Positions 1 through 64,000 of a stretch of DNA of 64,000 nt are shown here, piece after piece. How positions within the stretch are numbered: the first letter of the stretch is position 1; every line of letters begins with the position of its first letter. Under the pieces are notes generated by a model. The model was given only the letters and a program-made list of their open reading frames with translations, was not told where the DNA came from and ran no database searches. Both the position numbers and the translations under genes were made by a program. The stretch is taken from positions 5,657 to 69,656 of the forward strand of contig JAILES010000081.1 in the NCBI GenBank assembly GCA_024687205.1, read 5' to 3'. Origin of the DNA: Lachnospiraceae bacterium. GTDB lineage: Bacteria > Bacillota > Clostridia > Lachnospirales > Lachnospiraceae.

Positions 1-2513
1 CCGCCGTCAAAAACAGGATCGACACCAATGTTATTGAAATTCTTGGTAGCAAGAGTACCTCTTTCAACATCAGCTCCGTCAACAGGTGTATGACCTGCCA
101 TAGGAGGAATGATGTTCACATATACTTCGTCAGCATTCAGAACAATATCCTGATATGAGTTAAGTGCCTGATTTGCAGCATTTATCTTCTCAAGACGGAG
201 CTTTGTCTGATCTGCCTTAAGGACTGCTGAATCAATAACAATTGCATATTCATCGTTAGTTGTCCATACATTGTCAAGACCCTTAACATCAACACTTCCT
301 ACTATATCTCCGCCCAGGCCCTTGGTAGCTGCAACAGTAGTATACTCTCCATCACCATCGCATCCGACTATGACATTCTTAAGTATCTCATTATTTGAAA
401 CGGCCCTTACACGATATGTTCCGGCTTCAAGGCCCGAGATAACAAGGCAGTCATGCGGTTCAGGAACTGCCGTTTCCGGATTAGGACACATACGAGACTC
501 TGTTCCTGTCACGCGTCCCTGAGGAACTGCTTCCTTAACTATCATCACGATATTGGAAGCCGATCCTGTCCATCTGGTAGCGGTTCCCTTGACACCCATA
601 TCAACAGTTTCATAGGAATGACGTATATCACCATTTACAATGCTGATACCTGCCTGTGCAGGATATACATCAGCTGTTCCCTTGAAGATATCAGCTTTAT
701 AAACTACCGCTGCGTTAGCATTGATCACACGGTTCTGGGTGTTCTCCATTCTCATTTCCACGAACTTATCATCGCCGTAGATACCTGCTATCTTAACGCT
801 TTCTTTTTCAGCAGCATTATAATTGTTATGGTCTTTATCACCATAGAGACCGGGTGCAGTCTTGCCGGCAAATACCATCTTATCGAAATAAGATGCACCT
901 GTGGTAGCCATAGCTATAGCAACACCTGCGCTGTCGCAGTTGCCGTTTGCTTCCGCATCGGATACCTTTATAAGGGTACCGAAGGCATTATTTCTTGCCC
1001 AATACTTATCCGACTTGAACTCACCGTTCTTGTCCGCAGTATAATAGTTGCTTGCGGGTGAACCGTTTGTAGCTGTCCAGGTCACCTTATACTTCTTACT
1101 AGCTTCAAGGCCTGCTATTTTTGAATAATCCAGGCCATAAACAGCAGGATCCTCAACATACTTCTTGGTTTCTTTTCCTACTGTTCCGTCTTCATTGAAC
1201 ACATCCTGCTCAAGCTCGTACTGAACCTTGCCCCAGCCTGCGTTCTCATCATTCTTGATACGTACGAAGATAGTAGCATAACCCACATCTGTTACCTTTA
1301 CTATCTCATCATCACCTATAAGGTCATTACCCGGAATAGTATTACGGCTTACGGTATAGGTAATGCTTGATTTAAGGGTATATACACCGGCCTTGTTGAC
1401 CGAAACCACACTGATGGAGTTAACGCTGACCGGATCAGCTACATTCTTAACCTCTTCAACATCTTCATTATTTCGCCAGCCGTGCTCATTATCAAACACA
1501 TATGCTTCGCCCTTGAGTTCATCATCGGTACCGTCAGCATTCTTCTTAGCGTCATGATATATGGAATAAGTTCCCCAAACACCATTTTTGAAACCGTTCC
1601 ATGTATATCTGAGAGTATAATCATCATCGCTTCTGTACTGAAAATATGTACCAATCGCACATCCGCCGATCTTGGTAGCTTTTCTTCCTACTCCGTAGGA
1701 ATCATTGACCCAGATCACGCCGTCATTATCGATGTAATAATCCTTGTCCTTACCCTGTACAAGGCTGACCTTGGTCACATTATTAGCTACTTTATCGTGA
1801 AGCCATGCTTCGTTGGCAGATACCTGCAGACCACCGACTGTTACGACGCTGCCGGGAGTAATGGTCTGGAATGAAAGCTTGCTCTTGTCATCCTTATTCC
1901 AGCCTTCTGCAAGTTCGAATTTATATTCGTACTTGATCTTATCACTGAGATCGCTGCCTTCTACATATACGGGAGTATACTCGTCGTTATTCTTCATTGA
2001 AGCACCACTCGGTGTAACATATATAACCCTGTTTGTGTCATATATGCCGCCCTGATAATCATATTCACCTTCGGTGAAACGATAATTGGTGTTTCCGTAA
2101 AGAGATGCATTATTAGGAACAAATGAACGCGCAGCAGTAGCAGCAACGCCACCGGCGATAGCAAATGTTACAGCATCCTCCTCTGTCATCTCTTTCTTTA
2201 TCTCCACATCCCCTGCCTCTTCTCCGGCAGTTTCTGCGGGAGCTGCTACAACTTCGGGAGCAGCCTCTTCAACTGCTTCGTCAGCTGCGGGTGCAGCTTC
2301 GGTATTCTCTTCGGCAACGACTGCTTCTTCAACAGGCGCTTCCGTTGCTACCTCAGCATCATCGACAAATTCGTCTTCGACTGCTTCGGCGTCGGTTTCT
2401 TCGTCCACAAAGTCAACAACCGCATCTTCATCAGCAGCTGCATAGACCGGTGTGGGCACGCTTGAAATCGTTGTTACGACTGCAAGCAGCATGGCAAGTA
2501 ACCTTTTCTTCAT
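1..2513 (-). CDS. Large secreted/cell-surface protein, >837 aa, 3' end beyond the window (not in the ORF track)
   Basis: ATG at 2513 with RBS GAAAGGAG 7 nt upstream. No stop seen in the frame checked from 2513 toward base 3. N-terminus MKKRLLAMLLAVVTTISSVPTPVYA is a Sec-type signal peptide, followed by an ~85-aa Ala/Glu/Asp/Val-rich stretch and a beta-rich-looking body. Confidence 0.85.
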   Translation of the reverse strand, partial: MKKRLLAMLLAVVTTISSVPTPVYAAADEDAVVDFVDEETDAEAVEDEFVDDAEVATEAPVEEAVVAEENTEAAPAADEAVEEAAPEVVAAPAETAGEEAGDVEIKKEMTEEDAVTFAIAGGVAATAARSFVPNNASLYGNTNYRFTEGEYDYQGGIYDTNRVIYVTPSGASMKNNDEYTPVYVEGSDLSDKIKYEYKFELAEGWNKDDKSKLSFQTITPGSVVTVGGLQVSANEAWLHDKVANNVTKVSLVQGKDKDYYIDNDGVIWVNDSYGVGRKATKIGGCAIGTYFQYRSDDDYTLRYTWNGFKNGVWGTYSIYHDAKKNADGTDDELKGEAYVFDNEHGWRNNEDVEEVKNVADPVSVNSISVVSVNKAGVYTLKSSITYTVSRNTIPGNDLIGDDEIVKVTDVGYATIFVRIKNDENAGWGKVQYELEQDVFNEDGTVGKETKKYVEDPAVYGLDYSKIAGLEASKKYKVTWTATNGSPASNYYTADKNGEFKSDKYWARNNAFGTLIKVSDAEANGNCDSAGVAIAMATTGASYFDKMVFAGKTAPGLYGDKDHNNYNAAEKESVKIAGIYGDDKFVEMRMENTQNRVINANAAVVYKADIFKGTADVYPAQAGISIVNGDIRHSYETVDMGVKGTATRWTGSASNIVMIVKEAVPQGRVTGTESRMCPNPETAVPEPHDCLVISGLEAGTYRVRAVSNNEILKNVIVGCDGDGEYTTVAATKGLGGDIVGSVDVKGLDNVWTTNDEYAIVIDSAVLKADQTKLRLEKINAANQALNSYQDIVLNADEVYVNIIPPMAGHTPVDGADVERGTLATKNFNNIGVDPVFDG

Positions 2514-2548
2514 GCTTTTTCTCCTTTCGTTTTTTTCGGGTCTCCGGT

Positions 2549-2593
2549 CCCGTTCTTTAGCGGAACGGGTATTGTCCCGTGTTTGGGGACAAT
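2549..2593 (-). other. Two tandem hairpins in the ~100-nt 5' UTR of the surface protein gene
   Basis: CCCGTTC/GAACGGG (2549-2569) and ATTGTCCC/GGGACAAT (2571-2593) inverted repeats. Confidence 0.6.
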
Positions 2594-2624
2594 CTACCCC
2601 TCCCACTTTTACACTATCGGTGAA

Positions 2625-2653
2625 AGTTTACCACTTTATTATGGTGATGACAA
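2625..2653 (-). promoter_or_regulatory. SigA-type promoter of the surface protein gene
   Basis: TTGTCA (2653-2648), 17 nt, TAAACT (2630-2625), with A/T tracts upstream. Confidence 0.7.
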
Positions 2654-2782
2654 TACTTTTTGAGAAAAAAAGACACAATTTGGACATATTTGTAAAAAAG
2701 ATTACGAAAAAAAGAAAAAATAATATATTTTTGACCCCGTTTTTTGAGAAGCGCTCTCCGAAAGGCCGTAATTACGGCTGTC

Positions 2783-3817
2783 TTAGATTATCCCCTCCGG
2801 TATCCGGTCGGTCACCCTCTTTAATTTGGCATCGATCATCAGCTTCTCGGCTTCGGCGGCATTTATGCCCCTGCTTTCCATATAAAAGAGCATATCCGGC
2901 GACAGTTTGCCCGAAGTATGGGCATGACGGCCGCTGATCTTCTCTTCCTCGCCGAGGATCATGGGTATCGCACGGTTCACCATATCCTTGCCCAGTGTCA
3001 GGACGTTCTCCTCCTCGTCTCCCTCGGCATCAACGGCTCCGTTACGGAAATCCAGGGTATCGCGCATGATCTTCCTGGCATTATCCTTAAGCACGCCCTC
3101 AAAGCGCATCACACCCTTGCTCTTCCTGCCCCGGAAGGTATCCACATAGTTGAAATCCAGCAGACTGTCCTTTTCGCCCACATAAGCCACATCGGCTCTG
3201 AATTCGCTCTCGTATCCCCACTGGTCCGCATAAGCACCGGCATAGACCGTGCCGGCCCCCAGCTGTACCGAGGTATAATCCATCTTCGCCCTGTCCATGA
3301 GCCTGCAGCCCATATCGTCCAGGTAAGTATAGTCCTTGGCAAGCTTCTGTATCCTTATCAGATGGAATTTTGCATCTTCTTCAAGATACACTTTCACACT
3401 GACTGCTGCCTGACCCTTTCCTTCCCCGGTGAAAATCTGCACAAAAGAAGCTTCCACGCCCTTTTCCACGTGGATATAGATGGCTTTCCTGAAGTCCGCA
3501 CCGTCTTCAAGCTTATACTCCTGCTTTACCGGCTCCTTCGAGGACTCGTTTATCTCAAGCACTTCCACGGCCCCCAGATATTCGTCCATCTCCGCGCCCA
3601 GTCCCGTAGGAAAAGCCTGCTCCCTGTACATGGGTATCTTACAGGCGATAACTTTCTCTTCGGGGGACTCTTCGGAAAACCACGGGGACGGACCTTGTGG
3701 TCCTGAAGGACCACAAGGTCCGTCCCCATGGTTTCCCTTCACTTCCGCAATGCTTTCATTCATTTTTAATTTATTCCAGGTCAGCACCGGCAGGTGGTTT
3801 AAATGCATCTCACTCAT
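2783..3817 (-). CDS. sufD: SufD family Fe-S cluster assembly protein, with an in-frame palindromic insertion
   Basis: SufBD beta-helix C-terminal motifs (PMILGEEE..GRHAHTSGKL..LFYMESRGI). Third gene of a sufC-sufB-sufD run with overlapping stop/start codons. Confidence 0.85.
   Translation of the reverse strand: MSEMHLNHLPVLTWNKLKMNESIAEVKGNHGDGPCGPSGPQGPSPWFSEESPEEKVIACKIPMYREQAFPTGLGAEMDEYLGAVEVLEINESSKEPVKQEYKLEDGADFRKAIYIHVEKGVEASFVQIFTGEGKGQAAVSVKVYLEEDAKFHLIRIQKLAKDYTYLDDMGCRLMDRAKMDYTSVQLGAGTVYAGAYADQWGYESEFRADVAYVGEKDSLLDFNYVDTFRGRKSKGVMRFEGVLKDNARKIMRDTLDFRNGAVDAEGDEEENVLTLGKDMVNRAIPMILGEEEKISGRHAHTSGKLSPDMLFYMESRGINAAEAEKLMIDAKLKRVTDRIPEGII
3677..3734. repeat. 58-bp palindromic (REP-like) element inside sufD
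   Basis: AAACCACGGGGACGGACCTTGTGGTCC-TGAA-GGACCACAAGGTCCGTCCCCATGGTTT: 27-bp arms with 1 mismatch. Confidence 0.9.
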
Positions 3818-5217
3818 CAGCCCGTCTCCATTTCCAGCTTGATCAGATTGTTCATCTCGGCCGCGTATTCCAGCGGCAGTTCCTTGCTCACGGGACTTGC
3901 AAATCCGCTGACTATCATTGCTTTCGCCGCAGCTTCGCTCATGCCCCTGCTCATCATATAAAATACCGCATCATCACTGATACGTCCTATCTTTGCCTCA
4001 TGTCCCACATCCGCTGTATCGGTCCTGATATCCATGGCAGGCACGGTATCCGATCTCGACTCGGAATCGATCATCAGCGAACCGCAGTTAACTGAAGCCT
4101 TTGAATACAGCGCCGTTGGTCTTATCTCCACGGAGCTCCTGTAGGTATTGATACCGCCGCCCTTGGTTATGGACTTGGTATCTATGAAACTCGAAGTATG
4201 CTTTCCTATATGTATCACCTTCGCGCCGGTATCCAGGTTCTGGGTCGCGCCCGCAAAGGTCACACCGGTAAATTCGCTGTGGGAGTGGTCTCCCTTTAAT
4301 ATCGAAGTCGGATACAGATAGGAAACATGGGAACCGAAGGAACCCGATATCCACTCTATGGTTCCGCCCTCTTCACAGATCGCGCGCTTCGTGTTTAAGT
4401 TGTACATATTCTTGGACCAGTTCTCGATGGTGGAGTAGCGCAGATGCGCATTCTTCCCCACAAAGAGCTCCACGCAGCCTGCGTGCAGATTGGCGATATT
4501 GTACTTGGGCGCCGAGCAGCCTTCGATGAAATGCACATCAGCTCCCTCATCGACGATTATCAGCGTATGCTCAAACTGTCCCGCTCCCGGTGCATTGAGT
4601 CTGAAATAAGACTGCAGCGGTATCTCCACCTTAGCTCCCGGAGGCGCATAAACAAAGGATCCGCCGCTCCACACTGCGCCATGCAGCGCGGCAAATTTAT
4701 GATCGTTCACAGGCACCAGCTTCATGAAATGGTCTTTCACCATCTGCTCGTACTTGCCTGTGATCGCACTCTCCATATCTGTGTAGACCACGCCCTGGTC
4801 TTCCACTTCTTTTTTCACATTGTGATAGACTATCTCGGAATCGTACTGCGCACCTACGCCGGCCAGGGCTTCACGCTCGGCCTGGGGTATGCCCAGCTTC
4901 TCAAAAGCATTCTTGATGTCCGCAGGCACTTCGTCCCAGCTGCCCACCATCTTGGTCTTGGGCTTCACATAGGTCACGATATTATTAAGATCCAGTCCGT
5001 CAATCGGAGGACCCCAGTCCGGGATCTCCATTTCCTTATATACTTTCAGGGCATTCAGACGGAATTCCAGCATCCACTCGGGATCGTGCTTCTCCTTCGA
5101 TATCTCCCTTATGATATCCTCGGTCAGGCCCGCATCTACCTTGTAGAAATCCTCGTCCCTCTCTTCATCCCTGAAGTCATATATCGAAGGCTCTTTTACC
5201 TCTTTGATATCACTCAT
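3817..5217 (-). CDS. sufB: Fe-S cluster assembly scaffold SufB
   Basis: 466 aa. GVGAQYDSE, FAALHGAVWSGGSF, QSYFRLN, QFEHTLII, FIEGCSAP, LHAGCVE, HEAKIGRI motifs. Confidence 0.95.
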   Translation of the reverse strand: MSDIKEVKEPSIYDFRDEERDEDFYKVDAGLTEDIIREISKEKHDPEWMLEFRLNALKVYKEMEIPDWGPPIDGLDLNNIVTYVKPKTKMVGSWDEVPADIKNAFEKLGIPQAEREALAGVGAQYDSEIVYHNVKKEVEDQGVVYTDMESAITGKYEQMVKDHFMKLVPVNDHKFAALHGAVWSGGSFVYAPPGAKVEIPLQSYFRLNAPGAGQFEHTLIIVDEGADVHFIEGCSAPKYNIANLHAGCVELFVGKNAHLRYSTIENWSKNMYNLNTKRAICEEGGTIEWISGSFGSHVSYLYPTSILKGDHSHSEFTGVTFAGATQNLDTGAKVIHIGKHTSSFIDTKSITKGGGINTYRSSVEIRPTALYSKASVNCGSLMIDSESRSDTVPAMDIRTDTADVGHEAKIGRISDDAVFYMMSRGMSEAAAKAMIVSGFASPVSKELPLEYAAEMNNLIKLEMETG

Positions 5218-5953
5218 TCTTTAAACCCTCAAAACCTCCGGCGTTAATGGTCTCCACAAGTTCGGCACCGCCTTCCTTGACTACCTTTCCGTCCACGATC
5301 ACGTGGGTAGCGTCTACGTTAAGGCCTTCCAGTATCCTGGTGGAATGCGTGATGATCAGCAGTGTTCCGCCGTTCTTTCTGAATATATCAACGCCCTTGG
5401 ATACGATACGCACCGCATCCACATCCAGGCCCGAATCCGTTTCGTCAAGTATCGCAAACTTAGGCTCCAGCATTAAGAGCTGGAAGATCTCTGCCTTCTT
5501 CTTCTCGCCTCCTGAAAAACCGACATTCAAATCTCTCTGCACATAAGCCTCATCCATATCCAGCAGGCTGCAGGTCTCTTCAAGTTTCTTCTTAAACTGG
5601 AAGATCTTTATGGCCTTGCCTGTGCGCTCTCTTAAGGCACTTCTTATGAAGTTGTCCATCGTAAGTCCCGGCACCTCAAGCGGATTCTGGAAACTCATGA
5701 ACAGCCCCGCTTTTGCCCTTTCATCCACAGACATTTCCGTAAGATCCTTACCGTCAAAGATCATGCTTCCCGAATTCACTTTATATACGGGGTTTCCCAT
5801 GATCACGTTGCCAAGCGTTGATTTGCCGGCACCGTTGGGTCCCATCAGCACATGTGTCTCTCCTGCTGCTATACGAAGGTCTACTCCCTTAAGTATCTCT
5901 TCGCCCTCGATGCCTGCATGCAGGTCTTTTATATCAAGTATGTATTCAGACAT
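5210..5953 (-). CDS. sufC: Fe-S cluster assembly ATPase SufC
   Basis: GPNGAGKST Walker A, FSGGEKKK signature, LDETDSGLDVDA. Confidence 0.95.
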   Translation of the reverse strand: MSEYILDIKDLHAGIEGEEILKGVDLRIAAGETHVLMGPNGAGKSTLGNVIMGNPVYKVNSGSMIFDGKDLTEMSVDERAKAGLFMSFQNPLEVPGLTMDNFIRSALRERTGKAIKIFQFKKKLEETCSLLDMDEAYVQRDLNVGFSGGEKKKAEIFQLLMLEPKFAILDETDSGLDVDAVRIVSKGVDIFRKNGGTLLIITHSTRILEGLNVDATHVIVDGKVVKEGGAELVETINAGGFEGLKNE

Positions 5954-5997
5954 AACTGCTCCTTTTTATCTGGTTTGTCTTTGCTTACTGAACTTCC

Positions 5998-6027
5998 ATA
6001 ATACCTTATGCCAAGCTTTTCTGTCAA
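5998..6027 (-). promoter_or_regulatory. Probable SigA promoter of the suf operon
   Basis: TTGACA (6027-6022, overlapping the upstream stop codon), 18 nt, TATTAT. Confidence 0.5.
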
Positions 6028-8069
6028 GTTTTCTCCTGCCCTGTCAGATACAGTTCTTTCGCATATTTCAGCATTTCCTTATCTATCTTTCCGGCTTCTG
6101 CTTCTTCGTCCATTATCTCAAAAGCTGCCTCAACCGATTTCGGTTTTTTATAAGGACGGTCATCGGCTATCAGGGAATCGTAGATATCCATAACCGTAAG
6201 TATCCTGGTCATCACATCCAGATCTTTTTTGTCCAGCTTCTTCGGATAGCCCTTGCCGTTCAGCAGTTCGTGATGATTGGCTGCCATGGCTCGCACGTCC
6301 CTGTATTCATCGCCGAAGACCATATGGGAAAGTATCTTGTCCGTGTATACCACGTGGCTCTGCATTATCGTACGTTCTTCTTCGGAAAGGGTTCCGCGTT
6401 CGATATGAAGATCAGCTTTTTCATCTTCCGTTAGATACGGTATGCTGCTGCCGTCTTCTTCCGTATAACAGCCGTCTTCCATATCCGCGATGATCTTCCA
6501 TTCCTCGTCACTTAAAGGGCGTCCGCAGTTAAAGGCTGCGATATTATCAAGAAACTTCTTTATCTTTTCTATCTCTTTTTCTGCAGCAACTCTGTCCCTT
6601 TTATCGGACAGTATATCATTCTCAAGTTTAAGCATGATGATCTTAAGTCTGTCCTTCAGACGTTCTTCCCTGCTTCCCAGCTTCGTGGGTTTATCCATTA
6701 CTTCCAAAGGTACATCCATCTTTCCTATATCATGCAGCATCGCCGCCAGATACAGCTGTTTCCTGTCGCTCTCGCTGAAACTTAATTCCGTCTTTTTTTC
6801 CTTATGCAGTTCGTTTATATGATCCAGCATTTCCATGCAGCGTTTTGCAACATTCTTTGTATGGTTTGCGTTATAAGGCGTACGGCCTTCTATCGCTTCC
6901 GCAAAAGCCTCTGCCATTGAGAAGAGCATACGCTGTGTATCCCGCTGACGTCTCTTCAGCAGCTCCGTATACTTATATAACAGGCTTAAGATGAACAGCA
7001 GGAAGAAACCCGCCAGCACCGCGGTAAGAGGTAATTTGTATGAGAATATTCCGAACACTGCTGCCGCCGCGATCACGTATCCTGCCATGAATACAGCCAG
7101 CAGCACTGCGCTTTTTTTCACCTGACTCTTTAACAGCAGCACAGCGAAAACCACCATCAATATGCCGATAAGAGGAAAAACAAGATATGCCGGCACGGCG
7201 CTGTTGGTCTTATTATGGAGCAGCGCTTCTATATAGTTGGCCTGTATCTCCACACCGTACATCTCCCGCGAATAATCACAGGGTACTTTATAAGAGTCCA
7301 GCATGCCACCGGTATAAGCTCCCACCAGCACTATCGAGCCTGCAAAATGCGAAGCCGGCACGCTCCCGTCCAGCACCTTTGCCATTGACACGGCTTCCAC
7401 CTCGCCGGGTTTCATCGAGTATGCCAGTTCTTCTCTTGTATCATATTCCGGAAGTTCTGAAAGCCTTGAAGCTATCACATAGGCAAAGCTTTTATATGAA
7501 GGCGGTATCTGAGTATATGCCGTCCTTACGATCCCGTCGCCATCGGTGATTACATTGGTGAAACCGTATTCCGCTGCTTCCGCCAGTTCCTTAAAAGGAG
7601 TATGTTCTTTACTTATATATGTCCTCGTATAATAAATGCCGTCCCTGCTCACCAGTTCCCTGTCGGACTCCAGCGAAGATGCCAGAACTACATTGCCTGC
7701 TTTCGACACGGCTTCTGTAAGTGCCGCATCCTCCTCCGAATCATTTGTTCCCGAGAAGATCACATCTATCCCTATTACCTCAGGTCTGTTCTCTTCATCT
7801 TCATTAAGTATCTCTATCAGTTTTGCAAAGTAATTCCTGTTCCAGTATGAGTATGGCCCCAGCACGTTCAGACTCTCATCATCGATGGCGATTATCTTTA
7901 TATCTTCCGTTATACCGTCAAGCTTCCTGTACAGATAATCTTCTCCGTAATTCTCTATACGCATCGGAATCCTGAAAACGGCGCACAGTGCCACGCCTGC
8001 TGCTACAGCCACCAGGCATAACGCGATGATCACCTTCTTTAACCGCTTGTTTTCTTTCTCAAACTGCAT
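6024..8069 (-). CDS. Membrane CHASE2-domain / HD-GYP phosphodiesterase (probable c-di-GMP hydrolase)
   Basis: N-terminal TM, CHASE2-like segment (IIAIDDESL..GPY..W.R..FAKLI..IGIDVIF; GVEIQANYIEAL), three TMs, AAMLHDIGK and HHELLNGKGYP motifs. Confidence 0.85.
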   Translation of the reverse strand: MQFEKENKRLKKVIIALCLVAVAAGVALCAVFRIPMRIENYGEDYLYRKLDGITEDIKIIAIDDESLNVLGPYSYWNRNYFAKLIEILNEDEENRPEVIGIDVIFSGTNDSEEDAALTEAVSKAGNVVLASSLESDRELVSRDGIYYTRTYISKEHTPFKELAEAAEYGFTNVITDGDGIVRTAYTQIPPSYKSFAYVIASRLSELPEYDTREELAYSMKPGEVEAVSMAKVLDGSVPASHFAGSIVLVGAYTGGMLDSYKVPCDYSREMYGVEIQANYIEALLHNKTNSAVPAYLVFPLIGILMVVFAVLLLKSQVKKSAVLLAVFMAGYVIAAAAVFGIFSYKLPLTAVLAGFFLLFILSLLYKYTELLKRRQRDTQRMLFSMAEAFAEAIEGRTPYNANHTKNVAKRCMEMLDHINELHKEKKTELSFSESDRKQLYLAAMLHDIGKMDVPLEVMDKPTKLGSREERLKDRLKIIMLKLENDILSDKRDRVAAEKEIEKIKKFLDNIAAFNCGRPLSDEEWKIIADMEDGCYTEEDGSSIPYLTEDEKADLHIERGTLSEEERTIMQSHVVYTDKILSHMVFGDEYRDVRAMAANHHELLNGKGYPKKLDKKDLDVMTRILTVMDIYDSLIADDRPYKKPKSVEAAFEIMDEEAEAGKIDKEMLKYAKELYLTGQEKT

Positions 8070-8218
8070 CCGCTCTCTCCGCTTCCTTACCTTTCTGCAT
8101 ACTCCGACAGTTTAACCCTCCCGTCACCCGGCTGTCAATGCCGTGCACATCTCTTGTATGCAATCCTGCTTCCATGTGTTAGAATGGACAGGTATATTTC
8201 AAAGAGGTGAAGACAAAG

Positions 8219-9610
8219 ATGGCGAAGAAACACGGATCACACAGAAAAAACAGCAATATCTTAAAAGCTGTGATCATTATAGTTGCGGCATCCCTGATAC
8301 TTGCCGTGATCACGACAGCGGTATTCCTGGGTCTGGGCAAGAATGCCGGAAACGCTGAAACCACAGCGGTTGCAGAAGAAACAGCTGCGTTAACAACATC
8401 AGCAGAAGAAAGCAGTGCAGAGGCAGTAAGGGAAGTCGTAAGTCTCGAACTGCCGGGAACAGACACTGAAAGTTCTGCGTCAGACGAAGCCGGAACAGAA
8501 AATACGTCAGAAAACATGGAAGAAAGCTCAGCTGACGACACTGAAGAAAACGCAGAAAAAAGCACAGGCGACACCGTCGTTGAAAACCCGGAAGAAAACG
8601 CTGAAGACAGCACAGAAAACACAGCGGAAGACAACCCGGCAGACGGATCAGAAAGTCCCCCGGAAGAAAACGCAACAGATAACACAAATGAGGACTCTGC
8701 AAATGACCCGGCAGATACCTCTGCCCCCTGTTTTCTCTCATTTACAAATTCACCGATAATAAAAGCAGGGGATGTTTTTGACATACACAAGTTCATCGGC
8801 TACGCGGACGATGTGGACAGGGATGTACAGATCACGATCAACGGCGAGATCGACAGCAGCACCATAGGAAAGTATCCTCTGGAGATCGTGCTCAGCGACG
8901 ATGCGGGACATACAGTCTCCAGAAACATGGAAGTAAACGTGGTAGCTGAGATACCTCCCTCGATCCCCACTGAAAAAAAGACCGAGGCCTTTTCCGATTT
9001 TCTCGCAGCTTACAAAACAGAACAGACAAGCGTCGGTATAGACGTTTCCAGATGGCAGGAGACCATCGATTTCGAAAAGGTGAAAGCTGCCGGCTGCGAG
9101 TTTGCCTATATAAGGATAGGCGGTCTTGACGACGGCGAACTCTATACAGACAGATACTACCTTAACAATATCCGCAATGCAAAGGCAGCGGGGCTCAAGG
9201 TCGGCATTTACTGGCACGCCGAGGAAGGCAGCGCCGCAGAAGTAAAGGCAAGCACCGCTTATCTTCTGAATGTACTTTCCGGAGAACAGCTGGATTTCCC
9301 CATAGCCTATGACTGGGAAGATTTCAAGAACTTCGAAAACTACGGGATGAACCTTAAGGACATAAACGACAATGCTTCCCTCTTTGCCTCCGAACTGGCC
9401 AAGGCCGGCTACCCTGCCTGCCTGTACAGCTCCAAATTCTTCCTTGAAAATGTATGGAGCAGCGTAAGCACCCCGGTATGGCTTGCCCATTATACGAAAG
9501 CTACTTCCTATCCCGGCCCATATTTCATCTGGCAGCATTCCTGCACCGGAAAGATCGACGGCATAGCCGGCGACGTGGACCTGGATGTGCTCTACATCAA
9601 TAAATTATAG
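8219..9610 (+). CDS. Membrane-anchored GH25 family muramidase with an acidic linker
   Basis: RBS GAGGTG before ATG 8219, single TM, Glu/Asn/Thr-rich linker, Ig-like segment, IDVSRWQ..FAYIRIG..YWH..YDWED..IWQH..VDLD. Confidence 0.85.
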   Translation: MAKKHGSHRKNSNILKAVIIIVAASLILAVITTAVFLGLGKNAGNAETTAVAEETAALTTSAEESSAEAVREVVSLELPGTDTESSASDEAGTENTSENMEESSADDTEENAEKSTGDTVVENPEENAEDSTENTAEDNPADGSESPPEENATDNTNEDSANDPADTSAPCFLSFTNSPIIKAGDVFDIHKFIGYADDVDRDVQITINGEIDSSTIGKYPLEIVLSDDAGHTVSRNMEVNVVAEIPPSIPTEKKTEAFSDFLAAYKTEQTSVGIDVSRWQETIDFEKVKAAGCEFAYIRIGGLDDGELYTDRYYLNNIRNAKAAGLKVGIYWHAEEGSAAEVKASTAYLLNVLSGEQLDFPIAYDWEDFKNFENYGMNLKDINDNASLFASELAKAGYPACLYSSKFFLENVWSSVSTPVWLAHYTKATSYPGPYFIWQHSCTGKIDGIAGDVDLDVLYINKL

Positions 9611-9634
9611 GGATCCGAGGCTATTGGTTGACAA

Positions 9635-9661
9635 TTAGCACTCGTCTCTTGACAGTGCTAA
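9635..9661 (+). promoter_or_regulatory. CIRCE element (HrcA operator)
   Basis: TTAGCACTC-N9-CAGTGCTAA, one mismatch to the TTAGCACTC-N9-GAGTGCTAA consensus, upstream of clpB. Confidence 0.85.
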
Positions 9662-9677
9662 CAACGCGTGATATAGT
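9649..9677 (+). promoter_or_regulatory. SigA promoter of clpB overlapping CIRCE
   Basis: TTGACA (9649-9654), 17 nt with TG extension, TATAGT (9672-9677). Confidence 0.8.
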
Positions 9678-9741
9678 ATAGACGATCGCTGAGGCGGTCG
9701 TCTTTATTTATATACTACGAAGCCATAAGGAGGTGAGCTTT

Positions 9742-12324
9742 ATGAACATACAGAAATTTACACAGAATTCGGTGCAGGCTGTGGAAGACTGCGAGAAATA
9801 TGCAATCGAATACGGCAACCAGGAACTGGAGCAGGAGCATCTTTTGTATGCTCTTCTGAAGCTCGATGACAGCCTGATACTTAAACTTGTTGAAAAAATG
9901 GAGATAAATAAAGAGCATTTCGTGGAGAGAGTCGAAAAAGCTCTTGAAAAGCGCGTCAAAGTACAGGGCGGCCAGCTCCATGTGGGTCCGGATCTCAATA
10001 AGGTACTGATCAACGCCGAGGATGAAGCAAAGGCCATGGGTGACGATTATGTTTCCGTGGAGCATCTTATGCTGGCCATGATCAAACACCCCAACAGAGA
10101 GATAAAGGCCATATTTACAGAATACGGCTTTACCAGGGACAGGTTTCTTACTGCTCTCGCCAGCGTCCGCGGCAACCAGCGTGTGACCAGCGACAATCCG
10201 GAGGCTACTTACGATACCCTGGAAAAATACGGCGTTGACCTGGTCGAGCGTGCAAGACAGCAGAAACTGGATCCCGTCATCGGCCGTGATAACGAGATAA
10301 GGAACGTGATCCGTATCCTTTCCAGAAAGACCAAGAACAATCCCGTCCTGATAGGTGAACCCGGCGTAGGAAAGACAGCCGTTGCGGAAGGCCTGGCCCA
10401 GCGTATAGTGAGGGGCGATGTTCCCGGAGGACTGAAAGACAAGAAGATCTTCTCTCTGGACATGGGTGCACTGGTAGCCGGAGCCAAGTACAGGGGCGAA
10501 TTTGAAGAGCGTCTGAAAGCCGTTCTTGAAGAAGTGCGAAAAAGCGAAGGCCGCATCATCCTCTTTATCGATGAGCTGCATACCATAGTCGGAGCCGGCA
10601 AAAGCGACGGTGCAATGGATGCCGGCAACATGTTAAAACCCATGCTTGCAAGAGGAGAACTGCACTGCATAGGCGCCACTACCCTGGATGAATACAGAAA
10701 ATATATAGAGAAAGATCCCGCTCTGGAGCGCCGTTTCCAGCCTGTCATGGTGGACGAGCCCACTGTCGAAGATACGATCTCCATTTTGAGGGGTCTTAAG
10801 GAAAGATATGAAGTATACCACGGCGTCAAGATCCTGGACAATGCACTGGTGAGCGCCGCTACTCTTTCCAACAGATATATCTCCGACCGTTTCCTGCCCG
10901 ACAAGGCCATAGACCTGGTAGATGAAGCCTGTGCGCTGATCAAGACCGAACTGGACAGCATGCCCACGGAACTCGACGAAGCAAGCAGACGCATCATGCA
11001 GATGGAAATAGAAGCAGCCGCTCTTAAGAAAGAAGACGATCATCTTTCCCAGGAAAGACTGGATGCCCTTCTGAAAGAACTGGCAGAAGAAAAGGAAGCT
11101 TTCGAAAAACAGAAAGCCCAGTGGGAAAACGAAAAAGCCGCGGTTGAAAAAGTATCAAAACTCCGTGAGCAGATAGAAGAAGTAAACAACGAGATACAGA
11201 TAGCCCAGCGTGAAGGCGATTACGAAAAAGCCGGCGAGCTTTCCTACGGAACGCTGCCTGCACTAAAAAAACAGCTGGAGGCTGAAGAAGAGATCGCAGG
11301 CAAACGCGACACCCGTATAGTACACGAGAATGTTTCCGAAGAAGAGATCGCGCGTATCGTAAGCCGCTGGACAGGCATCCCCGTTGCCAAACTGAACGAA
11401 TCCGAAAGGAACAAGACACTGCATCTGGACGGCGAGCTGCATAAGCGTGTTATAGGCCAGGACGAAGCCGTAGTCAGGGTAAGCGAAGCCATCATGCGTT
11501 CAAAGGCCGGGATAAAGGATCCCACTAAACCCATAGGCAGCTTCCTCTTCCTCGGCCCTACCGGTGTAGGTAAAACGGAACTTGCCAAATCCCTGGCGGA
11601 GACACTTTTCGATGACGAATCTAATATGGTCAGGATCGATATGAGCGAATACATGGAGAAGCATTCCGTATCAAGACTTATAGGAGCACCTCCCGGATAC
11701 GTAGGTTACGACGAAGGCGGCCAGCTGACCGAAGCGGTACGCCGTAAGCCTTATTCGGTAGTACTTTTCGATGAAGTCGAAAAAGCTCATCCGGATGTTT
11801 TTAACGTGCTGCTACAGGTACTGGATGACGGACGTATCACGGATTCACAGGGCAGGACCGTTGATTTCAAAAACACGATACTGATAATGACCAGCAACAT
11901 CGGTGCCCAGATACTTTTGGACGGCATAGATGAAAACGGCAATATCACCGAAGAGGCCGAGAAGGAGACCATGGAAGCCCTGAAGCTCCACTTCAGACCG
12001 GAGTTCCTGAACCGTCTCGATGAGACCATACTCTTCAAGCCTCTGACAAAGGATAATATCTCCGGCATAGTCGAGCTGATAATGCAGGATCTTAACAGAC
12101 GTCTTGCCGACAAAGAGATCAGTGTTGAACTGAGTAAGGAAGCAGCTGAGCTTATCAGCGATGAAGGTTACGATCCCGTTTACGGTGCAAGACCGCTTAA
12201 ACGTTATATACAGAAGACCGTAGAAACACTTTCCGCCAAGCTGATACTTGGCGGAAACATAAGTCGCGGCGATACAATACAGATAATAAATGATAACGGC
12301 GAACTGAAGGCAGTGAAGAGATAA
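9742..12324 (+). CDS. clpB: ATP-dependent chaperone ClpB
   Basis: Two AAA+ modules (GEPGVGKT; GPTGVGKTE) with a long coiled-coil middle domain. RBS AAGGAGGTG favours ATG 9742. Confidence 0.95.
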
Positions 12325-12338
12325 TGAACTTCACCGCA

Positions 12339-14129
12339 TCAGTAACGCGTCAGCAGATGATAGGGGGATTCCAGTTCATCGGCAACGAGCTGGATCCCCG
12401 TAAATCTGAGTGAACTTCCTATATTAGTCTTTATATCAAAGGTTACCGTAGTACCGTCAAAAGTATAATGGAAGGTTCCGTAATAATCCTGGCCCTGGGT
12501 TTCCAGCGTACAGCTACCGTCGGATTTCAAGTCGAGATAATACGGAACATTACCGTTCTTCCAGCGTCCCTCTACTTCGGAAAAATCAAATTCTTCACCC
12601 GGCTCCACATAGTCGGGATTTTTTTCGATCGTAACATCCGGTTCTTTCAGCTTCTTTTTTTCCGGCTGCTTTTCTTCGGAAGCATTCTCTTCTCCGGTCG
12701 TTTCCGCTTCGGGATCTTCTTCGGTATCATCCATGTTTACAACCGTCGCAGAGTCTCCGTTGCCGTCATAGTCTTTGTTTATGTATATGGCAGGACGTAC
12801 GCCGCGGGATTCGTCAACCTTATTGCCCGCAACATTAAGCCAGCCCGTTGCACCGAGGCTTGATACACAGATAGCGGTGTTCCCGGAAAAGCCCGGTGAA
12901 CGCAGCCACCACCAGGTACCTTCTTTGCCTATAAAACTTCTGTAGTTATTTACATCATAGGAATTCTGACGAAGGAAGTCCTCTGTGATCTCCTGGCCTT
13001 CTATACCCTGCTGCTTCGCATATTCCGTAGGTGCGATGATCAGGAGTTCACTGTTACCGTACCTGCGCCCCGTGTCATAATAATTGAATTCGTAATAAGT
13101 GATGACTTCTTCAGCACTGAGAAGGAAGACTTTATCGCTCGTGTCGTTGCCTCCTCTTGTTTCATACATCTCATTGTCGGGATTCTCGATCTCAACACTG
13201 TTGATGCATGCCTGCTCTCCTTCGGTAAAGGCGGAGTTTATGAAGTCATCATTAAGCCAGCTGCGAAGCGGTGAAGTTTCCCAGCTCACATCTTTTTGAG
13301 AATCATTATAGGGCTGTGCATCCAGCACATAACGGCTCACCAGCAGCGTGCCCTTTTCGTTCGAATCAAGCACATCCCATTCTATCGGTTCCGGACCGTT
13401 AGCAAGATCGCCGTCCTGCTCATATGCACCGAACTCGACATAGCCGTTCTTCATGGAAGGAAGGATGTCTGCACGGTCTGTCCATGCCCTGCTTGATACG
13501 GGAGTGATATTATCATCGACTACTTCAGCCGATTCACCCGCATTCAGATCAAGTGAATTCTTTCCTGCCTCCACATGCACTACACCCTTTGTTACGTCGA
13601 CTCTCGTCTTTGCCGCGGATTTATCATAGGCTACGTTAAAAGTTGTTCCCCTGACGCTACAGGTGGCATTCGGCGTCTTAATCTCAAACTCCGAATGCTC
13701 GTTTAATTTCTTATCTATCGTAGCCAGCGCACTGCCGTAATCCAGCTTGATCGTTACTTTTCCGTTGTTTGCGATACCTGTGGCCTTTAAGGAAAAACGC
13801 GTATTCTCGGATGCAACCAGTTCCTTATCCGAATCGATGAGCAGCATGAGCTTGCCGTCATTTCCCGTAGTTACACGGTCATCTGTAACGAGTTTCAGTC
13901 CTTCGAAAATATCTTTTTCTTTCCCGCTGCGTTCCAGATCCACTTTGCCGTTCCACTCTTCTACCTTGACCGAACGGAATCCTATCAGGCTGAAATACGC
14001 ATACACGCCCCCGCCGATCAGAGCGACAAACAGCAAAAAGAAGAAGAACCTCCGTATCGGATGCTTCTTCTTTTTCTTTTCTTTAGTTTCCTTAACTGCT
14101 TCGGTTTCGCCTGTCTTATTCTTCTTCAT
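12339..14129 (-). CDS. Membrane-anchored FecR-domain + DUF6273-domain protein
   Basis: Basic N-terminus + TM, FecR-like EIKTPNATCSVRGTTFNV, then EFGAYEQ..PIEW, W..S.LRSWLN..F, DKVFLLS, WWWLRSPG..GVRPA (DUF6273-like). Confidence 0.7.
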   Translation of the reverse strand: MKKNKTGETEAVKETKEKKKKKHPIRRFFFFLLFVALIGGGVYAYFSLIGFRSVKVEEWNGKVDLERSGKEKDIFEGLKLVTDDRVTTGNDGKLMLLIDSDKELVASENTRFSLKATGIANNGKVTIKLDYGSALATIDKKLNEHSEFEIKTPNATCSVRGTTFNVAYDKSAAKTRVDVTKGVVHVEAGKNSLDLNAGESAEVVDDNITPVSSRAWTDRADILPSMKNGYVEFGAYEQDGDLANGPEPIEWDVLDSNEKGTLLVSRYVLDAQPYNDSQKDVSWETSPLRSWLNDDFINSAFTEGEQACINSVEIENPDNEMYETRGGNDTSDKVFLLSAEEVITYYEFNYYDTGRRYGNSELLIIAPTEYAKQQGIEGQEITEDFLRQNSYDVNNYRSFIGKEGTWWWLRSPGFSGNTAICVSSLGATGWLNVAGNKVDESRGVRPAIYINKDYDGNGDSATVVNMDDTEEDPEAETTGEENASEEKQPEKKKLKEPDVTIEKNPDYVEPGEEFDFSEVEGRWKNGNVPYYLDLKSDGSCTLETQGQDYYGTFHYTFDGTTVTFDIKTNIGSSLRFTGIQLVADELESPYHLLTRY

Positions 14130-14132
14130 GTC

Positions 14133-14342
14133 TTACAGCAGATTCTTGATCCCTTCTACGATCCCGCCTCCTGCAAGTTTTGCCTTGATAGCGGGGACCA
14201 CTTTCTCGACCATATCATCAGGAAGATCTACCCCGGTCACTTTCTCAACAGCTTTTACCGGGTTCTTTTTAAACTCTGCCTGTAAGTCCTTATCATTCTT
14301 TACTTTGTCAACTGTCTTTTCAATGATCTCTTTAACGTCCAT
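14133..14342 (-). CDS. Small conserved-type hypothetical protein (69 aa)
   Basis: RBS GAAAGGAG, extended -10 TGT-TATACT at 14386-14394, stop abuts the next gene's start. Confidence 0.75.
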   Translation of the reverse strand: MDVKEIIEKTVDKVKNDKDLQAEFKKNPVKAVEKVTGVDLPDDMVEKVVPAIKAKLAGGGIVEGIKNLL

Positions 14343-14611
14343 GGTTTTCTCCTTTCATCGTTTGCTCTAACAGTATGCAGCTTATAGTATAACACAAAAG
14401 CTCTCAGGCTTAAAGCGTTTATCTCGTTTCGGAATTCTTTGAAAACATTACGTATAACAGGATCCTTTGCAAACTCATGCTTGGGGTCCGTCATTTCCAC
14501 CGCGGAAAGCTTGGAGATAAAATCCATCTTTTCGTCCATGGTCTGTAATGAACCGTACTTATCCGTCAGTATCTTTTTCAGTTGATCCGAAGGGATATCC
14601 TTAAATTTCAT
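14300..14611 (-). CDS. Hypothetical 103-aa ORF, possibly the truncated 5' stub of a longer gene
   Basis: Good RBS (GGAAAGGA) 37 nt after the giant gene's stop. The last ~35 codons run through the promoter, RBS and start of the 69-aa gene. Confidence 0.45.
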   Translation of the reverse strand: MKFKDIPSDQLKKILTDKYGSLQTMDEKMDFISKLSAVEMTDPKHEFAKDPVIRNVFKEFRNEINALSLRAFVLYYKLHTVRANDERRKPWTLKRSLKRQLTK

Positions 14612-14648
14612 GCTGCTTATCCTTTCCCACCTTAAGTTTAAACATGTC

Positions 14649-17600
14649 TTATTTCTTGTTTCCCGGCTGCAGACTTAAGCGTTTCTTTTCATCGGGTTTG
14701 ATCTCAGGCTCATTATTCTTGATGTTCACGCTCTTTCTGCCTTTGCGTTCATCCTTGTTTGCATTCTTTTCATCCTTTAACATCTGATCGAACTTGATGG
14801 AGCGTTTGCGTTCCTGTGCGGGCGCAACAGCGTTATTATCTATCACTTCAAATACATCTTCGGTCCTGAAGAGATGGTTCCACTGACGCCATTTCTCCGG
14901 ATCATCTGTTTTGGCAGCTTTAAGATTTATATTGGCGCCTCTTAAGTTCAGCAGATTGTCCCTTAAGAATGATGACCTTGACTTCTTATCGGCTGCATTA
15001 TGTGCGGGATCTCCGAACAGCTCCGGCAGTCTCTCGTTATCACGTCCCTCATCCAGCTGTTTAAGTCTTTCCTCTGCATATTTCTTCGGAAGCTTTCCGT
15101 CTTTGTACTGTTCCGAGATACTGCGCATCCTGCTGACTCTCAGGCTTTCAAGCTGCTTCTCGAGAAGTTCCCTTTCCTTAAGAAGCGCTGACTTCTCCTG
15201 AACAAGCGGCCTTCTTTCCTCATAGGCTTCCAGACCCATGATGTCATCAAGGGAAAGTCTTGCCCTGTGCATCTTTTCATCGGCTGCCGCGATCTTAACA
15301 TCCCTGCGACCTATACGCTCATTGACCTTCCTTATCTTTTCGTTAAGCTCCTTCATTTCGTCAACAAAAGTTTTTTCATCTTTCTTTACCTTCTTGGCGA
15401 TCTGATCTTCCAGCTTATCCATCAGTTTTTCGGAATTGTTCTTAAGCTCCAGATAATTCTTCTTTGTAGTTTCCAGCTGCTTCTTCTGCTCAGCCGTAAG
15501 TTCAGGCATATTAAGCTCAGGATTGTCTTTTCTCAGGGCCTCATAACGCTCTGCCATATTTAAGAGCTCGTTCTCCAGGTTTTTCACCTGCTGTGTTTCC
15601 TGATACTGCGGCTGTGTCTGCTTTAATATCAGCAGTTCCATCAGTGCCTGCTGACGGGCCTGTACCAATCGGAAGGGCTCATACACATTCGGATCAAAGC
15701 TCATACTGCTTATACCGGGATCCGTTGAAGTATTATCAGCTGCAGCTTCCATCCTGATCTGGGCTTTTGCAGCGTCTTTCAGTATCTTCTCCAGTCGTCC
15801 TTCCTGAGCTGTCAGGAACGGATCTTCGGCTCCTGCTGCTGCGTTTCCTGCTTTGCTCTTCAGATATTCGGCATAATTAAAGGGTTTTCTGTAGGAAAAA
15901 TCTGCATTATAAGGCACCTTCACCAGGATCACATCCGGATCGAATTCATTCTCGGGCATGGTTACCACTGCCTTAAGAGCATCAATGCTGTCCTTATCCT
16001 TTCCTTTAAAAGCGTCCTTCGTATGCATCACGTTATTCAGGGCCGTGACGCCGAACTGCGACACATAACCATATATATTCTGTCGGAACAGGTATCTGTT
16101 CTGTGATTTACGCGCAGGATCATACACTTCGGGTTCTGCTTCAATGATCCCTCCTATACTTCTGAGATACTTGCCCACCAGATTTGAGTTTTTGCTCGTG
16201 ATGACACCGTTATAGTATCCGTTTGCTGCATAAGCAGTCATCTCACCGATACTCTTACCTTTGCCCAAAGCCTTTAAGCTGGTGCCCTCGCTTATCGCTG
16301 TGGTCTTCATTTTTTCTATCATCTCATCGGGATGAGCAGCAAATTCATCTACGGAAATGTTATTTGCTTTCAGCATATTTCCGAACTGCCATACCGCATT
16401 AAGCTGGGAAGCACTTACTCTGTCACGGGCATAACGCCAGGGTATACCGTCTTGCCTTACATTATCAAGATTATCCATATAATCTTTACCGGAGAATGAG
16501 TTTTTCGCCATTCTCATCAGCTCATCAGTTTCTCTTTGGATGTTTTTCATCTCGTCCACTGCAGTACTCAGTTTTTTGCGATTGGCTTCGACACTCATAT
16601 CTGCCTTGAGTGCTTCCGCAACAGCCTTTTGTGCATCGGCCACTCTGTGGAACGAGTATATCTTCGATGTTTCCTCTGCCGGTGAATTCGGCTTGAACAA
16701 TTTCATTTCTTCCATCTTTTTAAGGATTGCTGCCACGTTCTGTACATATCTCGGATCCAGAACCGGATTCACTTTTGAAGTACGGCGCACATCCTCTGCA
16801 CGATCTTCCTTTGTAACCGTTATACCCTTTCTGGTCTCATACAGGTCCTGCATGAAACTGTTTTCTTCCTTTTCACTTCCTTTTTTATGGTCGAGATCTA
16901 TGACTGCATTATAACGTTTTGTATCTACCGTCATCAGCTCGAGGTCTGCATTCTTAACTGCCGGTTTTGCTTTTGTGATAAGGCCGTTGGCCTCGTAAAG
17001 AACATTCCTGAACTCATCAAGTTCTTCCTGTGTTCCTCCGCCACTCATCTTTTTCCAGTCGTCACCGGCCTCTTTCAGCATCTCACGCACCCTGCCTGCC
17101 TGGGGATGATCCACCTGGCTTTCAAATTCCAGTGCATTTTCCAGACTGTCATCCGGCATGCTGCTGAAATCATATGACCTTATGGGCTTATATGCATTGT
17201 CAAGATCAATGAGTCTGTCACGTTCTTCTTCCGGAAGACTTGCGACCACGGCTGCAAAATAATGCTCTCTGTCTTCTGATGTCAGTCTGCCGAGCAGAGA
17301 AGAGTCAGGTACCGAATTCTTAAGCTTGGTAAACAGCGCGGCTGCTTCATTAGCACCCAGTGTATCCGTGAGCACATTCAGCAGTGTGTCTGCCGATATT
17401 GATTTTTTGATCTCTTCATACAGATATCTGTATCTGTCTTCCGCATCGTTCTCATTGATCCTTGCCGTACGATAAGCCTCCGGCTCCGAAAGATCGGTTT
17501 TATCGGTCCTCATTGTCTCGCTTACCGCAATCGTATCCTGTCTTTCGTTAAAGCGCTGTATCAGCCTCTGTGTGAGTTCCTCGGGAAGAACCCTTGCCAG

Positions 17601-20600
17601 ATTCTCATTCCTTAAATTGATCTGTCTTGCATTCTCTTCCTGCCGGCGTGCCAGCTCCTGCTGAGCCTGCTGCATTCTCTCTTCTCTTTCCTGCTGCAGT
17701 CTTTCAAGTTTTTCGAAAGGATCCTCGTTCTTCTCAAGTTCCAGAAGTTCTCTGATCTTCCGCTCATCATGCTCATAAGGTCTCGTGGTGAGTTCTTTGA
17801 TCTCCTTAGCCTCCTGAAGACGTCCCGCATGAGTATTCTTTCCGCTCTTATCCTGCAGTCCGTATTCAGGCATTTTTGCACTGTCGGTATCCTTAAGAGC
17901 CAGTATTTCAGAGATCCGCTTTCTTGCATAATCCGTAGTCACGTTGCCTGCCTTAGTCTGTTCAATGAGCCAGCTTCTCATGTTACTTACAAGAACCCTC
18001 TTTTGATCGACCATAAAGCTGACATGAGCATTATTATGCTCGGCTGCAGCCTCCTTACGCTCGGTCTCAAGCAGGTTATAGCTGTTTACGAAGCGCTCCT
18101 CTTCTCTCTTCAATTCATTGTTCAGTTCAGTGACGTGCTGTGCCGTATGCCTCTCGGCAACGCTGTTTGCATTCTTTCTTTCTTCTATCGCATGCTTCTG
18201 TTCAACTGTCAGCTTGCTCTCGGCAGCATTCATCTGAGTTTTGAACTGTTTTGCGTTTTCTTCAAAAGTCTTCCTCTGCTCATCACTGAGTGCCGGCAGA
18301 GCATACTCAGGATGTGCCGCACGGATCTGATCATAATACTGCGCCGCATTCATTATCTCGTCTTCCAGCAGATCAAAGCCCGGCTTTCCCCTGTCAGCCG
18401 CACGCTTGACCAGGAGCATTGAAAGTGCAGCCTGTCTGTTCATCATGAAGGAAACGGCGCCGAATTTTTTGCCTGCGATATTTCTGGCATCGCGGAGTAT
18501 CTCATCGGCTCTGGTGCTCAGAGCACTGTAGCCGTTATAGTGAGGTCCGAGACCTGCAACATAATCCGCTGCCGTGATCTTCGGAACAGGTCTTCCGTTC
18601 GCATCAAGCGGCTTATTTGTCAGCATTCTTCCTCTGTTGTTTTCAAGGTCTGCCATATCCACGATGGAAAGCAGCTGCTGTACTTCGTTTTTACGCTCCT
18701 TATTCCTATAAGGATTGTTGTTCACATGATGCAGCAGTACATTCGCACGGAACTGGTCACGTATCTTATAGTTTGTATAATTCTTCTTCCTGCGCTCCGG
18801 ATCATCGTCCATCATCGTGAGCGCTTCTTCGATACGTGTCAGGTTTGCCTGTATGCCCATGACTTCTGACTGGAAAGCACCTCTTTCAAAGTCGTCTTCA
18901 TTGCCGAATTCTCCGAGTATCTGTCCCGCACTCTTATTACGCAGTCTTATCTCCGGATCGCACATTTCCAGATTTTTCCTCACAACAGTCTCAATGAAAG
19001 CATTGGGATCTTCCTTAAACTGCTGTATGCTTACACCGCTCCACTTCAGTGCCGAGAATAACAGATGCACGGAATTGATCTTGCTGTTGTTATAATAATC
19101 CTTTGCGTATTCAAGCGGTACGTTAAGCTGACGCGTCGCGTCGATATTTCCCGCAACGCTGTATTTTGAAAAGTTCTTTTCATCATCCGCAAAGGCAAAC
19201 AGCTTATCCATATCGGCTCTTGCTTTTTCATAATTGCGCTTTGCGTTGATTATGGCCTGACGGTCTCCGTTATTTACGGCATCGATGAGTTCATATCTTG
19301 TCCTGCTTACCTCCGCAAAGCCTCTGGACTCAACTGTACCTCCGGGGAAATCATTGCTCATCTGCATACCCATCTCTTCCATCATGGTAAGCATTGTGGC
19401 AAAACTGTTGAGATTGTTTTCGCCCAGCCCAAGCTTGAGGTCCATCATCTTTTCAAAGCCGTCCTCAAGTACCGGAGATATACCGTTTGCGACAAAGTCC
19501 TCAGCGTTGGACATAAGGTCATTGACCACCTGCTTAAGCTCAATATCTTCTATCTCGTTAAATCCGTCGGCAAGATCTTTCTTTGAAGAATCACCTGCGA
19601 CCTCTTCCTGTATCCTCCTGTGTGAGAAATACTCATCCTTAACATGCGGATCTGCAAGGGTCACAAATTCATCAGCATACTCAAGCGCCTCAAGGTATTC
19701 ACGTTTTTCATTTTCGTTCAGTGTATCATCTGTCTTAAGTCCTTCCCTAAGCTCTTCGACTCTGTCATGAAGAATGTGACTTACCTGCTCATCAAGCTCC
19801 AGCTCCGTAAGCGTCTTTGTTTCAAGCATCTCCTTTTTAAGTCTCTGCTTATCATCATGGTAAAGGCGGTCACTTATCTCCTTAAGAAATCCATGACATT
19901 CTTCCGGTGTAAGACTGTCTGTAAGTCTTACATTTATCTTTGCGCGGATATCTGCCGGATTAGTCAGTGTTTGTACCGCTCTTGCCAGATTCTCCTGATA
20001 CCAGTCGGGCCATTTTGTTCTGATCCTCTCCAGCAGTTCTTCGTTGGACATAGTAGCCGTCACTGTTCTTACTACGCGGTTATAACGGTTCATCGCAGTA
20101 GTATATTCAATACCGCGCTTCACTATCTTCTGTATCATTTCCGGAGAAGTATCAGCTTTTATTTCCTCATAGGCTGTTTTTGCCTTAGCCATCGAATCAT
20201 AATCCAGCTCCGCGATCTGCTTTACGCTTCGCTTCATGAGGTCATCATCATCGTTTATCCTGTTGATCCTCTGAACCTTCCCCTTCTTTTGTTTTTCTGC
20301 AACATCCATGTCAGCCCTGCGTTCTTCCATGATACGCTTTCTCTCGTTTTCGAAAAGGTCTGTCACGCCATCCGCATAGAGATCCTCAGAAGGCTTACCG
20401 TCCCTTCTCTTCCCGCGCTCAGCTGTTACTTTCTCCTGTGCGGCTTTCTGTGTCTGTACTCTTTCATCGTGGAGCCTCTGTCTTTCGGTAATGATATCTT
20501 TTGCTACCAGCTTTCCGTCTATCTCCAGCACTTCCAACGCAACAGGGATATTTTCCTTGTAGATATCCTCCAGTTCGGCTTTATTTCCCGCATACCGTGC

Positions 20601-23600
20601 AAACAGATAATCCCTGTTCATATAACGTCTGCCGTTTATCACTATCGCCAGATGATCCTTCAGGTAATTGTTGACGTACTCTTTTTCCTGCTGCATTCTT
20701 TCGGCTTCCTGCCGTTTTCTTTCGGCTTCCTGCTCGGCCTTCTGCAGTTCAAGCCTTCGTTTGGTCTCAAAGTCAACATAGGCGGTATGTGCACTTCTCA
20801 TATGACGCAGCTGATACTGCATTTCAGCGAAGCTGTCATAGATACGCTGTTCCTTATCCGAAAGCTTTTTGCCGGTTCCGTTATCAAGCTTGTCCACGGA
20901 ACGGCCTACCTGCTGTACTAGTTCCTGCGAATCCTTTACAAGCTTGTCAAATGCCGCTTTCCTCTGTTCCGCATTAGCCGGATTCAGATAGTCGGTGTTC
21001 GAATAGAAATCATTTATCTGTGAGATATAGCTGTCCAGATCTCTCAGAGTCTTACCATGTACGGCATCGGAGCTTAAGCCCTCTTTTAAGAGACGTCCGC
21101 GCATCGTCATCAGCGCGCCTACACGCTCGGTATTTAAGAAGGCTCGTTCTATATCAGTCTGCGGTCCTCCTACGGTAGGCGCATCAGGGTTCGCGGAATT
21201 CTTACGCGCCTGATAACGCTGATACTCTGCCCTTGCCTCAGTTAATTCCTGCGCAGATAGAAATTCCTCGGGAGCAGGCTTTCTTGACTTTGCTTTATTC
21301 ATCCTTTCACGGAGTTCCTCTACTTCATTAAGATCTCCTCCGGCTATATCAGGCGAATAGAAGGCCTCTCCGTATCCTTCCATATACTCAAACATCCTCT
21401 GCCTGTCAGCAGGGCCTGTTATCGGAGTTTCTTCAAGCTTTTTGATGATATCGTCCATCACCTTTAAGGAACGGTTTCTCTCATCAAGCCACTGCCTGTC
21501 ATTCTTATCCTTCTTACTCTCGATCGTGTGCTTCAACAGCCTGCGCTGCACATATATAGTGCTCAATAAATTGATATCTTCAATGGGCCAGCCGTTTGCA
21601 AGCATGGCTCTCTTTCCTTCCATATCAGTCCATGCTTCTCCCGAACCCCTGGGGAAATGTGAAGATACTTCATAGAGTTCATTATGCAGATATCTCGGAT
21701 GTTCACTGTTGTCCCTCATTTTTCTTGCATATTCTTCTTCGGGAGTTCCCGGTATCCTGCTCTTAAATGCTACATCATCTATTCTGCGAAGACGTTTTTC
21801 AAGCTCATCCATTTCCGAGATCATCATCTTTCTGAGCATACGGTCGTCAGTATTGCTGAGTGTGCCGTCTTTCTTCATACGCTCATGTTCTGACATGATA
21901 ATTGCCGATCTCTTAGCTGCAAAAGCAGCCTGGGGCAGTTCAAGAGCAGGACTTCCCGCAGGATAGCCGATACATGCCAGTATCAGATCGTTGGTGAAAT
22001 CGGGAGAGTTTGCATCGATCTTGTCGGCATCGACAGCCCCGAGTCCTCCTAGCTGTCCGTATACTATCATGAACAGATTATTATTGAGTTCCATATCCAT
22101 CCAGGTGAGACCATCATCTTCCGTTCGCAGATAATCGGCATATACTCTCATGTAATCGGCATATACCGGATTGATCTTCTCCCAGCGGTCAGCGGTTTCA
22201 TAAAGCTTTTCTTTTGACCTCTTAAAGAAATCTTTTACAGCAGCAAGATTCTTCTTTCCTTCCTCATTAAGACTTCCGTCTGCCTTAGTACCTACGAGAT
22301 AATTGTACTGGATAGGCTGTTCCTTTGCTGTTATAGTCGACCATGCCCTCAGTCTGTCAATATCCTCAAAGGGCACTTCATCCCTGTCCTCATCATAAAA
22401 GAGATTCTTTATTATACCTGACGCCACCATGCCGTTTGTCTCGTCCTTGACTGCTTCCCTGGCTTTTTCATCTGTCATCAGGGTCCGGTAATTCACCGAC
22501 GGATCAAAGGAGACTATAGCCGGGAACTGGCAACGCAGTTTGAACAAAGCGGCGTAATACTTACCGCCCTCATTCTCCGGATTCGAAACTCTGATACGGG
22601 CATTATTCTTAATACGTTCCGCATAAGCAGGTTTGGCATCAAGAGGAATCGGCTTATCCTCCACCATGTTGCCGTTCTTATCCATCATATACGGAACAAA
22701 ACTCAGCTTCTTTGCGGGGTCGGCCATGGCCGTCATTATCGTTGCTTTTATAACCGTATCCAGATACTTCTTATCCGGATTCTGTGCTATGGCAGGATAT
22801 CCGTTGGCCGCCAGGTATTCCAGAGGCTTCTTTCCGTCTATGCGGAAACGGTCTGTCAGCGGTTCGCCTCTTCTCATACAGTAATCGTACTGTTTTCCGT
22901 ATCTGCTGCTGCCGGTCAGATGTCCGAGGACACGGTCAAAGGTCTGACGTGTTTCCTTCTGCTGTGCATCGGTAAGCGCATTAAGATCGGGCAGAGTCTG
23001 GGGCACTTCGGTAAGTTTTCCGCGCTGATCCCTTGCCTGATGCGGCATATGTATATAGCTTAAGTTAAACACCGGTGAGGTATCGAGATTTCCCTTCTCG
23101 ATAGTCTCCCTGTGGGCAGCGCTTTCCTTACCCGCCTCGGTTGCACGGTGTTCTCTCAATTTCTCATTTACCTTATCAAGATAAGGCTGCTTAAAAGGTG
23201 ACGGAGCGTTTCCGTCAATGTATGCTTTCAGCTCCGCATCCGTCGGTATGTTTTCCTTCGGAAGCGCCAGCATCGGATCCAGCAGGAAGCTGCCTATCGA
23301 AACTGCATCTATTGCCGTACCGGGTCTTACGCCACCCGGAGCTTTCATGAGTTTATCGATTTCCTGCAGATAATATTTCGCCAGTGCTCTATGCTGCAGA
23401 CTGTACATTTTATCGGACATGACTATCGTAGAGAGCATCTTCATACCCTGCAGTACATCCAGGGGCTCCCTCAGTTTTGAATACTCTTCCGTGCTTCCGA
23501 ACTCATCGATATAAGCCTGTCTTAAACGGTTGGGTTTCTTAGAGTCATATACAGGCGAATACTGGGAGAATAATTCAGTATTCTGCATGAAATCCTGAGC

Positions 23601-26600
23601 GTAAACTGCTTTGGAATAAAGTTTTGAACCTCCCTTTGTCAGTTTCTGTATATCGGCTGTTCCGTTAAAATCCAAGCCCTCATAAGCGGACATCTTAAAC
23701 TTCGTCATGGCTTTCTTATGGATATCCGCATAATAACGTGCACTTGCCTCGGCTGTGGCATCATCAACATCCGGTCCGAAAGGATGCCTCTCGAGATCAT
23801 CCATATATTTATCCACCAGCTGTCTCCTGGCATCCAGCGGCAGGCTGTTAAGTTTCAGCACATCATCATAGGTATTAAAGTTAAGGCTATGCTCCGTCGT
23901 TACGGTCTTTATCACTCCCTTTTCATCCCTGACGGGGTTGCCGTAGGCATCCGTTTCATTCTCGGTCACGGTATAGGTACATGAACCTTTACCCAGATAA
24001 TATGTACGCAGATCATCCATCATTCGCGCCGGAGCATCTTTTTTAAACATATCCGGAGTCACGCTCGTGTTTATTCTTCCCATGCGCTCAAGTACATCCT
24101 GAGCATCAAAATATCCGGGTACCTGAATACGGAGCTGCTTCGCCTCCATAGACTTCGCTTCCTTATCGGCAAGATCTTCCATAGAAGGAACATTGCCTGT
24201 CTTATAGAAGGCATCATCCTTTTCAAAAAGATCCAGCAGGGCTTCACCCATTTCCTGCTCTCTCTTCTGAGCCTCAAAGGCATTCCTTACAGCTCTGTAC
24301 TCATCGGAATATGCACCCCTGTTAAATCCTATCTCGGGAATATCGTGGTGTATCTCTCCTGCTCTTTCAAGAAGAGCAGCGAGCTGTTCGACATTTTTAA
24401 ATGATGATAGCTGCGGCGTATGGGACATAGCTTTTATCATCTGCGCTTTAAGGGTATAGAGCTGGCCCTTATCCGGCATGTCCGCATTTGCAGCTGTTTC
24501 ATTGTAAAGTGCCGAGCCATGATTATGGATGAAATTAAGCGCAGCCATCCTGTCGCCGGCATTCATTACCGGATGTGAATCAATGTAACGGCATATCTCA
24601 TCCATGGTACCGAAGGCTGTTTCAAGCTCCTGACGTTCCCTGCTGCCTTCTTCTTTATCCGCAATGGCATCCTTAAGCAGCTGACGCTTAGCATAGAAGG
24701 ACGCTATCAGATCCGTATCCTCAACCGGCCAGCCCATAGTGATGGCTGACTTTCTTCCTGCCAGATCCGCAAGCATCATCTTCGATCCGGGTTCCCCGTT
24801 TACGAACTTCTTCACCGCATCGGGTGATGTGAAGATCTTTGAAAGCTCCTGTTCCCTGTTCATCGCGCCTGCATTCCGACGCATCTCATTTATGCTGTTT
24901 TCCAGTGCATTGATCGAGTTCAGGATATCCAGCTTGGTATTAAGATCATCCGGGTTTGCTTTTCCTTCCTCACTGAATTTAAGGGCGGCTCTCATCCTGC
25001 TGTTAAGCTCCAATGCTGCATTAGCTGCTCCGGTCAGCGGGAAGGTTTTTCCCATACCCGCTTCATCGGTAAGTGTTCCGAAAACGGTATCCACTCCTTT
25101 GCTCATATCAAGAGAATCAAGCATGTCATCAAGCAGCTCGCAGTTCGTATTCACATACAGCCTGCCCTTTTCCTGTTTCTTTATATCAGCAAGTCTGAGA
25201 TTCTGTACTTCAGCAAACTGCTGCATTGCCTTATTGCGTTTTGCATCCGGCAGATCCTCATCAACGGCACCGGGCTTTACCGTCTGAAGCTGTGCACGTA
25301 TCTTTTCAGCCTTTGCTGACTCAGCTTTAATATAATCCTCATCGCTTACGGGCTTTGTGTGCTCAGCGGGATTCATCTGATAGAAGGGCTGCACATAAGC
25401 TTCGTATATCACTTCGGCATCCGCTGCCGGCTGTCCTGCAGGAAGCAGAGCCTTAAACTGTTCCTGCTGCTCAGGGGCATAGAACAGCTCCGGATCGATC
25501 ATTGCCTTCATGGCTTCATCCATCTGTGTCTTAAGCGCTGTCAGCTGTCCTTTGTCTGCCATACCTGCTGTGGCTACCGTATCGTTATACAGTGCAGTAC
25601 CGTAACTGTTTATGAAGTTTAAGACATCCTTTCTCTCCTGTGCGCTGCTGATGGGATGTGCATCAAGATGCGTACAGATCTCATTTACCGCACGGAATCC
25701 ACGTTCATACTTAAGTCTTTCAACTGAACCGGGAACCTTGCTTTCCGCTGCTGTCTTCAGCATCTCGCGTTTTACATAGAAGGATGCTATCAGATCCACG
25801 TCACGTACAGGCCAGCCGTTAGCCAGCGCTTTCTTTTTCGCACTCAGTTCCGCAAGCATGGTTTTTGATCCGGGACAGCCGTTTATAAAACGGTCAACTT
25901 CCTTCGGATCCGCAAATGCGGATTCAACCTGTCCTCTTGCATTTCCGTTTGCGATATTGCTGCGCATGGTACGTATCTGTGTTTCCAGCAGATTCATCTT
26001 TTCTATGAGCAGTTTGCGATTATCTGCTTCGGCTGCTTTCAGTTCATCGCCGGACTGAGACCTCATGGTATTCTGTATTTTCTGTATCTCGCCGGCTGTC
26101 TGAGCCGCTTCGATAATAGGGAAATTCCTGAGTCCCTCAAATACCTGCGAGGGCGTACGCTTTGCACCTGCCTCAAGATTAAGCTTATCCGTCAGGGCAT
26201 TAAGGGCGCTGAAACTGTAGTTTCCTTCCTTTCCGCCGAGTCCGTGCAGCACTTCATTTCTGTTTATCTGATATCTTACAAAGGCAGCCTCCTGCAAACG
26301 CCCCTGCTTTTCAAGACCTGTAGCCAGCACGGAAGCGTCATTAGCAAGCTGCTCCCTGTATTCTTTCTTTATATAGTCCTCACCGTCCAGACCGTCTATG
26401 ATAAAATCACTGCCTAATTCCTTCATCCTGTCCAGATGCGCGTCAAGATAATCAGCACCGAAGGATCTGAATACGCCGGGCATGAAAGCATTAAGCTGGG
26501 AAGCTCCCTTCTTTATCGCATCATAAGCAGCCTCTGCCTGCTCCTTTTCATTCAGAGGCTTTACCGCAGACATCTTCTCCATATGAGGCTTTGCCTTGGG

Positions 26601-29279
26601 TATGATCCTGGGTTTCTGTTCCACTATATTCAGAGCCTTATCATAGGTATATGCCACAAAAGAAAGCTCCGCTTGTGGATCAGCCATGGCTTCCAGAAGA
26701 AGGGTTTCCATTGCGGTCTCTCTATCTTTTCCTTCAAGCCCGGGATACTTACTGGCAACTATCTCGGATATCTTCCTTCCGTTAATGCGATAACGATCCA
26801 TTGGATCTTCATTCTTTAATCCGGCCAGATCTGCCTGGAAGGTATAGCTGCTTATCATAGGCCCAAGCAGCTGCTGGAAGCAGGTATGTATCGCCTTTTT
26901 CTGTGCATCACTGAAGCCTTTGATATCCTCGGCCGTGATGTCTTTCTGAGGTACTTCTCTGAGGTCCACGAAGTCCAGATTATATACTCTCGCAAGATCG
27001 ATCTCCCGCTTATTGTAGTTTCCGAACATTGTTCTTACTTCTTCGGCAGCCTCCTCGGCCATCCACTCTTTTGCAGGGACTTCAATATTCCTGTGCAGGT
27101 ATTCTTCGGTAAAAGGTGAGGGACCCTTGCCTTCGAGATAGTCCTTCATTGCAGCATAGGAAGGCGCTCCCTCCATCGGGAGCTTTTTATCCTCTTCGAT
27201 ACTCTCGGAAATAACTTTGGTAACGCTGCGCATATAATGCCAGAGCGAAGGATCGATCTCTTCCGGTTTTTTCCCTTTGATATTACTATAGATGTTCTCC
27301 AGATAAGTAAGGGCAAGAGCCTGTACATGAACCGGGTATTCCGGACTGCTTGCCTTAACAGACAGATCCTGCAGCTGGTTCAGTACCTGCAGCTGTCCCA
27401 TCATTTTTGCATACTCTCTTCTTCCTCCGAAGGCGTCAAGATAAGCCGCTTCACCCTTGCTGTTCATGACACTCTTGGACATGATATTGGAAATATCCTG
27501 GGTACAGTCCATTACAAAATGAGCCATCATGCCGAGTTCATTTTTCTGTCCGGCTGTTGCTTTCAGCTCTTCGGGATTCCTCGGATCAAAATCAGGTATG
27601 GGATTTGAAAGGATGCTCTTTATTGCCTTCGCATCTTTGTTTCCGTACCAGGCTGCATTATTTTCCACTACCGACTGCGGCAGATCCGTACTCATGACCG
27701 GATGTGCCGCATAGGCTTCAAAGAATTCCTTTGCAAGCGCTTTGCGTTCTTCATCGCCCGCCTTCTCCAGCTCTACCGCTTCCATGAAGCTGAGTCCCTT
27801 CTCAGCCATTATGTATCTCAGCATATCACTGTATGCGCTTAAATCTCTGCTCAGTTCGCCGCTTGCTTCTGTTGCCGCTTCCCGCTCCGCCTTCAGCTCA
27901 TCATAGAACCATCTGTTTTTCAGTTCCCTGATATCATAGAGCCTGTTATCTCTCTCCCGGGCCTCTTCGGCGGCAGCCTGCTGTACCGGTCCCTCCTCCT
28001 GCTGGGGTGCATTTGCGGCCGCTTCCCTCTCTTCATCAAACTGTGATATCATCTGACCTAAGTCGGCACTTCCCATCAGGTCTTTTTCTTCCTGAGGAAG
28101 CTTCCTTTCAAGAATACGGTCAAAGGTATAGAGGCCGAATTGCATGCCTGAATCCTGTGTCATCAGGAACTTCTTCTCATAGCCCTCTTTCACCAGCTCC
28201 CGCATTTCCGTAAGCAGCGCTTTCCTCTCTGCCTCTGTCCTTATTACCTTGGTCTCTATCTTCTTCCATGCAGTATCCAGTTTCTTAAGATACTCCCTCT
28301 CACCGGGCCTGAAAATCGGTTTTTCTTTAGCTTCTCCGGTGCTTGTGTTGTAATATGCTTCCGAGAAGAGATTTTCTCTTGCGATCTTAAAGAATGAAAG
28401 GGCATTCAGATCCTCTATAGCCCAGCCATTACGGATACCGCTAACCCTGGCTTCTATATCGGCACGGACCGTTCCGAGCCCTCTTAAACCGTTACGCTGC
28501 AGCGTTTCCACGGAGTTGGATATATGTTTGTTTATCTCTGCGGCTTCGGGCGAATTGGGCACAACCTTATCCATCTTTTCAAATGCATCCAGCATTCTCT
28601 GCCCATGATCAAGTATATCTTTTCTCAGCTGCAGATCCTTCTCTGCCGTAAGCGTCCCCTTATCCAGCTCATCAAAATACTCCAAATGGGAGCCGATGGT
28701 TTTATTGCACTCTATCATGGCCTTTGTTATGGGATACTTTTCATCAAGTATGCGTATATCTTCCCTTGTTTTGTCTTTGAGTACTATAGGCATGGAAGTT
28801 ATCATTCCTGCAGTCAGACGTCTGGTATTCAGTCTCAGATCGACTTTGTTGACCGTCCATCCCCGTACTGCTCTTTCTGCCGGATCGATCATTACAGCAT
28901 TAATAACATCCCTCATCGAATCGTCACCGGGCTGATAGAAGTCATCCAGCTTCTGCTTGACCTTTTTTACATAATTACCGAATCTTTTCTTATATCCTTC
29001 AACATCAACACCCTCACGGAAAACTATTGCCTTGGCGGAGACTGACGATATACAGGGACGTGAGGTTCCGTTTTCACCTCCGAGATCATATATCTCTTTT
29101 CTTCTCTGCATTGACGAGGGATCTCCGTAAAGGAAGATCGCATCCTCGGATAACATCTCCTCCGGACCCGCGGAATTGCCGGCAGATACCCAAAATTCTC
29201 CAACATCATCAAAAATGCTTTCTTCGAGCTTTTTCACCGTATCCTTATCGAGTTTATTGTTTTCGATCTTTAAATTCAT
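14649..29279 (-). CDS. Giant 4876-aa highly charged, predicted alpha-helical protein with internal repeats; function unknown
   Basis: 14.6-kb uninterrupted ORF with RBS AGGAGG. No signal peptide or TM segment evident. Repeated GW[PA][IV][ER]D motif x4 and duplicated blocks. Confidence 0.9.
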   Translation of the reverse strand: MNLKIENNKLDKDTVKKLEESIFDDVGEFWVSAGNSAGPEEMLSEDAIFLYGDPSSMQRRKEIYDLGGENGTSRPCISSVSAKAIVFREGVDVEGYKKRFGNYVKKVKQKLDDFYQPGDDSMRDVINAVMIDPAERAVRGWTVNKVDLRLNTRRLTAGMITSMPIVLKDKTREDIRILDEKYPITKAMIECNKTIGSHLEYFDELDKGTLTAEKDLQLRKDILDHGQRMLDAFEKMDKVVPNSPEAAEINKHISNSVETLQRNGLRGLGTVRADIEARVSGIRNGWAIEDLNALSFFKIARENLFSEAYYNTSTGEAKEKPIFRPGEREYLKKLDTAWKKIETKVIRTEAERKALLTEMRELVKEGYEKKFLMTQDSGMQFGLYTFDRILERKLPQEEKDLMGSADLGQMISQFDEEREAAANAPQQEEGPVQQAAAEEARERDNRLYDIRELKNRWFYDELKAEREAATEASGELSRDLSAYSDMLRYIMAEKGLSFMEAVELEKAGDEERKALAKEFFEAYAAHPVMSTDLPQSVVENNAAWYGNKDAKAIKSILSNPIPDFDPRNPEELKATAGQKNELGMMAHFVMDCTQDISNIMSKSVMNSKGEAAYLDAFGGRREYAKMMGQLQVLNQLQDLSVKASSPEYPVHVQALALTYLENIYSNIKGKKPEEIDPSLWHYMRSVTKVISESIEEDKKLPMEGAPSYAAMKDYLEGKGPSPFTEEYLHRNIEVPAKEWMAEEAAEEVRTMFGNYNKREIDLARVYNLDFVDLREVPQKDITAEDIKGFSDAQKKAIHTCFQQLLGPMISSYTFQADLAGLKNEDPMDRYRINGRKISEIVASKYPGLEGKDRETAMETLLLEAMADPQAELSFVAYTYDKALNIVEQKPRIIPKAKPHMEKMSAVKPLNEKEQAEAAYDAIKKGASQLNAFMPGVFRSFGADYLDAHLDRMKELGSDFIIDGLDGEDYIKKEYREQLANDASVLATGLEKQGRLQEAAFVRYQINRNEVLHGLGGKEGNYSFSALNALTDKLNLEAGAKRTPSQVFEGLRNFPIIEAAQTAGEIQKIQNTMRSQSGDELKAAEADNRKLLIEKMNLLETQIRTMRSNIANGNARGQVESAFADPKEVDRFINGCPGSKTMLAELSAKKKALANGWPVRDVDLIASFYVKREMLKTAAESKVPGSVERLKYERGFRAVNEICTHLDAHPISSAQERKDVLNFINSYGTALYNDTVATAGMADKGQLTALKTQMDEAMKAMIDPELFYAPEQQEQFKALLPAGQPAADAEVIYEAYVQPFYQMNPAEHTKPVSDEDYIKAESAKAEKIRAQLQTVKPGAVDEDLPDAKRNKAMQQFAEVQNLRLADIKKQEKGRLYVNTNCELLDDMLDSLDMSKGVDTVFGTLTDEAGMGKTFPLTGAANAALELNSRMRAALKFSEEGKANPDDLNTKLDILNSINALENSINEMRRNAGAMNREQELSKIFTSPDAVKKFVNGEPGSKMMLADLAGRKSAITMGWPVEDTDLIASFYAKRQLLKDAIADKEEGSRERQELETAFGTMDEICRYIDSHPVMNAGDRMAALNFIHNHGSALYNETAANADMPDKGQLYTLKAQMIKAMSHTPQLSSFKNVEQLAALLERAGEIHHDIPEIGFNRGAYSDEYRAVRNAFEAQKREQEMGEALLDLFEKDDAFYKTGNVPSMEDLADKEAKSMEAKQLRIQVPGYFDAQDVLERMGRINTSVTPDMFKKDAPARMMDDLRTYYLGKGSCTYTVTENETDAYGNPVRDEKGVIKTVTTEHSLNFNTYDDVLKLNSLPLDARRQLVDKYMDDLERHPFGPDVDDATAEASARYYADIHKKAMTKFKMSAYEGLDFNGTADIQKLTKGGSKLYSKAVYAQDFMQNTELFSQYSPVYDSKKPNRLRQAYIDEFGSTEEYSKLREPLDVLQGMKMLSTIVMSDKMYSLQHRALAKYYLQEIDKLMKAPGGVRPGTAIDAVSIGSFLLDPMLALPKENIPTDAELKAYIDGNAPSPFKQPYLDKVNEKLREHRATEAGKESAAHRETIEKGNLDTSPVFNLSYIHMPHQARDQRGKLTEVPQTLPDLNALTDAQQKETRQTFDRVLGHLTGSSRYGKQYDYCMRRGEPLTDRFRIDGKKPLEYLAANGYPAIAQNPDKKYLDTVIKATIMTAMADPAKKLSFVPYMMDKNGNMVEDKPIPLDAKPAYAERIKNNARIRVSNPENEGGKYYAALFKLRCQFPAIVSFDPSVNYRTLMTDEKAREAVKDETNGMVASGIIKNLFYDEDRDEVPFEDIDRLRAWSTITAKEQPIQYNYLVGTKADGSLNEEGKKNLAAVKDFFKRSKEKLYETADRWEKINPVYADYMRVYADYLRTEDDGLTWMDMELNNNLFMIVYGQLGGLGAVDADKIDANSPDFTNDLILACIGYPAGSPALELPQAAFAAKRSAIIMSEHERMKKDGTLSNTDDRMLRKMMISEMDELEKRLRRIDDVAFKSRIPGTPEEEYARKMRDNSEHPRYLHNELYEVSSHFPRGSGEAWTDMEGKRAMLANGWPIEDINLLSTIYVQRRLLKHTIESKKDKNDRQWLDERNRSLKVMDDIIKKLEETPITGPADRQRMFEYMEGYGEAFYSPDIAGGDLNEVEELRERMNKAKSRKPAPEEFLSAQELTEARAEYQRYQARKNSANPDAPTVGGPQTDIERAFLNTERVGALMTMRGRLLKEGLSSDAVHGKTLRDLDSYISQINDFYSNTDYLNPANAEQRKAAFDKLVKDSQELVQQVGRSVDKLDNGTGKKLSDKEQRIYDSFAEMQYQLRHMRSAHTAYVDFETKRRLELQKAEQEAERKRQEAERMQQEKEYVNNYLKDHLAIVINGRRYMNRDYLFARYAGNKAELEDIYKENIPVALEVLEIDGKLVAKDIITERQRLHDERVQTQKAAQEKVTAERGKRRDGKPSEDLYADGVTDLFENERKRIMEERRADMDVAEKQKKGKVQRINRINDDDDLMKRSVKQIAELDYDSMAKAKTAYEEIKADTSPEMIQKIVKRGIEYTTAMNRYNRVVRTVTATMSNEELLERIRTKWPDWYQENLARAVQTLTNPADIRAKINVRLTDSLTPEECHGFLKEISDRLYHDDKQRLKKEMLETKTLTELELDEQVSHILHDRVEELREGLKTDDTLNENEKREYLEALEYADEFVTLADPHVKDEYFSHRRIQEEVAGDSSKKDLADGFNEIEDIELKQVVNDLMSNAEDFVANGISPVLEDGFEKMMDLKLGLGENNLNSFATMLTMMEEMGMQMSNDFPGGTVESRGFAEVSRTRYELIDAVNNGDRQAIINAKRNYEKARADMDKLFAFADDEKNFSKYSVAGNIDATRQLNVPLEYAKDYYNNSKINSVHLLFSALKWSGVSIQQFKEDPNAFIETVVRKNLEMCDPEIRLRNKSAGQILGEFGNEDDFERGAFQSEVMGIQANLTRIEEALTMMDDDPERRKKNYTNYKIRDQFRANVLLHHVNNNPYRNKERKNEVQQLLSIVDMADLENNRGRMLTNKPLDANGRPVPKITAADYVAGLGPHYNGYSALSTRADEILRDARNIAGKKFGAVSFMMNRQAALSMLLVKRAADRGKPGFDLLEDEIMNAAQYYDQIRAAHPEYALPALSDEQRKTFEENAKQFKTQMNAAESKLTVEQKHAIEERKNANSVAERHTAQHVTELNNELKREEERFVNSYNLLETERKEAAAEHNNAHVSFMVDQKRVLVSNMRSWLIEQTKAGNVTTDYARKRISEILALKDTDSAKMPEYGLQDKSGKNTHAGRLQEAKEIKELTTRPYEHDERKIRELLELEKNEDPFEKLERLQQEREERMQQAQQELARRQEENARQINLRNENLARVLPEELTQRLIQRFNERQDTIAVSETMRTDKTDLSEPEAYRTARINENDAEDRYRYLYEEIKKSISADTLLNVLTDTLGANEAAALFTKLKNSVPDSSLLGRLTSEDREHYFAAVVASLPEEERDRLIDLDNAYKPIRSYDFSSMPDDSLENALEFESQVDHPQAGRVREMLKEAGDDWKKMSGGGTQEELDEFRNVLYEANGLITKAKPAVKNADLELMTVDTKRYNAVIDLDHKKGSEKEENSFMQDLYETRKGITVTKEDRAEDVRRTSKVNPVLDPRYVQNVAAILKKMEEMKLFKPNSPAEETSKIYSFHRVADAQKAVAEALKADMSVEANRKKLSTAVDEMKNIQRETDELMRMAKNSFSGKDYMDNLDNVRQDGIPWRYARDRVSASQLNAVWQFGNMLKANNISVDEFAAHPDEMIEKMKTTAISEGTSLKALGKGKSIGEMTAYAANGYYNGVITSKNSNLVGKYLRSIGGIIEAEPEVYDPARKSQNRYLFRQNIYGYVSQFGVTALNNVMHTKDAFKGKDKDSIDALKAVVTMPENEFDPDVILVKVPYNADFSYRKPFNYAEYLKSKAGNAAAGAEDPFLTAQEGRLEKILKDAAKAQIRMEAAADNTSTDPGISSMSFDPNVYEPFRLVQARQQALMELLILKQTQPQYQETQQVKNLENELLNMAERYEALRKDNPELNMPELTAEQKKQLETTKKNYLELKNNSEKLMDKLEDQIAKKVKKDEKTFVDEMKELNEKIRKVNERIGRRDVKIAAADEKMHRARLSLDDIMGLEAYEERRPLVQEKSALLKERELLEKQLESLRVSRMRSISEQYKDGKLPKKYAEERLKQLDEGRDNERLPELFGDPAHNAADKKSRSSFLRDNLLNLRGANINLKAAKTDDPEKWRQWNHLFRTEDVFEVIDNNAVAPAQERKRSIKFDQMLKDEKNANKDERKGRKSVNIKNNEPEIKPDEKKRLSLQPGNKK

Positions 29280-29382
29280 CTGATCTTCCTCCTATCGGGG
29301 TGTTTTTCAAATTTATCTCCATTATACATGCCCGGTGTAGCAAAAGTGAAACACCCTTACTATTATACCACAAAACAGTCCT

Positions 29383-29432
29383 ATCAGGGGGACGGTTCTC
29401 CGGTTGACCTGTTTTGTCAAACCGGGGATTTC
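29383..29432. repeat. REP-like palindromic element
   Basis: ATCAGGGGGACGGTTCTCCGGTTGAC-CTGTTTT-GTCAAACCGGGGA. Confidence 0.75.
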
Positions 29433-29442
29433 ATATTATAAT
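29414..29442 (+). promoter_or_regulatory. SigA promoter of the ECF operon; -35 lies in the repeat arm
   Basis: TTGTCA (29414-29419), 17 nt, TATAAT (29437-29442). Confidence 0.7.
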
Positions 29443-29533
29443 CAGTTGGTTTGAATTTTATATATTTTTTTTGTAACGGATTGTTTATTTTATGCACTAA
29501 CTATACAGAGGCGCCCGGAAAGGAGGTGAGATC

Positions 29534-30013
29534 TTGCAGTCCATGGACGAAATATATCAGAAGTACGCGAACACGGTATACAAATACCTGATGTCGCTGA
29601 CCCATAAGGAAGAACTGGCCGAAGAATTCACCCAAGAGACCTTTTATCAGGCTGTCCGCTCCATCGGCAGCTTTGAGGGAAAATGCAGGATCTCCACCTG
29701 GCTCTGCGCGATAGCCAAAAACCTGTATTTAAGCTATCTTCGTAAAAACCCCGAGCATGAGGATATCGATGAACAGGATATCACCGTCGCCTCCGCAGAG
29801 AACACGGCTCTGGAGTCTCTGAGCCGGGTAGAACTGCTTAAAAAGCTGCATAAGCTCCCCGAGCCTTACCGGGAAGTCACTTATCTTCGAGCCTTTGGCG
29901 GCCTGTCTTTTGCAGAGATCGGCGAGGTACTGGGTAAGACTGAGAACTGGGCCAGGGTCAGTTTTTACAGAGGAAAAGAAAAACTCAGAAAGGAAGTGGA
30001 TAAAAATGAATAA
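29534..30013 (+). CDS. ECF RNA polymerase sigma factor
   Basis: TTG start after AGGAGGTG. Region 2 (AEEFTQETF..STWLCAIAKN) and region 4 (LPEPYREV..LSFAEIGEVLG..W.RV.FYRGK). Confidence 0.92.
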   Translation: MQSMDEIYQKYANTVYKYLMSLTHKEELAEEFTQETFYQAVRSIGSFEGKCRISTWLCAIAKNLYLSYLRKNPEHEDIDEQDITVASAENTALESLSRVELLKKLHKLPEPYREVTYLRAFGGLSFAEIGEVLGKTENWARVSFYRGKEKLRKEVDKNE

Positions 30014-30983
30014 GATTCCGTGCGAAGTTATAAAAGATCTGTTCCCTTCATATATAGACGGATTAACAAGTGAAAGGACTAATCAGCTCATAGAAGAACA
30101 TATAGCAGAATGTCATGAATGTACTGAAGTGTTACGCTCCATGCGAGGTGATACTGAGGATACCATTCTTCCCGGTGAAGACGACCGTAAGGAGATAGAT
30201 TTTCTGAAAAAAACACGACTGATGCAGAAGATCGCATTTATCAGCAGTATGGCAGCTATCATCATGGCAGCGCTTTTCGTTATCATACGTGTATTTATTG
30301 TAGGCAGTTCGTATGACGGGACGATGTACATTGTAAATAATGTCAGTGTGGATGAAGGATTTCTGCGCTTAAACATAAGCACTTCAGACAGCGCAACTGT
30401 CCTTTCACGTGTTAAATGCAATGAAGAAGACAGTGTTGTGACAATAAAAGCCAATTTAGTACCTGTTTCGATATTTAAGCGTGCCAGGAGCGAATATGCT
30501 TTTAAGCTTTCAGATCCTGCTACAATAAAGCAGGTTAAGATCGGCAATCAGGTGATCTGGGATGATGGTGAGACTATCTCTCCTCTTGCTTCACTGGTAT
30601 ATGCAAGCAGACATGACTATATCGGTGATATGTCCGCAAACGGTAAAAGTGCCAATGCGATCGGTGTATACACACGTTTAGGCGAATATGAGAATCAGCT
30701 TGAGACTGCCGCTGAACCTTACGGCTGGATCATCAGACCAAAGAACGATATCCCTTCCGGAAAAGCCGTGCTTACGGAAAGCGACATGGAGTCAATGGCT
30801 TATGTTCTGATCGGAGTCATCGCTAATCTTGACCATGTTACCTACGAGTATACCGTAGACGGTGAGACCCGTTCAATGAGTTTTACAATTGATGATGCCG
30901 ATGCTTTCTTCGGCCGCAGCATCAAGGACTGCGGTAAGAGCGCCCGCGTTCTTAACGAACTGATAGAGAAAACCGGATTCTGA
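30006..30983 (+). CDS. Anti-sigma factor: zf-HC2 + TM + extracellular domain (DUF4825-like)
   Basis: Starts MNKIPCEVI, HIAECHEC zinc motif, single TM, overlaps the sigma stop codon. Confidence 0.85.
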   Translation: MNKIPCEVIKDLFPSYIDGLTSERTNQLIEEHIAECHECTEVLRSMRGDTEDTILPGEDDRKEIDFLKKTRLMQKIAFISSMAAIIMAALFVIIRVFIVGSSYDGTMYIVNNVSVDEGFLRLNISTSDSATVLSRVKCNEEDSVVTIKANLVPVSIFKRARSEYAFKLSDPATIKQVKIGNQVIWDDGETISPLASLVYASRHDYIGDMSANGKSANAIGVYTRLGEYENQLETAAEPYGWIIRPKNDIPSGKAVLTESDMESMAYVLIGVIANLDHVTYEYTVDGETRSMSFTIDDADAFFGRSIKDCGKSARVLNELIEKTGF

Positions 30984-31008
30984 AGTCACTTTACCATTCT
31001 CAGTGTCA

Positions 31009-31113
31009 ATCAGGGGGACGGTTCCGCGGTTGATTTTGGTCAAAATTTGCCCTCAGATCTGCTGAAGCCCTTGAAAATATTAGCCGATCAGAGAACCGTC
31101 CCCCCGGTTGATT
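31009..31113. repeat. Pair of inverted REP-like units (REPIN-like)
   Basis: ATCAGGGGGACGGTTCCGCGGTTGAT ... ATCAGAGAACCGTCCCCCCGGTTGAT. Confidence 0.8.
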
Positions 31114-31136
31114 ATTCATAATGAAATAAACGGGAC

Positions 31137-31165
31137 TTGCAAAGTTTAACACATCATGATAGAAT
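31137..31165 (+). promoter_or_regulatory. SigA promoter of the leader-GNAT transcript
   Basis: TTGCAA, 17 nt with TG extension, TAGAAT. Confidence 0.7.
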
Positions 31166-31191
31166 AACGCAACAACGAAAGGAAGCACACA

Positions 31192-31281
31192 ATGTTAAAT
31201 AACAAAAACCTGAAACTGTATAGCTACTATTATCTTCCCGAAAACAGGAAGCTTATTGCTGTGCAGTCTGACAGGAGATAA
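31192..31281 (+). CDS. Putative leader peptide MLNNKNLKLYSYYYLPENRKLIAVQSDRR (29 aa)
   Basis: RBS GAAAGGAAG. Lies between the promoter and a terminator, and its 3' end is complementary to the terminator 5' arm. Confidence 0.65.
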   Translation: MLNNKNLKLYSYYYLPENRKLIAVQSDRR

Positions 31282-31315
31282 TAAGAAGCAAAGAACAAAA
31301 CATGTTTCTTAAGAC

Positions 31316-31342
31316 CGTCTGCATAGCGCAGGCGTTTTTTTT
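31316..31342 (+). terminator. Intrinsic terminator (attenuator) upstream of GNAT
   Basis: CGTCTGC-ATAGC-GCAGGCG followed by T8, ~30 nt before the GNAT start. Confidence 0.8.
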
Positions 31343-31371
31343 ATACAACATTTCAAAAGGAGGAAACAAAA

Positions 31372-31839
31372 ATGATCATCAGATTTGCAAAAGAAAACGA
31401 ACTTGAACGGGTTAATGAACTGAGGAAGCAGGTAAATGATCTGCATGTTGCCGGAAAGCCCGATGTATTCAAGCCCGGTTTCGGACCGGAGCTGCGTGAT
31501 TTTATCAACGTGATCTGGAACGATCCCACCGAAAACATCGTTGTAGCCGATGATGAAGGTTTTATCTGCGGTTTTGCCGTGATCAATCACATCACTAAAC
31601 CTGAATCCCCGTTCATGAAAGAGCGCGATTTCCTGGACATCGATGAATTCTGCGTGGATGAAGAACACCGCAGGAAAGGCGTAGCCACTGCCATGATCGA
31701 ATTCATAAAGGATTTTGCAAAGGAAAACGGCTTTCGCCGGATCGAACTGAATATGTGGGAATTTAATCAGGGAGCACTGGCCTTCTACGAAGCAGCCGGC
31801 TTTGAAACCTTCCGCCGTTACATGGAAATGTTTCTCTGA
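31372..31839 (+). CDS. GNAT family N-acetyltransferase
   Basis: FCVDEEHRRKGVATAMI acetyl-CoA motif, N..ALAFYE..GF. Confidence 0.9.
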   Translation: MIIRFAKENELERVNELRKQVNDLHVAGKPDVFKPGFGPELRDFINVIWNDPTENIVVADDEGFICGFAVINHITKPESPFMKERDFLDIDEFCVDEEHRRKGVATAMIEFIKDFAKENGFRRIELNMWEFNQGALAFYEAAGFETFRRYMEMFL

Positions 31840-31847
31840 TTCTACAA

Positions 31848-31890
31848 TGGGGACGGTTCGGACAGATCACAGAACCGTCCCCACGGTTGA
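31848..31890. repeat. REP-like hairpin between convergent genes
   Basis: TGGGGACGGTTC-N12-GAACCGTCCCCA-CGGTTGA. Confidence 0.8.
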
Positions 31891-33258
31891 TCAGATTTTA
31901 TTACAATTTGTTTCGTCGTATGTCAGAGTGTTGTCATCGAATATGAAATGCGTCCATCTCATCTTCATGCTGAATCTGTCTTCACCGATGGGATAAAGTT
32001 TGGCGGTGAAGTCCCTTCCGTCCTCATCAACACCTTTGGCATAAAGATCGTCGTCTTTCATGAACACTTCATTAATGATAAGTTCGGCATCTTCGGGATG
32101 ATCATACTTTCCGCAGAAGGATCCCCACTTGGATCTGTCGGGATCTTTAAGGCTTTCATCCTCTATGGTAGTAACAGCACCCGGCTCCTTATCCATTGCG
32201 ATCGCACGCATACCGTTCCAGAGAGCTGCGTCTGCCCTTGCATCCTTCGATTCACGACATCCCATAAAGATAAGCACTCTGTCAGCATCGACATAACGTT
32301 CATACCAGGTATTGAGACCCGGCATACCGCCACCATGTTTCACGATCATTCCGAATTCAGGATCATTTTTGATCTCCCAGCCAAAACCGTAACCATCCCT
32401 GTCTTCATCGGCCCCTGATATACTTCCGTCATTAAGCTTAACCGTGCTGTACATTATTTTCTGTTCTTCCGAAGTCAGTACCTTTTCTTCTCGTAAAGCC
32501 CTGTCCCAGATGAACATATCAAAGATATCCGTATACACATAATCGTCTCCGTTAAGCCCGTCAAAAGCTATCACATCTCTGTCATTCGATTCTTCAACAG
32601 GAATATGCCTGCCGTCTTTCACAACCATATTACGGGCAGTATTATCATGAGGAATGCCTTCTGTCCAAATGTGGTGCACAGCGGTATGGTACATTCCCGC
32701 AGGTTCAAAAACATTCTTACACAAGTATTCCTCGAAAGGGATGCCCGCTGCTTTTTCTATGATCATCGCCAGCAGATTATATCCGCCGTTGGTGTATTCA
32801 AATTCTTCACCCGGCGCAAAGCACGGCTCTTCACCGTTCTCGGTAAGAAAGTGTATTACCGCATCGCTGCCCGGCACTTTCTTCTCTTCCTTCCACTTCC
32901 TGACGATCCAGTTATCTTCATCATAAGTTTCCGGAATGCCCCCGGTGTGCGTAAGAAGGTTCCTTATAGTCACTCCCGGATACGGAATCTCCGGATAATA
33001 CTTCGTAACCTCATCCTCAAGACTTAACAGTCCGTCTCTTACAAGGAGCATCACCGCTGCTGCCGTAAACTGCTTGGTTATCGACGCCAGCTCGAAAACA
33101 CTGTCTTCCCGCATCGGCAGTTTATCCGAAAAATCGCGGAATCCCTCTGCTCCCTTGCTTATGATCTTTCCTTTTTCTGCATACAGCCAGGTACCGTTGA
33201 ACGCCCCTTTTTCATATGCCTCATGTGTCAGCTTTTCAAATAAAGCTTTCTTATCCAT
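31891..33258 (-). CDS. Serine hydrolase, beta-lactamase/AmpC-like family, with a C-terminal extension
   Basis: SITK (SxxK), YTN (YxN), HGG, LLTHTGG; no signal peptide. Confidence 0.85.
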   Translation of the reverse strand: MDKKALFEKLTHEAYEKGAFNGTWLYAEKGKIISKGAEGFRDFSDKLPMREDSVFELASITKQFTAAAVMLLVRDGLLSLEDEVTKYYPEIPYPGVTIRNLLTHTGGIPETYDEDNWIVRKWKEEKKVPGSDAVIHFLTENGEEPCFAPGEEFEYTNGGYNLLAMIIEKAAGIPFEEYLCKNVFEPAGMYHTAVHHIWTEGIPHDNTARNMVVKDGRHIPVEESNDRDVIAFDGLNGDDYVYTDIFDMFIWDRALREEKVLTSEEQKIMYSTVKLNDGSISGADEDRDGYGFGWEIKNDPEFGMIVKHGGGMPGLNTWYERYVDADRVLIFMGCRESKDARADAALWNGMRAIAMDKEPGAVTTIEDESLKDPDRSKWGSFCGKYDHPEDAELIINEVFMKDDDLYAKGVDEDGRDFTAKLYPIGEDRFSMKMRWTHFIFDDNTLTYDETNCNKI

Positions 33259-33276
33259 AAATTCCTCCTCGATCAG

Positions 33277-33840
33277 TTAAATATTTGCATTGATCTCCTT
33301 GACGATCTCCAATATCTCGATATCTCCATCTGCAAGGATCTCCACGATCGGATCCTGTCCGTCTTCATTTGCGCCGTTCTGCCAGTAGATCTCCGCCATA
33401 CGAAGGTTTTCTTCTTCAGAAATACAGCCGTCAAAACACTTATACGCATCGCCTTCATAACAACGTCCGGAAACTTTTATCTTTGCAATCCCATAAGTCG
33501 GGCGTCCCAGCTTTGCAAAATACTCTCCCCAGCGCTCAGCTTCCTCAAGGGTCTTTGATACATATAAAGAAGCCATACGTGAAGGGTACTGCGGATACTT
33601 TTCTTTCCGGACTTTTTCAAGCGCCAGTTCCCTTAAAGCCACATCAACCGCGTGGCTCAATTCCGTATCTTTATACTTATCAGGATTACGGTAGATATCT
33701 TCAACCGTTTCTATCTGTTCATAAACACGTTTATGGATACCGTTTGGATGATCTTCATCCAACAGGATATGTTCTCCTGCCTTCTTCGGGATATCCGATA
33801 TAACGTGATAATATATACTCTCCATCATAACCCTCTTCAT
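33277..33840 (-). CDS. DUF2441-like protein (start may be ATG at 33828 or 33825)
   Basis: YYHV..RELALEKVRKEKYPQYPSRMASLYVS pattern. Confidence 0.7.
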   Translation of the reverse strand: MKRVMMESIYYHVISDIPKKAGEHILLDEDHPNGIHKRVYEQIETVEDIYRNPDKYKDTELSHAVDVALRELALEKVRKEKYPQYPSRMASLYVSKTLEEAERWGEYFAKLGRPTYGIAKIKVSGRCYEGDAYKCFDGCISEEENLRMAEIYWQNGANEDGQDPIVEILADGDIEILEIVKEINANI

Positions 33841-33844
33841 TTTT

Positions 33845-33876
33845 GAAAAAGGGCCGGCATCTCATAACCGGCCCTT
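33845..33876 (-). terminator. Intrinsic terminator at the end of the DUF1062 gene
   Basis: AAGGGCCGG-N10-CCGGCCCTT followed by a T run on the minus strand. Confidence 0.7.
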
Positions 33877-34188
33877 CATTAATTCAGCTTTGTTATTTTT
33901 CAAAAAATCAATATCTCTGCCATATGCATAGGCAGCTTCCTCATCATTAGCCTGAAAAGCTTCAAACAACTCCGTCGGGATCTTTCCCGGCCTAGTCCTT
34001 TCATAGATAGTAAGATTCCAGGAATGCTTGCATTTTTTGCAGCGGTAGATCAGCCACACATCCACGCCGTTACCGTTTGCATTTACCCTGAATCTTCCGG
34101 AATTAACAAATTCCCGTTTCTTACCGCAGCCTCCGCATTTATGACATATCCGGATCGCAGCGGATTCAGACTGCCGAAACGCCATCAT
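33862..34188 (-). CDS. DUF1062-like protein
   Basis: C..C..GRFRVNANG..VDVWLIYRC..C.HSWN..IYER. Confidence 0.75.
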   Translation of the reverse strand: MMAFRQSESAAIRICHKCGGCGKKREFVNSGRFRVNANGNGVDVWLIYRCKKCKHSWNLTIYERTRPGKIPTELFEAFQANDEEAAYAYGRDIDFLKNNKAELMKGRL

Positions 34189-34456
34189 TCATGGCCATGC
34201 GCTGATCCCGCAGTATCCTCTGAATGCTTTTTTCGGATAAAGAAAAACTCTGAGCCAGTTCTTTTAAACTGCGTCCTTTTTTATATGTTTTATATATCTT
34301 CTCGTTGCGTTCGCGAAAATATGTCTTTGCAGCAGTTCTGCTGCCCCATTCGAGTTTTTCTTTTGATGGTATATAAATTGACTTTCCTTCTACATATTGC
34401 TGAATCGTTTCTATTAATTCTTTGGGCAGTATAGTCTCTGCCTTTATATAGCTCAT
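34166..34456 (-). CDS. CD3324-family (Mor-like HTH) protein
   Basis: MSYIKAETILPKELIETIQQYVEGKSIYIP..RNEKIY..LAQSFSLSEKSIQRI; RBS GGAGGAGG. Confidence 0.8.
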   Translation of the reverse strand: MSYIKAETILPKELIETIQQYVEGKSIYIPSKEKLEWGSRTAAKTYFRERNEKIYKTYKKGRSLKELAQSFSLSEKSIQRILRDQRMAMNDGVSAV

Positions 34457-34487
34457 AATCCTCCTCCAAAATATAAAACAGGGATTC

Positions 34488-34536
34488 GTCTGAGCTTACG
34501 ATTCATTCGGTTTATTTAAGCTCAGACTACTGAGCG
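34488..34536 (-). promoter_or_regulatory. Alternative-hairpin attenuator upstream of the CD3324 gene
   Basis: GTCTGAGCTTA/TAAGCTCAGAC arms (34517-34527, 34488-34498). The leader's GCTCAG can compete for CTGAGC. Confidence 0.6.
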
Positions 34537-34556
34537 ATAATAAGTCTTCTGGTCAT
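34527..34556 (-). CDS. Putative leader peptide MTRRLIIAQ (9 aa)
   Basis: Strong RBS AAGAAAGGAG. The stop codon abuts an 11-bp perfect inverted repeat. Confidence 0.6.
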   Translation of the reverse strand: MTRRLIIAQ

Positions 34557-34603
34557 AAAAACTATGCTCCTTTCTTAACTGCTTAACTACATATCTGTTT
34601 ACG

Positions 34604-34632
34604 ATTATACAAAACAGCTTAGTACGTTTCAA
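34604..34632 (-). promoter_or_regulatory. SigA promoter of the leader-CD3324 transcript
   Basis: TTGAAA, 17 nt, TATAAT. Confidence 0.7.
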
Positions 34633-34666
34633 GCTCAAGAATATTTCCAAACGAACTTGCGCCATT

Positions 34667-36109
34667 CTATACATCCAGGCCGTATTTCTTCCGCTGTTTT
34701 ACCAATACGGAGATCTGCTTTTTCTTGGCATAGTTCCTGTGATTTTCTGCACCAAGACTTTTGTACAGTATATATCTCTCCATCGATAAAGTACCGTCTT
34801 CCAGTGCTTTCTTTATAGCACAGCCCGGTTCGGTATCATGCCTGCAGTCGCTGAACTTACACCGGCTCTCAAGTTCAAGGATATCCGAAAAAATATTGTC
34901 TAAGCTTTCTTCTGTCAGTGCCATTCCTATCTCGCGCATTCCCGGAGTATCAATGATCGACACTCCGTTTTCAAGCTCTATCAGCTGTCTGTAGGTAGTG
35001 GTATGGCGGCCTTTAGAATCTGATTCCCTGATCGCCGAAGTTTTCATGGTCTCTTCACCCGTAAGCGAATTAAGCAGTGTCGACTTGCCTGCACCTGAGG
35101 ATCCCATCAGACAAATAGTCGTACCGGGTGTAAGGTACTCTTTCAGTTCGTCCATGCCTATATCATACAGGGCTGATATGGCATGTACCCTGATCTTATC
35201 CGATATGGTCTCCACCTCACTCACATAACGGCCGACGTTATTGCACAGATCCGCTTTCGTAAGTATGGCAACCGGTATCGCGCCTCCCTGCAGAGCTACA
35301 CTTGCATACCTCGCTATGCGGTTATAACTGTAGTCATCATTCAGCGAGGTGACGATGAAACAGTAGTCCACGTTTGCTACCATATACTGCATCACACCTG
35401 TTTTGGACTGATCCGGTCTCTGCAAAAAGCTCTTTCTTTCACAGACGGAAAGTATCCTGCTGTCACCGTCCGGGTTAAACTTAAATGTCACATAGTCACC
35501 GACTACCGGAAGTTTATCAGCCTCTTCTTCATAAAAATCTCTGATCAGTACTGCCGGCAGTTCCCGGCCCATAAACTTTATGGAATAGCGGTTCTTCTGA
35601 ACCTCGCAGATCCTTCCGGTTTTTTCTTTCCCCAGTTCCATATAGGTAAAAACTGTCGGATCCTCTCCCTGTGCGATCACATGCTCCGGCATTTCTTTTT
35701 GGACAAAACCCAGCCTGCGGTATAAAGCTATTGCCCTGATGTTAGCCGGACGTGGATCTACCCACACTGTTTCAGCTCCGTTTTTAAAGGCTTCTTCTAT
35801 AGAGTGTTCCAACGCCCGGGTTGCGATACCCCGTCCCCATGCAGACTTAAACAGTTTGATATCCAAAGCTGCGCTATGTGTAGCTTCATCTATCCCATAT
35901 TGTGTCTCTCCGCAATATTTACCGTCTTCAAAGATTGAATAATGCTTTTGCATCGGTCCGGCATTGATAAATCTGTCCAGCCATTCCCGTACAGCGTCCT
36001 CTGTTTCATGTAAGCCTCCGGGCCAGATATACTTCATAACATCTTCATCAGCCCAAAGACTCTGAATATTCCTGATATCATCATAAGTTGATTCTTTAAT
36101 TGTGATCAT
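34667..36109 (-). CDS. Fusion: RimJ/RimL-type GNAT + RsgA-family circularly permuted GTPase
   Basis: aa 1-160 GNAT (WGRGIATRAL, N.RAIALYRRLGF). Then VVGDYV, ANVD, TKAD, GSSGAGKST, GRHTT, DTPG, CKFSDCRHDTEPGC. Confidence 0.85.
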   Translation of the reverse strand: MITIKESTYDDIRNIQSLWADEDVMKYIWPGGLHETEDAVREWLDRFINAGPMQKHYSIFEDGKYCGETQYGIDEATHSAALDIKLFKSAWGRGIATRALEHSIEEAFKNGAETVWVDPRPANIRAIALYRRLGFVQKEMPEHVIAQGEDPTVFTYMELGKEKTGRICEVQKNRYSIKFMGRELPAVLIRDFYEEEADKLPVVGDYVTFKFNPDGDSRILSVCERKSFLQRPDQSKTGVMQYMVANVDYCFIVTSLNDDYSYNRIARYASVALQGGAIPVAILTKADLCNNVGRYVSEVETISDKIRVHAISALYDIGMDELKEYLTPGTTICLMGSSGAGKSTLLNSLTGEETMKTSAIRESDSKGRHTTTYRQLIELENGVSIIDTPGMREIGMALTEESLDNIFSDILELESRCKFSDCRHDTEPGCAIKKALEDGTLSMERYILYKSLGAENHRNYAKKKQISVLVKQRKKYGLDV

Positions 36110-36219
36110 TTTTTCCTCCGATCATTAACACATACTTCCCTTTTCAGACACACTGTCATAAAAAGGGATAAAACAATAAAACGATTTTGTCTTAAAACCT
36201 CGGGATTGAAAATGGACAT

Positions 36220-36249
36220 AAAAATACCGTGACGGGAATGCCACGGTCC
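36220..36249 (-). terminator. Terminator-like hairpin in the leader of the GNAT-RsgA gene
   Basis: ACCGTG-GCATTCCCGT-CACGGT followed by ATTTTT. Confidence 0.6.
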
Positions 36250-36279
36250 TATGATTTCAAAAGAATTATTCTTATCAGA

Positions 36280-36351
36280 TCAATATGCACAAACCGAGGT
36301 CTTCATACCATATTCACTTGCAATCTCTGTTCTGTTTACACGCATAATCAT
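36280..36351 (-). CDS. Putative leader peptide MIMRVNRTEIASEYGMKTSVCAY (23 aa)
   Basis: RBS GCGAGGT. Lies between a promoter and a terminator hairpin. Confidence 0.55.
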   Translation of the reverse strand: MIMRVNRTEIASEYGMKTSVCAY

Positions 36352-36387
36352 GAATACCTCGCTTTCTTCAAAATTTATTTCCTGCAA

Positions 36388-36416
36388 ATAATAACAAAGA
36401 GTATCAGACTTGTCAA
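36388..36416 (-). promoter_or_regulatory. SigA promoter of the leader-GNAT/RsgA transcript
   Basis: TTGACA, 17 nt with TG extension, TATTAT. Confidence 0.7.
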
Positions 36417-36431
36417 TTACAATTTTTTCGT

Positions 36432-37808
36432 CTAATCAAGATCTTTGACATCTTTCTTATCAACGATCGCTTTCCCGAGCCATTTTTTCTTATACCAGTA
36501 ATACATGACTATCAGCCCGCGTATACATTCATCGGTAGCTGTTCCCGCATAAATACCGGCGACGCCGACACCGATAACAACACCGACCAGATATCCTGTG
36601 GTAAGGCCCAGGCTCCAGTTGCATACCAGCCCCATGATAAGCGGGAATATATATGCTCCGGCAGCTTTAAGACTGCTGACAAAAGTCATGTTGAGGCAGC
36701 GTCCCGTCTCAACAAAAATATCAGCGATCATTATCATCTGGCCCAGGGCGATGATATTCTCATTCGATGTAAAGAGACGCAGGGTATATCTGCAGAGTAT
36801 AGCATTGACGGAAGCAAGGGCTATCGTTATTGGCAGTGATGTCCTCAGAGTCTTAAACACTCTCTTATAAGCTTCATCCGACTTGCCCGCACCAACGAGG
36901 TGTCCCGTTATTATCTGTGTAGACATGGCAGATGCGTTTGAAAAGATCATCGCAAAAGATATCAGTGTATTGCAGTATGTTCTCGCATTCACCGAATCGT
37001 TTCCCATACTGTTTACAAAAGAAAGCAGTGTCGTCTGATAAAGATTATAAGTAAGGGATTCACCGGCAGAAGGAAGTCCTATCTTTATCATCTTCTTCAG
37101 CAGTTTCCCGGGGAAGGGATTCAGATAACGCAAAGATATCTTTCCTATACTTTTCACATAAAAGAATGCGATAAGTACCGTTACGGCAATGAACCTGGCA
37201 GCTACCGTCGATATTGCAACGCCTGCCACACCCATCTTCAGGAAAGTAAGCGGGCCATAGAGGAAAAGATAATTTCCGATAATGTTTATCACATTGATCG
37301 CAAACGACACCCACATACCTATCTTGGTATATCCGTTACATCGGAGTATCTGAAGCATTACATTAAACACAGCAGTGATAAATCCACCGCCGCCTACGAT
37401 ATATATGTAGATCATCGAGTATGGACGCATCTCGGGAGATACGTTAAGGAAATTCATGATCAGAGGGTTTGCTGCGCAGAAGACACCGCTGAGGGTCAGA
37501 CCGATCACAAAATTCACTGCTACGGCAAGAGTGTATATCATGTTCATCTTTTCAATACGTTTAGCTCCGAGATACTGTGCAACCACCACGCTTGTAGCTG
37601 TAGCAATAACATTGAACAGTATGTTCATCATGAACATGATAATATTTGCATTTCCGACTGCTCCGACTGCATACTCATCATAATGGCTGAGCATAAGCGT
37701 ATCAACATTATTGAGCATGGTATTCAGGAACAGCTCAAGAAACATCGGTCCCGCCAGGAGAAGCAGCGGTGTTTTTTCATCTATTACTATAGTTTTCTTC
37801 TCATTCAT
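36432..37808 (-). CDS. MATE family efflux transporter
   Basis: ~12 TM; AVGAVG, VVVAQYLGA, LFLYG..GVAGVAIST, IGLPSAGE. Confidence 0.9.
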   Translation of the reverse strand: MNEKKTIVIDEKTPLLLLAGPMFLELFLNTMLNNVDTLMLSHYDEYAVGAVGNANIIMFMMNILFNVIATATSVVVAQYLGAKRIEKMNMIYTLAVAVNFVIGLTLSGVFCAANPLIMNFLNVSPEMRPYSMIYIYIVGGGGFITAVFNVMLQILRCNGYTKIGMWVSFAINVINIIGNYLFLYGPLTFLKMGVAGVAISTVAARFIAVTVLIAFFYVKSIGKISLRYLNPFPGKLLKKMIKIGLPSAGESLTYNLYQTTLLSFVNSMGNDSVNARTYCNTLISFAMIFSNASAMSTQIITGHLVGAGKSDEAYKRVFKTLRTSLPITIALASVNAILCRYTLRLFTSNENIIALGQMIMIADIFVETGRCLNMTFVSSLKAAGAYIFPLIMGLVCNWSLGLTTGYLVGVVIGVGVAGIYAGTATDECIRGLIVMYYWYKKKWLGKAIVDKKDVKDLD

Positions 37809-37945
37809 ATTTCAATAAACCTTCTGTCCTTTGATCCCGTAATAGAATATAACATACGGTTCAGAATATCCTCTTATTTTCTTCTTCAAATTTACCACTT
37901 TTTGTGATTTATCATGCCGGAATAACAAAGCATTCTCAATATACT

Positions 37946-37970
37946 AAAAAAGGGTTCCTCTTACGGAACC
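37946..37970 (-). terminator. Intrinsic terminator after the permease gene
   Basis: GGGTTCC-GTAAGA-GGAACCC-TTTTT. Confidence 0.75.
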
Positions 37971-37986
37971 CCCGCAGCTCAACATT

Positions 37987-39120
37987 TTATGCCTGTATAC
38001 TGCCCAAACCGTAATAGAGTATCAGCAACAGGAACAGGAAAACAATATTGATCAGCGTAAATGCAAGAAGATAGTGTTCGCCCTCTTTCTTTTCCCTGTT
38101 ATAGAATTTATATGTGATAAGACTTGCCATGCTTGCGATCAGCGTACCCAGGCCGCCCAGGTTCGTTCCGATAAGAAGAGACGGGCCTTTTGCGGTAAAT
38201 GCCGAGAGCAGCATAGCCGCCGGAACATTGCTGATAAACTGTGAAGCAAGAACTGCGGTGAGTGTTACGTTTTTATCTATTATCATAGACAGCGTATCAT
38301 GAATGAATCCTATTCTCCCCAGATTACCGATCAATACAAAGAAGAATAAAAATGTAAAGAGCAGACCATAGTCAATATTAATGAATGCTTTTCGGTCAAA
38401 TACCAGCATGACAGCCGCTACCACTGCCAGCATGATCACAAAGTTTACTATATTTGATACCGTAAGCAGACACAGTATAAAGAGAGCCGTATATATCAAA
38501 AGCAGAAAAGGCTTTGGTGCCGAAACTTCTTCGGTCACTGCCGTATCCAGCGTTTTATCTGTCTTATTTAATATCAGTACGGCTATTACCAGCAGAATAA
38601 GCGAAGCTGCGCTGTAGGGCAGCATCAGCTTTATAAAATCAAACAGTCCTATATGATATTCCGTATAAAGATACAGGTTCTGCGGATTTCCTATAGGAGT
38701 AAGCATGCTTCCGAGATTTGCAGATACGGTCATCAGTATCAGCGTATACATGGTCCTTCTTCTGTCATTAAACTCTTTCAGAACACTTATGGCAAAAGGT
38801 ACCAGTGTAACAAGAGTCACATCGTTAGTAAGGAGCATGCTCATGAAAAAGGAAAGTATAACGAAAAACAGAGATATGTTTTTTTCCGACTTGATCTTTT
38901 CCAGCAGCTTGTTCGTAAAAAACGCGAAGGTTCCTATCCTTATATAAGCACTGACTACCAGCATCAGTGAAAAAAGGATAGCGATCACCCTGAAATTTAT
39001 ATATCCGATATATCCCGAATCCGGCTTGACAAAGAAACATGATATTACAGCCAGGATACCCGATATGAAGAGAACGGAATCCTTCTTAAACAGTTCGACA
39101 AGTTTTTTAGTTTTTCCCAA
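37987..39120 (-). CDS. SLC13/ArsB-NhaD superfamily (citrate-transporter-like) permease
   Basis: LLTNDVTLVTLVP, ANLGSMLTPIGNPQNL, SQFISNVPAA, GTNLGGLGTLIASMAS. Confidence 0.85.
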   Translation of the reverse strand: MGKTKKLVELFKKDSVLFISGILAVISCFFVKPDSGYIGYINFRVIAILFSLMLVVSAYIRIGTFAFFTNKLLEKIKSEKNISLFFVILSFFMSMLLTNDVTLVTLVPFAISVLKEFNDRRRTMYTLILMTVSANLGSMLTPIGNPQNLYLYTEYHIGLFDFIKLMLPYSAASLILLVIAVLILNKTDKTLDTAVTEEVSAPKPFLLLIYTALFILCLLTVSNIVNFVIMLAVVAAVMLVFDRKAFINIDYGLLFTFLFFFVLIGNLGRIGFIHDTLSMIIDKNVTLTAVLASQFISNVPAAMLLSAFTAKGPSLLIGTNLGGLGTLIASMASLITYKFYNREKKEGEHYLLAFTLINIVFLFLLLILYYGLGSIQA

Positions 39121-39198
39121 GACCTACAACCTCGCATGTCAATAGTATAGCAAACAACCAAAAACGCATTATATACTTTTGACAATGTTTGTCAAGTC

Positions 39199-41139
39199 TC
39201 AAAGCTCATCCAGCCACAGTTTTGCGGATGCGTCACTCGGCATGCGCCAGTCCCCTCTGGGCGAAAGCGTGACAGAACCCACCTTAGGTCCGTCAGGCAG
39301 GCAGCTGCGCTTAAACTGCTGCGAGAAAAACCTCCCAAAGAATTTCCTTCCCGCATCCCTCACTTCATCTTCTGTCAGTTCGGGGTAAGCACTCAGTGCA
39401 TATGCCGCTGTCCTTGCGGGTTCGAAACCGTAACGCAGCGTATAATAAAGAAAGAAATCATTCAGATCATACTTGCCTATCTTTTCCTCGGTCTTCTGTA
39501 CGATCACACCGTCTTTGTTCGGTGTCAGTTCAGGTGTTATAGGCGTATCACAGATATCCAGCAATACTTTCTTAAGCTCACTGTCACCGCAGAACTGCGC
39601 ATAGGATCTGCAGATAAACTTCACCAGGGTTTTCGGTACCGATGCATTTACCGCATACATGGACATATGATCACCGTTATAGGTGCACCAGCCCAGAGCC
39701 AGCTCCGAAAGGTCCCCGGTACCTACGACCAGAGCATTGTTCATATTTGCGGCATCCATAAGCAGATAGGTCCTCATTCTGGCCTGAGCATTTTCATAGG
39801 TCACATCACCCTCACCCATATATCCCGGCTCATGTCCCAGCTGATCCAGATGCAGATCCACAGCTTCCTTGATCGCTATCTCATACTCTTCATCTGCCAG
39901 TATCCTCATCAGTTTCTTTGCATTCTCATAGGTCCTGCCGGTAGTATTCCCTTCATTTGGCATTGTGTATGCCAAGATGCGTATATCTTCTGCCAGCTTC
40001 TTTGCTTCTGCGCATACTATCAGCGCAAGCGTGGAATCCAGTCCGCCGGATATGCCTATCACCAGATTCTTTATACCGCTGGCTCTTACTCTCGTAGCCA
40101 GTCCGTTGGCCTGTATCTTAAGTATCCTCCTGCATCTTTCATCCCTCATATTCTCATCGCCCGGCACAAAGGGATTCCGAGCTATAGGATGCTCCTCTTT
40201 TTTCAAAACAGCCGCAAGTTCTTTTATATCTGTCTCATCTGCGCCTGCTGCCTGCATACGCACTTTCACTCTTCTGCAATCCGCAGTATCTTCATTATCA
40301 AAAGTATTCTGCCTTCTTCTGTTATGCATAATGAAGCATAGATCGATCAATGCAGACTCGGTATTCGGATATTCGGGAAAAATACTCTCCTTCAGCACAC
40401 TGCCGTTCTGTGCGATGATGCTGTGTCCCGAGAAGACCAGATCCGTGCTGCTCTCATGTGTACCTGATGACGCATATATGTATGCACAGTAACATGAACC
40501 GCTTTGCTGTTTTACAAGTTCCCTTCTGTATTCCTGCTTGCCGATCAGTTCATCCGATGCCGAAAGATTTGCAATGATATTCGCCCCTGCAACAGCCGCA
40601 TGTGTGCTCGGTTTATCAGGCACCCACAGATCCTCACACAGTTCCACCCCTAGCACAGCTCCGGAAACAGTATCCTCCGCAAGGATATCACTGCCGAAAG
40701 GTATCTCTTCATTTCCTATCTTTATGCTCTTTCCTTTCAGCCCCTTCCCCGATGCAAACCAGCGGCATTCATAAAACTCTCCGTAATTGGGAAGATAAGT
40801 TTTGGGGATCAATGCTTTTATGCTGCCCTGTGACAGCACTGCACCGCAGTTATAAAGACTGTTTTTATAACGTAATGGCACTCCGGTCACCACCGTCATA
40901 CCCGTACCGCAGGTTTCCTCAGCCAATCTCATCAGTGCCTTCTCTGCCTGATCAAGCATCAGTTCGCTGCCAAACAGATCCCCACAGGTGTATCCGGTGA
41001 TACTCAGTTCAGGGAACACCATGAGTCCGCAATCTTTATTCTCTTTTATCATCGTTATGATCTGTTCGGTATTGTACTTCACATCTCCGATCTTTAACCC
41101 CGGCACAGCCGTTGTTACTTTGATAAGCCGGTTTTTCAT
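39199..41139 (-). CDS. nadE: Glutamine-dependent NAD+ synthetase
   Basis: Nitrilase domain (FPELSITGY, YNC, KTYLPNYGEFYE.RWF, ELCEDLW) + GISGGLDSTL, ENAQARMR, GTGDLSELALGWCTY. Start set from RBS AAGGAAGGTG. Confidence 0.93.
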   Translation of the reverse strand: MKNRLIKVTTAVPGLKIGDVKYNTEQIITMIKENKDCGLMVFPELSITGYTCGDLFGSELMLDQAEKALMRLAEETCGTGMTVVTGVPLRYKNSLYNCGAVLSQGSIKALIPKTYLPNYGEFYECRWFASGKGLKGKSIKIGNEEIPFGSDILAEDTVSGAVLGVELCEDLWVPDKPSTHAAVAGANIIANLSASDELIGKQEYRRELVKQQSGSCYCAYIYASSGTHESSTDLVFSGHSIIAQNGSVLKESIFPEYPNTESALIDLCFIMHNRRRQNTFDNEDTADCRRVKVRMQAAGADETDIKELAAVLKKEEHPIARNPFVPGDENMRDERCRRILKIQANGLATRVRASGIKNLVIGISGGLDSTLALIVCAEAKKLAEDIRILAYTMPNEGNTTGRTYENAKKLMRILADEEYEIAIKEAVDLHLDQLGHEPGYMGEGDVTYENAQARMRTYLLMDAANMNNALVVGTGDLSELALGWCTYNGDHMSMYAVNASVPKTLVKFICRSYAQFCGDSELKKVLLDICDTPITPELTPNKDGVIVQKTEEKIGKYDLNDFFLYYTLRYGFEPARTAAYALSAYPELTEDEVRDAGRKFFGRFFSQQFKRSCLPDGPKVGSVTLSPRGDWRMPSDASAKLWLDEL

Positions 41140-41158
41140 TTTTCTCACCTTCCTTATT

Positions 41159-43735
41159 TCATTTCGAAAAAGCCATCAACAGATGTTCATTTGCTATATC
41201 GTTATAAACCGCACACTTGCGGGAACTCAGATCATATACATGAACTATATCGCTGAGTATTTCCTTGTCCGCGAATTCTCCGACGATATCAGGGAAAGCT
41301 TCCAGTTTATCCGGAGAATAGTGTATTGTTTTTTCATTATGAAATACTGCAGTATAAAGTATCTGCGCTTCCACCAGATCCTGGAAGATATGGCTTCCGT
41401 ATGACAGCTCCGGATTATATCCCGCCTTTGTTTCTTCCGTCTCGCAGATGACTTCAAAAGCACTTATGTCCGAAAATGAGGTAGGTACTCCCAGCTCGGG
41501 AGAAGAGGTTCCCACTCTTCCCGGGACTATCAGCATCAGATGTTTGTTCAGCTCACGATAATGCCAGCTGATCTTTGAGATCAGTCTCGCTACCAGATCC
41601 TTTTCCTTATAAGGCATGTTGTAATACTTAACGGGATCCACAAGAACAATGATATCCAGCTCAGTGGTCCTGCACATTCCCATGGATGCTCCTCTGCTCT
41701 CAAGCAATATATCTTCTTCTTTTATCCCGGCAGGTACTACGGTTCCTCCCACCGTTTTCTGTACCTGCAGCGGCCTGCATTGCAGCAGGTCTACGGAGTA
41801 TTCACCGTTTTCAGAGATATTGATCGTGAATTCGGTATCAACCGGATATTCATATTCTTCCTGTATACAGCGAAGCATCCTTCTCATTTTTTCCATCAGT
41901 TCCTTATTTGCCACAAGGCCTTTACAGGAGATGAACTTTACCTGACGGCTGATCCCTCTTTCGTACAAGCGGTTCTCTGCTTCATAATCATGCTCCAGAA
42001 GTATCTTGTCCAGATACCCCGGCATATCCTTTTCTATCTCATCCAGAGGAAATCTTTTCAGTGAACGCTCCTGCATATTTATCACTTCAGCCTTCCCCTG
42101 GGAAAACTTATGCTTGTCCGCTGATGATGAATAGGAGGTTTTTTCCGGCATATCCAGATTGACTATCCTCGGATATGAGCCCTCTGTGCGGTCTACCGCC
42201 GAGGTTCCGAGTCCCATCACCAGCCTTAACATACCTGCAGTCGGATCGCTGTCCTTCATGATCCTGTAGGGACTGTAGGAATAACCCACACCCGCGGCAC
42301 AGGGCATGTAATTCGTTCCGTAATAGGATCCTGACACACGCTGTATCAACAGTGCCATCTGTTCATCTCTCTTATCCAGTCCGCGTCGTTTTCTGTAATC
42401 AAGGGCCGACATACTCATCGAACTTGCATATACTATCTTTATTGCCCGTTCAAATTCCTCAAGTCTTTCTTCCATGCTGCCGCGGTTTATGCAGAATACC
42501 GATTCATATTTACCGGCAAAAGCATTTCCGAAGCCATCCTCCAGTATGGAACTTGAGCGTATGATATAGGGATCCTGTCCGTAATAATCTATGATCCTTA
42601 CAAACTGTTCCCGCATCGCATCTGAGAAGCTTCCTTCCATGATCTTTTCCGCAAACTCGGCCGCAAGTGTAAAGTATCCCTCATCCGTACGCTGTTTTAT
42701 CCTCATATCCCAAAGGTTATTATCAACTATGTAGGTATAATACATATCCGAACCAACATAAAACGAATCGTGGGGCTCCAATACTTCAGCTATATCTTCT
42801 TCCTTATTTCTTATGATCGCTCTTGCCAGCAGCATGCCGCAGGCCTTTCCTCCTATCATTCCGGTTCCTACCATATGGTCTCTTACCGCAAAATAGTCTT
42901 CAGGCGTAAAATGCTTCTTTACCATTTCGCGCATCTTCGCATCCCGGGTCATCATGATATTGCACATCGACGTACAGTCCTCGCTGATATCCATTCCGTT
43001 TTCTCTCATAAGTTTCACACGGTTGAAGAAGCGATCCCAGGAATCGGAATACTGTTCCTGTGCCGAACGTTGCGCCGCACCCAGTGTCTGGTAAAACCTG
43101 CTTGATCTGACACCATCCAGTATCGGCCTGAACTCGCCGTTCTCCGGATCATAGGTATGCGGAAGGAACATGGTATCGGAATTTCTGTTCCAGACTTTTT
43201 CGGGACGCACATAGATATTCTTTTTGTCGGAATATACATCAAAGAAAAGCTGCGTCGTATTCAGTATCTTGTTAATAGCCTGTACCGAGTGTTTTCCCCT
43301 GATGATGGGAAAGAATGCAACTGTATCAAGTATGAAGAGAAAGGGACAGGTCACCCTGAAGAAATTGCCCATCATAAGGTCAGTAGCCCAGGCGGTCTGC
43401 AGTTCAGACAGACAGTCAAACACATAGAAGGCATCCTTTCCTTCTTTCTCTATCACATTATGGATATCTACGGTGAAATTCTCAAAGCGGTGGGAGAGCG
43501 CCACTTCGACGGTTTTGATCTCGGGACGGTCTTCTACCAGCCGCTCATGACTGGCAAAACGGAAATAAATGATGTTACGTTTATCCTCTATGGCCTGCTT
43601 TACATAGGGTTCCATAAAAAGCTTAAACTCGGACAGCTCCGACACACGCCACACCACGTTATCTCCGAGTCTGATATTATCAAGGGCTGTATCCATCTCC
43701 GGTATCCCGCTCTTTATTCTGTCAAAAGCTGCCAT
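41159..43735 (-). CDS. PEP/pyruvate-binding (PPDK_N-like) domain protein
   Basis: GMIGGKACG, IRSSSILEDGFGNAFAGKYESVF, LLQCRPLQ. No phospho-His domain evident. Start MAAFD after RBS GGAGGT. Confidence 0.8.
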   Translation of the reverse strand: MAAFDRIKSGIPEMDTALDNIRLGDNVVWRVSELSEFKLFMEPYVKQAIEDKRNIIYFRFASHERLVEDRPEIKTVEVALSHRFENFTVDIHNVIEKEGKDAFYVFDCLSELQTAWATDLMMGNFFRVTCPFLFILDTVAFFPIIRGKHSVQAINKILNTTQLFFDVYSDKKNIYVRPEKVWNRNSDTMFLPHTYDPENGEFRPILDGVRSSRFYQTLGAAQRSAQEQYSDSWDRFFNRVKLMRENGMDISEDCTSMCNIMMTRDAKMREMVKKHFTPEDYFAVRDHMVGTGMIGGKACGMLLARAIIRNKEEDIAEVLEPHDSFYVGSDMYYTYIVDNNLWDMRIKQRTDEGYFTLAAEFAEKIMEGSFSDAMREQFVRIIDYYGQDPYIIRSSSILEDGFGNAFAGKYESVFCINRGSMEERLEEFERAIKIVYASSMSMSALDYRKRRGLDKRDEQMALLIQRVSGSYYGTNYMPCAAGVGYSYSPYRIMKDSDPTAGMLRLVMGLGTSAVDRTEGSYPRIVNLDMPEKTSYSSSADKHKFSQGKAEVINMQERSLKRFPLDEIEKDMPGYLDKILLEHDYEAENRLYERGISRQVKFISCKGLVANKELMEKMRRMLRCIQEEYEYPVDTEFTINISENGEYSVDLLQCRPLQVQKTVGGTVVPAGIKEEDILLESRGASMGMCRTTELDIIVLVDPVKYYNMPYKEKDLVARLISKISWHYRELNKHLMLIVPGRVGTSSPELGVPTSFSDISAFEVICETEETKAGYNPELSYGSHIFQDLVEAQILYTAVFHNEKTIHYSPDKLEAFPDIVGEFADKEILSDIVHVYDLSSRKCAVYNDIANEHLLMAFSK

Positions 43736-43755
43736 CACCCTACCTCCGATCCGAC

Positions 43756-43799
43756 AAAAAAAGGGCGCTCCATCCAAACGGATGAAACGCCTTTGCTTC
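43756..43799 (-). promoter_or_regulatory. ANTAR-like hexaloop hairpin overlapping an intrinsic terminator (leader of the PEP-binding gene)
   Basis: GAAGC-AAAGGC-GTTTC overlaps GGCGTTTCATCC-GTTT-GGATGGAGCGCC-C-T7. Confidence 0.65.
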
Positions 43800-43812
43800 A
43801 AGCTCCTATTAG

Positions 43813-43841
43813 ATACTATCATTTATCACAGCGGATTGCAA
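43813..43841 (-). promoter_or_regulatory. SigA promoter of the PEP-binding/nadE operon
   Basis: TTGCAA, 17 nt with TG extension, TAGTAT. Confidence 0.6.
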
Positions 43842-43903
43842 GATGTGAATTAAGAAAAGTCTTGCGTTTCGGACTTAAAAATGTTAGGATTTATACGATT
43901 TAC

Positions 43904-43943
43904 GAAACAAAGGCGTTTCATCTTATCGGATGGGACGTCTTTT
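43904..43943 (+). promoter_or_regulatory. ANTAR-like hexaloop hairpin overlapping a terminator stem (leader of the alarmone synthetase gene)
   Basis: GAAAC-AAAGGC-GTTTC overlaps the 14-bp stem AAAGGCGTTTCATC-TTATCG-GATGGGACGTCTTT-T. Confidence 0.65.
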
Positions 43944-43963
43944 GTGTTATGGGGGACAGCAAA

Positions 43964-44953
43964 ATGATCTCATTAAACGATTATCTTTATTCAGGTGATA
44001 CGGTACTTAAGATACTGCTGCGTTATTCGGATGATCTGAAAAAAGAAGCGATAAAGAGCAGCAATGCCATAGACCTTGCTCACAGCAACTTTCTGATCCA
44101 GATCATAGAGCAGCTGGAACATACGGACTTCCTTACCTCACAGTCCAACAGGATCAAAGAGTTCTATCTTTACATGACTCAGAAATATCCTTTTCTTGCA
44201 TTCACCTTTAAAGGCAGGATCAAGTCCCTTATACGTGCTGAGGAAAAATTCAATGCCTATGTGCTTGAGTATATCTATGAGTACTACAAGACCAACGGAA
44301 GGTTTCCGACTGATACGGAGATCAAGAGCAATATCAACTGTTTCAGGGATCTGATCGCATACCGCATAGTGATCTCGCTACCGGTATGTCATGTATCTGC
44401 GGAAGAAAGCCTCGAAGAACAGGAGACAAAATACCTGTATGAAATAGCAGATATACTGCCGGCTTTTCTGGAAGAACGCGGTTTTACACCCGAACTCTCC
44501 GGCTATCATGGACAGCCGGCGACAGGACCCTTAAGCGAAAACGTCCGTCAGTATTACAGAGATTATGTACGCACGCCCCGTCCGTCGGGTTACCGTTCAC
44601 TTCATATCACTTTTTATGATAATCATGCGAGATGCTATACGGAAGTACAGCTTAGAACCAAAGACATGGATGACTTTGCCGAGATCGGTGCAGCCAATCA
44701 CTTCGGTTATGAGAAGAAACAGGAAGAACACAGGGTTAAACGTGATATAATACAGCCCGGTGAATGTAAAGTTTTTGATGAAGCATATGAAAGGCTGATC
44801 AAACTGCTGGAACTGGACCTGGCAAATGTCAACGTCAACATGTTCAAGGCTTTTAACAACCAGCTGATCAATGACGGCTGCGGTCTTTTCAGAGGCAGAC
44901 AGATACAGCCTTTCGAACACTTATCAAGATTTCAGTATGATCCGATATCATGA
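43964..44953 (+). CDS. RelA/SpoT synthetase-domain protein (small alarmone synthetase-like), 329 aa
   Basis: GRIKS, RDLIAYRIV, SGYRSLH, EVQLRT, ANH..YEK. ATG 43964 after GGGGGA; the track's 43157 start is an antisense overlap. Confidence 0.85.
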   Translation: MISLNDYLYSGDTVLKILLRYSDDLKKEAIKSSNAIDLAHSNFLIQIIEQLEHTDFLTSQSNRIKEFYLYMTQKYPFLAFTFKGRIKSLIRAEEKFNAYVLEYIYEYYKTNGRFPTDTEIKSNINCFRDLIAYRIVISLPVCHVSAEESLEEQETKYLYEIADILPAFLEERGFTPELSGYHGQPATGPLSENVRQYYRDYVRTPRPSGYRSLHITFYDNHARCYTEVQLRTKDMDDFAEIGAANHFGYEKKQEEHRVKRDIIQPGECKVFDEAYERLIKLLELDLANVNVNMFKAFNNQLINDGCGLFRGRQIQPFEHLSRFQYDPIS

Positions 44954-44974
44954 ACTGTGCCTGATCCGGCACGT

Positions 44975-46549
44975 TCATTCCTCCTTATTCTCACTGTTTC
45001 CGTCTTTGCCGAAAAATACCTTAAGACCATTATATATATACTCGGGCAAAGCTACAAGCTCATGTGCTGCTCCTTCGCTGTAGTAATAAACAGCATGTTC
45101 CGCATCAAAAATATCCTCACGTGAAAACATCTCGTCCATCAGCAGATCCAGTTCGCCGCGCATCGAATCCAGGGTGCCTGTACAGGCATAAATAAAATAT
45201 CCGCGTTCATCAAGTTTTTTCTCATTCACAACAGATATGAGATAGTCGGTATTGAGCACCGGCTCGGCATCATGTATATCACCGTAATACCAGCAGGCTG
45301 CGCTTATGGGCATAAAATACCGGATGTAATCAGAATTATAACAGAATTCAAACCAGGTGGTGACCGCTCCCATGGAAAAACCTCCGAAGGCCCGATGATC
45401 TCTTGATGCCATAAGGTCTTCCCGGGATGAAGAATCTGCATAGCTGTGATATTGCCCCTCTACGGCAGGCATCAGATATTCTTCGAAATCCCTGTGGAAA
45501 GCACGTACTTCTTCTTCGGAACGATCATAATCCCTGCGCCCGTTCCCGGCATCATATGTGGCAGCAACTATTATCATCGGAGGAATATCTCCGTTCATTA
45601 TCATATTATCTATGAGGTTCTTTTCCATTCCGTCGTTATTGCTGAAAAACTCTTCCGCATCTCCGCCAAAACCATGCATCATATAGAAGATATCATAACG
45701 CGCCTCATCATCTTCAGGATCGTAAGAAGCCGGAAGATATACATTTGCATTCTTAATGATCATTTCATTACTTCCGGCAAAATCCAAAGAATTATAACTG
45801 ATACTCTCCACTCTTCCCTGTATTTTAGCAGGGAGAAGATAAGCATCCGGAATGTCTTCTGTCATACCTCTTTGGGGAATATCAGGTATCTTGGGTTCCG
45901 GGAAAGGAGTCGGAGTGGGAATTGGCGTAGGTGATGGTGTCGGTGTCACTGTCGGAGAAGGCTGCACATCCTCTACAGGCGTGATATTCCCTTCCTCCTC
46001 TGCAATGATTTCCGCAGACGTATCTGTCCTTTCACTCTTAGCGGCACCGGTGACCGCCGGCCATACAAAATATAATTCCCATATGACACAGAAAATAAAT
46101 ACCAGGCACGTCGATATCATAACAGCTTTTTTATAACGGGAATCATACAGTTTTTCCACCGCCGGCTTTATCAGCTTAATGTTCAGCAAAGCCATAAGTC
46201 CGAAGATACAGCTGCTTACAAGTGATATCCTGTTCTGAAAGCTCAGAGGCCATCCTTCATAGGTCCAGAGGCTGGTATGAAATGCATATTCCATGAAATA
46301 TGAAACCGAAATTTCTATCCCGCTGGTAAGCAGCACGCTTCCCGCAAACAGCAGAACGCCGCTCCTGACCCTTCCGAATATGGCGATCAGTATCAGCAAG
46401 CCAAAACCGTAAATAGGACAGAGGGGCAGATGAAGCACCCCCCTGTCCGCATATACACCGAATAACAGTTCCATGCAGGCAATCTCGTAGAGCCAGCCTA
46501 TAAATGATGCCGCCATAAACAACAGCAGGTATTTGGTGAGCTTTTTCAT
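44975..46549 (-). CDS. Fusion: CmpB/DUF1113-type membrane domain + Pro/Thr linker + alpha/beta esterase
   Basis: GWLYE..RG.L.LP.CPIYGFG..LW.Y membrane motif, PSPTVTPTPSPTPIPTPTP linker, MHGFGG, GFSMG (GxSxG), C-terminal AHE. Confidence 0.75.
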   Translation of the reverse strand: MKKLTKYLLLFMAASFIGWLYEIACMELLFGVYADRGVLHLPLCPIYGFGLLILIAIFGRVRSGVLLFAGSVLLTSGIEISVSYFMEYAFHTSLWTYEGWPLSFQNRISLVSSCIFGLMALLNIKLIKPAVEKLYDSRYKKAVMISTCLVFIFCVIWELYFVWPAVTGAAKSERTDTSAEIIAEEEGNITPVEDVQPSPTVTPTPSPTPIPTPTPFPEPKIPDIPQRGMTEDIPDAYLLPAKIQGRVESISYNSLDFAGSNEMIIKNANVYLPASYDPEDDEARYDIFYMMHGFGGDAEEFFSNNDGMEKNLIDNMIMNGDIPPMIIVAATYDAGNGRRDYDRSEEEVRAFHRDFEEYLMPAVEGQYHSYADSSSREDLMASRDHRAFGGFSMGAVTTWFEFCYNSDYIRYFMPISAACWYYGDIHDAEPVLNTDYLISVVNEKKLDERGYFIYACTGTLDSMRGELDLLMDEMFSREDIFDAEHAVYYYSEGAAHELVALPEYIYNGLKVFFGKDGNSENKEE

Positions 46550-46555
46550 TGTTTT

Positions 46556-46880
46556 TTAATCTTCGTATATTTCTACCGAGGCAAGCTTTTCATCAGCAAG
46601 ATCCCACATGATATCCACTGTTTCTTTACCGTAGTAAAAAACATATCTGATCTGTCTGGTGTCACCTTCTTCATCATACTCATGATAAGCTTCGATACTT
46701 TCCCTGTCCGGTTCCGAATCATATCCGTACATTTCATTCAGCAGGGCTAAAACTTTTCCCTTATCACTTTCCGCTTTCTTCAGCGCATCCTCATCAGTAT
46801 AACTTCCGAGAGCTGCCCAGGAAAGTCTTCATATGTTCATATCCTTTACCGATCAGCTCTTCCTCCGAATTAGAAGTCAT
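46556..46880 (-). pseudogene. Frameshifted or truncated small gene remnant
   Basis: An ~85-codon acidic frame (..ALGSYTDEDALKK..VEIYED*) ends 6 nt before the next ATG but has no in-frame start at its 5' end. The upstream ATG frame (MTSNSEE..) stops after 28 codons. Confidence 0.45.
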
Positions 46881-46897
46881 AAAGGTGACAAAAAAAT

Positions 46898-48049
46898 TCA
46901 GCCTTTTATCAGCGGCAGCATTATCTCCGTCTCAACAAGATAAAGACCGTCTTCTTCACTGCAGTTTATATTATATTCACCGCCGTTTTTCTTTACGGCC
47001 CTGCGTATGTTCATGATCCCGAAGCCGTGATCCGGTGAGTTTTTAACTGATACGATCCTTGAGGGATCTACCTTGGTCATACTTTTATTCTTTTCCGTTA
47101 TAAGGATAAAATTGGCATTCTTTTTGAATTCGAGAATTATACTTTTATCTTCCTCCGAAAGATTTCTGCCGTAAAGCCTGCTTAACGCCTCTATTGCGTT
47201 ATCAAGGAGATTGGAAAGTATCGTAACAAGATCCGCAGCATCTATATCAAGCCCGGCCAGATCCCCGGAAAGTACCAGCTTAAGACCTCTTTTTTCTGCT
47301 TTTGCATACTTATCTGCAATTATAAAATCCGCTATATCGTTTCCGCTTCTGAAAGGGGGCGCTGCTGCCTCTATCTGTTCAGTGATCGTATCTATATAAG
47401 CAAGCAATTCTTCACGTCTTGACTGCTGTGCAAGTTCCCGCAATGCTATCATATGATTTTTCATATCATGTCTGCTTCGCCTTATCTCATAACTGCTCTT
47501 CTTAACGGCCTCGTAATAAGTATTCCGTGCATCCGAAAGCTCACTGTCGATCTTTTTAAGCTCGGCCCTGTATCTGTCCCTGGAAAGCTGAGGGGTATTG
47601 ATGACCGTAATAAAACAGAGGAGCCCTGTCACCAGAAAACTCAGGCCTGATGAAACAGCAGAATGCTCGTGTATGATACAGAAGCACAGAAGATTGAAAA
47701 GCAGCATGAATAAAAATGAATAAAGCAGATTGATAATACCCGGGATAACAGCTTCACGACCTGATAAAATGATACATACCGGCGCAAGCAGCATTATGAC
47801 CGCAAGAACACTTATCGGATAGAACAGCAGATGAAGAAATCCGCTTTCACCGTATTTCTCAAGAACATACAGACACTGTCTGAAATCGAAAGCCATGATG
47901 AGTGTCGAAAAAAGACAGAGTAAAAAAGATATGGGATATTCCTTTTTCTGCTCACCCTTAAGCTCTCTTCTTCCGTAAATAAAAAACCACATAAGAAATG
48001 CGGCTGCTATGATCAATATAAATGTTATAGCGTAATATATCAGCTCCAT
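46898..48049 (-). CDS. AgrC/GHKL-type sensor histidine kinase
   Basis: Multi-TM N-terminus, RHDMKNH, SNLLDNAIEA, HGFGI. Confidence 0.88.
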   Translation of the reverse strand: MELIYYAITFILIIAAAFLMWFFIYGRRELKGEQKKEYPISFLLCLFSTLIMAFDFRQCLYVLEKYGESGFLHLLFYPISVLAVIMLLAPVCIILSGREAVIPGIINLLYSFLFMLLFNLLCFCIIHEHSAVSSGLSFLVTGLLCFITVINTPQLSRDRYRAELKKIDSELSDARNTYYEAVKKSSYEIRRSRHDMKNHMIALRELAQQSRREELLAYIDTITEQIEAAAPPFRSGNDIADFIIADKYAKAEKRGLKLVLSGDLAGLDIDAADLVTILSNLLDNAIEALSRLYGRNLSEEDKSIILEFKKNANFILITEKNKSMTKVDPSRIVSVKNSPDHGFGIMNIRRAVKKNGGEYNINCSEEDGLYLVETEIMLPLIKG

Positions 48050-48051
48050 CT

Positions 48052-48753
48052 TTACCTGGCGGTTTTCTTTATATGCTCATAAAGCTCGTTCTTAAATCCA
48101 TTAAAGCAGGACCTGCTTATACCGATAACACTTCCGTCATCAAGTACTGCCTCCCTGTCCCTAAGACGTGCCACATGATCGAGATTCACCGCACTGCAAC
48201 GGTGAACTTTTCTGATCGTATCGTTGATCTTATTGAAGATATCAACTGCCTCACCAAGCTTCATCCTTGTAGTAAAAGAACCCGAGCTTGTTATTATCCT
48301 CACATTATTATTGTCCGATTCGAGAAACAAAACCTCGGAAGGTATTACCAGTATCTCTTCGCCGGCTGACTTTATCAGCACGCCTTTATGGCTGGCTTTG
48401 AGAAGCTGTATGTCCTGAATGGTCTGCATGAGTTTTGTATCATCAACCGGCTTTTTCAGAAAACGGAAGGCATTGACCTCGTAGCCTTCTATGGCCATTT
48501 CGGTATGGCTGGTCAGGAATACTATGGGGATCTCATAATCCTTCTCACGTATCTGCCTGGCAGCACTCATACCATCCATACCGCCCATTTCTATATCCAG
48601 AAAGATCAGGTCAAAACTCTCTGAAGAAGCAAGCAGCTCTTCTGCACTTAAAAACGGAAATACCTCGCAGTCAAGTCTTGAGATATGCTTATATATCTTC
48701 TGCTCAAGATCGCTCAGAAAAATATTCTCATCATCACATATGGCGATCTTCAT
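48052..48753 (-). CDS. LytTR family response regulator
   Basis: IAICDD..FLDIEM..FLTS..RFLKKP receiver + KVHRCSAVNLDHV LytTR domain. Confidence 0.92.
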   Translation of the reverse strand: MKIAICDDENIFLSDLEQKIYKHISRLDCEVFPFLSAEELLASSESFDLIFLDIEMGGMDGMSAARQIREKDYEIPIVFLTSHTEMAIEGYEVNAFRFLKKPVDDTKLMQTIQDIQLLKASHKGVLIKSAGEEILVIPSEVLFLESDNNNVRIITSSGSFTTRMKLGEAVDIFNKINDTIRKVHRCSAVNLDHVARLRDREAVLDDGSVIGISRSCFNGFKNELYEHIKKTAR

Positions 48754-48782
48754 CCTTGTCTGCCCTCCATTCAGAAATTATA

Positions 48783-49454
48783 TCAGATGAGCTTTCCGTT
48801 GTCGAGTTTCACGACACGGCTGCCATACCTGCTGTTCTCCTCGGAATGAGTTACCTGAAGTATGGTCATACCCTTTTCTTCATTTATTTTTTTGAAGAGT
48901 TCCATGATATTACGGCCGGATTCCTTGTCGAGATTTCCTGTGGGCTCATCCGCAAGTATTATCTCCGGTTCACCCATAAGAGCTCTTGCAATGGCAACAC
49001 GCTGCTGCTGCCCGCCGGACAGTTTTGCCGGCATTACTTTTCTCTTATCGGCGATACCTGTGATATCAAGTATCTCCGTAAGTTTTTTCTCAGTTTCGCT
49101 GTTATACCGTTTTGAAACCTTTAATGGAAGCAGGATGTTATCCTCTACGCTAAGGTTCTGTACAAGATTGTAAAACTGGAAGATAAAGCCTATCTTTGAA
49201 AGTCTTAAGTCGGACAGTTTTTTCTCTTTTATCTTTCCTATGTTCTCACCACACACCACGATATCTCCGGTATAATTGCGGTCAAGACCGCCTATCAGAT
49301 ACAGGAGCGTGGACTTTCCCGAGCCCGAGGGCCCCATAAGTGAAACAAACTCACCCTGCTCTACCCTCATGTCCGCACCCTGAAGCACCTTTACTTCAAG
49401 ATCATCTTTTCCGAATGATTTGTAAACATTATCAACTGTGATTATCGTATCCAT
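48783..49454 (-). CDS. ABC transporter ATP-binding protein (LolD/MacB-like)
   Basis: [33 protein letters not shown]. Confidence 0.93.
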
Positions 49455-49480
49455 TAGCTTTCTCCTTTCGGTACTGTCTT

Positions 49481-51967
49481 CTATTCGTATTTCAGCTCTT
49501 CGGCAATATTCATCTTCTTCAGATATCCTGAGGGTATCAGCGTGGTAAGGAGGAATACCGCAAGTATTATCGCAAGATATACCACGCTCCAGATCAATCC
49601 TATTCCATTTGTGTTATTGATACCGATATCTCCGTCACTTATGACATCCAGAAGATATACGAGCACCCTGTATAGGAAAGGCGAAGCGATCACTGCTACA
49701 ACAGCTGAGATCCCCATGGAAAACAGGCTTTCGAGGAATATCAGTCTTTTAAGTTTATGACGCGGCATTGCAACCGAGTAAAGCAGCGCTGTTTCTCTTT
49801 TACGTGTCAGGAACCCGATGGACTGGTTTCCTGCAATACCTATCATAGTAAGCATAACACTTCCCGCTACTACCAGCCTGAGTACGGTAAGCATACCGCC
49901 CGAATTCTCCTGCTGTTCTTCGTTAAGCTCATCACGGGTCTTTATCTTAAGTGCATAGGACTCGGAGTTTTTTGTGATGATCTCTTTTACACTTTCGGGA
50001 TCATCCGCATTCAACAATATGGTAGATAATCTTCCGGTGAACATGTGGTCATAAAGATCCCTGTTTATTATCAATGATTCAAAACTGAAGATCATGGTAT
50101 CATTCGTATTTAAGAGATCCTTGATAACAAAATTCTTTTCTATAGGAAAATCAGTATTCGGATCAAAAACCAGCTTAACCTCATCACCGATCTTAACCTT
50201 GATCCTTTTTGCCATAGCTTCGGACATAACGATCTCGTCTGCCTTAAGTCCGTATCCATCGGCCGGAAGATCTTTAAACATCGTATGGGGACTGTCCGCA
50301 AAGACAGACCAGACTCTTTTCTTTTCATTGTTTATCGCTGCATTAGCAGGACTTTCATATACATAGTCGATCTCCGATATTCCTTCCACAGCATTCAGAT
50401 ATCTGTAATCATGGTCCTCATCATTTACATATATATCAACCATCAGATCACTATCATATTTGCTTTTTATGATATCCCCGGTAAGAGCCTTCCCTATTCC
50501 TTCTATAAGAAGCGCCAGTGTCAGGGATGTCACACACAATACCGCCGTACCCATTATTATCCTGTTTCTGGAAATGTTTTCCGATGCAAGCTGGGCAACA
50601 GGGAAGGATATCTTTTTAAACAACGCTGTCAATCCCTTTGATATGATGCGTATCAGGAAGGGGATAAGGACCGCCAGGGCCACCACTCCGAAGGCAAAGG
50701 AAAGAGCCAGGGTGAAAAAGTTTTTGACCAGCAGTCCCGAAACTAACGAGACAGCAAGCAGGGTTATTCCTGCATAGAGTCTGCCCCATCTGTATTTGAA
50801 TTCCGTATCCTTATTATCAAATATGATATCCCTTATAGGCGTTTTAACTGCCTTTGCAAGTTCGAATAAAGGGTACGCGCATTCTATGATGATGGCTCCT
50901 GCAAGCACTGTCAGATATACATATATCGGAGTGGCGCCGAAATACTGTGCGGGATCGATCTTTTCACCTGAACTCGTGCTCATATTCATCATTGATCCCA
51001 GCATTCCGGGTTTTACGGCAGAGTATACCGCAATTCCGATAACGGTACCTATAACGGCATATATTATATTTTCAATAAGAAGGAGAATAGCGGTCTTTCC
51101 CTGCGTGACACCGAGGCTTCTTAAAGTTCCTATAACAGACATTCTTTCATTTACGATCTTTTCCGCCATGGAGGTTGTCACAAAGATCACAAGAAGGAAG
51201 GATATCAGGAACAGCAGATAGAACAAGTTATACAGGGACTCTATATCCGGATTATCCACAAGTTCACTGATCACCTCAAGTTCGGCACCGGGAGCCTCCT
51301 CCCTTATGACATCTGCAATCTCCTGGATTTTTGCATCGTCTTCTACATCCAGAAACCAGCAATTGTAATCTGTCGATGCCAGACAGGATATCCTTCTCAT
51401 GTTCTCAGTAGAAACTATAACGAAGTCACCGCTTAAAAAGGAATTGTTGAGAGTTACCACATCCAGGACTTTAAGCGGGATATCAACTTCATCCCTGGTC
51501 TCGAAGTGTACGGTATCTCCGACTGACTTTTCGAACTTTTCCGCATAGCTTGTACTTATTAATACCGACTCATCGTCAAGTTCATACTTCTCAGGAAGGA
51601 TACACATTTCATATGCCGCCCCAAGATCAGATATCGAACTGACGGATATCGGTGTTTCGAAGGAATATGAATAACTTGAAGGATCTCTTTTATACTCATA
51701 TTCCTGCACCGAGTTGATACCTATTCTTTTTACCGTTGCAAGATCATCTATCCGGTCTATCTCTTCACCTGTTACCTGATAAGCTACTATATCCATCTTT
51801 CCGATCATGTCCAGCATGTAGCCTTTCAGCAGATCCTGTATGTTGTTTTTCATATCCACCGCCAGCAGAGCCGTAAGTGACGCAAAACTGATACAGAACA
51901 CCAGAAGCAGGAGCCTTAAGGGCTTTGAAAAAATATTCTTAAGTGAGTGTTTTATCATCAATCCCAT
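49481..51967 (-). CDS. FtsX/MacB-family ABC transporter permease
   Basis: Two FtsX halves (ER.SVIGTLRSLG; RKRETALL.SV) separated by large extracellular domains. Confidence 0.88.
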   Translation of the reverse strand: MGLMIKHSLKNIFSKPLRLLLLVFCISFASLTALLAVDMKNNIQDLLKGYMLDMIGKMDIVAYQVTGEEIDRIDDLATVKRIGINSVQEYEYKRDPSSYSYSFETPISVSSISDLGAAYEMCILPEKYELDDESVLISTSYAEKFEKSVGDTVHFETRDEVDIPLKVLDVVTLNNSFLSGDFVIVSTENMRRISCLASTDYNCWFLDVEDDAKIQEIADVIREEAPGAELEVISELVDNPDIESLYNLFYLLFLISFLLVIFVTTSMAEKIVNERMSVIGTLRSLGVTQGKTAILLLIENIIYAVIGTVIGIAVYSAVKPGMLGSMMNMSTSSGEKIDPAQYFGATPIYVYLTVLAGAIIIECAYPLFELAKAVKTPIRDIIFDNKDTEFKYRWGRLYAGITLLAVSLVSGLLVKNFFTLALSFAFGVVALAVLIPFLIRIISKGLTALFKKISFPVAQLASENISRNRIIMGTAVLCVTSLTLALLIEGIGKALTGDIIKSKYDSDLMVDIYVNDEDHDYRYLNAVEGISEIDYVYESPANAAINNEKKRVWSVFADSPHTMFKDLPADGYGLKADEIVMSEAMAKRIKVKIGDEVKLVFDPNTDFPIEKNFVIKDLLNTNDTMIFSFESLIINRDLYDHMFTGRLSTILLNADDPESVKEIITKNSESYALKIKTRDELNEEQQENSGGMLTVLRLVVAGSVMLTMIGIAGNQSIGFLTRKRETALLYSVAMPRHKLKRLIFLESLFSMGISAVVAVIASPFLYRVLVYLLDVISDGDIGINNTNGIGLIWSVVYLAIILAVFLLTTLIPSGYLKKMNIAEELKYE

Positions 51968-51980
51968 TTTCTTTTTCCTC

Positions 51981-54020
51981 CTACCATCTCTTTACCCTGT
52001 CTTCGGGGGCTACATACATTGCGTCACCCGGCTTTACGTCATATATCTCATAGAAAGGATCAAACAATGATACTACGGCATTAACCCTTATGATATCCGG
52101 ACTGTGAACATCAGCGTAAAGCTGACTCAATACCTCGTCTTTCGGAGTTATCGCTGCCCAGATCCTTGCATAGTTTTCAAACAATTCCTTACGCTGCTCA
52201 TTATTTTTTGTCAGACGGAGTATGCAGTCCACACCACTGATATCCGCCAGATTTTCTCCAAGAGTCAGTTCTCCGTCCACGGGATGAATATCAAGGATCT
52301 TCATGTCGGAATAATACTCTTCTATATGTTCTGCCATTTCATCAAAAGCTTTCCTGTCTTTCTCCGGGATCCAGTCCGGGGAGTAATTACCATTCATATC
52401 AAACATCATTCCGTGATTGTCAAAAGCATGTGATATCTCGTGTCCGACTACCGCACCTATACCACCGAGATTCTGCCAGTAGCTTTGATCCTTACTGTAA
52501 AAAGGTGCATCCATGATCGCAAGAGTGATATTGATCGAATTCATATCCGGTGAATAGCAGGCATTTACGGTCTGTGGATTCATCATCTTAAAACCGTTTC
52601 GTTCAACACCTGAACTGAGCATTTCAATCTGTTCTTCATATTTTTTCATATTCAGCCTGTATCTGGTCTCATATACCGAGTGGCCGATGAGTCCCGCATC
52701 CTTCGGATCTATAGTATGAGGATCTCCCGCACCGATAAAATACATCATGTTATCAAGCTTTTGTCTGATCGCAGTTTTTCCTTTATCACTGAGCCAGCTG
52801 CAGTCTTTAATCATCAGCTTGTATTCTTCTACTATGGCCTTTGTGATCTCCGTCACTTCTTCGACCGTTTCGCTGTCATACCAGCGCTTTACATACTCTT
52901 CTCCGATTTCCCTGCCTAAAACATACTTCACAACATCTTTGGCATACTTATCATTTGAGTAAAGGACCTGAGTTCCGCCGTATTCTTCGCTCAGATACTC
53001 CGTCATACTGTATTTGTAGCAGACAACCGCTATGTCCTGCCACTCCTTAAGATGTTTCTCGGTAAGCAGAGAATCTATAGCAGCAAGCTGCCCCTCATCC
53101 CAGAGATATACTCCCTTTGTCAGTCTTTCTTCGATACCCAGGGAACGGAGTATCCCGTCAGTACCCACGTTGGGGCAGAGCTTATCAAGTTCTTCATTGG
53201 TTTTGTATTTTGCTGTCTGTAATGCCGTACTCCAGTCCTTACCCATACTTTCGATCAACTCAAGATCCGAGGAAAGAGCAATATCTATGATCAGCTTTAC
53301 ATCCGCTATGCTTCTCTCATTTGCCTCATCAATGTCCATGCCAAGATCCGTAAGAACATCCTTCACCTGTGCTGCCGCAGATTGTCCCATCTGCCCGCCG
53401 ATGCAGATATCTTTTAGTGACCCGCCGACAGGTGATGAAAAAGGCCGGAGTGAAATACTTCCGGATGAGGAATCCCGCATATCCGTATCTATATCGATAC
53501 CGCAGATCGGATTCACACCCCAGCCGGCAAACAGCTTTCCGCTGACCTTGAGAAATTCGTCTATCGTAGAAGTACTGTATATCTCATCAACCGTTGCCAG
53601 CATGTTTTCTATGTCCTCAGCATTCATAAAACTGCCGCCGGTAGAAGCTTCCAGGACCTGCTGATATACATCATATATCAGCTGCTCGTTACTGCCGGGA
53701 GCATAGGAATCCCTGTTTCCCTTCGCTATGTCTTCTATGATCTCATCCACCCTGTCGTCGACTTTTTCGGCGATCACATCAAAAGAACCGTACCTTCCCT
53801 TATACTTCTCAAGATCGGCATCAAGAAGATACTTCGCATTTATATATCCGTTATAATCGTCCCCCGGCTTAATGCTTTCCGGATCGAAACTCTCTTCTTC
53901 CGCAGCAGTCTCTGCAGCCACCGTCTCTTCAGCCGTTTTCTCAGCAGTTACTTCGCCGCAGCCGGGTATCAGTAACAACGTAAGCAATATTGCCGCAATG
54001 CTTTTTCTTTTCATAAGCAT
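51981..54020 (-). CDS. M13 family zinc metallopeptidase, lipoprotein
   Basis: Lipobox LIPG-C, VNACY, GHEISHAFD (HExxH), GENLAD, HSP..RVN. Confidence 0.9.
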   Translation of the reverse strand: MLMKRKSIAAILLTLLLIPGCGEVTAEKTAEETVAAETAAEEESFDPESIKPGDDYNGYINAKYLLDADLEKYKGRYGSFDVIAEKVDDRVDEIIEDIAKGNRDSYAPGSNEQLIYDVYQQVLEASTGGSFMNAEDIENMLATVDEIYSTSTIDEFLKVSGKLFAGWGVNPICGIDIDTDMRDSSSGSISLRPFSSPVGGSLKDICIGGQMGQSAAAQVKDVLTDLGMDIDEANERSIADVKLIIDIALSSDLELIESMGKDWSTALQTAKYKTNEELDKLCPNVGTDGILRSLGIEERLTKGVYLWDEGQLAAIDSLLTEKHLKEWQDIAVVCYKYSMTEYLSEEYGGTQVLYSNDKYAKDVVKYVLGREIGEEYVKRWYDSETVEEVTEITKAIVEEYKLMIKDCSWLSDKGKTAIRQKLDNMMYFIGAGDPHTIDPKDAGLIGHSVYETRYRLNMKKYEEQIEMLSSGVERNGFKMMNPQTVNACYSPDMNSINITLAIMDAPFYSKDQSYWQNLGGIGAVVGHEISHAFDNHGMMFDMNGNYSPDWIPEKDRKAFDEMAEHIEEYYSDMKILDIHPVDGELTLGENLADISGVDCILRLTKNNEQRKELFENYARIWAAITPKDEVLSQLYADVHSPDIIRVNAVVSLFDPFYEIYDVKPGDAMYVAPEDRVKRW

Positions 54021-54044
54021 ACTCCTTCCTTTATCACTATGGTC

Positions 54045-54108
54045 ATTATAGCGTACCGGATCGGAAACTAACGGAAAATGTGGTGAACGGTTTTATTTAT
54101 GTGGTGAA
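54045..54108 (-). promoter_or_regulatory. LytTR-type promoter: 10-bp direct repeats and -10 box
   Basis: TTCACCACAT x2 (54099-54108, 54078-54087; 21-bp period), TATAAT 27 nt downstream, no good -35. Confidence 0.7.
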
Positions 54109-54111
54109 TTG

Positions 54112-54140
54112 AAAAAGGGCTCCGATCACGGAACCCTTTT
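54112..54140 (-). terminator. pheST terminator
   Basis: GGGTTCC-GTGATC-GGAGCCC-TTTTT. Confidence 0.8.
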
Positions 54141-54166
54141 CTTATATGAGATTTCCTATAAAAGCT

Positions 54167-56605
54167 TTACTGTGCTCTCAGTTCGGCACCCATGCGCTTT
54201 CCGAGCTGCTTCATAACCGAAGCTGCTGCTTTCTCGATCTCTTCAGAGGTAAGTGTCTTCTCGGAAGATCCGATGGTAAGACGTATGGTCACCGATTTCT
54301 TTCCGGCAGGGATCTGCTTGCCGCGGTATTCGTCAACGAAGCTTGCTTTCTTTACTAAGCCGCCCTCTTTGATCGCGATAACATCACTGATCTCTTCCCA
54401 GGTTGCTGAAGAATCAAAGAGCATTGAGATGTCATAATCCGTCTCGGGGAACTCAGCCAGATGAGTGAACTTGTTGGTACGTGAGATCAATGGCTTAAGC
54501 AGAGTAGAATCGATCTCGAATACCAGAACCTTCAGGTTCTTGATACCGCACTCCAGTGTCACTTTACCGGAGACCAGTCCTATATCACCGATCTTAACAT
54601 CGCCGGTGTATATGTTCTGCCATACTACGCTGTCAGCCCACACAGGCTTTGTTTCCTTACGGAAAGTAAAGCCTTCCATATGTGTGAAGCGAGGCATGAA
54701 CTCAAGAGCACCCTTTACTTCACGGAAGAGATCGTTCACGTTCTTTGATGCGCTTGCCACTGCTGCCGCTATATTACGACGCTGACGGGGCAGGGATTCG
54801 GTCTCATCATAAGGAGAGGTATAGTCGGTGTCCGTAAATACCTGAGCCTCTTCAAATATAGAAAACTCGCTGAAATAACGCTCGTTCTTCATTACCGCTT
54901 CGACGAGGTTGGGAAGCAGTGAACTGCGCAGGTAACTTAAATCCGGAGCAGGGGGTGTGGAAAGTTTAAGCATGCCCGTGGTATCCTGCATCACTGCGTT
55001 TACGAATACGTCATTCATCCAGGGATAGGTATATACTTCCTGCATGCCGCAGCGTATAGCAAGATATTCCTTGATATTGCGGACAAGATCGATGGACTTC
55101 TGGTTGATGGCTCCTTCAAAGCTTGTAGTGAAGGGAGTAGCTTCGAAATTGTCATAGCCGTACATTCTGGCCACTTCTTCCATCACGTCATCCTTTATGG
55201 ATATATCTCCGGTGGAACGCCAGGTCGGTGCGGTCACATGCATGTTATCTCCGTCGATCGCTACGTCAAAGCCCAGGATCTCCAGCTTTGCGCGTATATC
55301 ATCATTTGTCAGATGCTTGCCAAGTCTCTTTGCAAGCCAGGTCAGATTAACGTCGATCTCGGCACGCTCAAGCTTCTTTTCATATTTATCGCAGTAACCC
55401 GTGATCTCAAGTTCGGGATACAGTTCTTTGAAGTATTCCAGAGACAGCGCCAGAGCCTGGTCGCAACGCTCGGGATCAACAGCTTTCTCGTAACGTGAAG
55501 ATGCTTCCGTACGATTGTCGTAACGAAGAGCTGTCCTGCGGATTCCGGTGGATTCAAAGTTAGCCACCTCAAGTATCACTCGTTTAGTATCGGGAAGGAT
55601 GGAATCTTTTGCACCTCCCATTACGCCTGCCAGTGCAACAGGTCCTTCTCCGTCGGCTATTACCAGATCGTCCTCGTTAAGTTCCAGATCTTTTCCGTTT
55701 AAGAGCAGAAGCTTTTCAGCTTTCTCTGCACGTCTTACACGTATATGATCCTTTATGACATCAGCATCAAAAGCATGGGTCGGGTTACCGGTAGCGAGCA
55801 TCACATAGTTGGTGATATCAACCAAGGCATTGATGGGACGCATGCCCACTCTCCAGATACGGCTCTGCATCTTAAAAGGTGAGGGCTTTACTTCCACGCC
55901 GTTCATCTCCACTCCGATGTAGCGGGGGCAGCGCTCACTGTCGAGGATCTCAACTTTGAAATCCGATTTAGCCTGAATCTGCGCAGCTTCGAATTTCTTA
56001 AGCGGAAGCTTGTATAACGCTGCTATCTCACGTGCGATACCGTAGTGTCCCCAGAGATCCGGACGGTTGGTCATTGACTTGTTATCGATCTCCAGCAGTA
56101 CATCATTAAGATCAAGCGCATCTGCCAGCGGGGTACCTGCCGGTACATCAAAGGCAGAAAGATCAAGGATCTCCGCTTCCTGAGTAGAGGGGAACAGGTC
56201 GCCTAAGCCAATTTCGTCGGATGCACAGATCATACCGTAAGATTCTACGCCACGAAGCTTGGATTTTTTGATCACCACAGGTTCTCCTTCGCCATGCCAG
56301 CGGACAACGGCACCGGGTGCGGATACCGCGACACGCATGCTTTTTTCCAGATTGATACCGCCACAGACGATCTCTTTGTCTTCACCGTCGCCGATATCCA
56401 CGGTACACACTCTTAATTTATCTGCATTGGGATGGGGAGCTATCTCTTTGATCACACCCACCATCATGTTTTCAAAACGCTTGCCGAGATATTCCACATC
56501 TTCCACTTCGACGGTATCCATCGTAAGGTCGTATGCCAGTTTTTTAAGATCCGCATCATCGGGAAGACTTACATAATCTTTTATCCATGATAATGAAAGT
56601 TTCAT
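54167..56605 (-). CDS. pheT: Phenylalanyl-tRNA synthetase beta subunit
   Basis: MKLSLSWI, HPNADKL, IVCG, RGVESYGMICA, NRPD..GHYGIAREI, NYVML..G.PTHAFD, PTWR..DI, C-terminal GKKSVTIRL. Confidence 0.95.
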   Translation of the reverse strand: MKLSLSWIKDYVSLPDDADLKKLAYDLTMDTVEVEDVEYLGKRFENMMVGVIKEIAPHPNADKLRVCTVDIGDGEDKEIVCGGINLEKSMRVAVSAPGAVVRWHGEGEPVVIKKSKLRGVESYGMICASDEIGLGDLFPSTQEAEILDLSAFDVPAGTPLADALDLNDVLLEIDNKSMTNRPDLWGHYGIAREIAALYKLPLKKFEAAQIQAKSDFKVEILDSERCPRYIGVEMNGVEVKPSPFKMQSRIWRVGMRPINALVDITNYVMLATGNPTHAFDADVIKDHIRVRRAEKAEKLLLLNGKDLELNEDDLVIADGEGPVALAGVMGGAKDSILPDTKRVILEVANFESTGIRRTALRYDNRTEASSRYEKAVDPERCDQALALSLEYFKELYPELEITGYCDKYEKKLERAEIDVNLTWLAKRLGKHLTNDDIRAKLEILGFDVAIDGDNMHVTAPTWRSTGDISIKDDVMEEVARMYGYDNFEATPFTTSFEGAINQKSIDLVRNIKEYLAIRCGMQEVYTYPWMNDVFVNAVMQDTTGMLKLSTPPAPDLSYLRSSLLPNLVEAVMKNERYFSEFSIFEEAQVFTDTDYTSPYDETESLPRQRRNIAAAVASASKNVNDLFREVKGALEFMPRFTHMEGFTFRKETKPVWADSVVWQNIYTGDVKIGDIGLVSGKVTLECGIKNLKVLVFEIDSTLLKPLISRTNKFTHLAEFPETDYDISMLFDSSATWEEISDVIAIKEGGLVKKASFVDEYRGKQIPAGKKSVTIRLTIGSSEKTLTSEEIEKAAASVMKQLGKRMGAELRAQ

Positions 56606-56616
56606 TTCGCACCTCC

Positions 56617-57654
56617 TTATCTAAACTGTGTCAGGAATCTCAGATCCGCACTGTGGAACAGACGGACATCATCCACACCGTAACGCATCATGACCAGTCG
56701 GTCCAGACCGATGTTCACATAGAAACCTGTATATTCATCGGGATCAAGACCTGCCGCACGCAGCACGTTGGGATGAGGTGAACCGCCGGGCATTACTTCT
56801 ATCCAGCCCACATGCTTGCAGACGCTGCAGCCTTTACCGCCGCAGACCTGGCACTGCATGTCTATCTCAAAGCCGGGCTCCACGAAGGGGAAGAAACCGG
56901 AACGCATCCTGACAGGTACATCGGTACCGAATACTTTGCTCAATATACTCTTGATCAGTACCTTACCGGAAGTAAAGGTAATATCCTTATCCACGATAAG
57001 AGCTTCGTACTGGAAGAATGCTCTCTCATGATGTGCATCGGTGGTCTCGTTACGATAAACACGGCCGGGATATACGAAACGATAAGGCGGCTTATGTGTC
57101 TGCATGTAACGTACGGAACCGCCGGTAAGATGAGGCCTTAAGCAAAGCTTTTCATTAGTGCTTCCGCTGTCGTGACCTGCCAGCCAGTAGGTATCCATAC
57201 TCTCACGGGCAGGATGGTTCTGGGGGAAATTCAGTTTATCAAACGCATACATCTCACTGGTAATGTCATCCTCCTGATACACTTCAAAGCCCATGGATCT
57301 GAATGCGTCGTTTAAGTCGTAGCACATCTGTGTAATGGGATGAAGGCCGCCGTTCATCGGCATGATACCCGGAACACTTACGTCAAAATCGGGAGATACC
57401 TCAGAAGCCTTGAGCTTCAGCTCCGTTCTCTTTTCATCGATCAGTTCCGTTACTTTATTCTTGGCAACGTTCAAGAGCTTACCCATCTCAGGCCTTAAAG
57501 AAACATCCACATTGGGCAGCTCCTTTAACAGAAGGGTCAGCGATCCCTGCTTTCCGACCACTGCGCTGCGGACCTTCTGCAGTATGCTTTCGTCCTGAGC
57601 TTCGGCGATCATGTTTTTTGCTTCCGACAAAATACTTTCGATCTTATCTTTCAT
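56617..57654 (-). CDS. pheS: Phenylalanyl-tRNA synthetase alpha subunit (divergent type)
   Basis: HPARESMDT, FFPFVEP, C..C.G.GC.VC Zn motif, DLRFL C-terminus. Upstream of pheT under a Phe T-box. Start MKDKIE after GGAAAGGAG. Confidence 0.88.
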   Translation of the reverse strand: MKDKIESILSEAKNMIAEAQDESILQKVRSAVVGKQGSLTLLLKELPNVDVSLRPEMGKLLNVAKNKVTELIDEKRTELKLKASEVSPDFDVSVPGIMPMNGGLHPITQMCYDLNDAFRSMGFEVYQEDDITSEMYAFDKLNFPQNHPARESMDTYWLAGHDSGSTNEKLCLRPHLTGGSVRYMQTHKPPYRFVYPGRVYRNETTDAHHERAFFQYEALIVDKDITFTSGKVLIKSILSKVFGTDVPVRMRSGFFPFVEPGFEIDMQCQVCGGKGCSVCKHVGWIEVMPGGSPHPNVLRAAGLDPDEYTGFYVNIGLDRLVMMRYGVDDVRLFHSADLRFLTQFR

Positions 57655-57690
57655 GATTACTCCTTTCCGAAAGAATTTTCTGTGAAAATT

Positions 57691-57942
57691 AAAAACGTCC
57701 CCTGTTTGCACAAGGGACGATCATTTACCGCGGTACCACCCTAATTCAGGACTGATATTTATGCCCTGCACTCTTTGTGTGTAAAATGTTTGCTACACCA
57801 ACATCCGGCTTAACGCTGACGCTTTTCGCCGGAAGGCTCCGGTACTGAAATTTCCGTAAGGCTCATGTGAAGTGCTTCCAGCCGGTGACACCTCATCTCT
57901 GTTTTCACTACCTCTTACGTACTGACATACTTTCATCGCCTA
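57691..57942 (-). ncRNA. T-box riboswitch (Phe specifier)
   Basis: T-box AATTAGGGTGGTACCGCGG, terminator CGTCCC..GGGACG-TTTTT, CAGAGA and GCTG distal motifs, specifier GAAAT-TTC-A (57849-57847). Confidence 0.92.
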
Positions 57943-57951
57943 ACAGTTGGT

Positions 57952-57980
57952 ATTGTATTGAATCGGAAGGGATTTGTCAA
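57952..57980 (-). promoter_or_regulatory. SigA promoter of the T-box-pheST leader
   Basis: TTGACA, 17 nt, TACAAT. Confidence 0.8.
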
Positions 57981-57996
57981 CTGTATGTTATCCTGC

Positions 57997-58572
57997 TCAC
58001 GAAGCTGCCAGAATTTTCACCAGGGCCTCATAGGATAAGCTGAAGGCTTCCGGGCCGCTCAGAACCTTGCCATTCCGTGCAGGTATGGCATCCCTTCCCC
58101 GTTCCAGATTTTCCGCTGCCATTTCTCCATAGATTCCCTTTTCGTTCTCGTGCAGCAATACCGCATCGTTTGCAGCAGCATAGTCTGCGAATCTTCCCAT
58201 TCGTTCCCATACCGCATTCTTCCATTTTGCATTCTCTCCCTCAGGAATGTAGAAACTGAACATCCGCAGATTCTCTGCATCCATCATATGTGCTACTTCT
58301 ATGGCACGTTTGAATTCTTCAAAGTGATTTTCGAAGTCTTCTTCAATACCGATCTTGCCCAGAGGTGTACCCAAAGCCGAAAGTGCGATCCCTGCATCAT
58401 CCAGTTTCTTCTTTATTTCATGTACTTTTTCATCACTGTGATAGATCAGATTATCTCCGTCTACACCCCTCATTTCTACGTAACGGATATCCAGTTTCTT
58501 TAAATTCTCGATCTGTACATCAAGTGACATATCTATCTCATCCGCAAATCCGCTTATCTTATCGTACTGCAT
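57997..58572 (-). pseudogene. Sugar phosphate isomerase/epimerase (TIM barrel) with an in-frame internal deletion
   Basis: ISGFADEI..RMFSFY..LLHENEKGIYGE then jumps to the C-terminal tail. The later D.AN and H.KD metal-binding segments are absent, and at ~190 aa it is short for this family. Confidence 0.7.
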
Positions 58573-58589
58573 CACTTTATCCTCCTTAA

Positions 58590-59640
58590 TCAATATGTTC
58601 CCGTGGTATCAAAAACTATCCCTGCATCATCTTTTAATACAGAACGGCTGCGCCTCTTATCCAGTTCCTTAAGGAACAGCTCTTCGTCTATAGGCAGCTC
58701 GACAGTCTTATCCAGCCAGGAAGAGAGGTACATCGCATTGGACAGCATCAGTGCATTGATCCCTTCTTCCCCTTCAGCTATCAGGGGTGTTCCATCCAGT
58801 ATCCTGCCGGCAAAGGCTTTCAGTACACCGACATGCTGCTCGTTAAAGCCGTCAGTTTCCACTTCGATGCGCTCCATCTCAGGCTTTGCAAAACCGTTCT
58901 CTGCAGTTCTGCAGAATTCCCTTTCATTCACCTTCAACCTGTCAAAGATAAGTCTGTCATGTTCACAGACTGTCTTTCCTCTTTCAAAAGTGAGTTCCAG
59001 ACGGTTTGTGCCCGGTGCATCTCCTGTGGTGGTCACAAAAACTCCGGTCGCTCCGTTTGCAAATTCCATATACGCCGTCACATCATCTTCAACTTCGATG
59101 TCATGCCACTTCGCTTCATGACAAAAAGCACGTACCTTCACCGGCCCAGGTAGCTTTCCATCCCGCCGCATCATAATAACTCTGGGTACGGTACCAGTCC
59201 GTAATGATCCAGTTCACTCTTTTAAGCGCACCGAGTTCACCGCTGCCGATCATCTCGTGCAGTTTTCGATACACACAGTTGGTCCGCTGGTTAAACATGA
59301 TGGCAAAGACCCTGTCGCTCTTTTTAGCTTTCTCATTCATCTCTCTAACCTGCTTTGTGTATACTCCGGCAGGTTTTTAACTGATGGCATGCAGTCCGTG
59401 CTGCAACGCATAGATCACATATTCCGGATGCTGATAATGGGGCGTCGCAACAAATACCGCATCACATAGCCCCGAATCTATCAGCTTCCTGCCATCTTTA
59501 AAGCTCGCCACATCCGCCGGCAGATTTTCCCTTGCCCATTCCAGACGGCTCTCCCTTGCATCCGCCACTGCGGTAAGACGCAGCCGCGGCACCTTTCCTT
59601 CGATGATCGATAGGGCATGATTCGCTCCCATACCGCTGGT
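58590..59640 (-). pseudogene. Gfo/Idh/MocA oxidoreductase pseudogene
   Basis: N-terminus missing. In-frame TAA (59377-59379) where EKP is expected (HAIS*KPAGVY). Frameshifting deletion at 59135-59145. Confidence 0.85.
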
Positions 59641-59644
59641 GATC

Positions 59645-60147
59645 TTCCGGGTGATATAAAAAAAGAAGAGCTGCTCTGTCATTTTGACAGGCTACTCTCC
59701 CATAAAGACCTTACCTCCACCAAAGCCCTGATCACTTTACTGAAACTGTTTGATGTTATTCATACAATTATGATAGAAAAGAAAGCTCTCATTAACAAGG
59801 AAGCTTTGCCGATCTCCGCTTCCCAGAAGAAAGTCAATGATATCATCTCTTATCTGACGCAACACCTTCGTAATAATCCGACCATCAGCGAGCTGGCCTC
59901 TCACTTTTATCTGCACCCGGACTATCTGGCAAGACTGTTTAAAAAACATATGCATATCTCCCTCGGACACTATATCATGCTGCAAAAGATCAGTGCAGCC
60001 GAATCACTTCTGCGAGAGGGCATGACCGTCACCGAAGTACAGGAGTACCTGAATTACTCCAGCTACTCCTATTTCTTCCGTACCTTTCAAAGGATCACCG
60101 GTATCTCTCCGAGCCGCTACCGGAGCCTGTCGATTGATTATAACTGA
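59645..60147 (+). pseudogene. AraC family regulator, N-terminally truncated
   Basis: Intact double HTH (ELASHFYLHPDYLARLFKK..YFFRTFQRITGISPSRYR) but no RBS or sensing domain; fused head-to-head to the oxidoreductase remnant. Confidence 0.7.
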
Positions 60148-61430
60148 GAGTTTTCCTGTCGACGTCCGCCATGTCCTCTTCTTCCTTCATTATCCTCCGG
60201 CATCATACCGCCCTGCGGACCCATGCCATTTTGTCCGCCACGGCCGCCGATCATCTGATTTGTGATCGTATTTGTTTCCTGTCCGTTCTCTATAATAGTC
60301 CCTCCGTTGTATTCCGCAGTGCCGTCATAATCGAAGGTGGACTGCCCTGTTATGCTTATCGTTCCGCCGTTTATACGGATATCCCCGTTGGAATCAACAC
60401 CGTCGGTATCTCCGGCACCCATTGCTATGCTTACATTTCCGCCATTTAGTTCAAATAACGGAGACAAGGTTGAAGATTTATAAGCAGCGTTTATCCCGTC
60501 ATCCGATGCCGTGATATCGATGTTGCCACCATCTATCTCTATCTGAGTTCCTTCTATTCCCTCGGCTGCTGCAATGACGATATCGCTGTCTTCGATCTTT
60601 ATGATCGTGCTTGCATGTATTCCGTCATCAACCGCCTTGATATTTATAGTGCCGCCCGCTATATAAATGTATCCTGTAGTATCATCATCATTATCTTCAG
60701 CATGCAGACCATCATTACATGCTGTAACTTCAATGCATCCGTCAGCGATCAATATTTCATCATGCGCTTCAATGGCACTGCCGGCGCAGGCGATCTCTAT
60801 AGTACCTCCGGTTACTTTTATATCATCTTTAGATGATATACCATTGTCGGAGGATGTTATGCTTAAGGAACCTGTTCCGTTCAGTACCAGATCATCCTTT
60901 GAAAAGATAACAGCATCTGTATTTGTATCACCGTCAGTAGAAAAGCTCCCGCTCACGGTAAGTTCATTATCATCCGATATTGTGGTAATAAACACTTTAT
61001 CCGCGCTCTTTACGTATATACACGGACTATCAGTATTGCTGAGCTTAAGCCCATCCAGCACCAGCTGTACTTTGTCCTTATCATCTGCATCAACCAAAAC
61101 AGTCACATCATCGGCATTACCGCTAAGCACATATAATCCTTCCGAATCTATCGTAATATCAGTTCCGTCAGATACATTGATGTACTCTGCATCAGCCAGA
61201 TCCGGAGTCTGCTGCATATCCATGTCGGTAAACAGATCGTCTGTATCTATCTCACTGCTCTTTTCGAAACCTGTACCGCTGTTACCGCTGCCCAGCTGTT
61301 CCAATGAAACATCCGAATTTTCTGCCTGTTTCACTGATGCTCCGGTTTTTGTATTAGCTGAATTCGTCTGTCCGCATGCTGTTAATAATACTGTTGCGGA
61401 AAGTATTGCGATTATCATTCTTTTCTTCAT
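60138..61430 (-). CDS. Carbohydrate-binding domain lipoprotein (Cthe_2159/DUF4353-like beta-helix)
   Basis: Lipobox LLTA-C, IFSKDDLVLNGTG, repeated DG/AI.A..G..I turns, GDTDGVDSNG, Gly/Met-rich tail. Confidence 0.85.
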   Translation of the reverse strand: MKKRMIIAILSATVLLTACGQTNSANTKTGASVKQAENSDVSLEQLGSGNSGTGFEKSSEIDTDDLFTDMDMQQTPDLADAEYINVSDGTDITIDSEGLYVLSGNADDVTVLVDADDKDKVQLVLDGLKLSNTDSPCIYVKSADKVFITTISDDNELTVSGSFSTDGDTNTDAVIFSKDDLVLNGTGSLSITSSDNGISSKDDIKVTGGTIEIACAGSAIEAHDEILIADGCIEVTACNDGLHAEDNDDDTTGYIYIAGGTINIKAVDDGIHASTIIKIEDSDIVIAAAEGIEGTQIEIDGGNIDITASDDGINAAYKSSTLSPLFELNGGNVSIAMGAGDTDGVDSNGDIRINGGTISITGQSTFDYDGTAEYNGGTIIENGQETNTITNQMIGGRGGQNGMGPQGGMMPEDNEGRRGHGGRRQENSQL

Positions 61431-61469
61431 AGCTTTGTCCTCCTTTGTGAGTTATCGTCAATTACCTGT

Positions 61470-62150
61470 TTACAGCGCTTCCTGCGGTTCGACCATACGT
61501 CCCAGGCTGATATCAAGATTTCCGTTAAGTGTCCTTAACTCATCCAGAAATTCACGGGATGAAGTATTTTCTTTCATTACCACACTTAATGTAAGTTTAT
61601 AAAGACTTCCCATATTTGTTGTCCGTACATCATCATAGCTGTATTCCTTCAGATACTTTTTAAAGGTATCCTCAAATCTGTTTTCATAATCCAGATTTTC
61701 CGGCACTGCGATCTTGAGCATTTTTACTCCCTTGCTTTCCGCGCCGAAATGAGCAAATTTCAGAATAAGATTTACTCCGGAAACCACCAGTGAGAATATC
61801 AACGCTATTCCCACGTATCCCATTCCTGCAGCCAGTCCTACTGCCATTGCCAGGAATATTCCTGTTATCTCCTGACCACGCCCCGGTGCCGAACGGAAAC
61901 GCACCAGACTGAACGCTCCTGCTACTGCTACCCCTGCTCCCAGGTTGCCGTTAACGAGAATTATCACCAGCTCCACAATCGCCGGAAGCAGCACCAGGGT
62001 TGTCACGAAACTTTTGGAATACCTGTTTTTTATCATATAACTTCCTGCTATTATCAGCCCGCACAGGAATGCGGCCATCGTAATTATCACAAACTCACTT
62101 CCGCTGAAAGTACTTCCTGCTATTATTGATGAAAAAATATTATTAAACAT
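61470..62150 (-). CDS. DUF4956 domain membrane protein
   Basis: VNGNLGAGVAVAGAFSLVRFRSAPG..EI..IF..MAVGLA.GMG. Confidence 0.88.
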   Translation of the reverse strand: MFNNIFSSIIAGSTFSGSEFVIITMAAFLCGLIIAGSYMIKNRYSKSFVTTLVLLPAIVELVIILVNGNLGAGVAVAGAFSLVRFRSAPGRGQEITGIFLAMAVGLAAGMGYVGIALIFSLVVSGVNLILKFAHFGAESKGVKMLKIAVPENLDYENRFEDTFKKYLKEYSYDDVRTTNMGSLYKLTLSVVMKENTSSREFLDELRTLNGNLDISLGRMVEPQEAL

Positions 62151-62934
62151 AAGCCATCTCTCCTTTCATTCTTCTGTTTTTCCACTCACCTGACTGCAAT
62201 CCGGTTTCTGTTATCGGAATCCTGACAAAAGTGCTCCTCATCATATCCGCATAACCCGCTCCGTATTTCGAAAATGATGCAGGAAAAATCTCCAGTTCAC
62301 TGAGCTTCTCTGACAGTCTGCGCGGAAAAGCATTGCTCACTTTTATCTCCATCAGATACTGTCCCTGCTGTAACAGTGGTTTTCCCTTTTTTATCTGCCT
62401 TAAATCCCTGCATTCGGCATTCCACTCAATGTTGCTGTCAAAAGTGATACGGAAATCTTTATCCTCCGTTCCTGCCATGGCTATACGGTCATAACAGATG
62501 CTCATTGCCGGGATTAACTGTCCGTATAACTGACGGAAGGCTTCTATCTCTTTTGCTATCTGTAAAGAACCGATATCCGTCTTTTCTCCCGAAAGATATT
62601 CGAACAGATCTTTATATTTCCCGGGAATGCGTCTTTTATAAACAACGCCCGCATACTTCTTTTTGATCTCAATAAATGCATTTGTATCATCCTTTGCCGT
62701 TCCGTAGGTACGCAGCCTCAGTTTTTCTTTATACAAGGGTTTTTCCATCGATGTACGGATCAGTCTGTGATCCGGGGTATCGTAATATATATTGTTGATC
62801 CTGGATAAACCATATTCGTCTGTACTGGCCATGCTTTCAAGAAACGTCACCAGCTCTCTGTACTGCACTTCATTCAGCATATATTTGATCTCTTTCCTCT
62901 GAAATACCTCTCTGTATCCGCTCATATACATCAC
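62143..62934 (-). CDS. VTC/polyphosphate polymerase (CYTH-like) domain protein
   Basis: R.EIKY, IYYDTPD, KEKLRLR.Y, FIEIKKK..G.VYKRR, RITFD, LMEIK, FSKY. Confidence 0.88.
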   Translation of the reverse strand: MMYMSGYREVFQRKEIKYMLNEVQYRELVTFLESMASTDEYGLSRINNIYYDTPDHRLIRTSMEKPLYKEKLRLRTYGTAKDDTNAFIEIKKKYAGVVYKRRIPGKYKDLFEYLSGEKTDIGSLQIAKEIEAFRQLYGQLIPAMSICYDRIAMAGTEDKDFRITFDSNIEWNAECRDLRQIKKGKPLLQQGQYLMEIKVSNAFPRRLSEKLSELEIFPASFSKYGAGYADMMRSTFVRIPITETGLQSGEWKNRRMKGEMAYV

Positions 62935-62995
62935 TTCCTTTCAGAAATATCTCCTGTTTATGATGCAATGATACATTGTCAATCTTAAACGAAAA

Positions 62996-63030
62996 TTAAA
63001 AACACCGTAAAAGTAAAAAATTTTACGGTG
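62996..63030 (-). terminator. Intrinsic terminator after the histidine kinase gene
   Basis: CACCGTAAAA-N8-TTTTACGGTG followed by a T run. Confidence 0.75.
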
Positions 63031-63054
63031 TCCCTTAAACTGTTATTAATATGC

Positions 63055-64000
63055 CTATTTATGCAACGTTACCCTGAATACGGTTTCTCCGTTCTCTGAA
63101 TAAGCCTTTATATCTCCATTATGGTTTCTGGCTATACGCCTGGCGATAGCAAGCCCTAATCCATAACGGTTATCGCTTCGGCCTCTTGCTTTATCTCCCC
63201 GGTAGAATCTTTCAAAGATCCTTTCTTCATCCTCTTTCGGTATCGGATCCCCCGTGTTTATCACCCGGATATCTATTATCCCTTTCTCAGCAGACGCCAA
63301 AACCTTTACAGTACTGTCCTTATAACTGTGATGTACTGCATTGTCCAACAGCGTAGCAGCCATCTGTTCGATTTCTTCTTTATTGCATTTACATATCATT
63401 CCCTCTTCTATATCCGTATAAACTGATACTCCCTGTTCAAAAGCAACAGCTTCATATGCCATACAGCTCTTTTCAAGTATCCGCGACAGATCTTCCTCTT
63501 TGAATGAAACTATATCTTCTCCGCTCTCAAGACGTGACAGGTTCAGAAGCCCTGTGATCAGCTTATTCATACGATCTGATTCATAACGTATATTCTCGAT
63601 GTACTTCGGATCGTTATTTGCGTTCTGAATCTCATCAGCCGATGCCATGATCACAGCAAGCGGCGTCTTTAACTCATGCGATGCATCTGCCACAAACTCT
63701 TTTTGCCGTTCAAAGGCTTCTTCCGCCGGCTTAGTAATCCACTTAGTTATAAGGCGTGATATGATCACTATCGAGACTTCTGCGAGTACCGTCAGCAACA
63801 GCGATTCCGCTAATAAAGTCCACAGCTTCTGTTTCGTTTCCTTATTGTTCATGATCACTATGGATTCATTATTATTATACTTATATGAATAGCTGCTGAA
63901 ATACAGGTTCGCTGCGTACTTCCGGTCGTATCTCTCCTTCGAGATTATCTCCTCCGCCGCCTTGTATACATCAAAATCTTCTGACGTATTGGCTGAGTTT
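63055..64000 (-). CDS. Sensor histidine kinase (HisKA + HATPase), 5' end beyond the window
   Basis: Frame open to the window edge. FVADASHELKTPL, LLDNAVHH, IFERFYRGD, YGLGLAIA. Confidence 0.9.
   Translation of the reverse strand, partial: NSANTSEDFDVYKAAEEIISKERYDRKYAANLYFSSYSYKYNNNESIVIMNNKETKQKLWTLLAESLLLTVLAEVSIVIISRLITKWITKPAEEAFERQKEFVADASHELKTPLAVIMASADEIQNANNDPKYIENIRYESDRMNKLITGLLNLSRLESGEDIVSFKEEDLSRILEKSCMAYEAVAFEQGVSVYTDIEEGMICKCNKEEIEQMAATLLDNAVHHSYKDSTVKVLASAEKGIIDIRVINTGDPIPKEDEERIFERFYRGDKARGRSDNRYGLGLAIARRIARNHNGDIKAYSENGETVFRVTLHK

Follow-up and report, generated by a model that had tools for sequence, protein, structure and literature searches.

A REP-type doublet read in frame within sufD of a Lachnospiraceae bacterium, and the REP/RAYT-like family to which it appears to belong

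The window analyzed here, a stretch of 64,000 nucleotides of genomic DNA from a Lachnospiraceae bacterium, carries three suf genes on its minus strand in the order sufC, sufB, and sufD (Table 1). The product of the 344-codon ORF was identified as a SufD-type protein (PF01458, SufB/SufD core domain, E 3.9e-45). The source genome assembly (G000), which consists of 137 contigs and 3.28 Mb and is 94.7% complete with 4.2% contamination, contains one SufD gene, one SufB gene, and one NifU/IscU-type gene. A 64-nt palindrome lies in frame within sufD, and short intergenic repeats are found further along the window.

Table 1. Coordinates of the genes, repeats, and comparison loci. Positions are those of the window unless a genome, contig, or locus handle is given.
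Feature	Location	Strand	Remarks
sufD (SufB/SufD family, 344 aa)	2783..3817	-	host gene, intact, under purifying selection
sufB (466 aa)	3817..5217	-	stop codon overlaps sufD start (ATGA)
sufC (ABC ATPase, 247 aa)	5210..5953	-	
REP1 doublet (REPIN), 64-nt palindrome	3674..3737	-	translated as SufD residues G28-S48
Arm 1, one REP1 unit	3674..3704		GGAAAACCACGGGGACGGACCTTGTGGTCCT
Arm 2, inverted REP1 unit	3707..3737		2 mismatches to arm 1
REP2 (GGGGACGGTTC) unit, intergenic	29383..29407		cited in the first-pass annotation; family different from that of the sufD element
Two inverted REP2 units, intergenic	31009..31113 (31009-31033 and 31087-31113)		
REP2 doublet, intergenic	31844..31890		
Full 64-nt REP1 doublets in G000 (n=5)	C3 (sufD), C4:23244, C81:18375, C81:25787, C103:28934		layout 31+2+31
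REP1 units preceded by a reiteration, G000	C4:23229, C6:7000, C61:24160, C77:14490, C81:25850, C99, C103:28920-29030, C136:15463		
RAYT1, Y1-HUH transposase gene (250 aa)	G000:C136:12429-13178		found by Y1 transposase search
REP1 units flanking RAYT1	12161, 12204 (upstream); 13184, 13215 (downstream)	+ (upstream); - (downstream)	2+2, inverted
Second RAYT-like gene (257 aa)	G000:C88:69984-70757 (L018)		46% identical to RAYT1; adjoins REP2 units
REP3-flanked RAYT loci	L029-L032, L088 (G047, G059, G046, G023, G053)		five other species of the genus
SufD without the element	P0004 on L001 and L002; G017; P0005 on L004; P0006 contig		aa identity 87% (P0004, BLASTP) and 90% (G017)
Acyltransferase-3 gene (PF01757, E 6.7e-36)	L025/L077, G023:C90:4269-5348		REP1 doublet in frame in a loop

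In an inverted-repeat search, the arms of the palindrome were 31 nt each, 94% complementary, and separated by a 2-nt spacer, and no other copy of the 31-nt arm was found in the 64-kb window (0 of 100 shuffles). The first-pass annotation had given the arms as 27 nt and the loop as 4 nt (3677-3734); the palindrome is real, and that extent comprises only the inner part of the 31-nt arms. The odd peptide segment that it was said to add to the N-terminal region of SufD is indeed encoded there and is contained in the 21 Gly/Pro-rich, stop-free residues listed in Table 1, of which residues 28-47 read GNHGDGPCGPSGPQGPSPWF. The predicted tryptic peptide of the REPIN-bearing SufD is GNHGDGPCGPSGPQGPSPWFSEESPEEK. 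When folded as mRNA, the element formed a 30-bp stem, and the 111-nt stretch around it reached -67.6 kcal/mol (z -9.5 against shuffles); the 64-mer folded as single-stranded DNA reached -32 kcal/mol (z -10). A search of Rfam 15 returned no family at gathering score, only sub-threshold matches to generic hairpins (miRNA precursor), and nothing matched when the RAYT locus described below was searched. The in-frame palindrome in sufD is a confirmed observation.

At the place of the palindrome, the closest SufD orthologues have 12 unrelated codons (DGKEAGNWPETA). Orthologues without the element read DGKE[AG]G[NA]WPE[TV]A, or have another short linker, between AEVK and ESPEE, and the sufD flanks on both sides of the element are collinear with them. 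At the DNA level, ~66 nt in G000 stand against 36 nt in the orthologues, a net gain of 30 nt or 10 aa. Since unrelated codons occupy this place in the orthologues, the element replaced a variable linker, the length of which differs by tens of residues among Lachnospiraceae SufD homologues. The first-pass annotation had expected an alignment gap of ~19-20 aa; the difference does fall exactly at the palindrome, but the orthologues have other codons rather than a gap of that size. It had also considered that orthologues might carry the same segment without a palindrome, which their unrelated linker contradicts. No target-site duplication was seen at the sufD junctions; instead, 36 resident nt are missing, and we know of no RAYT or IS200-type mechanism that explains such a loss by replacement. 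The resident linker was also considered as a decayed REPIN, and this was rejected, as 914-964 of 2000 shuffles scored at least as well in local alignment.

The host gene was examined for signs of continued function. Outside the insert, dN/dS of sufD was 0.066 between G000 and another strain of the same species (L076, see below) and 0.10 between G000 and G053, which belongs to a different species, and similar values were obtained for REPIN-free pairs (0.04-0.12). These ratios (0.07-0.10 for the carriers) indicate that sufD with the REPIN is still under purifying selection. An AlphaFold2 model of SufD had a mean pLDDT of 85.6 and a pTM of 0.86; residues with a pLDDT below 50 were confined to the insert (30-45 and 48-50), and the beta-helix core and C-terminal helices were unaffected. 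No SufD match was found in ~20 of the 45 species representatives of the genus, including genomes that are 96-99% complete. SUF is therefore not indispensable in the genus, and the constraint argument leans on dN/dS. It may be that sufD is dispensable in this group, which would weaken the argument from tolerance, although dN/dS points to constraint. The short SufD type that lacks a C-terminal Cys-rich tail occurred in only three of the 45 species representatives (G000, G017, and G053).

The repeat family of the sufD element, termed REP1, has the unit consensus AAACCAYGGGGACGGACCTYGTGGTT. Units were counted over the whole G000 assembly as matches within 5 mismatches of a 26-nt search consensus (AAACCACGGGGACGGACCTTGTGGTT), which gave 34 units at ~20 places and none in the reversed-genome control. 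True REP1 copies other than that in sufD sit on contigs other than the one that contains the window. Folded as single-stranded DNA, a single unit gave a hairpin of 12 bp, the loop of which is ACGGA (-9.1 kcal/mol, z -4.2); units and doublet alike folded far better than shuffles, and many single units are followed by a T run. Approximately 18 of the 20 places were without a plausible spanning gene, as judged by ORF and codon-usage checks and Pfam searches of candidates and not by formal annotation. In the search for the palindrome in other coding sequences that had been proposed in the first-pass annotation, the sufD copy alone lay deep in a real coding sequence of G000, and one other copy overlapped the 3' end of a gene. 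The inner stems of the doublets read TTGT, TGGT, TCCC, TGCC, or TAGT, and the variants were always matched in both arms; this comparison covered the doublets of G000, G023, G053, and others, with many more doublets in G023, G053, and others. Such matching of inner-stem variants in both arms has been described in Pseudomonas as the signature of REPINs (PMC3116915).

RAYT1, a candidate partner enzyme, matched PF01797 with an E-value of 1.8e-10 and 41.4 bits (Pfam cut-off, 23). Its best and only NCBIfam match was REP_Tyr_transpos (NF047646), at 61.4 bits below the cut-off of 80. HIH and YxxxNP motifs were present in the sequence, and a PDB sequence search with RAYT1 gave no match. The gene is flanked by inverted REP1 units (Table 1), and a transposase gene flanked in this manner, the REPtron, defines REP/RAYT systems (PMC3116915, PMC3733652). 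A perfect 17-bp direct repeat, GATACTATGTCAAGAGG, encloses the cassette of the gene and its units (G000:C136:12144-13266; L019 1180-2302); the exact 17-mer occurs at only those two places in the genome and resembles a target duplication, although RAYTs are considered immobile. An empty site was sought in relatives, and the corresponding position in G017 contains other DNA. REP1 units numbered 86 in G023 and 61 in G053, and no RAYT1 orthologue adjoining REP1 units was found in these two genomes. Their RAYT genes, one of which is cut by a contig end, are flanked by another family, REP3, so that the pairing of REP1 with RAYT1 is drawn from G000.

Two sister families were distinguished from REP1. 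In the first-pass annotation, the core ACC[AG]YGGGGACGG was reported to match repeats at 29383, 31009, and 31848 of the window, which were taken to be of the same family as the sufD element. The match was reproduced in part, in that the pattern with at most one mismatch finds 31096, 31844, and 31875. The family assignment did not hold: all that the copies at 29383 and 31009 have in common with the sufD element is GGGGACGG, and they contain GGGGACGGTTC rather than GGGGACGGACC and therefore represent a sister family, REP2; the repeat at 31848 likewise has only GGGGACGG in common. G000 contains 81 REP2 cores, the intergenic repeats of the window included, and the second RAYT-like gene adjoins units of this family. 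The third family, REP3 (TGAGGACACGGGGACGGTCC..., unit TGAGGACACGGGGACGGTCCTTCTGTCCTCA), flanks RAYT genes in G046, G047, G059, G023, and G053. In a fold comparison, GGGGACGG was located at the top of the hairpin in REP1, REP2, and REP3 and may be the recognition motif. Three related families with a common apex were thus found, each adjoining a RAYT-type transposase gene.

From these features, the sufD palindrome and its family appear to constitute a REP/REPIN-RAYT system of Lachnospiraceae. The first-pass proposal that a REP-like palindrome of a normally intergenic kind is now part of a protein is borne out by a genome-wide family that is almost wholly intergenic, by the RAYT-type transposase of that family, and by orthologues that differ at this place. 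As in the systems known from E. coli (TnpA-REP) and Pseudomonas (PMC3116915, PMC5581495), there are tens of short hairpin units, almost all intergenic; inverted doublets form a long hairpin with compensatory arm changes; inverted units flank the single-copy gene of a Y1-HUH transposase; and several families coexist in one genome, each with its own RAYT. The present system differs in its host, a member of the Clostridia, in the intragenic position of the copy, in an apical GGGGACGG shared by the units rather than a 5' GTAG, and in RAYT1 itself, which has a C-terminal HTH-like tail and scores under the NCBIfam equivalog cut-off. Group 1 RAYTs have been noted as "also found in the Clostridia" (PMC5581495), where Clostridia are mentioned only in passing, and a literature search for REPINs in Lachnospiraceae found no paper. 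A complete system of this type is thereby documented in rumen or gut Lachnospiraceae, where such elements have barely been described.

Di Nocera et al. 2013 (PMC3733652) compiled a catalogue of intragenic REPs, mostly dimers that encode 20-30 residues, read them as tolerated decorations, and stressed DNA replication and repair genes; Firmicutes are not mentioned in that survey (0 mentions). The GTAG/CGTC-tagged REPs of that catalogue resemble the sufD element as in-frame dimers of 20-30 residues in known genes. In the REP1 unit, CGTC occurs within CCGTCCCC, next to the inner stem when the doublet is folded but in the loop when a single unit is folded. The differences are that the host gene here is sufD, that resident codons were replaced, and that one junction is common to two non-sister species. 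In-frame REP insertion is itself already known and is seen here in the Clostridia; the replacement of resident codons, the compensated within-species variants, and the same junction in two non-sister species go beyond the known pattern.

The analogy to Rickettsia palindromic elements that had been drawn in the first-pass annotation was supported, in that these, the classic in-frame example, are likewise palindromic repeats in frame in functional genes, translated as an extra surface segment. RPE-1 is ~100-150 bp and restricted to Rickettsia, and no transposase is known to be associated with RPEs. The sufD element is 64 nt, has a RAYT, and shares no sequence similarity with them, so that the analogy is one of behavior only; Rickettsia palindromic elements are also cited in the survey of intragenic REPs (PMC3733652, refs 13 and 14). 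Bacterial MITEs (e.g. Correia and Nezha) are comparable as small non-autonomous repeats that are now and then found inside reading frames. They possess terminal inverted repeats from DDE-type insertion sequences and make target-site duplications, whereas no duplication was present at sufD and the partner enzyme here is of the Y1-HUH type.

Further carriers of the element were identified with a left-junction pattern, which recovered L074, L075, and L076; an exact-protein look-up and the initial junction patterns had given no matches. L076 (metagenome contig JAEEGL011785658.1) is 97.3% identical to G000 over 2155 nt and thus represents a second strain of that species, with the element at an identical place in sufD. 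At the sufD locus, L074 (JAIKYA010000116.1, MAG: Lachnospiraceae bacterium isolate RUI469) and G053 (MAG RUI469) are identical; G053 is a different species of the genus, with sufBD ~85% identical to G000 and the REPIN at the same junction. L076 and G053/L074 share the left junction GTGAAG|G with G000, and sufD is intact in both. Three length differences separate the alleles, and all of them keep the frame: 12 nt from a partial reiteration on the left in G053, 12 nt from a reiteration on the right in L076, and 3 nt at the right junction in G053.

These carriers bear on the explanation that the palindrome is a fold-back chimera of the assembly or a native, non-mobile palindromic coding segment, which is almost certainly wrong. 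The fragmentation of the 137-contig assembly, its 4.2% contamination, and the mosaic nature of one element-bearing metagenome contig (L075) would suit an artefact. The arms are not identical, however, and the flanks are collinear with orthologues on both sides; the 64-nt architecture recurs at four other places in the genome, and five orthologues are without the element. The assembly artefact, which the first-pass annotation had named as a possible refutation, is further contradicted by the two other independent assemblies (L076 and G053/L074) that have the element at this junction.

We consider it very probable that the sufD element is a tolerated REPIN passenger in a disordered linker of SufD. 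In this reading, the palindrome is a REPIN made up of two REP units in inverted orientation that belong to a REP/RAYT system of Lachnospiraceae. Judged from its analogues, E. coli TnpA-REP and the IS200/IS605 enzymes, RAYT1 presumably recognizes a single-stranded hairpin with a GGGGACGG apex and copies doublets. The LPVLTWNKL and IACKxPMY motifs of SufD are joined by a linker of variable length, 36 nt of which one doublet has replaced, an event visible in the comparison with orthologues; the insert is in frame and encodes a Gly/Pro-rich, stop-free peptide. Because the linker is disordered and tolerant of length changes, as the model and alignments suggest, the protein would still work and the allele would persist as a largely neutral passenger. 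This REPIN allele is now present in at least two strains of the species and in a second species. Within the species, the variants keep the pairing but not the peptide; nucleic-acid pairing is what is maintained in the insert. The predicted 30-bp mRNA hairpin lies 81 nt inside the cistron, where it probably impedes ribosomes or provides RNase III with a site. With close relatives that have or lack the element, the locus provides a clean natural case of a mobile hairpin that has become protein sequence.

The alternative that the hairpin has been exapted for regulation, so that the mRNA stem adjusts how much SufD is made in relation to SufB and SufC or defines a site of mRNA processing or stability, is quite improbable. 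It gains from the very stable stem (free energy of the 111-nt stretch given above), from the same placement in two species, and from an element that differs between G000 and G053 by 2-3 of 64 nt though the synonymous divergence of the gene is ~1. It gains as well from a compensatory double change between strains that keeps the pairing: the inner stem GGTCC/GGACC of G000 is GGTAC/GTACC in L076, and the peptide changes from PSG to TSV. The pairing and low divergence are, however, equally expected of a REPIN copied or gene-converted as a hairpin, sister lineages (G017, L001, and L004) are without the element, and other copies of the family are scattered and unlinked to suf. The matched arms fit a hairpin copied or converted as one unit and fit selection on structure equally well.

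The origin of the junction shared by two species was examined with a maximum-likelihood tree of sufB and sufD from which the insert columns had been removed. In this tree, G000 and L076 were sister to L001 and G017 (support 100/100), and G053 and L004 fell outside that clade. A single clade of REPIN carriers was rejected by the AU test (p 1e-51 without outgroup; 6e-9 with the P0006 contig as outgroup). Absence of the element is ancestral, since the non-carriers share a homologous linker, the first codons of which (DG) are also present in the outgroup. Vertical inheritance from one ancestor was rejected on the tree and AU test together with this homologous linker, found in non-carriers and partly in the outgroup.

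Two explanations were weighed for the shared junction. The first, to which we give nearly an even chance, is a single insertion, after which short-patch homologous recombination transferred the REPIN allele between the lineages of G000 and G053. The left junction (GTGAAG|G) is identical and the same 36 resident nt are gone in both, orientation, loop (TTCA), and inner stem are alike, and the G000 allele is derivable from the G053 type by one 12-nt deletion and 2 substitutions; the sufBD tree, by rejecting a carrier clade, also excludes vertical descent alone. Identity of the flanks between G000 and G053 is nevertheless not raised (0.87-0.88 left, 0.78 right), sliding identity revealed no recombination tract between them beyond the element, the right flank tracks each lineage's own relatives, and the 14 nt on the left share synonymous states that can be ancestral.

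The second, which we consider only slightly less probable, is two independent insertions at the same site, because the enzyme or process is site-biased and only this linker tolerates an insert. Two changes are required by the tree, the flanks are lineage-specific, and nearly identical master REPIN copies are present in both genomes. A precedent is also found in a loop of an acyltransferase, which holds a REP1 doublet in frame in G023 and, in G048 (L078, C294), two direct GGACCGTCCCCYGGTCCAAAATG units (DRPPVQNEPENRPLVQN) of another family with GGGGACGG; a decayed version was found in G050 (L079, C155) and a short loop in G043. As this loop is occupied by different REP families, one protein loop can be colonized repeatedly. 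Against two insertions, both events must have deleted the same 36 nt and ended at the same left base, and a target motif was not identified. The same junction in two non-sister species makes targeting versus recombination testable.

A further coding copy was located in a TetR-family gene (G000:C103:7822-8481; L026/L083), the last ~13 codons and stop of which are replaced by a single REP1 unit and a partial reiteration; the new 26-aa tail is EPQGPSPWFSPWFSCQGQAFKIQFKL, and orthologues end ...IPQSDFESLYLGR. The coding REP1 copies, namely those of sufD (three assemblies), the acyltransferase, and the TetR tail, are all in one Gly/Pro-rich frame (...GDGPCG...PQGPSPWF), which is only suggestive given the few independent events. 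It is conceivable, although we regard it as unlikely, that REP1 acts as an in-frame loop cassette, with stop-free Gly/Pro-rich doublets placed or exchanged between species at the same codon junction in replacement of linker codons. If true, this would imply a target-directed replacement activity of the RAYT or hairpin-driven conversion between species.

L075 (JAEEGH010200627.1) was discarded as evidence for a carrier on account of its mosaic composition from several species. It begins with ~70% sufB of a distant relative and continues with stretches 100% identical to L076, to G017, and then to G000 up to the REPIN, after which unrelated DNA follows. Chimeric assembly of the contig, with switches at conserved words and at the repeat, is the probable cause. 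Such repeats can be intragenic and can cause mosaic contigs, which is a warning for annotation and metagenome assembly.

Partial reiterations (11-15 nt) of the unit's own 5' part (GAAAACCAYGGGG) precede many REP1 units in G000 (Table 1). A similar 'stutter' accounts for the sufD alleles that differ in length by 12 nt in frame.

Follow-up and report, generated by a model that had tools for sequence, protein, structure and literature searches.

In the Lachnospiraceae genome studied here, one short promoter element connects a type IV secretion system (T4SS) cluster with a definite group of orphan proteins that lack signal peptides and end in lysine-rich tails, the largest being the product of a giant gene in the analysed stretch of 64,000 nucleotides (the window). 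The giant is most likely cargo or an accessory of the T4SS machine, and the chances that it is a T4SS substrate acting as an effector appear about even, its translocation being predicted. In the proposed mechanism, an all-alpha 556-kDa protein, assembled from duplicated modules, would be made in the cytosol after transcription from a promoter with an 18-nt element followed by a TATAAT-like box. The regulon would comprise the chromosomal T4SS cluster, the giant, a paralogue and other signal-less, Lys-tailed orphans, and a regulator reading the element would turn on machine and cargo jointly. The coupling protein would recognise the positively charged C-terminus, and the T4SS would export the giant, or hand it to a target cell, as an effector. 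This reading gains support because the rare promoter element is common to the giant, the T4SS cluster and the Lys-tailed orphans.

The giant coding sequence is one uninterrupted ORF on the minus strand (window positions 14649-29279; ATG start, 4876 codons plus stop), takes up 23% of the window, and encodes a protein of 4876 aa and 555.9 kDa with a pI of 5.44. Ten full-length relatives, 26-66% identical, can be aligned with it end to end without stops, indicating that selection maintains the reading frame and that the ORF did not arise by chance. Together with its own ribosome-binding site and a promoter-like site (Table 1), these relatives confirm the single giant gene reported in a preliminary description of this DNA. 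The richness in charged residues noted there is equally evident, with E at 9.7%, K at 8.3%, D at 7.5% and R at 6.6%, alongside A (9.4%), L (8.7%), M (3.6%) and C (0.29%). The N-terminus is polar (MNLKIENNKLDKD...) and has no signal peptide, and no TM-grade segment was found, the peak 19-residue Kyte-Doolittle mean being 1.43. Searches of the giant against Pfam, PHROGs, NCBIfam, PADLOC and PDB sequences returned no match, with Pfam giving noise only at E ≤ 1, and PDB sequence searches with the giant and with the family profiles A4 and A5 yielded nothing significant, in agreement with the earlier statement that signal peptide, TM segment and known domain are all lacking. The tail is Lys-rich, as had been described: 7 Lys lie among the last 30 residues (net charge +5), in a region without a known signal domain, and Lys-richness is a non-specific trait.

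Chunked BLASTP, profile-profile comparison (hhalign) and HMM searches divided the giant into duplicated helical modules, with four copies of A, two of B, and a C unit of ~900 aa present twice in tandem (Table 1). Within module A, the positions G, GW, D, R and Y are invariant. The window giant has four A modules and the more remote giants three, and Cb is the best conserved module among giants.

Table 1. Features of the giant gene and its promoter, in window positions (res, residues of the protein)
Feature	Position	Strand	Evidence or remark
Giant CDS, 4876 aa, 556 kDa (stop codon 14649-14651)	14649..29279	-	
Shine-Dalgarno AGGAGG, 8 nt ahead of the ATG	29288..29293	-	
-10 hexamer TATAAT of the giant's promoter	29321..29326	-	
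Putative regulon promoter element GTTTCACTTTTGCTACAC, overlapping the -35 position, 8 nt before the -10 box	29335..29352	-	kept upstream of the L008 and L009 orthologues
N-domain (res 1-181); with A1, family core common to ~700-aa relatives	28737..29279	-	hhalign probability 99.8-99.9 to the small-family profile; low-confidence model
Module A1 (res 182-380), RG...GW..D..R..Y signature	28140..28736	-	
Module B1 (res 502-960)	26400..27776	-	
Module A2 (res 1025-1290)	25410..26207	-	
Module A3 (res 1382-1650), clade-specific extra copy	24330..25136	-	
Module B2 (res 1806-2290)	22410..23864	-	
Module A4 (res 2446-2690); high-confidence model from res 2501 on	21210..21944	-	
C unit 1 (res 2820-3700), predicted long helical stalk with small beta tip, then helical domains	18180..20822	-	
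Module Cb, last part of C unit 1 (res 3286-3700)	18180..19424	-	
C unit 2 (res 3701-4629), tandem duplicate of C unit 1	15393..18179	-	hmmsearch, hhalign
C-terminal region (res 4630-4876), Lys-rich end; last 30 aa at 14652-14741	14652..15392	-	

Structure prediction and Foldseek comparison, which the preliminary description had proposed as a check, gave a confident model of part of the protein with no fold relative in PDB or BFVD. The AlphaFold model of residues 2501-3700, built on a 28-row alignment of orthologous and paralogous segments (mean pLDDT 86.5, pTM 0.62), predicts packed helical domains together with a single long stalk of helices that carries a small beta tip. It contains 60 separate helices, just two of them longer than 60 residues, and small beta elements. 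The best Foldseek match in PDB had an E value of 0.3 with TM below 0.12, and the best in BFVD, to long helical phage proteins, an E value of 2.4e-3 with TM 0.07; the modelled fold is new relative to these two libraries, which are the ones compared. A model of residues 1-1040, based on an alignment of 3 sequences, is all-helical and poor (pLDDT 45), and a Foldseek search with it is meaningless at that confidence. Of the initial view that the protein is helical or coiled-coil throughout, the helical part stands, both models being almost wholly helical, whereas coiled coil throughout does not, since mostly packed bundles and few very long helices are predicted. A coiled-coil cytoskeletal protein (Scy/FilP/intermediate-filament-like) was rejected because no continuous rod extends over most of the protein, as the 60 helices modelled for residues 2501-3700 illustrate; profile matches to plectin and to an orphan of the intermediate-filament family were not significant.

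Calling the giant an orphan proved too strong, as orthologues, distant giants, a ~700-aa family and a 1658-aa paralogue exist. Rumen Lachnospiraceae MAGs supplied two full-length orthologues, at 66% and 61% identity, and distant giants of 3459-4863 aa align over the whole length of the query at 26-40% identity. Word-index homologue searches were insensitive, the alignments A4 and A3 returning few proteins. The module-A profile, compared with 1.84 billion representative proteins, recovered 89 clusters, whose other members include many proteins of 700-1200 aa and a group of 1.6-2.6 kaa. The ~700-aa family (alignment A5) matches giant residues 12-372 with a probability of 99.8-99.9, so that the N-domain and module A form the family core; these proteins also end in basic tails, and no credible Pfam domain was detected in 51 small members. 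Modules are shuffled among family members, and the 1658-aa paralogue, encoded in the same genome (contig C134), carries modules Ca and Cb. In addition, Cb recurs in relatives of 2.3-2.6 kaa beside a PI3/PI4-kinase-like catalytic loop (GNVDRHPGN...IDND), found in two separate clusters at 28.8 and 29.1 bits against a Pfam cut-off of 27.1. The loop is absent from the giant itself, which has no recognisable catalytic domain. Given these kinase-like relatives, the family could act on eukaryotes of the rumen (ciliates or fungi) and not on bacteria.

A scan of 185,579 species genomes placed giants only in rumen Lachnospiraceae/Butyrivibrio MAGs, with three giant loci in one MAG and two in another; one MAG has two giants in tandem. 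Within its own genus the giant is present in 3 of 45 species, 400 other Lachnospiraceae genera gave one weak match to the family, and 399 sampled Clostridia genomes gave none. The family was absent from viral contigs in two scans, both of which argue against a phage origin of the giant, and a polyvalent protein of phages or conjugative elements was rejected on the negative viral scans, the housekeeping neighbours and the missing Pfam and PHROG matches. The family is undescribed, rare and, as far as searched, limited to rumen Lachnospiraceae. Its patchy spread, several paralogues per genome, module shuffling and kinase-loop relatives are compatible with a role in conflict or as effectors. Such patchiness, together with the turnover of paralogues, is also typical of conflict genes such as those of a multi-domain anti-phage or anti-plasmid defence protein, a role suggested at the outset, which found no support and is very improbable: PADLOC gave no match, the giant has no ATPase, nuclease or sensor domain, and its gene lies outside a defence island. 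Similar to polymorphic toxin systems (PMC3482391), the giant family combines a conserved N-terminal unit with varied downstream modules, whereas the C-terminus of the giant is conserved among orthologues and not polymorphic. A polymorphic toxin was rejected in view of the absence of a toxin Pfam domain and of a conserved immunity gene after the giant, the downstream genes differing between loci.

The upstream regions of three close orthologues share GTTTC(A/G)CTTT(T/C)GCTAC(A/G)C, with GTATAAT 8-10 nt further on. The promoter pattern consists of the 18-nt GYTTCRCTTTTGCTACRY, a gap of 7-10 nt and a TATAAT-like box, and it is matched exactly upstream of the giant. In the whole genome carrying the window (G000, 94.7% complete), GYTTCRCTTTTGCTACRY has 6 exact sites and 11 with at most one mismatch, while 60 column-shuffled control motifs averaged 0.13 sites and never exceeded 2. 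Each site is correctly oriented, 60-100 nt ahead of an ORF, and is accompanied by a -10-like box. Downstream of the sites are the giant, the C134 paralogue, signal-less orphans of 2220, 1876, 1164 and 485 aa, two small genes, and the T4SS cluster on contig C119, which has three sites (47699, 50535 and 65399). As judged from these sites, the element defines a small lineage-specific regulon. At least 7 Lys occur in the last 30 residues of 5 of the 7 motif-driven orphans, compared with 3.5% of the G000 ORFs of at least 300 aa; such tails are a weak and non-specific signal. No copy of the motif was detected ahead of the giants in other genera or ahead of small-family genes, and the T4SS link is consequently shown for this lineage only.

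The same co-induction could be expected of a cytoplasmic structural or scaffold protein, in line with the scaffold or filament role also suggested at the outset, that is switched on with the T4SS in a mating, attachment or developmental state and is not exported. An acidic pI, an all-helical modular build without signal peptide, TM segment or conserved catalytic motif, and a size that seems to fit poorly with transit through a T4SS channel all suit such a protein. We nevertheless regard it as unlikely, as a very patchy distribution with paralogue turnover is unusual for a housekeeping scaffold, unrelated orphans of the regulon have the Lys-rich tail in common with the giant, and relatives carry the PI3/PI4-kinase-like loop.

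The C119 cluster, on a different contig from the giant, encodes a VirD4-type coupling protein (PF02534, T4SS-DNA_transf; PDB Cag5, 1.8e-5) and a VirB4-like ATPase (PF12846; PDB 4AG5, E 2.7e-44). Among the 45 species of the genus, the motif occurs in multiple copies (11, 17 and 8 sites) only in the three giant-bearing genomes, while 40 genomes lack it and two have a single site, on a par with the reversed-pattern control. A 963-aa protein of the cluster has 70-72% orthologues in the same three genomes, compared with just 33-47% relatives in nine others. Each of the three has a pair of motif sites, ~2.8 kb apart, ahead of the coupling-protein gene, with another immediately before the giant. The presence pattern (3/45 species) is identical for motif, T4SS variant and giant; these species probably form one clade, so that this 3/3 co-occurrence may reflect a single evolutionary event. 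The presence of a T4CP alone fails as a discriminator, the PF02534 gene being found in 45 of 45 genomes. Four giant-bearing MAGs of other genera carry tandem homologues of the 963-aa protein (30-37% identity), which offer weak support because such homologues occur in giant-less genomes too.

The shared element makes co-regulation of the giant and the T4SS cluster likely, which is a different matter from proof of export. The preliminary suggestion of a non-Sec-secreted effector thus gains real support from the element common to the T4SS cluster and from the 3/45 co-occurrence, whereas export itself we infer. The identical presence pattern and the promoter in common with T4SS genes would equally suit an accessory of the T4SS apparatus or of its surface structure (a fibre, adhesin or mating-pair stabiliser) that is not translocated as an effector, and the elongated repetitive build recalls giant adhesins. 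Such a part seems quite improbable to us, given that the gene is far from the T4SS cluster, on another contig, that a cell-wall anchor, an LPXTG motif and a TM segment are all missing from the giant, and that several unrelated orphans with the same promoter and tail look more like a cargo set than machine parts. Other secretion routes were rejected: the T7SS markers WXG100 and YukC are absent from G000 and the giant has no LXG match, which speaks against a T7SS LXG/WXG substrate, and no contractile sheath gene (PF04984) was found in G000, which speaks against cargo of a contractile injection system (PVC/eCIS).

T4SS protein export is well studied in Gram-negative pathogens; the specialised VirB/VirD4 system of Bartonella secretes Beps, and the Dot/Icm effectors of Legionella and Coxiella are under PmrA. 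To our knowledge, it is hardly documented in single-membrane bacteria, and 556 kDa is far larger than any T4SS substrate known to us, so the giant, if it is indeed cargo, would be by far the largest. The present system resembles known specialised-T4SS effector regulons and differs from them in host type, cargo size and the absence of a known signal domain. As in those regulons, dispersed genes for signal-less proteins share a promoter element with the machine genes, and the positively charged C-termini and modular, fast-evolving architectures of specialised-T4SS substrates have their counterparts in the giant's regulon. In contrast, the host here is a single-membrane rumen commensal, and the 556-kDa protein is a candidate cargo whose translocation is predicted. 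A positively charged signal at the C-terminus is found in many T4SS substrates, among them the Bartonella Beps, which combine a BID domain and a charged tail (PMC8714903), and the Xanthomonas X-Tfe effectors carry an XVIPCD (PMC8740702), whereas no recognisable BID, XVIPCD or E-block-type domain is present in the giant.

The C119 cluster may belong to a conjugative element. Like the Gram-positive conjugation-type T4SS represented by the Thermoanaerobacter pseudethanolicus VirB4-like ATPase (PDB 4AG5), it has a VirB4-like ATPase and a coupling protein. Unlike conjugation-type systems, G000 yielded no PF03432 relaxase, the one relaxase family searched, and in contrast to ordinary conjugative elements the promoter of the cluster is common to large orphans elsewhere on the chromosome. 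It is conceivable, though on the doubtful side, that a single-membrane gut or rumen commensal has a resident, non-conjugative T4SS whose protein cargo is the giant together with the other orphans of the regulon. Should the link between element and machine be borne out, it would single out candidate effectors for the T4SS of a commensal and make the regulon traceable by sequence, and the kinase-bearing relatives hint at interaction with rumen eukaryotic cells.

Rumen and gut Lachnospiraceae carry many huge genes of unknown function. The window gene is far above the 5-kb mark for giant bacterial genes (Reva and Tummler, as cited in PMC10756260), and like giant bacterial genes in general it is internally repetitive and Cys-poor. 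In contrast to other giant bacterial genes, it encodes neither a beta-rich or Ig-repeat surface adhesin nor an NRPS/PKS; its product is predicted to be all-alpha, is signal-less and has no fold match. With no fold match at pLDDT 86.5, this new, predicted all-helical family offers a subject for structural work.

The neighbours of the giant are housekeeping genes, namely the Suf system, ClpB, a GH25 muramidase, a FecR-DUF6273 protein, an ECF sigma/anti-sigma pair, NadE and a PPDK-like gene. Genes of mobile elements were not seen in the flanks, as the preliminary description had already observed. Across giants there is no conserved operon partner, the neighbouring genes varying from locus to locus; the distribution and surroundings of homologues, whose study had also been proposed there, are those of a rare rumen Lachnospiraceae family with neighbours that are not conserved. 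The L002 orthologue is immediately followed by a GH25 muramidase gene, and the window has one near the giant, which, with the missing signal peptide, would be compatible with a toxin freed by lysis or a holin-like route, as are large clostridial toxins, the T4SS link then being co-regulation only. This scenario is remote: the GH25 neighbour is not kept in L001 or at other giants, no holin was seen, and the giant has no glucosyltransferase, C80 protease or CROP domain. A large clostridial toxin was rejected as such, since its GT44, C80 protease, delivery and CROP domains were not matched and no PDB sequence match was obtained. The L012 giant sits directly after a gene with an Ntox11 domain, a point of likeness with polymorphic toxin systems; that neighbour shows no relation to module A and is missing from G000. 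Sister species of the genus no longer show synteny around the sigma/anti-sigma pair, and many paralogues of the HD-domain gene exist.

The 18-nt promoter element that, together with a -10 box, lies upstream of the gene for the 4876-aa giant also precedes five further signal-less proteins of 2220, 1876, 1164, 485 and 1658 aa in the same genome (G000), most of which end C-terminally in a Lys-rich tail. Among these five, kinship with the giant is confined to the C134 protein, which carries helical modules Ca and Cb, and a Pfam scan of two of them, the 1876-aa and 1658-aa proteins, returned no domain. The genome additionally encodes another orphan giant, a signal-less protein of 3415 aa that has neither a Pfam match nor similarity to the 4876-aa giant, and no site of the motif was found upstream of its gene.

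Coordinates of the features discussed
Feature	Position	Strand
Motif-driven gene, G000	C93:9468	
Motif-driven gene, G000	C42:38317	
Motif-driven gene, G000	C103:130983	
Motif-driven gene, G000	C123 (motif at 52985-53002)	minus
Motif-driven gene, G000, 1658 aa	C134 (L049:5397-10460)	minus
3415-aa protein, G000	C88:97052-107299 (L050)	
ORF matching C-terminal half, G311	C131:12400-12810 (L041)	
ORF matching C-terminal half, G311	C132:7942-8445 (L042)	
Tandem giants, RUI489	L013:9692-23602 and 23640-30992	
Ntox11 protein, RUI086	L012:7539-9770	
GH25-ClpB-FecR/DUF6273 block	window 8207-14129	
GH25-ClpB-FecR/DUF6273 block	L002:16910-22825	
REP-like element	window 29383-29407	
PF02534 gene, G000 example	C27:30787-31863	

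Three metagenome relatives that have helical modules A and Cb (P0074, P0087 and P0088) contain a PI3/PI4-kinase-like catalytic loop (GNxDRHxGN...IDND), and two of them exceed the Pfam gathering cut-off. In one other Lachnospiraceae genus, ORFs match only the C-terminal half (ESxEHK...GKxRLxGA region) of the ~700-aa family, the small relatives that share the first ~370 residues of the giant. Because these G311 ORFs match that half alone, it is predicted to be a separate mobile module.

Other rumen MAGs carry multiple members of the giant family, including two side by side in tandem in RUI489, three loci in RUI086 (L011, L012 and L014) and two in RUI297 (L015 and L016). At L012, the gene for a 4780-aa giant is preceded, at a distance of 35 nt, by one for a signal-less protein of 743 aa that contains Ntox11, a domain tied by its source paper to PVC-type injection systems (PMC3482391). 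This 743-aa protein is not related to module A, and G000 lacks a homologue. A GH25-ClpB-FecR/DUF6273 block neighbors the giant in both the window genome and the genome bearing its orthologue P0003; the orientation of the block is opposite in the two. In the window, the interval separating the regulon promoter from the divergent ECF sigma gene contains a REP-like element (GGTCAACCGGAGAACCGTCCCC), and a similar string, GAGAACCGTCCCC, occurs upstream of the giant in L016.

Nearly all species of the genus (45 genomes) harbor a ~500-aa coupling-protein-like gene (PF02534), distinct from the ICE-type copies and from those of the C119 type (the contig with the motif-bearing T4SS cluster), which may represent a conserved chromosomal orphan T4CP.

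Follow-up and report, generated by a model that had tools for sequence, protein, structure and literature searches.

Within the window, i.e., the entire 64-kb stretch of DNA analysed here, the gene of a GNAT N-acetyltransferase (hereinafter GNAT155) is preceded on its 5' side by the gene of a zf-HC2/DUF4825 anti-sigma factor, itself located after the gene of an ECF sigma factor, and is followed on its 3' side by the convergent gene of an AmpC/AmpH-like serine hydrolase. With the anti-sigma gene upstream and the convergent hydrolase gene downstream, GNAT155 is predicted to be monocistronic. The inverted repeat that closes this unit is also found 3' of the GNAT gene in two related contigs, L057 and L058.

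The family assignment of GNAT155 is limited to the Pfam domain, as the protein does not reach the cut-off of any NCBIfam model. Weak partial similarities in NCBIfam were observed to AAC(3)-I, AAC(3)-XI, Sat2, and STAT; the scores on models of the AAC, Sat, and STAT resistance families are 20–31 bits against cut-offs of 140–420, and the score on ArsN1a is 30 bits (cut-off 170). Among solved structures, those most similar are 3JVN and BH1408, both uncharacterised, and the AAC(3)-XI structure is matched at E 2e-5. A search for features of acetyltransferase toxins of the TacT/AtaT/ItaT kind yielded no partner ORF and no TacT or AtaT chain among the PDB matches with E up to 1e-3.

The region between the anti-sigma gene and GNAT155 contains a compact leader (Table 1). 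The initial annotation had placed a promoter, an RBS, a 29-codon upstream ORF (uORF), a terminator with T8, and the GNAT gene here in this order, and the sequence agrees with this description base for base. The promoter is the sole promoter-like site on the + strand of the intergenic region; its -35 and -10 hexamers are kept in three related contigs (L058, L105, L113) and are present in a modified form in all other members of the leader family described below. The uORF stop sits 12 nt past segment 2, and the T-tract is followed after 29 nt by the RBS/ATG of the GNAT gene, with no promoter-like site in this gap. The encoded peptide contains a run of tyrosines: runs with at least four identical residues out of five appear in 1.6% of uORF shuffles.

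Table 1. Features of the GNAT155 leader and gene (coordinates of the window)
Feature	Position	Strand	Description and basis
Promoter, sigma-70-type	31137–31165	+	TTGCAA (31137–31142), 17-nt spacer with TG (TG-extended), TAGAAT (31160–31165)
Leader RBS	31177–31185	+	GAAAGGAAG; read from the sequence
Leader uORF	31192–31281	+	29 codons, ATG at 31192, double TAA at the end; peptide MLNNKNLKLYSYYYLPENRKLIAVQSDRR (...KLYSYYYL...); ORF listing
Segment 1	31215–31224	+	ACUGUAUAGC, predicted anti-antiterminator strand; pairs with GCUGUGCAGU (31258–31267) both in the MFE structure and in the consensus from RNAalifold
Tyr codon run	31219–31233	+	TAT AGC TAC TAT TAT (Y-S-Y-Y-Y)
Hairpin P1a	31234–31251	+	CUUCC/GGAAG, nested within helix 1:2
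Segment 2	31258–31268	+	GCUGUGCAGUC; alternative partners are segment 1 or segment 3
Hairpin P2	31282–31311	+	In the stretch separating segment 2 from segment 3
Intrinsic terminator, segments 3 and 4	31316–31342	+	CGUCUGC-AUAGC-GCAGGCG; stem of 7 bp (31316–31322/31328–31334), about -10 kcal/mol; T8 at 31335–31342
GNAT RBS	31356–31363	+	AAAGGAGG
GNAT N-acetyltransferase gene	31372–31839	+	155 aa; Pfam PF00583, E 7e-18
Inverted repeat	31849–31882	.	GGGGACGGTTC...GAACCGTCCCC; closes the GNAT unit, common to the convergent serine-hydrolase gene

It had been proposed initially that GCTGTGCAGTC (31258–31268) can pair with GTCTGCATAGC (31317–31327) at 10 of 11 positions. This count is correct, one of the pairs being G-U and the single mismatch being U-U. 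The fold of the complete leader adds a component that was missing from this proposal, namely segment 1, which in the minimum free energy (MFE) structure pairs with the first of these two strands. Segment 1 is almost the same as the terminator 5' arm and loop, UCUGCAUAGC (segment 3, 31317–31327), and hence segment 2 is able to pair with either. It completes a four-segment attenuator of the trp type with the alternative helices 1:2, 2:3, and 3:4. Moreover, segment 1 spans the codons Leu9-Tyr10-Ser11 and lies directly 5' of Tyr12–14. In silico, the antiterminator and the terminator are thus mutually exclusive, and the anti-antiterminator strand overlaps the regulatory codons.

The leader folds considerably better than expected by chance (z = -3.4; none of 200 shuffles folds as well). 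Helix 1:2 together with its nested hairpin has an energy of -18 kcal/mol in the window and of -18 to -24 kcal/mol across the homologous leaders. When the window leader is folded without the sequence 5' of segment 2, antiterminator 2:3 (-20.9 kcal/mol) and the terminated fold (-21.1 kcal/mol) are iso-energetic, and during transcription the antiterminator would be expected to form before the terminator. In five of six homologues, the 2:3 antiterminator is the MFE structure when segment 1 is removed and segment 4 is present. RNAalifold applied to the MAFFT alignment of the leaders independently predicts the same helices, i.e., 1:2, P1a, P2, and the terminator.

A crude hard-constraint fold of the window leader, in which the footprint of a ribosome at the Tyr codons was blocked, placed segment 2 on the RBS region rather than on segment 3, and this counts against a sensor that operates through tyrosine codons. 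The homologues do not share this alternative pairing, and it was dismissed as a peculiarity of the window.

The arrangement of the segments suggests the following mode of action. Transcription would start at about position 31172. When the leader carries no ribosome, or when a ribosome has reached the stop codon at 31279, where it would cover the 3' part of segment 2 and mask it, helix 3:4 would form, leading to termination at T8 and leaving GNAT155 off. When charged tRNA-Tyr is scarce, the ribosome would stall with Tyr codon 10 or one of Tyr codons 12–14 in its A site and occupy segment 1, so that segment 2 stays free. Segment 2 would then capture segment 3 once the latter has been made, the terminator would be blocked, and GNAT155 would be transcribed. 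In our assessment, the locus is probably a leader-peptide, i.e., ribosome-mediated, transcription attenuator with the run of tyrosine codons as its sensor.

To assess the conservation of this design, we considered 14 distinct homologous leaders including that of the window, all of them from the genus of the window or from rumen metagenomes. An alignment of these leaders was fitted to a covariance model. An RBS motif (AAAGGA or AGGAG) is located 7–12 nt upstream of the ATG in each of them. The uORF is open over 29–34 codons in all 14 leaders, and the other two frames contain from one to four stops each. Insertions and deletions within the uORF are multiples of three, and the remaining ones are confined to the stretch between the RBS and the ATG or to the P2 loop. 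The uORF stop is invariably situated 12–18 nt past segment 2, a position at which a terminating ribosome is expected to mask that segment.

The predicted structures are conserved as well. In the terminated state, 95.9% of alignment cells are paired over the 14 sequences, and for the segment 1 helix the respective fraction is 97.6%. Changes on both sides of a pair were observed for six pairs, a number reached by 8 of 500 shuffles, and the covariation score was attained by none of 500; these values should be read with the notion that the alignment was fitted to the model and that the sequences come from a few clades of one genus and hence represent few independent events. Strict covariation is confined to P1a and P2: two pairs of P1a have compensatory double changes (CG/UA and UA/CG/AU), as do four of the five modelled pairs of P2; one leader (L134) has another hairpin in place of P1a. 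Helices 1:2, 2:3, and 3:4 contain only one-sided changes (G-U/A-U/G-C). In segment 2, the substitutions are solely A/G opposite U, which preserves both pairings; segment 3 and the terminator stem are invariant in all 14 leaders, and the 9-bp core of helix 2:3 is retained in all of them. One-sided variation of this kind is what would be expected of a strand with two alternative partners; it demonstrates conservation and does not constitute proof of the pairings.

The peptide itself is conserved to a much lesser degree. Its N- and C-terminal thirds are variable, and the fixed block consists of the codon run with its neighbours. Variable sites are distributed as 9, 14, and 11 over codon positions 1, 2, and 3, and neither this distribution nor the synonymous/non-synonymous counts reveal clear purifying selection acting on the peptide. 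Within the runs, all changes are synonymous (TAC/TAT in tyrosine runs; CTT/CTC/CTG in the leucine runs described below) with the single exception of one Y-to-C replacement. A variable peptide with an invariant run is to be expected if the ORF serves as an attenuator leader, but not if it encodes a functional small protein. Taken together, the attenuation logic outlined initially receives stronger support than it was given at that time: segment 1 has been found, the design is complete, and its parts are conserved in the 14 leaders. Judging from these sequence data, a ribosome-mediated transcription attenuator is a probable reading of the locus.

The homologous leaders form two types that differ in the codon run and in the gene that they precede. 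Leaders with tyrosine runs precede GNAT155 or its orthologs. Every contig encoding a GNAT that is 92–97% identical to that of the window carries the leader (L058, the same as L123; L105, L106, and L111; L113; L107, L108, and L124; L112). When the genus was searched with a covariance model trained on ten leaders, a second lineage with tyrosine codons emerged in two species (L129, identical to locus L025, and L130, identical to locus L001). Here, the leader reads ...QQHSYYYYLH... and heads an operon of two genes. The first gene encodes a 172-residue N-acetyltransferase of the phosphinothricin/arsinothricin type (NF040504, 160 bits, below the cut-off of 210), and the second encodes the ortholog of the window GNAT (83–84% identity).

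The two sub-lineages are characterized by the signatures KLY[SR]YYYL and QQHSYY[YC]YL. Among six distinct leaders of the first of them (type A), the pattern Y-[SR]-Y-Y-Y is invariant with synonymous TAC/TAT variation, whereas the two leaders of the second one (type B) conform to YY[YC]Y; one of these has YYCY, which counts against a strict tyrosine rule. In total, eight leaders with tyrosine runs precede GNAT155, and they occur in at least four upstream contexts: immediately downstream of the anti-sigma gene, behind an additional gene encoding 244 aa, behind a non-homologous spacer that follows the anti-sigma gene, and behind unrelated divergent genes. The identity of the leader decreases to about 70% in L107 and L112. 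Despite flanks that have diverged to about 70% identity, all eight leaders keep the run, the RBS, the frame, the position of the stop, and the helices.

Homologs of the GNAT are numerous in rumen Clostridia, and most of those at 55–82% identity do not have such a leader. No close ortholog was seen in 24 congeneric genomes, and the leader was absent from the 300 nt preceding each of 24 GNAT homologs from the species genomes. The notion of a one-off leader, which might follow from the latter observation, was overturned, as in L001 and L025 the leader is situated one gene further upstream.

The second type was identified in congeners through the invariant terminator core in the species genomes and through the covariance model in the genus (L099, L101, L102, L103, L127, L133, L134). 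It has the same modular organization, with a promoter, an RBS, a uORF of 30–34 codons, and a terminator. The T-tract is directly adjoined by a tRNA block, which comprises tRNA-Leu genes with the anticodons tag, cag, aag, caa, and taa, as well as tRNA-His, and is located inside arrays of 17–28 tRNA genes. At the position of the tyrosine run, these leaders contain LLLLL: they read ...LELHSLLLLLGN... where the window has ...LKLYSYYYLPEN..., and one of them (L134) reads ...LHTALLLHLLL... The homology of the two types is not in doubt, with covariance-model E-values between 1e-10 and 1e-42 and, e.g., 75% identity over 218 nt between the leaders of L101 and the window (E 2e-18). The codon run follows the cargo: a Leu(+His) run is found before tRNA-Leu(+His) genes and a Tyr run before the GNAT operon. 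The window itself contains no tRNA genes, its cargo being the GNAT, and its own assembly (94.7% complete) has just one such leader and lacks a tRNA array, which does not imply that these are missing elsewhere in the organism.

The sole exception to the codon–cargo rule is contig L057, which has a leucine run with a tRNA array upstream and the GNAT gene downstream. Its halves meet in a 30-nt stretch of the terminator that is identical in both types, the 3' part being 99.5% identical to L058 and the 5' part about 92% identical to L099. This arrangement was seen once, whereas that of L058 recurs in an independent assembly. Given the origin of the halves, their junction at the shared terminator, and the single occurrence, L057 may be an assembly chimera.

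These comparisons bear on the nature of the signal. The initial annotation had named two possible triggers, a shortage of charged tRNA-Tyr and a ribosome-targeting antibiotic, and the first of them is now favoured, whereas the second has lost ground. As nothing in the peptide is invariant apart from the tyrosine run, and as the homologs with Leu(+His) runs gate matching tRNA genes, sensing of the Tyr-tRNA supply is favoured over recognition of a drug. A sensor of the translation speed at Tyr codons thus appears to fit the sequence data better than a drug-specific arrest peptide, and we infer that ribosome stalling on the leader, with tRNA-Tyr charging as the physiological signal, controls the terminator. 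An acetyltransferase is no obvious answer to tyrosine shortage, and this counts against the model.

Under the competing explanation, an antibiotic that targets the ribosome would arrest it on the leader, the GNAT would modify the drug upon induction, and the tyrosine run would simply be slow to translate or prone to arrest. The architecture is the same as that of antibiotic-responsive attenuators of Firmicutes, many drug acetyltransferases are GNATs, weak similarities to AAC(3)-I, AAC(3)-XI, Sat2, and STAT were observed, and in L057 a leucine-run leader precedes the same GNAT. We nevertheless regard this explanation as unlikely for three reasons. Firstly, the scores on the resistance families are far below the respective cut-offs, and GNAT155 matches no known resistance family. 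Secondly, drug-dependent arrest peptides are sequence-specific, whereas outside of its homopolymeric run the leader peptide is not conserved. Thirdly, the homologs with Leu/His runs gate tRNA-Leu/His genes, as predicted for a sensor of codon-specific tRNA supply.

Outside of one genus the leader family was not detected: at the DNA level, 400 genera of the family yielded only short chance matches to the leader, and a covariance-model search of 150 other genera yielded only generic terminators after protein genes. Weak covariance-model hits in G440 and G441 were considered noise. The exact terminator core occurs once in a MAG of Planctomycetota (L100) and once in a contig from IMG/VR (L104), both times inside GC-rich coding sequence, and these matches were attributed to chance. 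Among known RNA families, a search of Rfam with cmscan over positions 30000–33000 at E up to 10 produced four chance-level matches (caiA, snoR124, freshwater-2, sR1) and neither a leader family nor a T-box, and the Leu-type leader of L099 matched no Rfam family.

Such a narrow distribution would be compatible with an evolutionary leftover, that is, with a leader copied by recombination from a tRNA-array leader that now provides no more than a promoter and a leaky terminator, its uORF and tyrosine run having no regulatory role. The absence of the leader from most GNAT155 homologs at 55–82% identity and the mosaic breakpoints observed inside both the leader and the GNAT gene point in the same direction. 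Still, we consider this explanation quite improbable, given that the eight Tyr-type leaders retain all functional parts in spite of their diverged flanks, that they occur in differing genomic contexts and in two tyrosine sub-lineages, and that compensatory changes have accumulated in P1a and P2. Finally, the 29-codon ORF and the terminator could constitute an independent gene for a small protein or a small RNA, with the GNAT expressed separately, as the promoter–ORF–terminator unit is self-contained and is found before two unrelated kinds of cargo, but the poor conservation of the peptide apart from the run, the distance of only 29 nt from the T-tract to the RBS of the GNAT gene, in which no promoter-like site is located, and the covariation of the codon run with the cargo make this highly improbable.

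Returning to the proposed attenuator that would respond to the supply of charged tRNA-Tyr, we may speculate about the role of its cargo. It is known that mimics of aminoacyl-adenylates, which inhibit aminoacyl-tRNA synthetases, are detoxified by GNATs such as MccE and RimL, and that the phosphinothricin/arsinothricin acetyltransferases PAT and ArsN1 N-acetylate amino-acid antimetabolites. This precedent, along with the presence of a partner gene from antimetabolite-acetylating enzymes in L129 and L130, renders a detoxifying function of GNAT155 a reasonable, albeit speculative, assumption. As a guess, the substrate of GNAT155 might be an amino-acid-like antimetabolite that lowers Tyr-tRNA charging. 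A broader and rather doubtful scenario is that the scaffold is a re-programmable sensor of codon-specific tRNA supply, which would turn on spare tRNA-Leu/His genes when it carries a Leu/His run and one or two acetyltransferases of the kind acting on amino-acid analogues when it carries a Tyr run. The GNAT, with its PAT/ArsN1-like partner where present, would then provide self-inducing detoxification of a tyrosine antimetabolite or of an inhibitor of tyrosyl-tRNA synthetase. The detoxified compound could, speculatively, be a plant or microbial tyrosine analogue present in the rumen, and the inducer would be the very defect it brings about, with tRNA-Tyr uncharged and ribosomes stalled at YYY.

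If the proposed mechanism is correct, the locus presents attenuation logic in uncultured rumen Clostridia in which tyrosine codons are sensed, an acetyltransferase is controlled, and the regulatory leader shares a common ancestor with leaders of tRNA-Leu genes. The exchange of the codon run together with the cargo in one RNA scaffold would make it a natural modular sensor of charged-tRNA supply that can be re-targeted. In practical terms, the leader would offer a clue to what this otherwise uncharacterised GNAT acts on, pointing to something that perturbs Tyr-tRNA. The Leu-type loci suggest that chromosomal tRNA genes of these bacteria may be controlled by codon-matched leaders, which appears to be undescribed: a full-text literature search retrieved no description of tRNA genes under leader-peptide control or of leaders with Tyr codons, and PMC3082878 mentions a tRNA operon in another context only. 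The novelty of the window element in particular lies in the re-specification of the leader scaffold to tyrosine and in its attachment to a protein-coding cargo.

Leader-peptide attenuation is a textbook mechanism for amino-acid operons of Proteobacteria, and Clostridia, including Lachnospiraceae, usually rely on T-boxes. The window leader resembles trpL, hisL, leuL, pheL, thrL, and pheM (the latter upstream of pheST) from E. coli and Salmonella in having a promoter-proximal mini-ORF with a codon run for a single amino acid, four segments with 1:2, 2:3, and 3:4 pairings, a stop codon placed so that segment 2 can be masked, and an intrinsic terminator before the cargo. It differs from them in its clostridial host, in the sensed codon, which is that for tyrosine, and in its cargo, which is a GNAT gene and not a biosynthetic or synthetase gene. 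In the classical trp, his, leu, phe, and thr attenuators, the cargo makes the sensed amino acid or charges tRNA with it, and this does not hold for GNAT155. Two further differences from the trpL-type leaders are the lack of an Rfam leader match even at E up to 10 and the re-specification of the scaffold between leucine and tyrosine.

The congeneric leaders directly upstream of the tRNA-Leu(+His) blocks are homologous to the window leader both in sequence and in structure; the window leader differs from them in having a protein gene as its cargo and tyrosine instead of leucine in its run. With the leaders of ermC and ermB, cat, bmrB-bmrCD, vmlR, and tet(M) of Tn916, the window shares a short translated leader, a terminator/antiterminator switch, and accessory, horizontally mobile cargo. 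In contrast to these systems, its cargo is no recognised resistance gene, and conservation is seen in a homopolymeric codon run, not in a specific arrest peptide. As for the cargo, PAT/ArsN1 and MccE/RimL provide the nearest parallels, in that the tyrosine leader of L129 and L130 drives a PAT/ArsN1-like gene followed by the ortholog of the window GNAT, both encoding small GNATs, whereas the score of the window GNAT itself on the ArsN1a model is low.

Possible mosaic breakpoints lie within GNAT and within the leader (coordinates in the table). Two unrelated contigs, L027 and L095, resemble the GNAT gene over its 3' 230 nt only (94% and 86% DNA identity), and both matches stop at the same point, at about 31604–31609. 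This common endpoint suggests that the gene is mosaic or contains an internal recombination breakpoint. In L057, the single contig with a Leu-run leader before GNAT, the sequence changes from L099-like (a congener tRNA array) to L058-like (a Tyr-run leader with GNAT) inside a 30-nt terminator stretch common to both leader types. This junction may be either an assembly chimera or the product of real recombination via the conserved terminator.

Upstream of the leader promoter, the window carries a REP-like element that follows the anti-sigma gene and has arms approximately 60 nt apart. The element is not present at the syntenic locus of L058/L123, where the stop codon and the promoter region are just 17 nt apart; hence it was inserted in the lineage of the window. 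Downstream of GNAT, a related copy occurs in L057 and L058 as well as in the window. In L105/L106, which also have the Tyr-run leader and GNAT, the position of the REP-like element, after the anti-sigma gene and ahead of the leader, is instead occupied by a 244-aa ORF that has no Pfam match.

Features of the attenuator locus and of congener tRNA arrays
Feature	Locus	Coordinates	Strand	Details
GNAT 3' partial matches	window; L027; L095	31604-31839; 3004-3234; 2037-2270		
Leader–GNAT junction	L057	1900-1975		tRNA array and Leu-run leader joined to GNAT
REP-like element	window	31007-31112		arms GGGGACGGTTC ... GAACCGTCCCC
244-aa ORF	L105/L106	1919-2653	-	syntenic with window locus
tRNA arrays with mini-ORFs	L099; L101; L103; L057	2300-5600; 4200-8000; 1200-6100; 1-1750	-; -;; 	
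Three ~120-nt tRNA-like genes	L099	4985-5104, 4657-4777, 3860-3979	-	Rfam tRNA model
172-aa ORF	L101	6019-6537	-	inside tRNA array

The tRNA arrays of the congeners are large, with 17–28 genes each. In L101, a 172-aa ORF of no obvious family is flanked by tRNA-Pro and tRNA-Cys, with truncated tRNA-like fragments adjacent. Three tRNA-like genes of L099, missed by ARAGORN, score above the gathering score of the Rfam model. All three share a conserved 45–50-nt insert, AAACCCC(C)GAAGGGG(G)TGCGATA(A)GGATTCCGAAGGAATCCCGA, which is placed in the anticodon-loop or variable region and forms two small hairpins; a group I intron would be far longer.

The arrays also contain additional mini-ORFs with RBSs, rich in the amino acid of the tRNA immediately 3'. 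Upstream of tRNA-Trp or tRNA-Arg(tct), the mini-ORF M..ISRSWSIWSG.. is accompanied by a terminator with a complementary strand upstream (GATATCGTC/GACGATATC). The ends of MKMEDYYY(Y)CL[TI]DYL and MEIYYYSLTDHI coincide exactly with the 5' end of tRNA-Tyr, and MKRKQKRKYLKPK and MKRKRKLSHKT directly adjoin tRNA-Lys(ttt). Where the stop codon abuts the tRNA and no terminator is present, any mechanism must be different from that of the Leu leader, the homologous module in which a Leu(+His) codon run and a terminator precede tRNA-Leu(+His) blocks.

Follow-up and report, generated by a model that had tools for sequence, protein, structure and literature searches.

Three conserved leader-peptide switches that probably report ribosome trouble in a Lachnospiraceae genome

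Genes and leaders at the locus

The region described here lies within a window of 64,000 nucleotides from a Lachnospiraceae bacterium of gut or rumen and contains three leaders, each composed of a promoter, a short upstream open reading frame (uORF) and a hairpin (Table 1). Leader 1 precedes the gene of a GNAT acetyltransferase (GNAT1), leader 2 an operon that opens with a gene for a small CD3324-family protein, and leader 3 the gene of a GNAT-RsgA fusion. All three leaders had been recognized in an earlier note on this DNA and are indeed present; its further statement that every unit from 31.1 to 36.4 kb begins in this way holds for these leaders. The adjacent MATE transporter gene has no comparable leader. 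The gene calls of that note (GNAT, beta-lactamase fold, DUF2441, DUF1062, CD3324/Mor, GNAT plus RsgA, and MatE) agree with Pfam and NCBIfam.

The CD3324 protein scores 102 bits against a CD3324_fam cut-off of 65, and matches Pfam Mor with an E value of 1.7e-8. Its gene is overlapped at the end by 23 nt of the DUF1062 gene. The DUF2441 protein has a PDB relative, 2aua, which is a hypothetical protein, and the nearest solved structures to GNAT1, 3jvn and BH1408, are both uncharacterised; no NCBIfam model reaches its cut-off with GNAT1. The GNAT-RsgA protein represents a second RsgA copy in the genome, the other RsgA-like match (29% identity, on another contig) being taken as the housekeeping copy. 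The RsgA paralogue is present in 58 of the family's 400 genera and is fused to two unrelated GNAT domains in different genera. Every NCBIfam beta-lactamase model is far under its cut-off with the serine hydrolase, and among the cargo proteins none attains a resistance-model cut-off. The earlier note had named no resistance gene here, and the resistance-specific NCBIfam models are nowhere near their cut-offs. The GC-rich hairpin between the convergent GNAT1 gene and CD3324 operon is probably a bidirectional terminator for both.

Table 1. Positions of genes and leader elements in the window.
Feature	Position	Strand	Details
Leader 1 overall	31137-31371	+	ahead of GNAT1 gene
Leader 1 promoter-like site	31137..31165	+	TTGCAA-17-TAGAAT with TG extension; 9/12 matches, well placed 5' of uORF
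Leader 1 uORF	31192..31281	+	29 codons, MLNNKNLKLYSYYYLPENRKLIAVQSDRR
Leader 1 intrinsic terminator	31316..31342	+	CGTCTGC-ATAGC-GCAGGCG (stem-loop 31316-31334), then eight T
GNAT1 acetyltransferase	31372..31839	+	155 aa; Pfam Acetyltransf_1, E 7e-18
GC-rich convergent hairpin	31841..31890	.	GGGGACGGTTC..GAACCGTCCCC; dispersed-repeat copy, many copies in sister genomes
Serine hydrolase	31891..33258	-	455 aa, beta-lactamase/AmpH-like fold, last CD3324 operon gene; Pfam Beta-lactamase, E 1.5e-49
DUF2441 protein	33277..33840	-	187 aa; Pfam DUF2441
DUF1062 zinc-ribbon protein	33862..34188	-	108 aa; Pfam DUF1062, E 7e-25
CD3324-family small helix-turn-helix protein	34166..34456	-	96 aa, Mor type; NCBIfam CD3324_fam, Pfam Mor
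Leader 2 overall	34457..34632	-	promoter, SD, uORF, segments, anti-SD/SD hairpin; ahead of CD3324 gene
Leader 2 hairpin, 10 bp	34526-34517 with 34498-34489	-	segment 2 pairs with segment 3
Leader 2 uORF	34556-34527	-	MTRRLIIAQ, stop TAG
Leader 2 promoter	34632-34604	-	TTGAAA-17-TATAAT
GNAT-RsgA	34667..36109	-	480 aa, GNAT (RimJ/RimL-type Acetyltransf_3) fused to complete RsgA-family GTPase; Pfam and NCBIfam
Leader 3 overall	36110..36416	-	ahead of GNAT-RsgA gene
Leader 3 terminator	36247-36226	-	then T run
Leader 3 ACCTCGG box	36300-36294	-
Leader 3 uORF	36345-36280 (36351 with first ATG)	-	MRVNRTEIASEYGMKTSVCAY
Leader 3 uORF SD	36360-36356	-	GAGGT
Leader 3 promoter	36416-36388	-	TTGACA-17-TATTAT with TG extension
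MATE efflux transporter	36432..37808	-	Pfam MatE

Leader 2 and the CD3324 operon

Leader 2 belongs to a family that is widespread in Lachnospiraceae. A uORF of 7–10 codons (M-K/R-R-Y-V-I-A-Q-stop) is found at 30/30 sampled loci and in 78/80 pattern matches, and it has a well-spaced SD at all 30 sampled CD3324 loci, which come from various genera. Of the 80 genome-wide pattern matches, 78 lead into the CDS start motif ATG-RGC-TA, and tblastn places a CD3324 homologue at 77. The stop codon is TAG in 26/30 loci, and the R-Y-V core of the peptide is preserved despite AGA/AGG/CGA and TAT/TAC codon swaps. Among the 131 downstream proteins counted at 67 loci, GNATs are the commonest cargo (30), DUF1062 proteins account for 27 and the serine hydrolase family for seven; DUF1062 adjoins CD3324 at 44/80 loci and DUF2441 accompanies it at nine of the 80. 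DUF1062, GNAT, serine hydrolase and DUF2441 are thus recurrent companions of CD3324, and GNAT also recurs as a fusion to RsgA.

The SD of the CD3324 gene lies inside a second (anti-SD/SD) hairpin, and the start codon region forms segment 4. The leader 2 hairpin is not a terminator: no U-tract adjoins it, and it is part of a fold in which SD and start codon are hidden. Pairing in helix 2:3 reaches 97%, and 9 of its 11 pairs have changed on both sides, a result equalled by 0 of 500 shuffles. Helix 3:4 takes in the region of the start codon; it is paired to 76% and has one covarying pair (UA in 12 sequences, CG in 9). For helix 1:2 the figure in clade 2 is 94%. When a ribosome is modelled 5–6 codons before the stop, SD/AUG accessibility goes from 0.31 to 0.46 (20/24 sequences). 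The SD of the window's own leader 2 is not opened by the modelled ribosome; its peptide is off consensus (RLII versus RYVI), and in its minimum-energy fold the uORF end pairs with the CD3324 start. Covariance model R1 finds a single copy of leader 2 in this genome, so the leader is not a mobile repeat. In clade-1 promoters a conserved element, a candidate autoregulatory site, stands directly before the -35 hexamer. Taken together, the pairing pattern suggests a translational attenuator of the ermC/toiL kind.

Leader 3 and the GNAT-RsgA gene

Leader 3 consists of a conserved uORF of 20–24 codons (..EYxMxTSV..), a terminator and a box, ACCUCGG, that does not vary. In about 20 genera it lies ahead of RsgA paralogues and in some cases of stand-alone GNATs; a variant form precedes an ABC exporter. 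Some 20 RsgA paralogues, with identities of 54% or more, are preceded by an intact uORF ending in ..Y-x-M/I-x-T-S-V-x(3-6)-stop. The uORF frame has no stops in 386 codons, while the two alternative frames have 58 and 29. The terminator is 95.7% paired, with both sides changed at five pairs, and the SD:ACCUC helix is invariant; RNAalifold recovers these same two helices. All sequences can form the antiterminator pairing, with a U.U or U.C mismatch retained; being invariant, it is without covariation support. On these features leader 3 appears to be a conserved transcription attenuator.

The leaders could, instead, be RNA-only switches that bind a ligand or a protein, with the short ORFs as by-products of constraint on the RNA sequence. 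Such an origin would account for the lack of three-base periodicity of conservation in the leader 2 and leader 3 uORFs, for the conserved stem sequences, and for an ACCUCGG box that is fixed at the nucleotide level and falls in another frame in one variant (L213). However, SD, ATG and stop keep a fixed spacing at 30/30 leader 2 loci and in 18/18 aligned leader 3 sequences, the other frames are full of stops, the peptide is kept through synonymous Arg and Tyr codon changes, and gaps in the aligned uORF are multiples of three, except in one column of the variable tail. The hairpins are also simple, lacking conserved junctions that resemble a ligand pocket, and RNA-only switching is considered very improbable.

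Leader 1 and the nature of the signal

Leader 1, with its Tyr-rich uORF and terminator, is seen only in the species of the window and two sister species of the same genus (G001 and G450), and is absent from closer GNAT1 orthologues (52–70% identity) in other genera. In the window the Tyr run YSYYY occupies positions 31219-31233 (four of five codons); the motif Y-x-Y-Y-Y-[LV]-x-x-N-R is common to this uORF and those ahead of the GNAT paralogues in the sister species, and Tyr makes up 10 of 36 residues in G450. Both sister leaders have promoters of the TTGACA type and a counterpart of the terminator. The antiterminator is weakly supported, and in equilibrium folding the terminator probability drops just from 0.97 to 0.62. 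Leader 1 looks, from its codons, like an amino-acid (Tyr) sensor or attenuator rather than a drug sensor.

This bears on the proposal that the switches sense amino-acid or charged-tRNA supply, or general translation capacity, and not antibiotics: leader 1 would respond to tyrosyl-tRNA, and leaders 2 and 3 to slow decoding or termination in starvation. The proposal concerns the signal only and shares its switch mechanism with the explanation preferred below. The Tyr runs of leader 1 are a classical attenuator hallmark, Phe/Tyr leader peptides have already been predicted in Firmicutes (Stav et al. 2019, PMC6429828), and the nearly fixed TAG stop of leader 2 could give sensitivity to RF1-dependent termination. 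In addition, a study in mycobacteria (PMC10274678) has, by its title, whiB7 coordinating an adaptive response to alanine starvation, beyond antibiotic resistance. On the other hand, the cargo includes no amino-acid biosynthesis or transport gene, the peptides of leaders 2 and 3 are not enriched in any single amino acid, and the cargo (GNATs, hydrolases, rRNA-methyltransferase-like proteins, ABC-F, the RsgA paralogue) fits drug-response regulons better. A signal of supply or translation capacity, and not of antibiotics, is rated as rather unlikely.

Chance, island or separate modules

The window contains 19 consensus promoter matches (19.9 expected from shuffles) and 14 terminator-like sites (7.9 expected, so about twice as many as expected); promoter matches are no commoner than in the shuffles, and the window on its own does no better than chance. 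Hairpins that merely terminate upstream genes (MATE, anti-sigma), beside accidental small ORFs, would fit this lack of promoter enrichment, and the MATE stop codon is just 15 nt away from the leader 3 promoter, so that transcripts of MATE might end at the leader 3 terminator too. Across other genomes, however, each leader stays with its downstream gene while the upstream gene varies: in G017 the place of MATE is taken by a histidine kinase, and other genera have different neighbours. Unlike the window alone, this joint retention of leader and gene, as read from the genome sequences, beats chance. A chance origin of the leaders is contradicted by the comparative data and is given next to no credence.

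The units had also been proposed to form one island and one regulon. In sister species they lie on different contigs or far apart, so that the island is not conserved, and CD3324 rarely adjoins RsgA (1/80 loci; about 2/27 genomes in a separate count). The MATE gene, without a conserved leader and on other contigs than the RsgA unit in G017 and G450, is treated here as a neighbour of the system. A trans-acting regulon would require CD3324, with or without DUF1062, to act as a WhiB7-like master activator of the GNAT, GNAT-RsgA and MATE units once its own uORF gate opens. Its Mor-type helix-turn-helix, the element before the -35 hexamer in clade 1, and the adjacency of CD3324 to a GNAT1 orthologue in G084 and to an RsgA paralogue in G286 would suit that role. 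Nevertheless, the promoter element occurs once in the genome, even with one mismatch allowed, and so provides no shared operator; leaders 1 and 3 have near-consensus sigma-70 promoters without a common box; each unit has its own cis switch and is found independently in other genomes; and the leaders are three unrelated families with differing mechanisms. A single regulon is judged distinctly improbable. What stands of the original proposal of ribosome sensing in cis is that the short ORFs are real, conserved cis-regulatory leader ORFs, and that the genes behind them come from families that recur in one another's company.

By its sequence, then, the region is a set of three separate portable switch modules, each travelling with its own genes, and not a fixed island; each conserved mini-gene and RNA hairpin probably reports ribosome trouble. 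We hold with moderate confidence that they are three independent, cis-acting, ribosome-dependent leader-peptide switches of three families, each with its own gene module. What the sequences show directly is the conservation of the uORFs and helices and the gene associations.

Proposed mechanism

In leader 2, the nine-codon uORF ends in, and then precedes, four mutually complementary segments. Without a stalled ribosome the CD3324 start region would be paired (3:4 or 1:4), with the SD in a hairpin. A ribosome held at the conserved K/R-R-Y-V codons, where we infer the stalling site, would cover segment 1, allow 2:3 pairing and free the CD3324 start, so that the Mor-type regulator, the coupled DUF1062 protein and the cargo (here DUF2441 and the serine hydrolase) would be produced. 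In leader 3, the SD of the uORF may pair with the invariant ACCUCGG box (T-S-V codons), which may instead pair with the 5' arm (conserved CCGYGG) of the terminator; the position of the ribosome on the uORF would set termination against read-through into an inducible GNAT-RsgA paralogue. Leader 1 would be a classical attenuator, read at the Tyr codon run and controlling GNAT1. The signal may be a drug, a shortage of an amino acid or some other stress on translation; the functions of the enzymes are predicted.

Comparison with known systems

The three leaders have no match in Rfam 15 or in the literature searched. Leader 2 resembles the attenuators of ermC (also ermB and cat) in its short leader ORF with its own SD, in four segments that pair as 1:2 plus 3:4 or as 2:3 (with covariation support in leader 2), in the SD and start of the regulated gene lying within the 3:4 pairing, and in a fold that a ribosome on the leader would shift. 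It differs in regulating a small Mor-type regulator and variable cargo instead of a resistance enzyme, in a peptide (M-K/R-R-Y-V-I-A-Q) unrelated to known arrest peptides, in a helix 2:3 far stronger than 1:2, and in a stop codon inside segment 1. In Escherichia coli, several classes of ribosome inhibitor cause the uORF toiL (topAI-yjhQP) to open an RBS hairpin, stalling at various codons releasing the pairing with the ribosome-binding region of the next gene (PMC12121999). Leader 2 likewise has a very short uORF that is predicted to pair with such a region, but the sequences are unrelated, and toiL is proteobacterial, works with Rho termination and has a toxin-antitoxin pair as cargo.

Like bmrB-bmrCD (PMC4191407), hflXr/rli80 (PMC6310831) and mef/msrD (PMC4335068), leader 3 has an intrinsic terminator behind a leader ORF, together with a pairing that competes with it and overlaps that ORF; like hflXr, it also has a ribosome-associated GTPase paralogue downstream. 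Its peptide and RNA family (SD:ACCUCGG pairing, CCGYGG terminator arm) are new, its cargo is an RsgA paralogue, often fused to GNAT, and its behaviour is predicted from sequence. As in trpL, pheL, hisL and the predicted Firmicutes Phe/Tyr 'aromatic amino acid attenuator' uORFs (PMC6429828), leader 1 has a stretch of codons for a single amino acid (Tyr) and, behind it, an intrinsic terminator; it differs from classical attenuators in standing before a GNAT rather than a biosynthetic operon, in its weakly supported antiterminator and in its range of three species.

A parallel in cargo is wblC/whiB7, which is uORF-attenuated and whose regulon includes 16 GNATs, an RsgA/EngC paralogue, an ArfB/RF2 paralogue, efflux pumps and hydrolases (PMC7157823). 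A small transcription factor gated by a uORF is common to both, and the cargo is similar, rRNA methyltransferases also being among the genes associated with whiB7/wblC. CD3324, however, is a Mor-type helix-turn-helix protein where whiB7 encodes a WhiB Fe-S protein; leader 2 seems to control translation rather than transcription; and the RsgA and GNAT units have cis switches of their own, with no common operator found. The region may thus be viewed as a mosaic of accessory modules responsive to translation status, a putative functional analogue of the actinobacterial WhiB7/WblC response.

Gene content and leaders of the region

For many inducible genes of resistance and ribosome rescue, a leader-peptide switch is the sensor of translation inhibitors. 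The region from 31.1 to 36.4 kb consists of three transcription units. At the head of each stand a promoter-like site, a short ORF and a hairpin, as an earlier note on this DNA had claimed, and each short ORF has a good Shine-Dalgarno sequence (SD). Leaders 2 and 3 are conserved families of probable attenuators, with no counterpart seen in Rfam 15 or in the literature searched, and leader 1 is read as a tyrosine-codon attenuator confined to one lineage; for all modules, the signals sensed and the functions of the enzymes are what we infer only. The recurrence of leaders before these gene families across genomes, which the same note had put forward as a check, is wide for leader 2 (before CD3324) and leader 3 (before the RsgA paralogue), and lineage-restricted for leader 1.

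Features of the region and of its flanks in the window
Feature	Coordinates	Strand	Remarks
Palindromic repeat	29382-29408, 31008-31113, 31841-31890		about 105 nt, GGGGACGGTTC..GAACCGTCCCC
Leader 1	31137-31371	+	before GNAT1
GNAT acetyltransferase (GNAT1)	31372-31839	+	155 aa; own transcription unit
Beta-lactamase-fold serine hydrolase	33258-31891	-	CD3324 operon
DUF2441	33840-33277	-	CD3324 operon
DUF1062 zinc ribbon	34188-33862	-	23-nt overlap with CD3324 gene
CD3324/Mor-type HTH	34456-34166	-	heads a tightly packed four-gene operon
Leader 2	34632-34457	-	before CD3324
Clade-1 promoter block	34604-34680	-	candidate autoregulatory site
RimJ/RimL-type GNAT fused to complete RsgA GTPase	36109-34667	-	480 aa; third transcription unit
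Leader 3	36416-36110	-	before GNAT-RsgA
MATE transporter	37808-36432	-	upstream side of region
16-codon ORF	37806-37856	-	MLYSITGSKDRRFIEI; overlaps MATE start codon by ATGA; SD weak, badly spaced

A CitMHS-type transporter also lies upstream with the MATE gene, and an ECF sigma and anti-sigma pair flanks the other side. That none of the cargo is a named resistance gene, another statement of the earlier note, agrees with the NCBIfam search, in which no protein of the region reaches the curated cut-off of a resistance-specific (AMR) model: GNAT1 scores 31 bits against the AAC(3)-I model (cut-off 200), the serine hydrolase scores 49 bits against the class C beta-lactamase model (cut-off 415), and the MATE protein reaches the generic TIGR00797 model only. 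The PDB sequence search with CD3324, DUF1062, DUF2441 and GNAT1 returned uncharacterised or insignificant matches only. The other RsgA-like match in the genome of the window is on a different contig, has 29% identity to the fused copy and is taken as the housekeeping copy, so that the GNAT-RsgA gene would be a paralogue. Two more CD3324-like genes (38% identity) are present in the same genome, on contigs C80 and C62 (loci L038 and L040), where they have no uORF leader and lie directly behind another gene, guessed to be phosphotransferase-like.

Taken by itself, the window has no excess of promoter-like sites over chance (19, with 19.9 expected) and nearly two times as many terminator-like sites as expected (14 where 7.9 were expected); the case for the leaders therefore rests on comparison across genomes. 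An Rfam 15 covariance-model scan of positions 29000-40000, with E values up to 5, assigned no family to any of the three leaders: there was no match at leaders 2 or 3, and the best match, caiA (26.4 bits, E 0.62; gathering threshold 55.5), sits on the terminator and RBS of leader 1. A literature search for 'CD3324' returned nothing relevant, and no paper linking RsgA with leader peptides was found. An origin of the uORFs from mobile repeats was considered and is rejected, each leader being single-copy in the genome and always before the same gene family.

Leader 2 of the CD3324 operon

Genes of the CD3324 family occur in 92 of the 400 sampled genera of Lachnospiraceae, and the layout of leader 2 (an SD, an ATG, an ORF of 7-10 codons and a stop, which is TAG in 26 cases) was seen at all 30 CD3324 loci examined. 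The uORF peptides form two groups, M-[KR]-[KR]-R-Y-V-I-A-Q in clade 1 and M-[KR]-R-Y-V-M-F-A in clade 2. The uORF is followed at once by a strong hairpin, then by an anti-SD/SD helix and the start of the gene, ATG-RGC-TAT. In the one-genome-per-species GTDB set, the exact clade-1 pattern matches 88 stretches, nearly all from gut or rumen Lachnospiraceae, including Pseudobutyrivibrio, Roseburia, Lachnospira, Agathobacter, Acetatifactor, Coprococcus and Eubacterium, and with Pseudobutyrivibrio xylanivorans DSM 14809 and Eubacterium uniforme ATCC 35992 among the carriers; among the 80 clade-1 matches listed, the start motif ATG-RGC-TA lies 3' of the element in 78 and a CD3324 homologue lies downstream in 77. 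The covariance model of leader 2 has one copy in the window's own genome and, with strict filters, one match among 150 genomes elsewhere in the class, which indicates that the element is essentially confined to the Lachnospiraceae, and is family-restricted and gene-linked rather than a mobile repeat.

Four mutually complementary RNA segments are present in leader 2, and their pairing was assessed in an alignment of 24 sequences. The hairpin, helix 2:3, is 97% paired, with nine of its 11 pairs changed on both sides, which no shuffle equals. Helix 3:4, formed by segment 3 with the start-codon region, is 76% paired and has one covarying pair (columns 89/135), which switches between U-A and C-G along with the Ser or Gly second codon. 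Helix 1:2, in which segment 1 is the end of the uORF with its stop codon, is 94% paired with some compensation in clade 2, and in clade 1 is a 6-bp GCUCAG/CUGAGC pairing read directly in the sequence. Leader 2 thus has both a short leader ORF with its own RBS before the regulated gene and the mutually exclusive pairings (1:2 with 3:4, against 2:3) of an ermC-type attenuator.

Synonymous changes are seen, in few of the sequences, at the Arg (AGA/AGG/CGA) and Tyr (TAT/TAC) codons of the peptide core. The codon-position entropy of the uORFs of leaders 2 and 3 shows no periodicity; that the uORFs are coding is argued from the frame that is kept open and from how SD, ATG and stop are spaced. In a crude ribosome model, in which a 27-nt footprint was moved along the uORF with equilibrium folding only, the accessibility of the SD/AUG, 0.31 at rest, reaches 0.46 once the P site stands on the K/R-R-Y codons, 5-6 codons ahead of the stop (20 of the 24 sequences); such ribosome-masking folds of leaders 1 and 2 are not relied on as evidence. 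Applied to the window's own leader 2, in which the peptide (MTRRLIIAQ) and the SD hairpin are atypical, the same model does not raise the accessibility.

Leader 2 travels with CD3324, and the genes behind CD3324 vary. The genome of one sister species (G001) has CD3324, DUF1062 and the hydrolase with DUF2441 deleted, a further genome (G002) has unrelated genes there, and in another (G084) an orthologue of GNAT1 lies directly behind the CD3324 gene. The 131 downstream proteins of 67 clade-1 loci include GNATs (30), DUF1062 (27), beta-lactamase-fold proteins (7), DUF2441 (7) and RsmC/PrmC-like methyltransferases (3-4). A second sample, with one genome per genus (56 downstream proteins from 28 loci), has nine DUF1062, eight GNATs, one ABC-F and one release-factor-like protein. 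By tblastn, DUF1062 is present at 44 of 80 clade-1 loci. The rarer cargo of CD3324 leaders (at L094, in the L100-L101 region and at others) includes ABC-F, a release-factor-like protein with PCRF and RF-1 domains, and RsmC/PrmC-like methyltransferases, which are all translation-related.

A promoter block that runs into the -35 box, GNNCANNTTTGTTT-N11-TGAGGTTGCAA(-35)-N17-TATTAT, was found in 46 of 76 clade-1 loci (L119-L194) and is a candidate autoregulatory site at which CD3324 and/or DUF1062 might bind. The possibility that it is an operator shared by a whole regulon in this genome was dropped, since a genome-wide search that allowed one mismatch recovered the known copy only.

Leader 3 and the RsgA paralogue

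The RsgA paralogue was detected in 58 of the 400 genera. Among the 26 paralogues at 54% identity or more, leader 3 stands before about 20, as an SD (GAGGT), an ATG and an ORF of 20-24 codons ending in ..(E)Y-x-M/I-x-T-S-V, 3-6 further residues and a stop, followed by an intrinsic terminator in which the 5' arm is almost always CCGYGGC; paralogues with less than 50% identity are without it. The uORF frame is open in all 18 aligned sequences: none of its 386 codons is a stop, where the two alternative frames have 58 and 29. The gaps inside it are multiples of three, except for one column of the variable stretch that follows T-S-V. Pairing in the terminator is 95.7%, with five pairs changed on both sides, and a U run lies on its 3' side. 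Leader 3 therefore has the arrangement of a transcription attenuator, a translated leader ORF and then an intrinsic terminator before the gene.

RNAalifold independently returned the terminator, together with a helix of the uORF's own SD with the ACCUC of the T-S-V codons. The ACCUCGGU box can pair with the CCGYGG 5' arm of the terminator in each of the 18 aligned leaders (85% of cells paired); neither partner varies, which leaves no covariation, one mismatch is conserved, and the claim that the box is invariant is biased by the search seed, [AG]CCTCGG. An antiterminator formed by this pairing is plausible but not proven. An independent pattern scan of the family gave 14 true sites against eight matches of a reversed-pattern control, and added leader 3-like elements before stand-alone GNAT genes (L146 and L210). 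A leader 3-like variant before an ABC exporter (L213, G386:C74) reads CCTCGGT in another frame, giving the peptide ..ACLGIFF.., which suggests that the fixed part of leader 3 may be the RNA box and not the T-S-V residues.

Two unrelated types of GNAT domain are found at the N-terminus of the paralogue: Acetyltransf_3, of about 160 aa, in the window and in the sister species G017; and a YhbS-like domain, of about 205-228 aa, in other genera. Since both are fused to RsgA paralogues, in different genera, the link between GNAT and RsgA is recurrent. Some genera have an RsgA paralogue without any GNAT. This comparison of fused and unfused forms covered loci L004, L006, L044-L046, L051, L052, L055 and L061. 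The leader 3 hairpin might have been simply the terminator of the MATE gene; this was ruled out, as in G017 the leader and the GNAT-RsgA gene (92% protein identity) are kept behind a histidine kinase and not behind a MATE gene.

Leader 1 and its tyrosine codons

The uORF of leader 1 has 29 codons with a Y-S-Y-Y-Y run, and is followed by a clean terminator and then by the SD of GNAT1. From this cluster of codons for the amino acid that would be sensed, as in classical attenuators, leader 1 is read as a tyrosine-codon attenuator. Classically the gene controlled makes or imports that amino acid, and here the downstream gene is a GNAT acetyltransferase; as a speculation, a GNAT1 that detoxifies a tyrosine analogue or D-tyrosine would fit control by Tyr codons. 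In the minimum-energy fold, the start of the Tyr run (CUGUAUAGCU) pairs with a later leader segment (UGCUGUGCAG); a possible pairing of this later segment with the 5' arm of the terminator completes with that fold a classical 1:2/2:3/3:4 layout. When a masked ribosome has its P site on S11-Y14, equilibrium folding gives the terminator a pair probability of 0.62-0.82 in place of 0.97, which supports the model weakly; the outcome of a truncated-transcript test was uninformative.

A scan of 45 genomes of the genus for Y-x-YYY-[LV]-x-x-N-R matched only the window's genome and those of the sister species G001 and G450. The uORFs of the latter two are similarly rich in Tyr (that of G450, MHRNAIGYSYDEMISVYAYYVYAYYYVCENRDCRER, has 10 Tyr among its 36 residues) and lie before a terminator and a GNAT with about 45% identity to GNAT1. 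That such a Tyr leader might be typical of GNAT1 proteins at large was rejected, since it is absent before closer orthologues from seven other genera (52-70% identity).

A cluster of independently gated modules

The earlier note had seen in these units one island or regulon. The gene families are indeed functionally linked; the leaders, on the other hand, are unrelated in sequence and appear to work by different mechanisms (one translational, two transcriptional), and the units are gated independently and scattered in sister species. By DNA comparison with five sister genomes, the units lie on different contigs or about 22 kb apart. In G450 the hydrolase, RsgA and the GNAT of leader 1 each lie on a contig of their own. 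In G017 only the leader 3 and GNAT-RsgA unit is present, and some 22 kb separate it from the NAD synthetase homologue, a distance that is 3 kb in the window. CD3324 and the RsgA paralogue adjoin in one further genome (G286), are 3.3 kb apart in another (G364) and are both held by about 27 genomes; their closeness is above chance by a rough estimate, yet far from that of a fixed unit, RsgA being within 8 kb of CD3324 at one of 80 clade-1 loci. A conserved island is rejected on this count and on the dispersal of the units in sister genomes; the region is a cluster of portable, independently gated modules with functionally linked families.

The palindromic repeat brackets the sigma/anti-sigma pair and the GNAT1 unit, and the convergent hairpin that lies between the GNAT1 and hydrolase genes is formed by it too. 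With dozens of copies in G017 and G001, it is a genus-wide REP/MITE-like element, which may favour the shuffling of units.

Possible role and significance

In a wider reading, which we consider unlikely as a whole, the Lachnospiraceae would hold a Firmicute counterpart of the WhiB7/WblC translation-stress response, formed by a portable uORF-gated pair, CD3324 and DUF1062, and by a separately uORF-gated second RsgA, with an undescribed mechanism of ribosome protection or repair and an undescribed arrest peptide. GNATs, serine hydrolases and rRNA-methyltransferase-like enzymes would be the effectors that the Mor-type CD3324 and the zinc-ribbon DUF1062 bring into action; the second RsgA, which often carries a GNAT domain, would bind at the decoding centre of the 30S subunit, where it might protect, repair or acetylate small subunits that are drug-hit or misassembled; and M-K/R-R-Y-V-I-A-Q would be the arrest peptide that acts as sensor.

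Little is understood of how gut and rumen Lachnospiraceae, in which the families of leaders 2 and 3 are abundant, respond to antibiotics and diet. The leaders mark the uncharacterised CD3324, DUF1062 and DUF2441, the GNAT-fused second RsgA and several GNATs as likely players in translation stress, and supply short sensor sequences that are open to testing. If the RsgA paralogue is an inducible factor for protection or repair of the 30S subunit, it would form a new class beside HflXr, ABC-F and TetM-type factors; if the signals are nutritional, the modules would still show a coupling of accessory enzymes to ribosome status.

Comparison with known systems

The four-segment logic of leader 2 is that of ermC. 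Leader 2 also resembles toiL of E. coli, in which the uORF pairs with the RBS of the next gene and stalling by several drug classes opens this pairing (PMC12121999). In gene content the modules resemble the Streptomyces WblC/WhiB7 regulon. There, induction of wblC depends on an attenuator mediated by a uORF and on a promoter under autoregulation, and the genes switched on by WblC include 16 GNATs, an RsgA/EngC paralogue, an ArfB/RF2 paralogue, ABC and MFS exporters, hydrolases and an rRNA methyltransferase (PMC7157823). WhiB7/WblC differs in being a WhiB-like Fe-S factor that acts beside the -35 of regulon promoters, whereas CD3324 belongs to Mor and CD3324_fam, with no WhiB-like family; here, moreover, each unit senses in cis and the conserved promoter element is single-copy in the genome. 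The likeness is thus a functional analogy only, the genes here not being members of that system; it lends support to the general idea of a ribosome-stress response in the earlier note, and confers no membership in WblC/WhiB7. As whiB7 also coordinates, according to the title of one report, an adaptive response to alanine starvation (PMC10274678), the analogy suggests that drug and amino-acid signals need not exclude each other.
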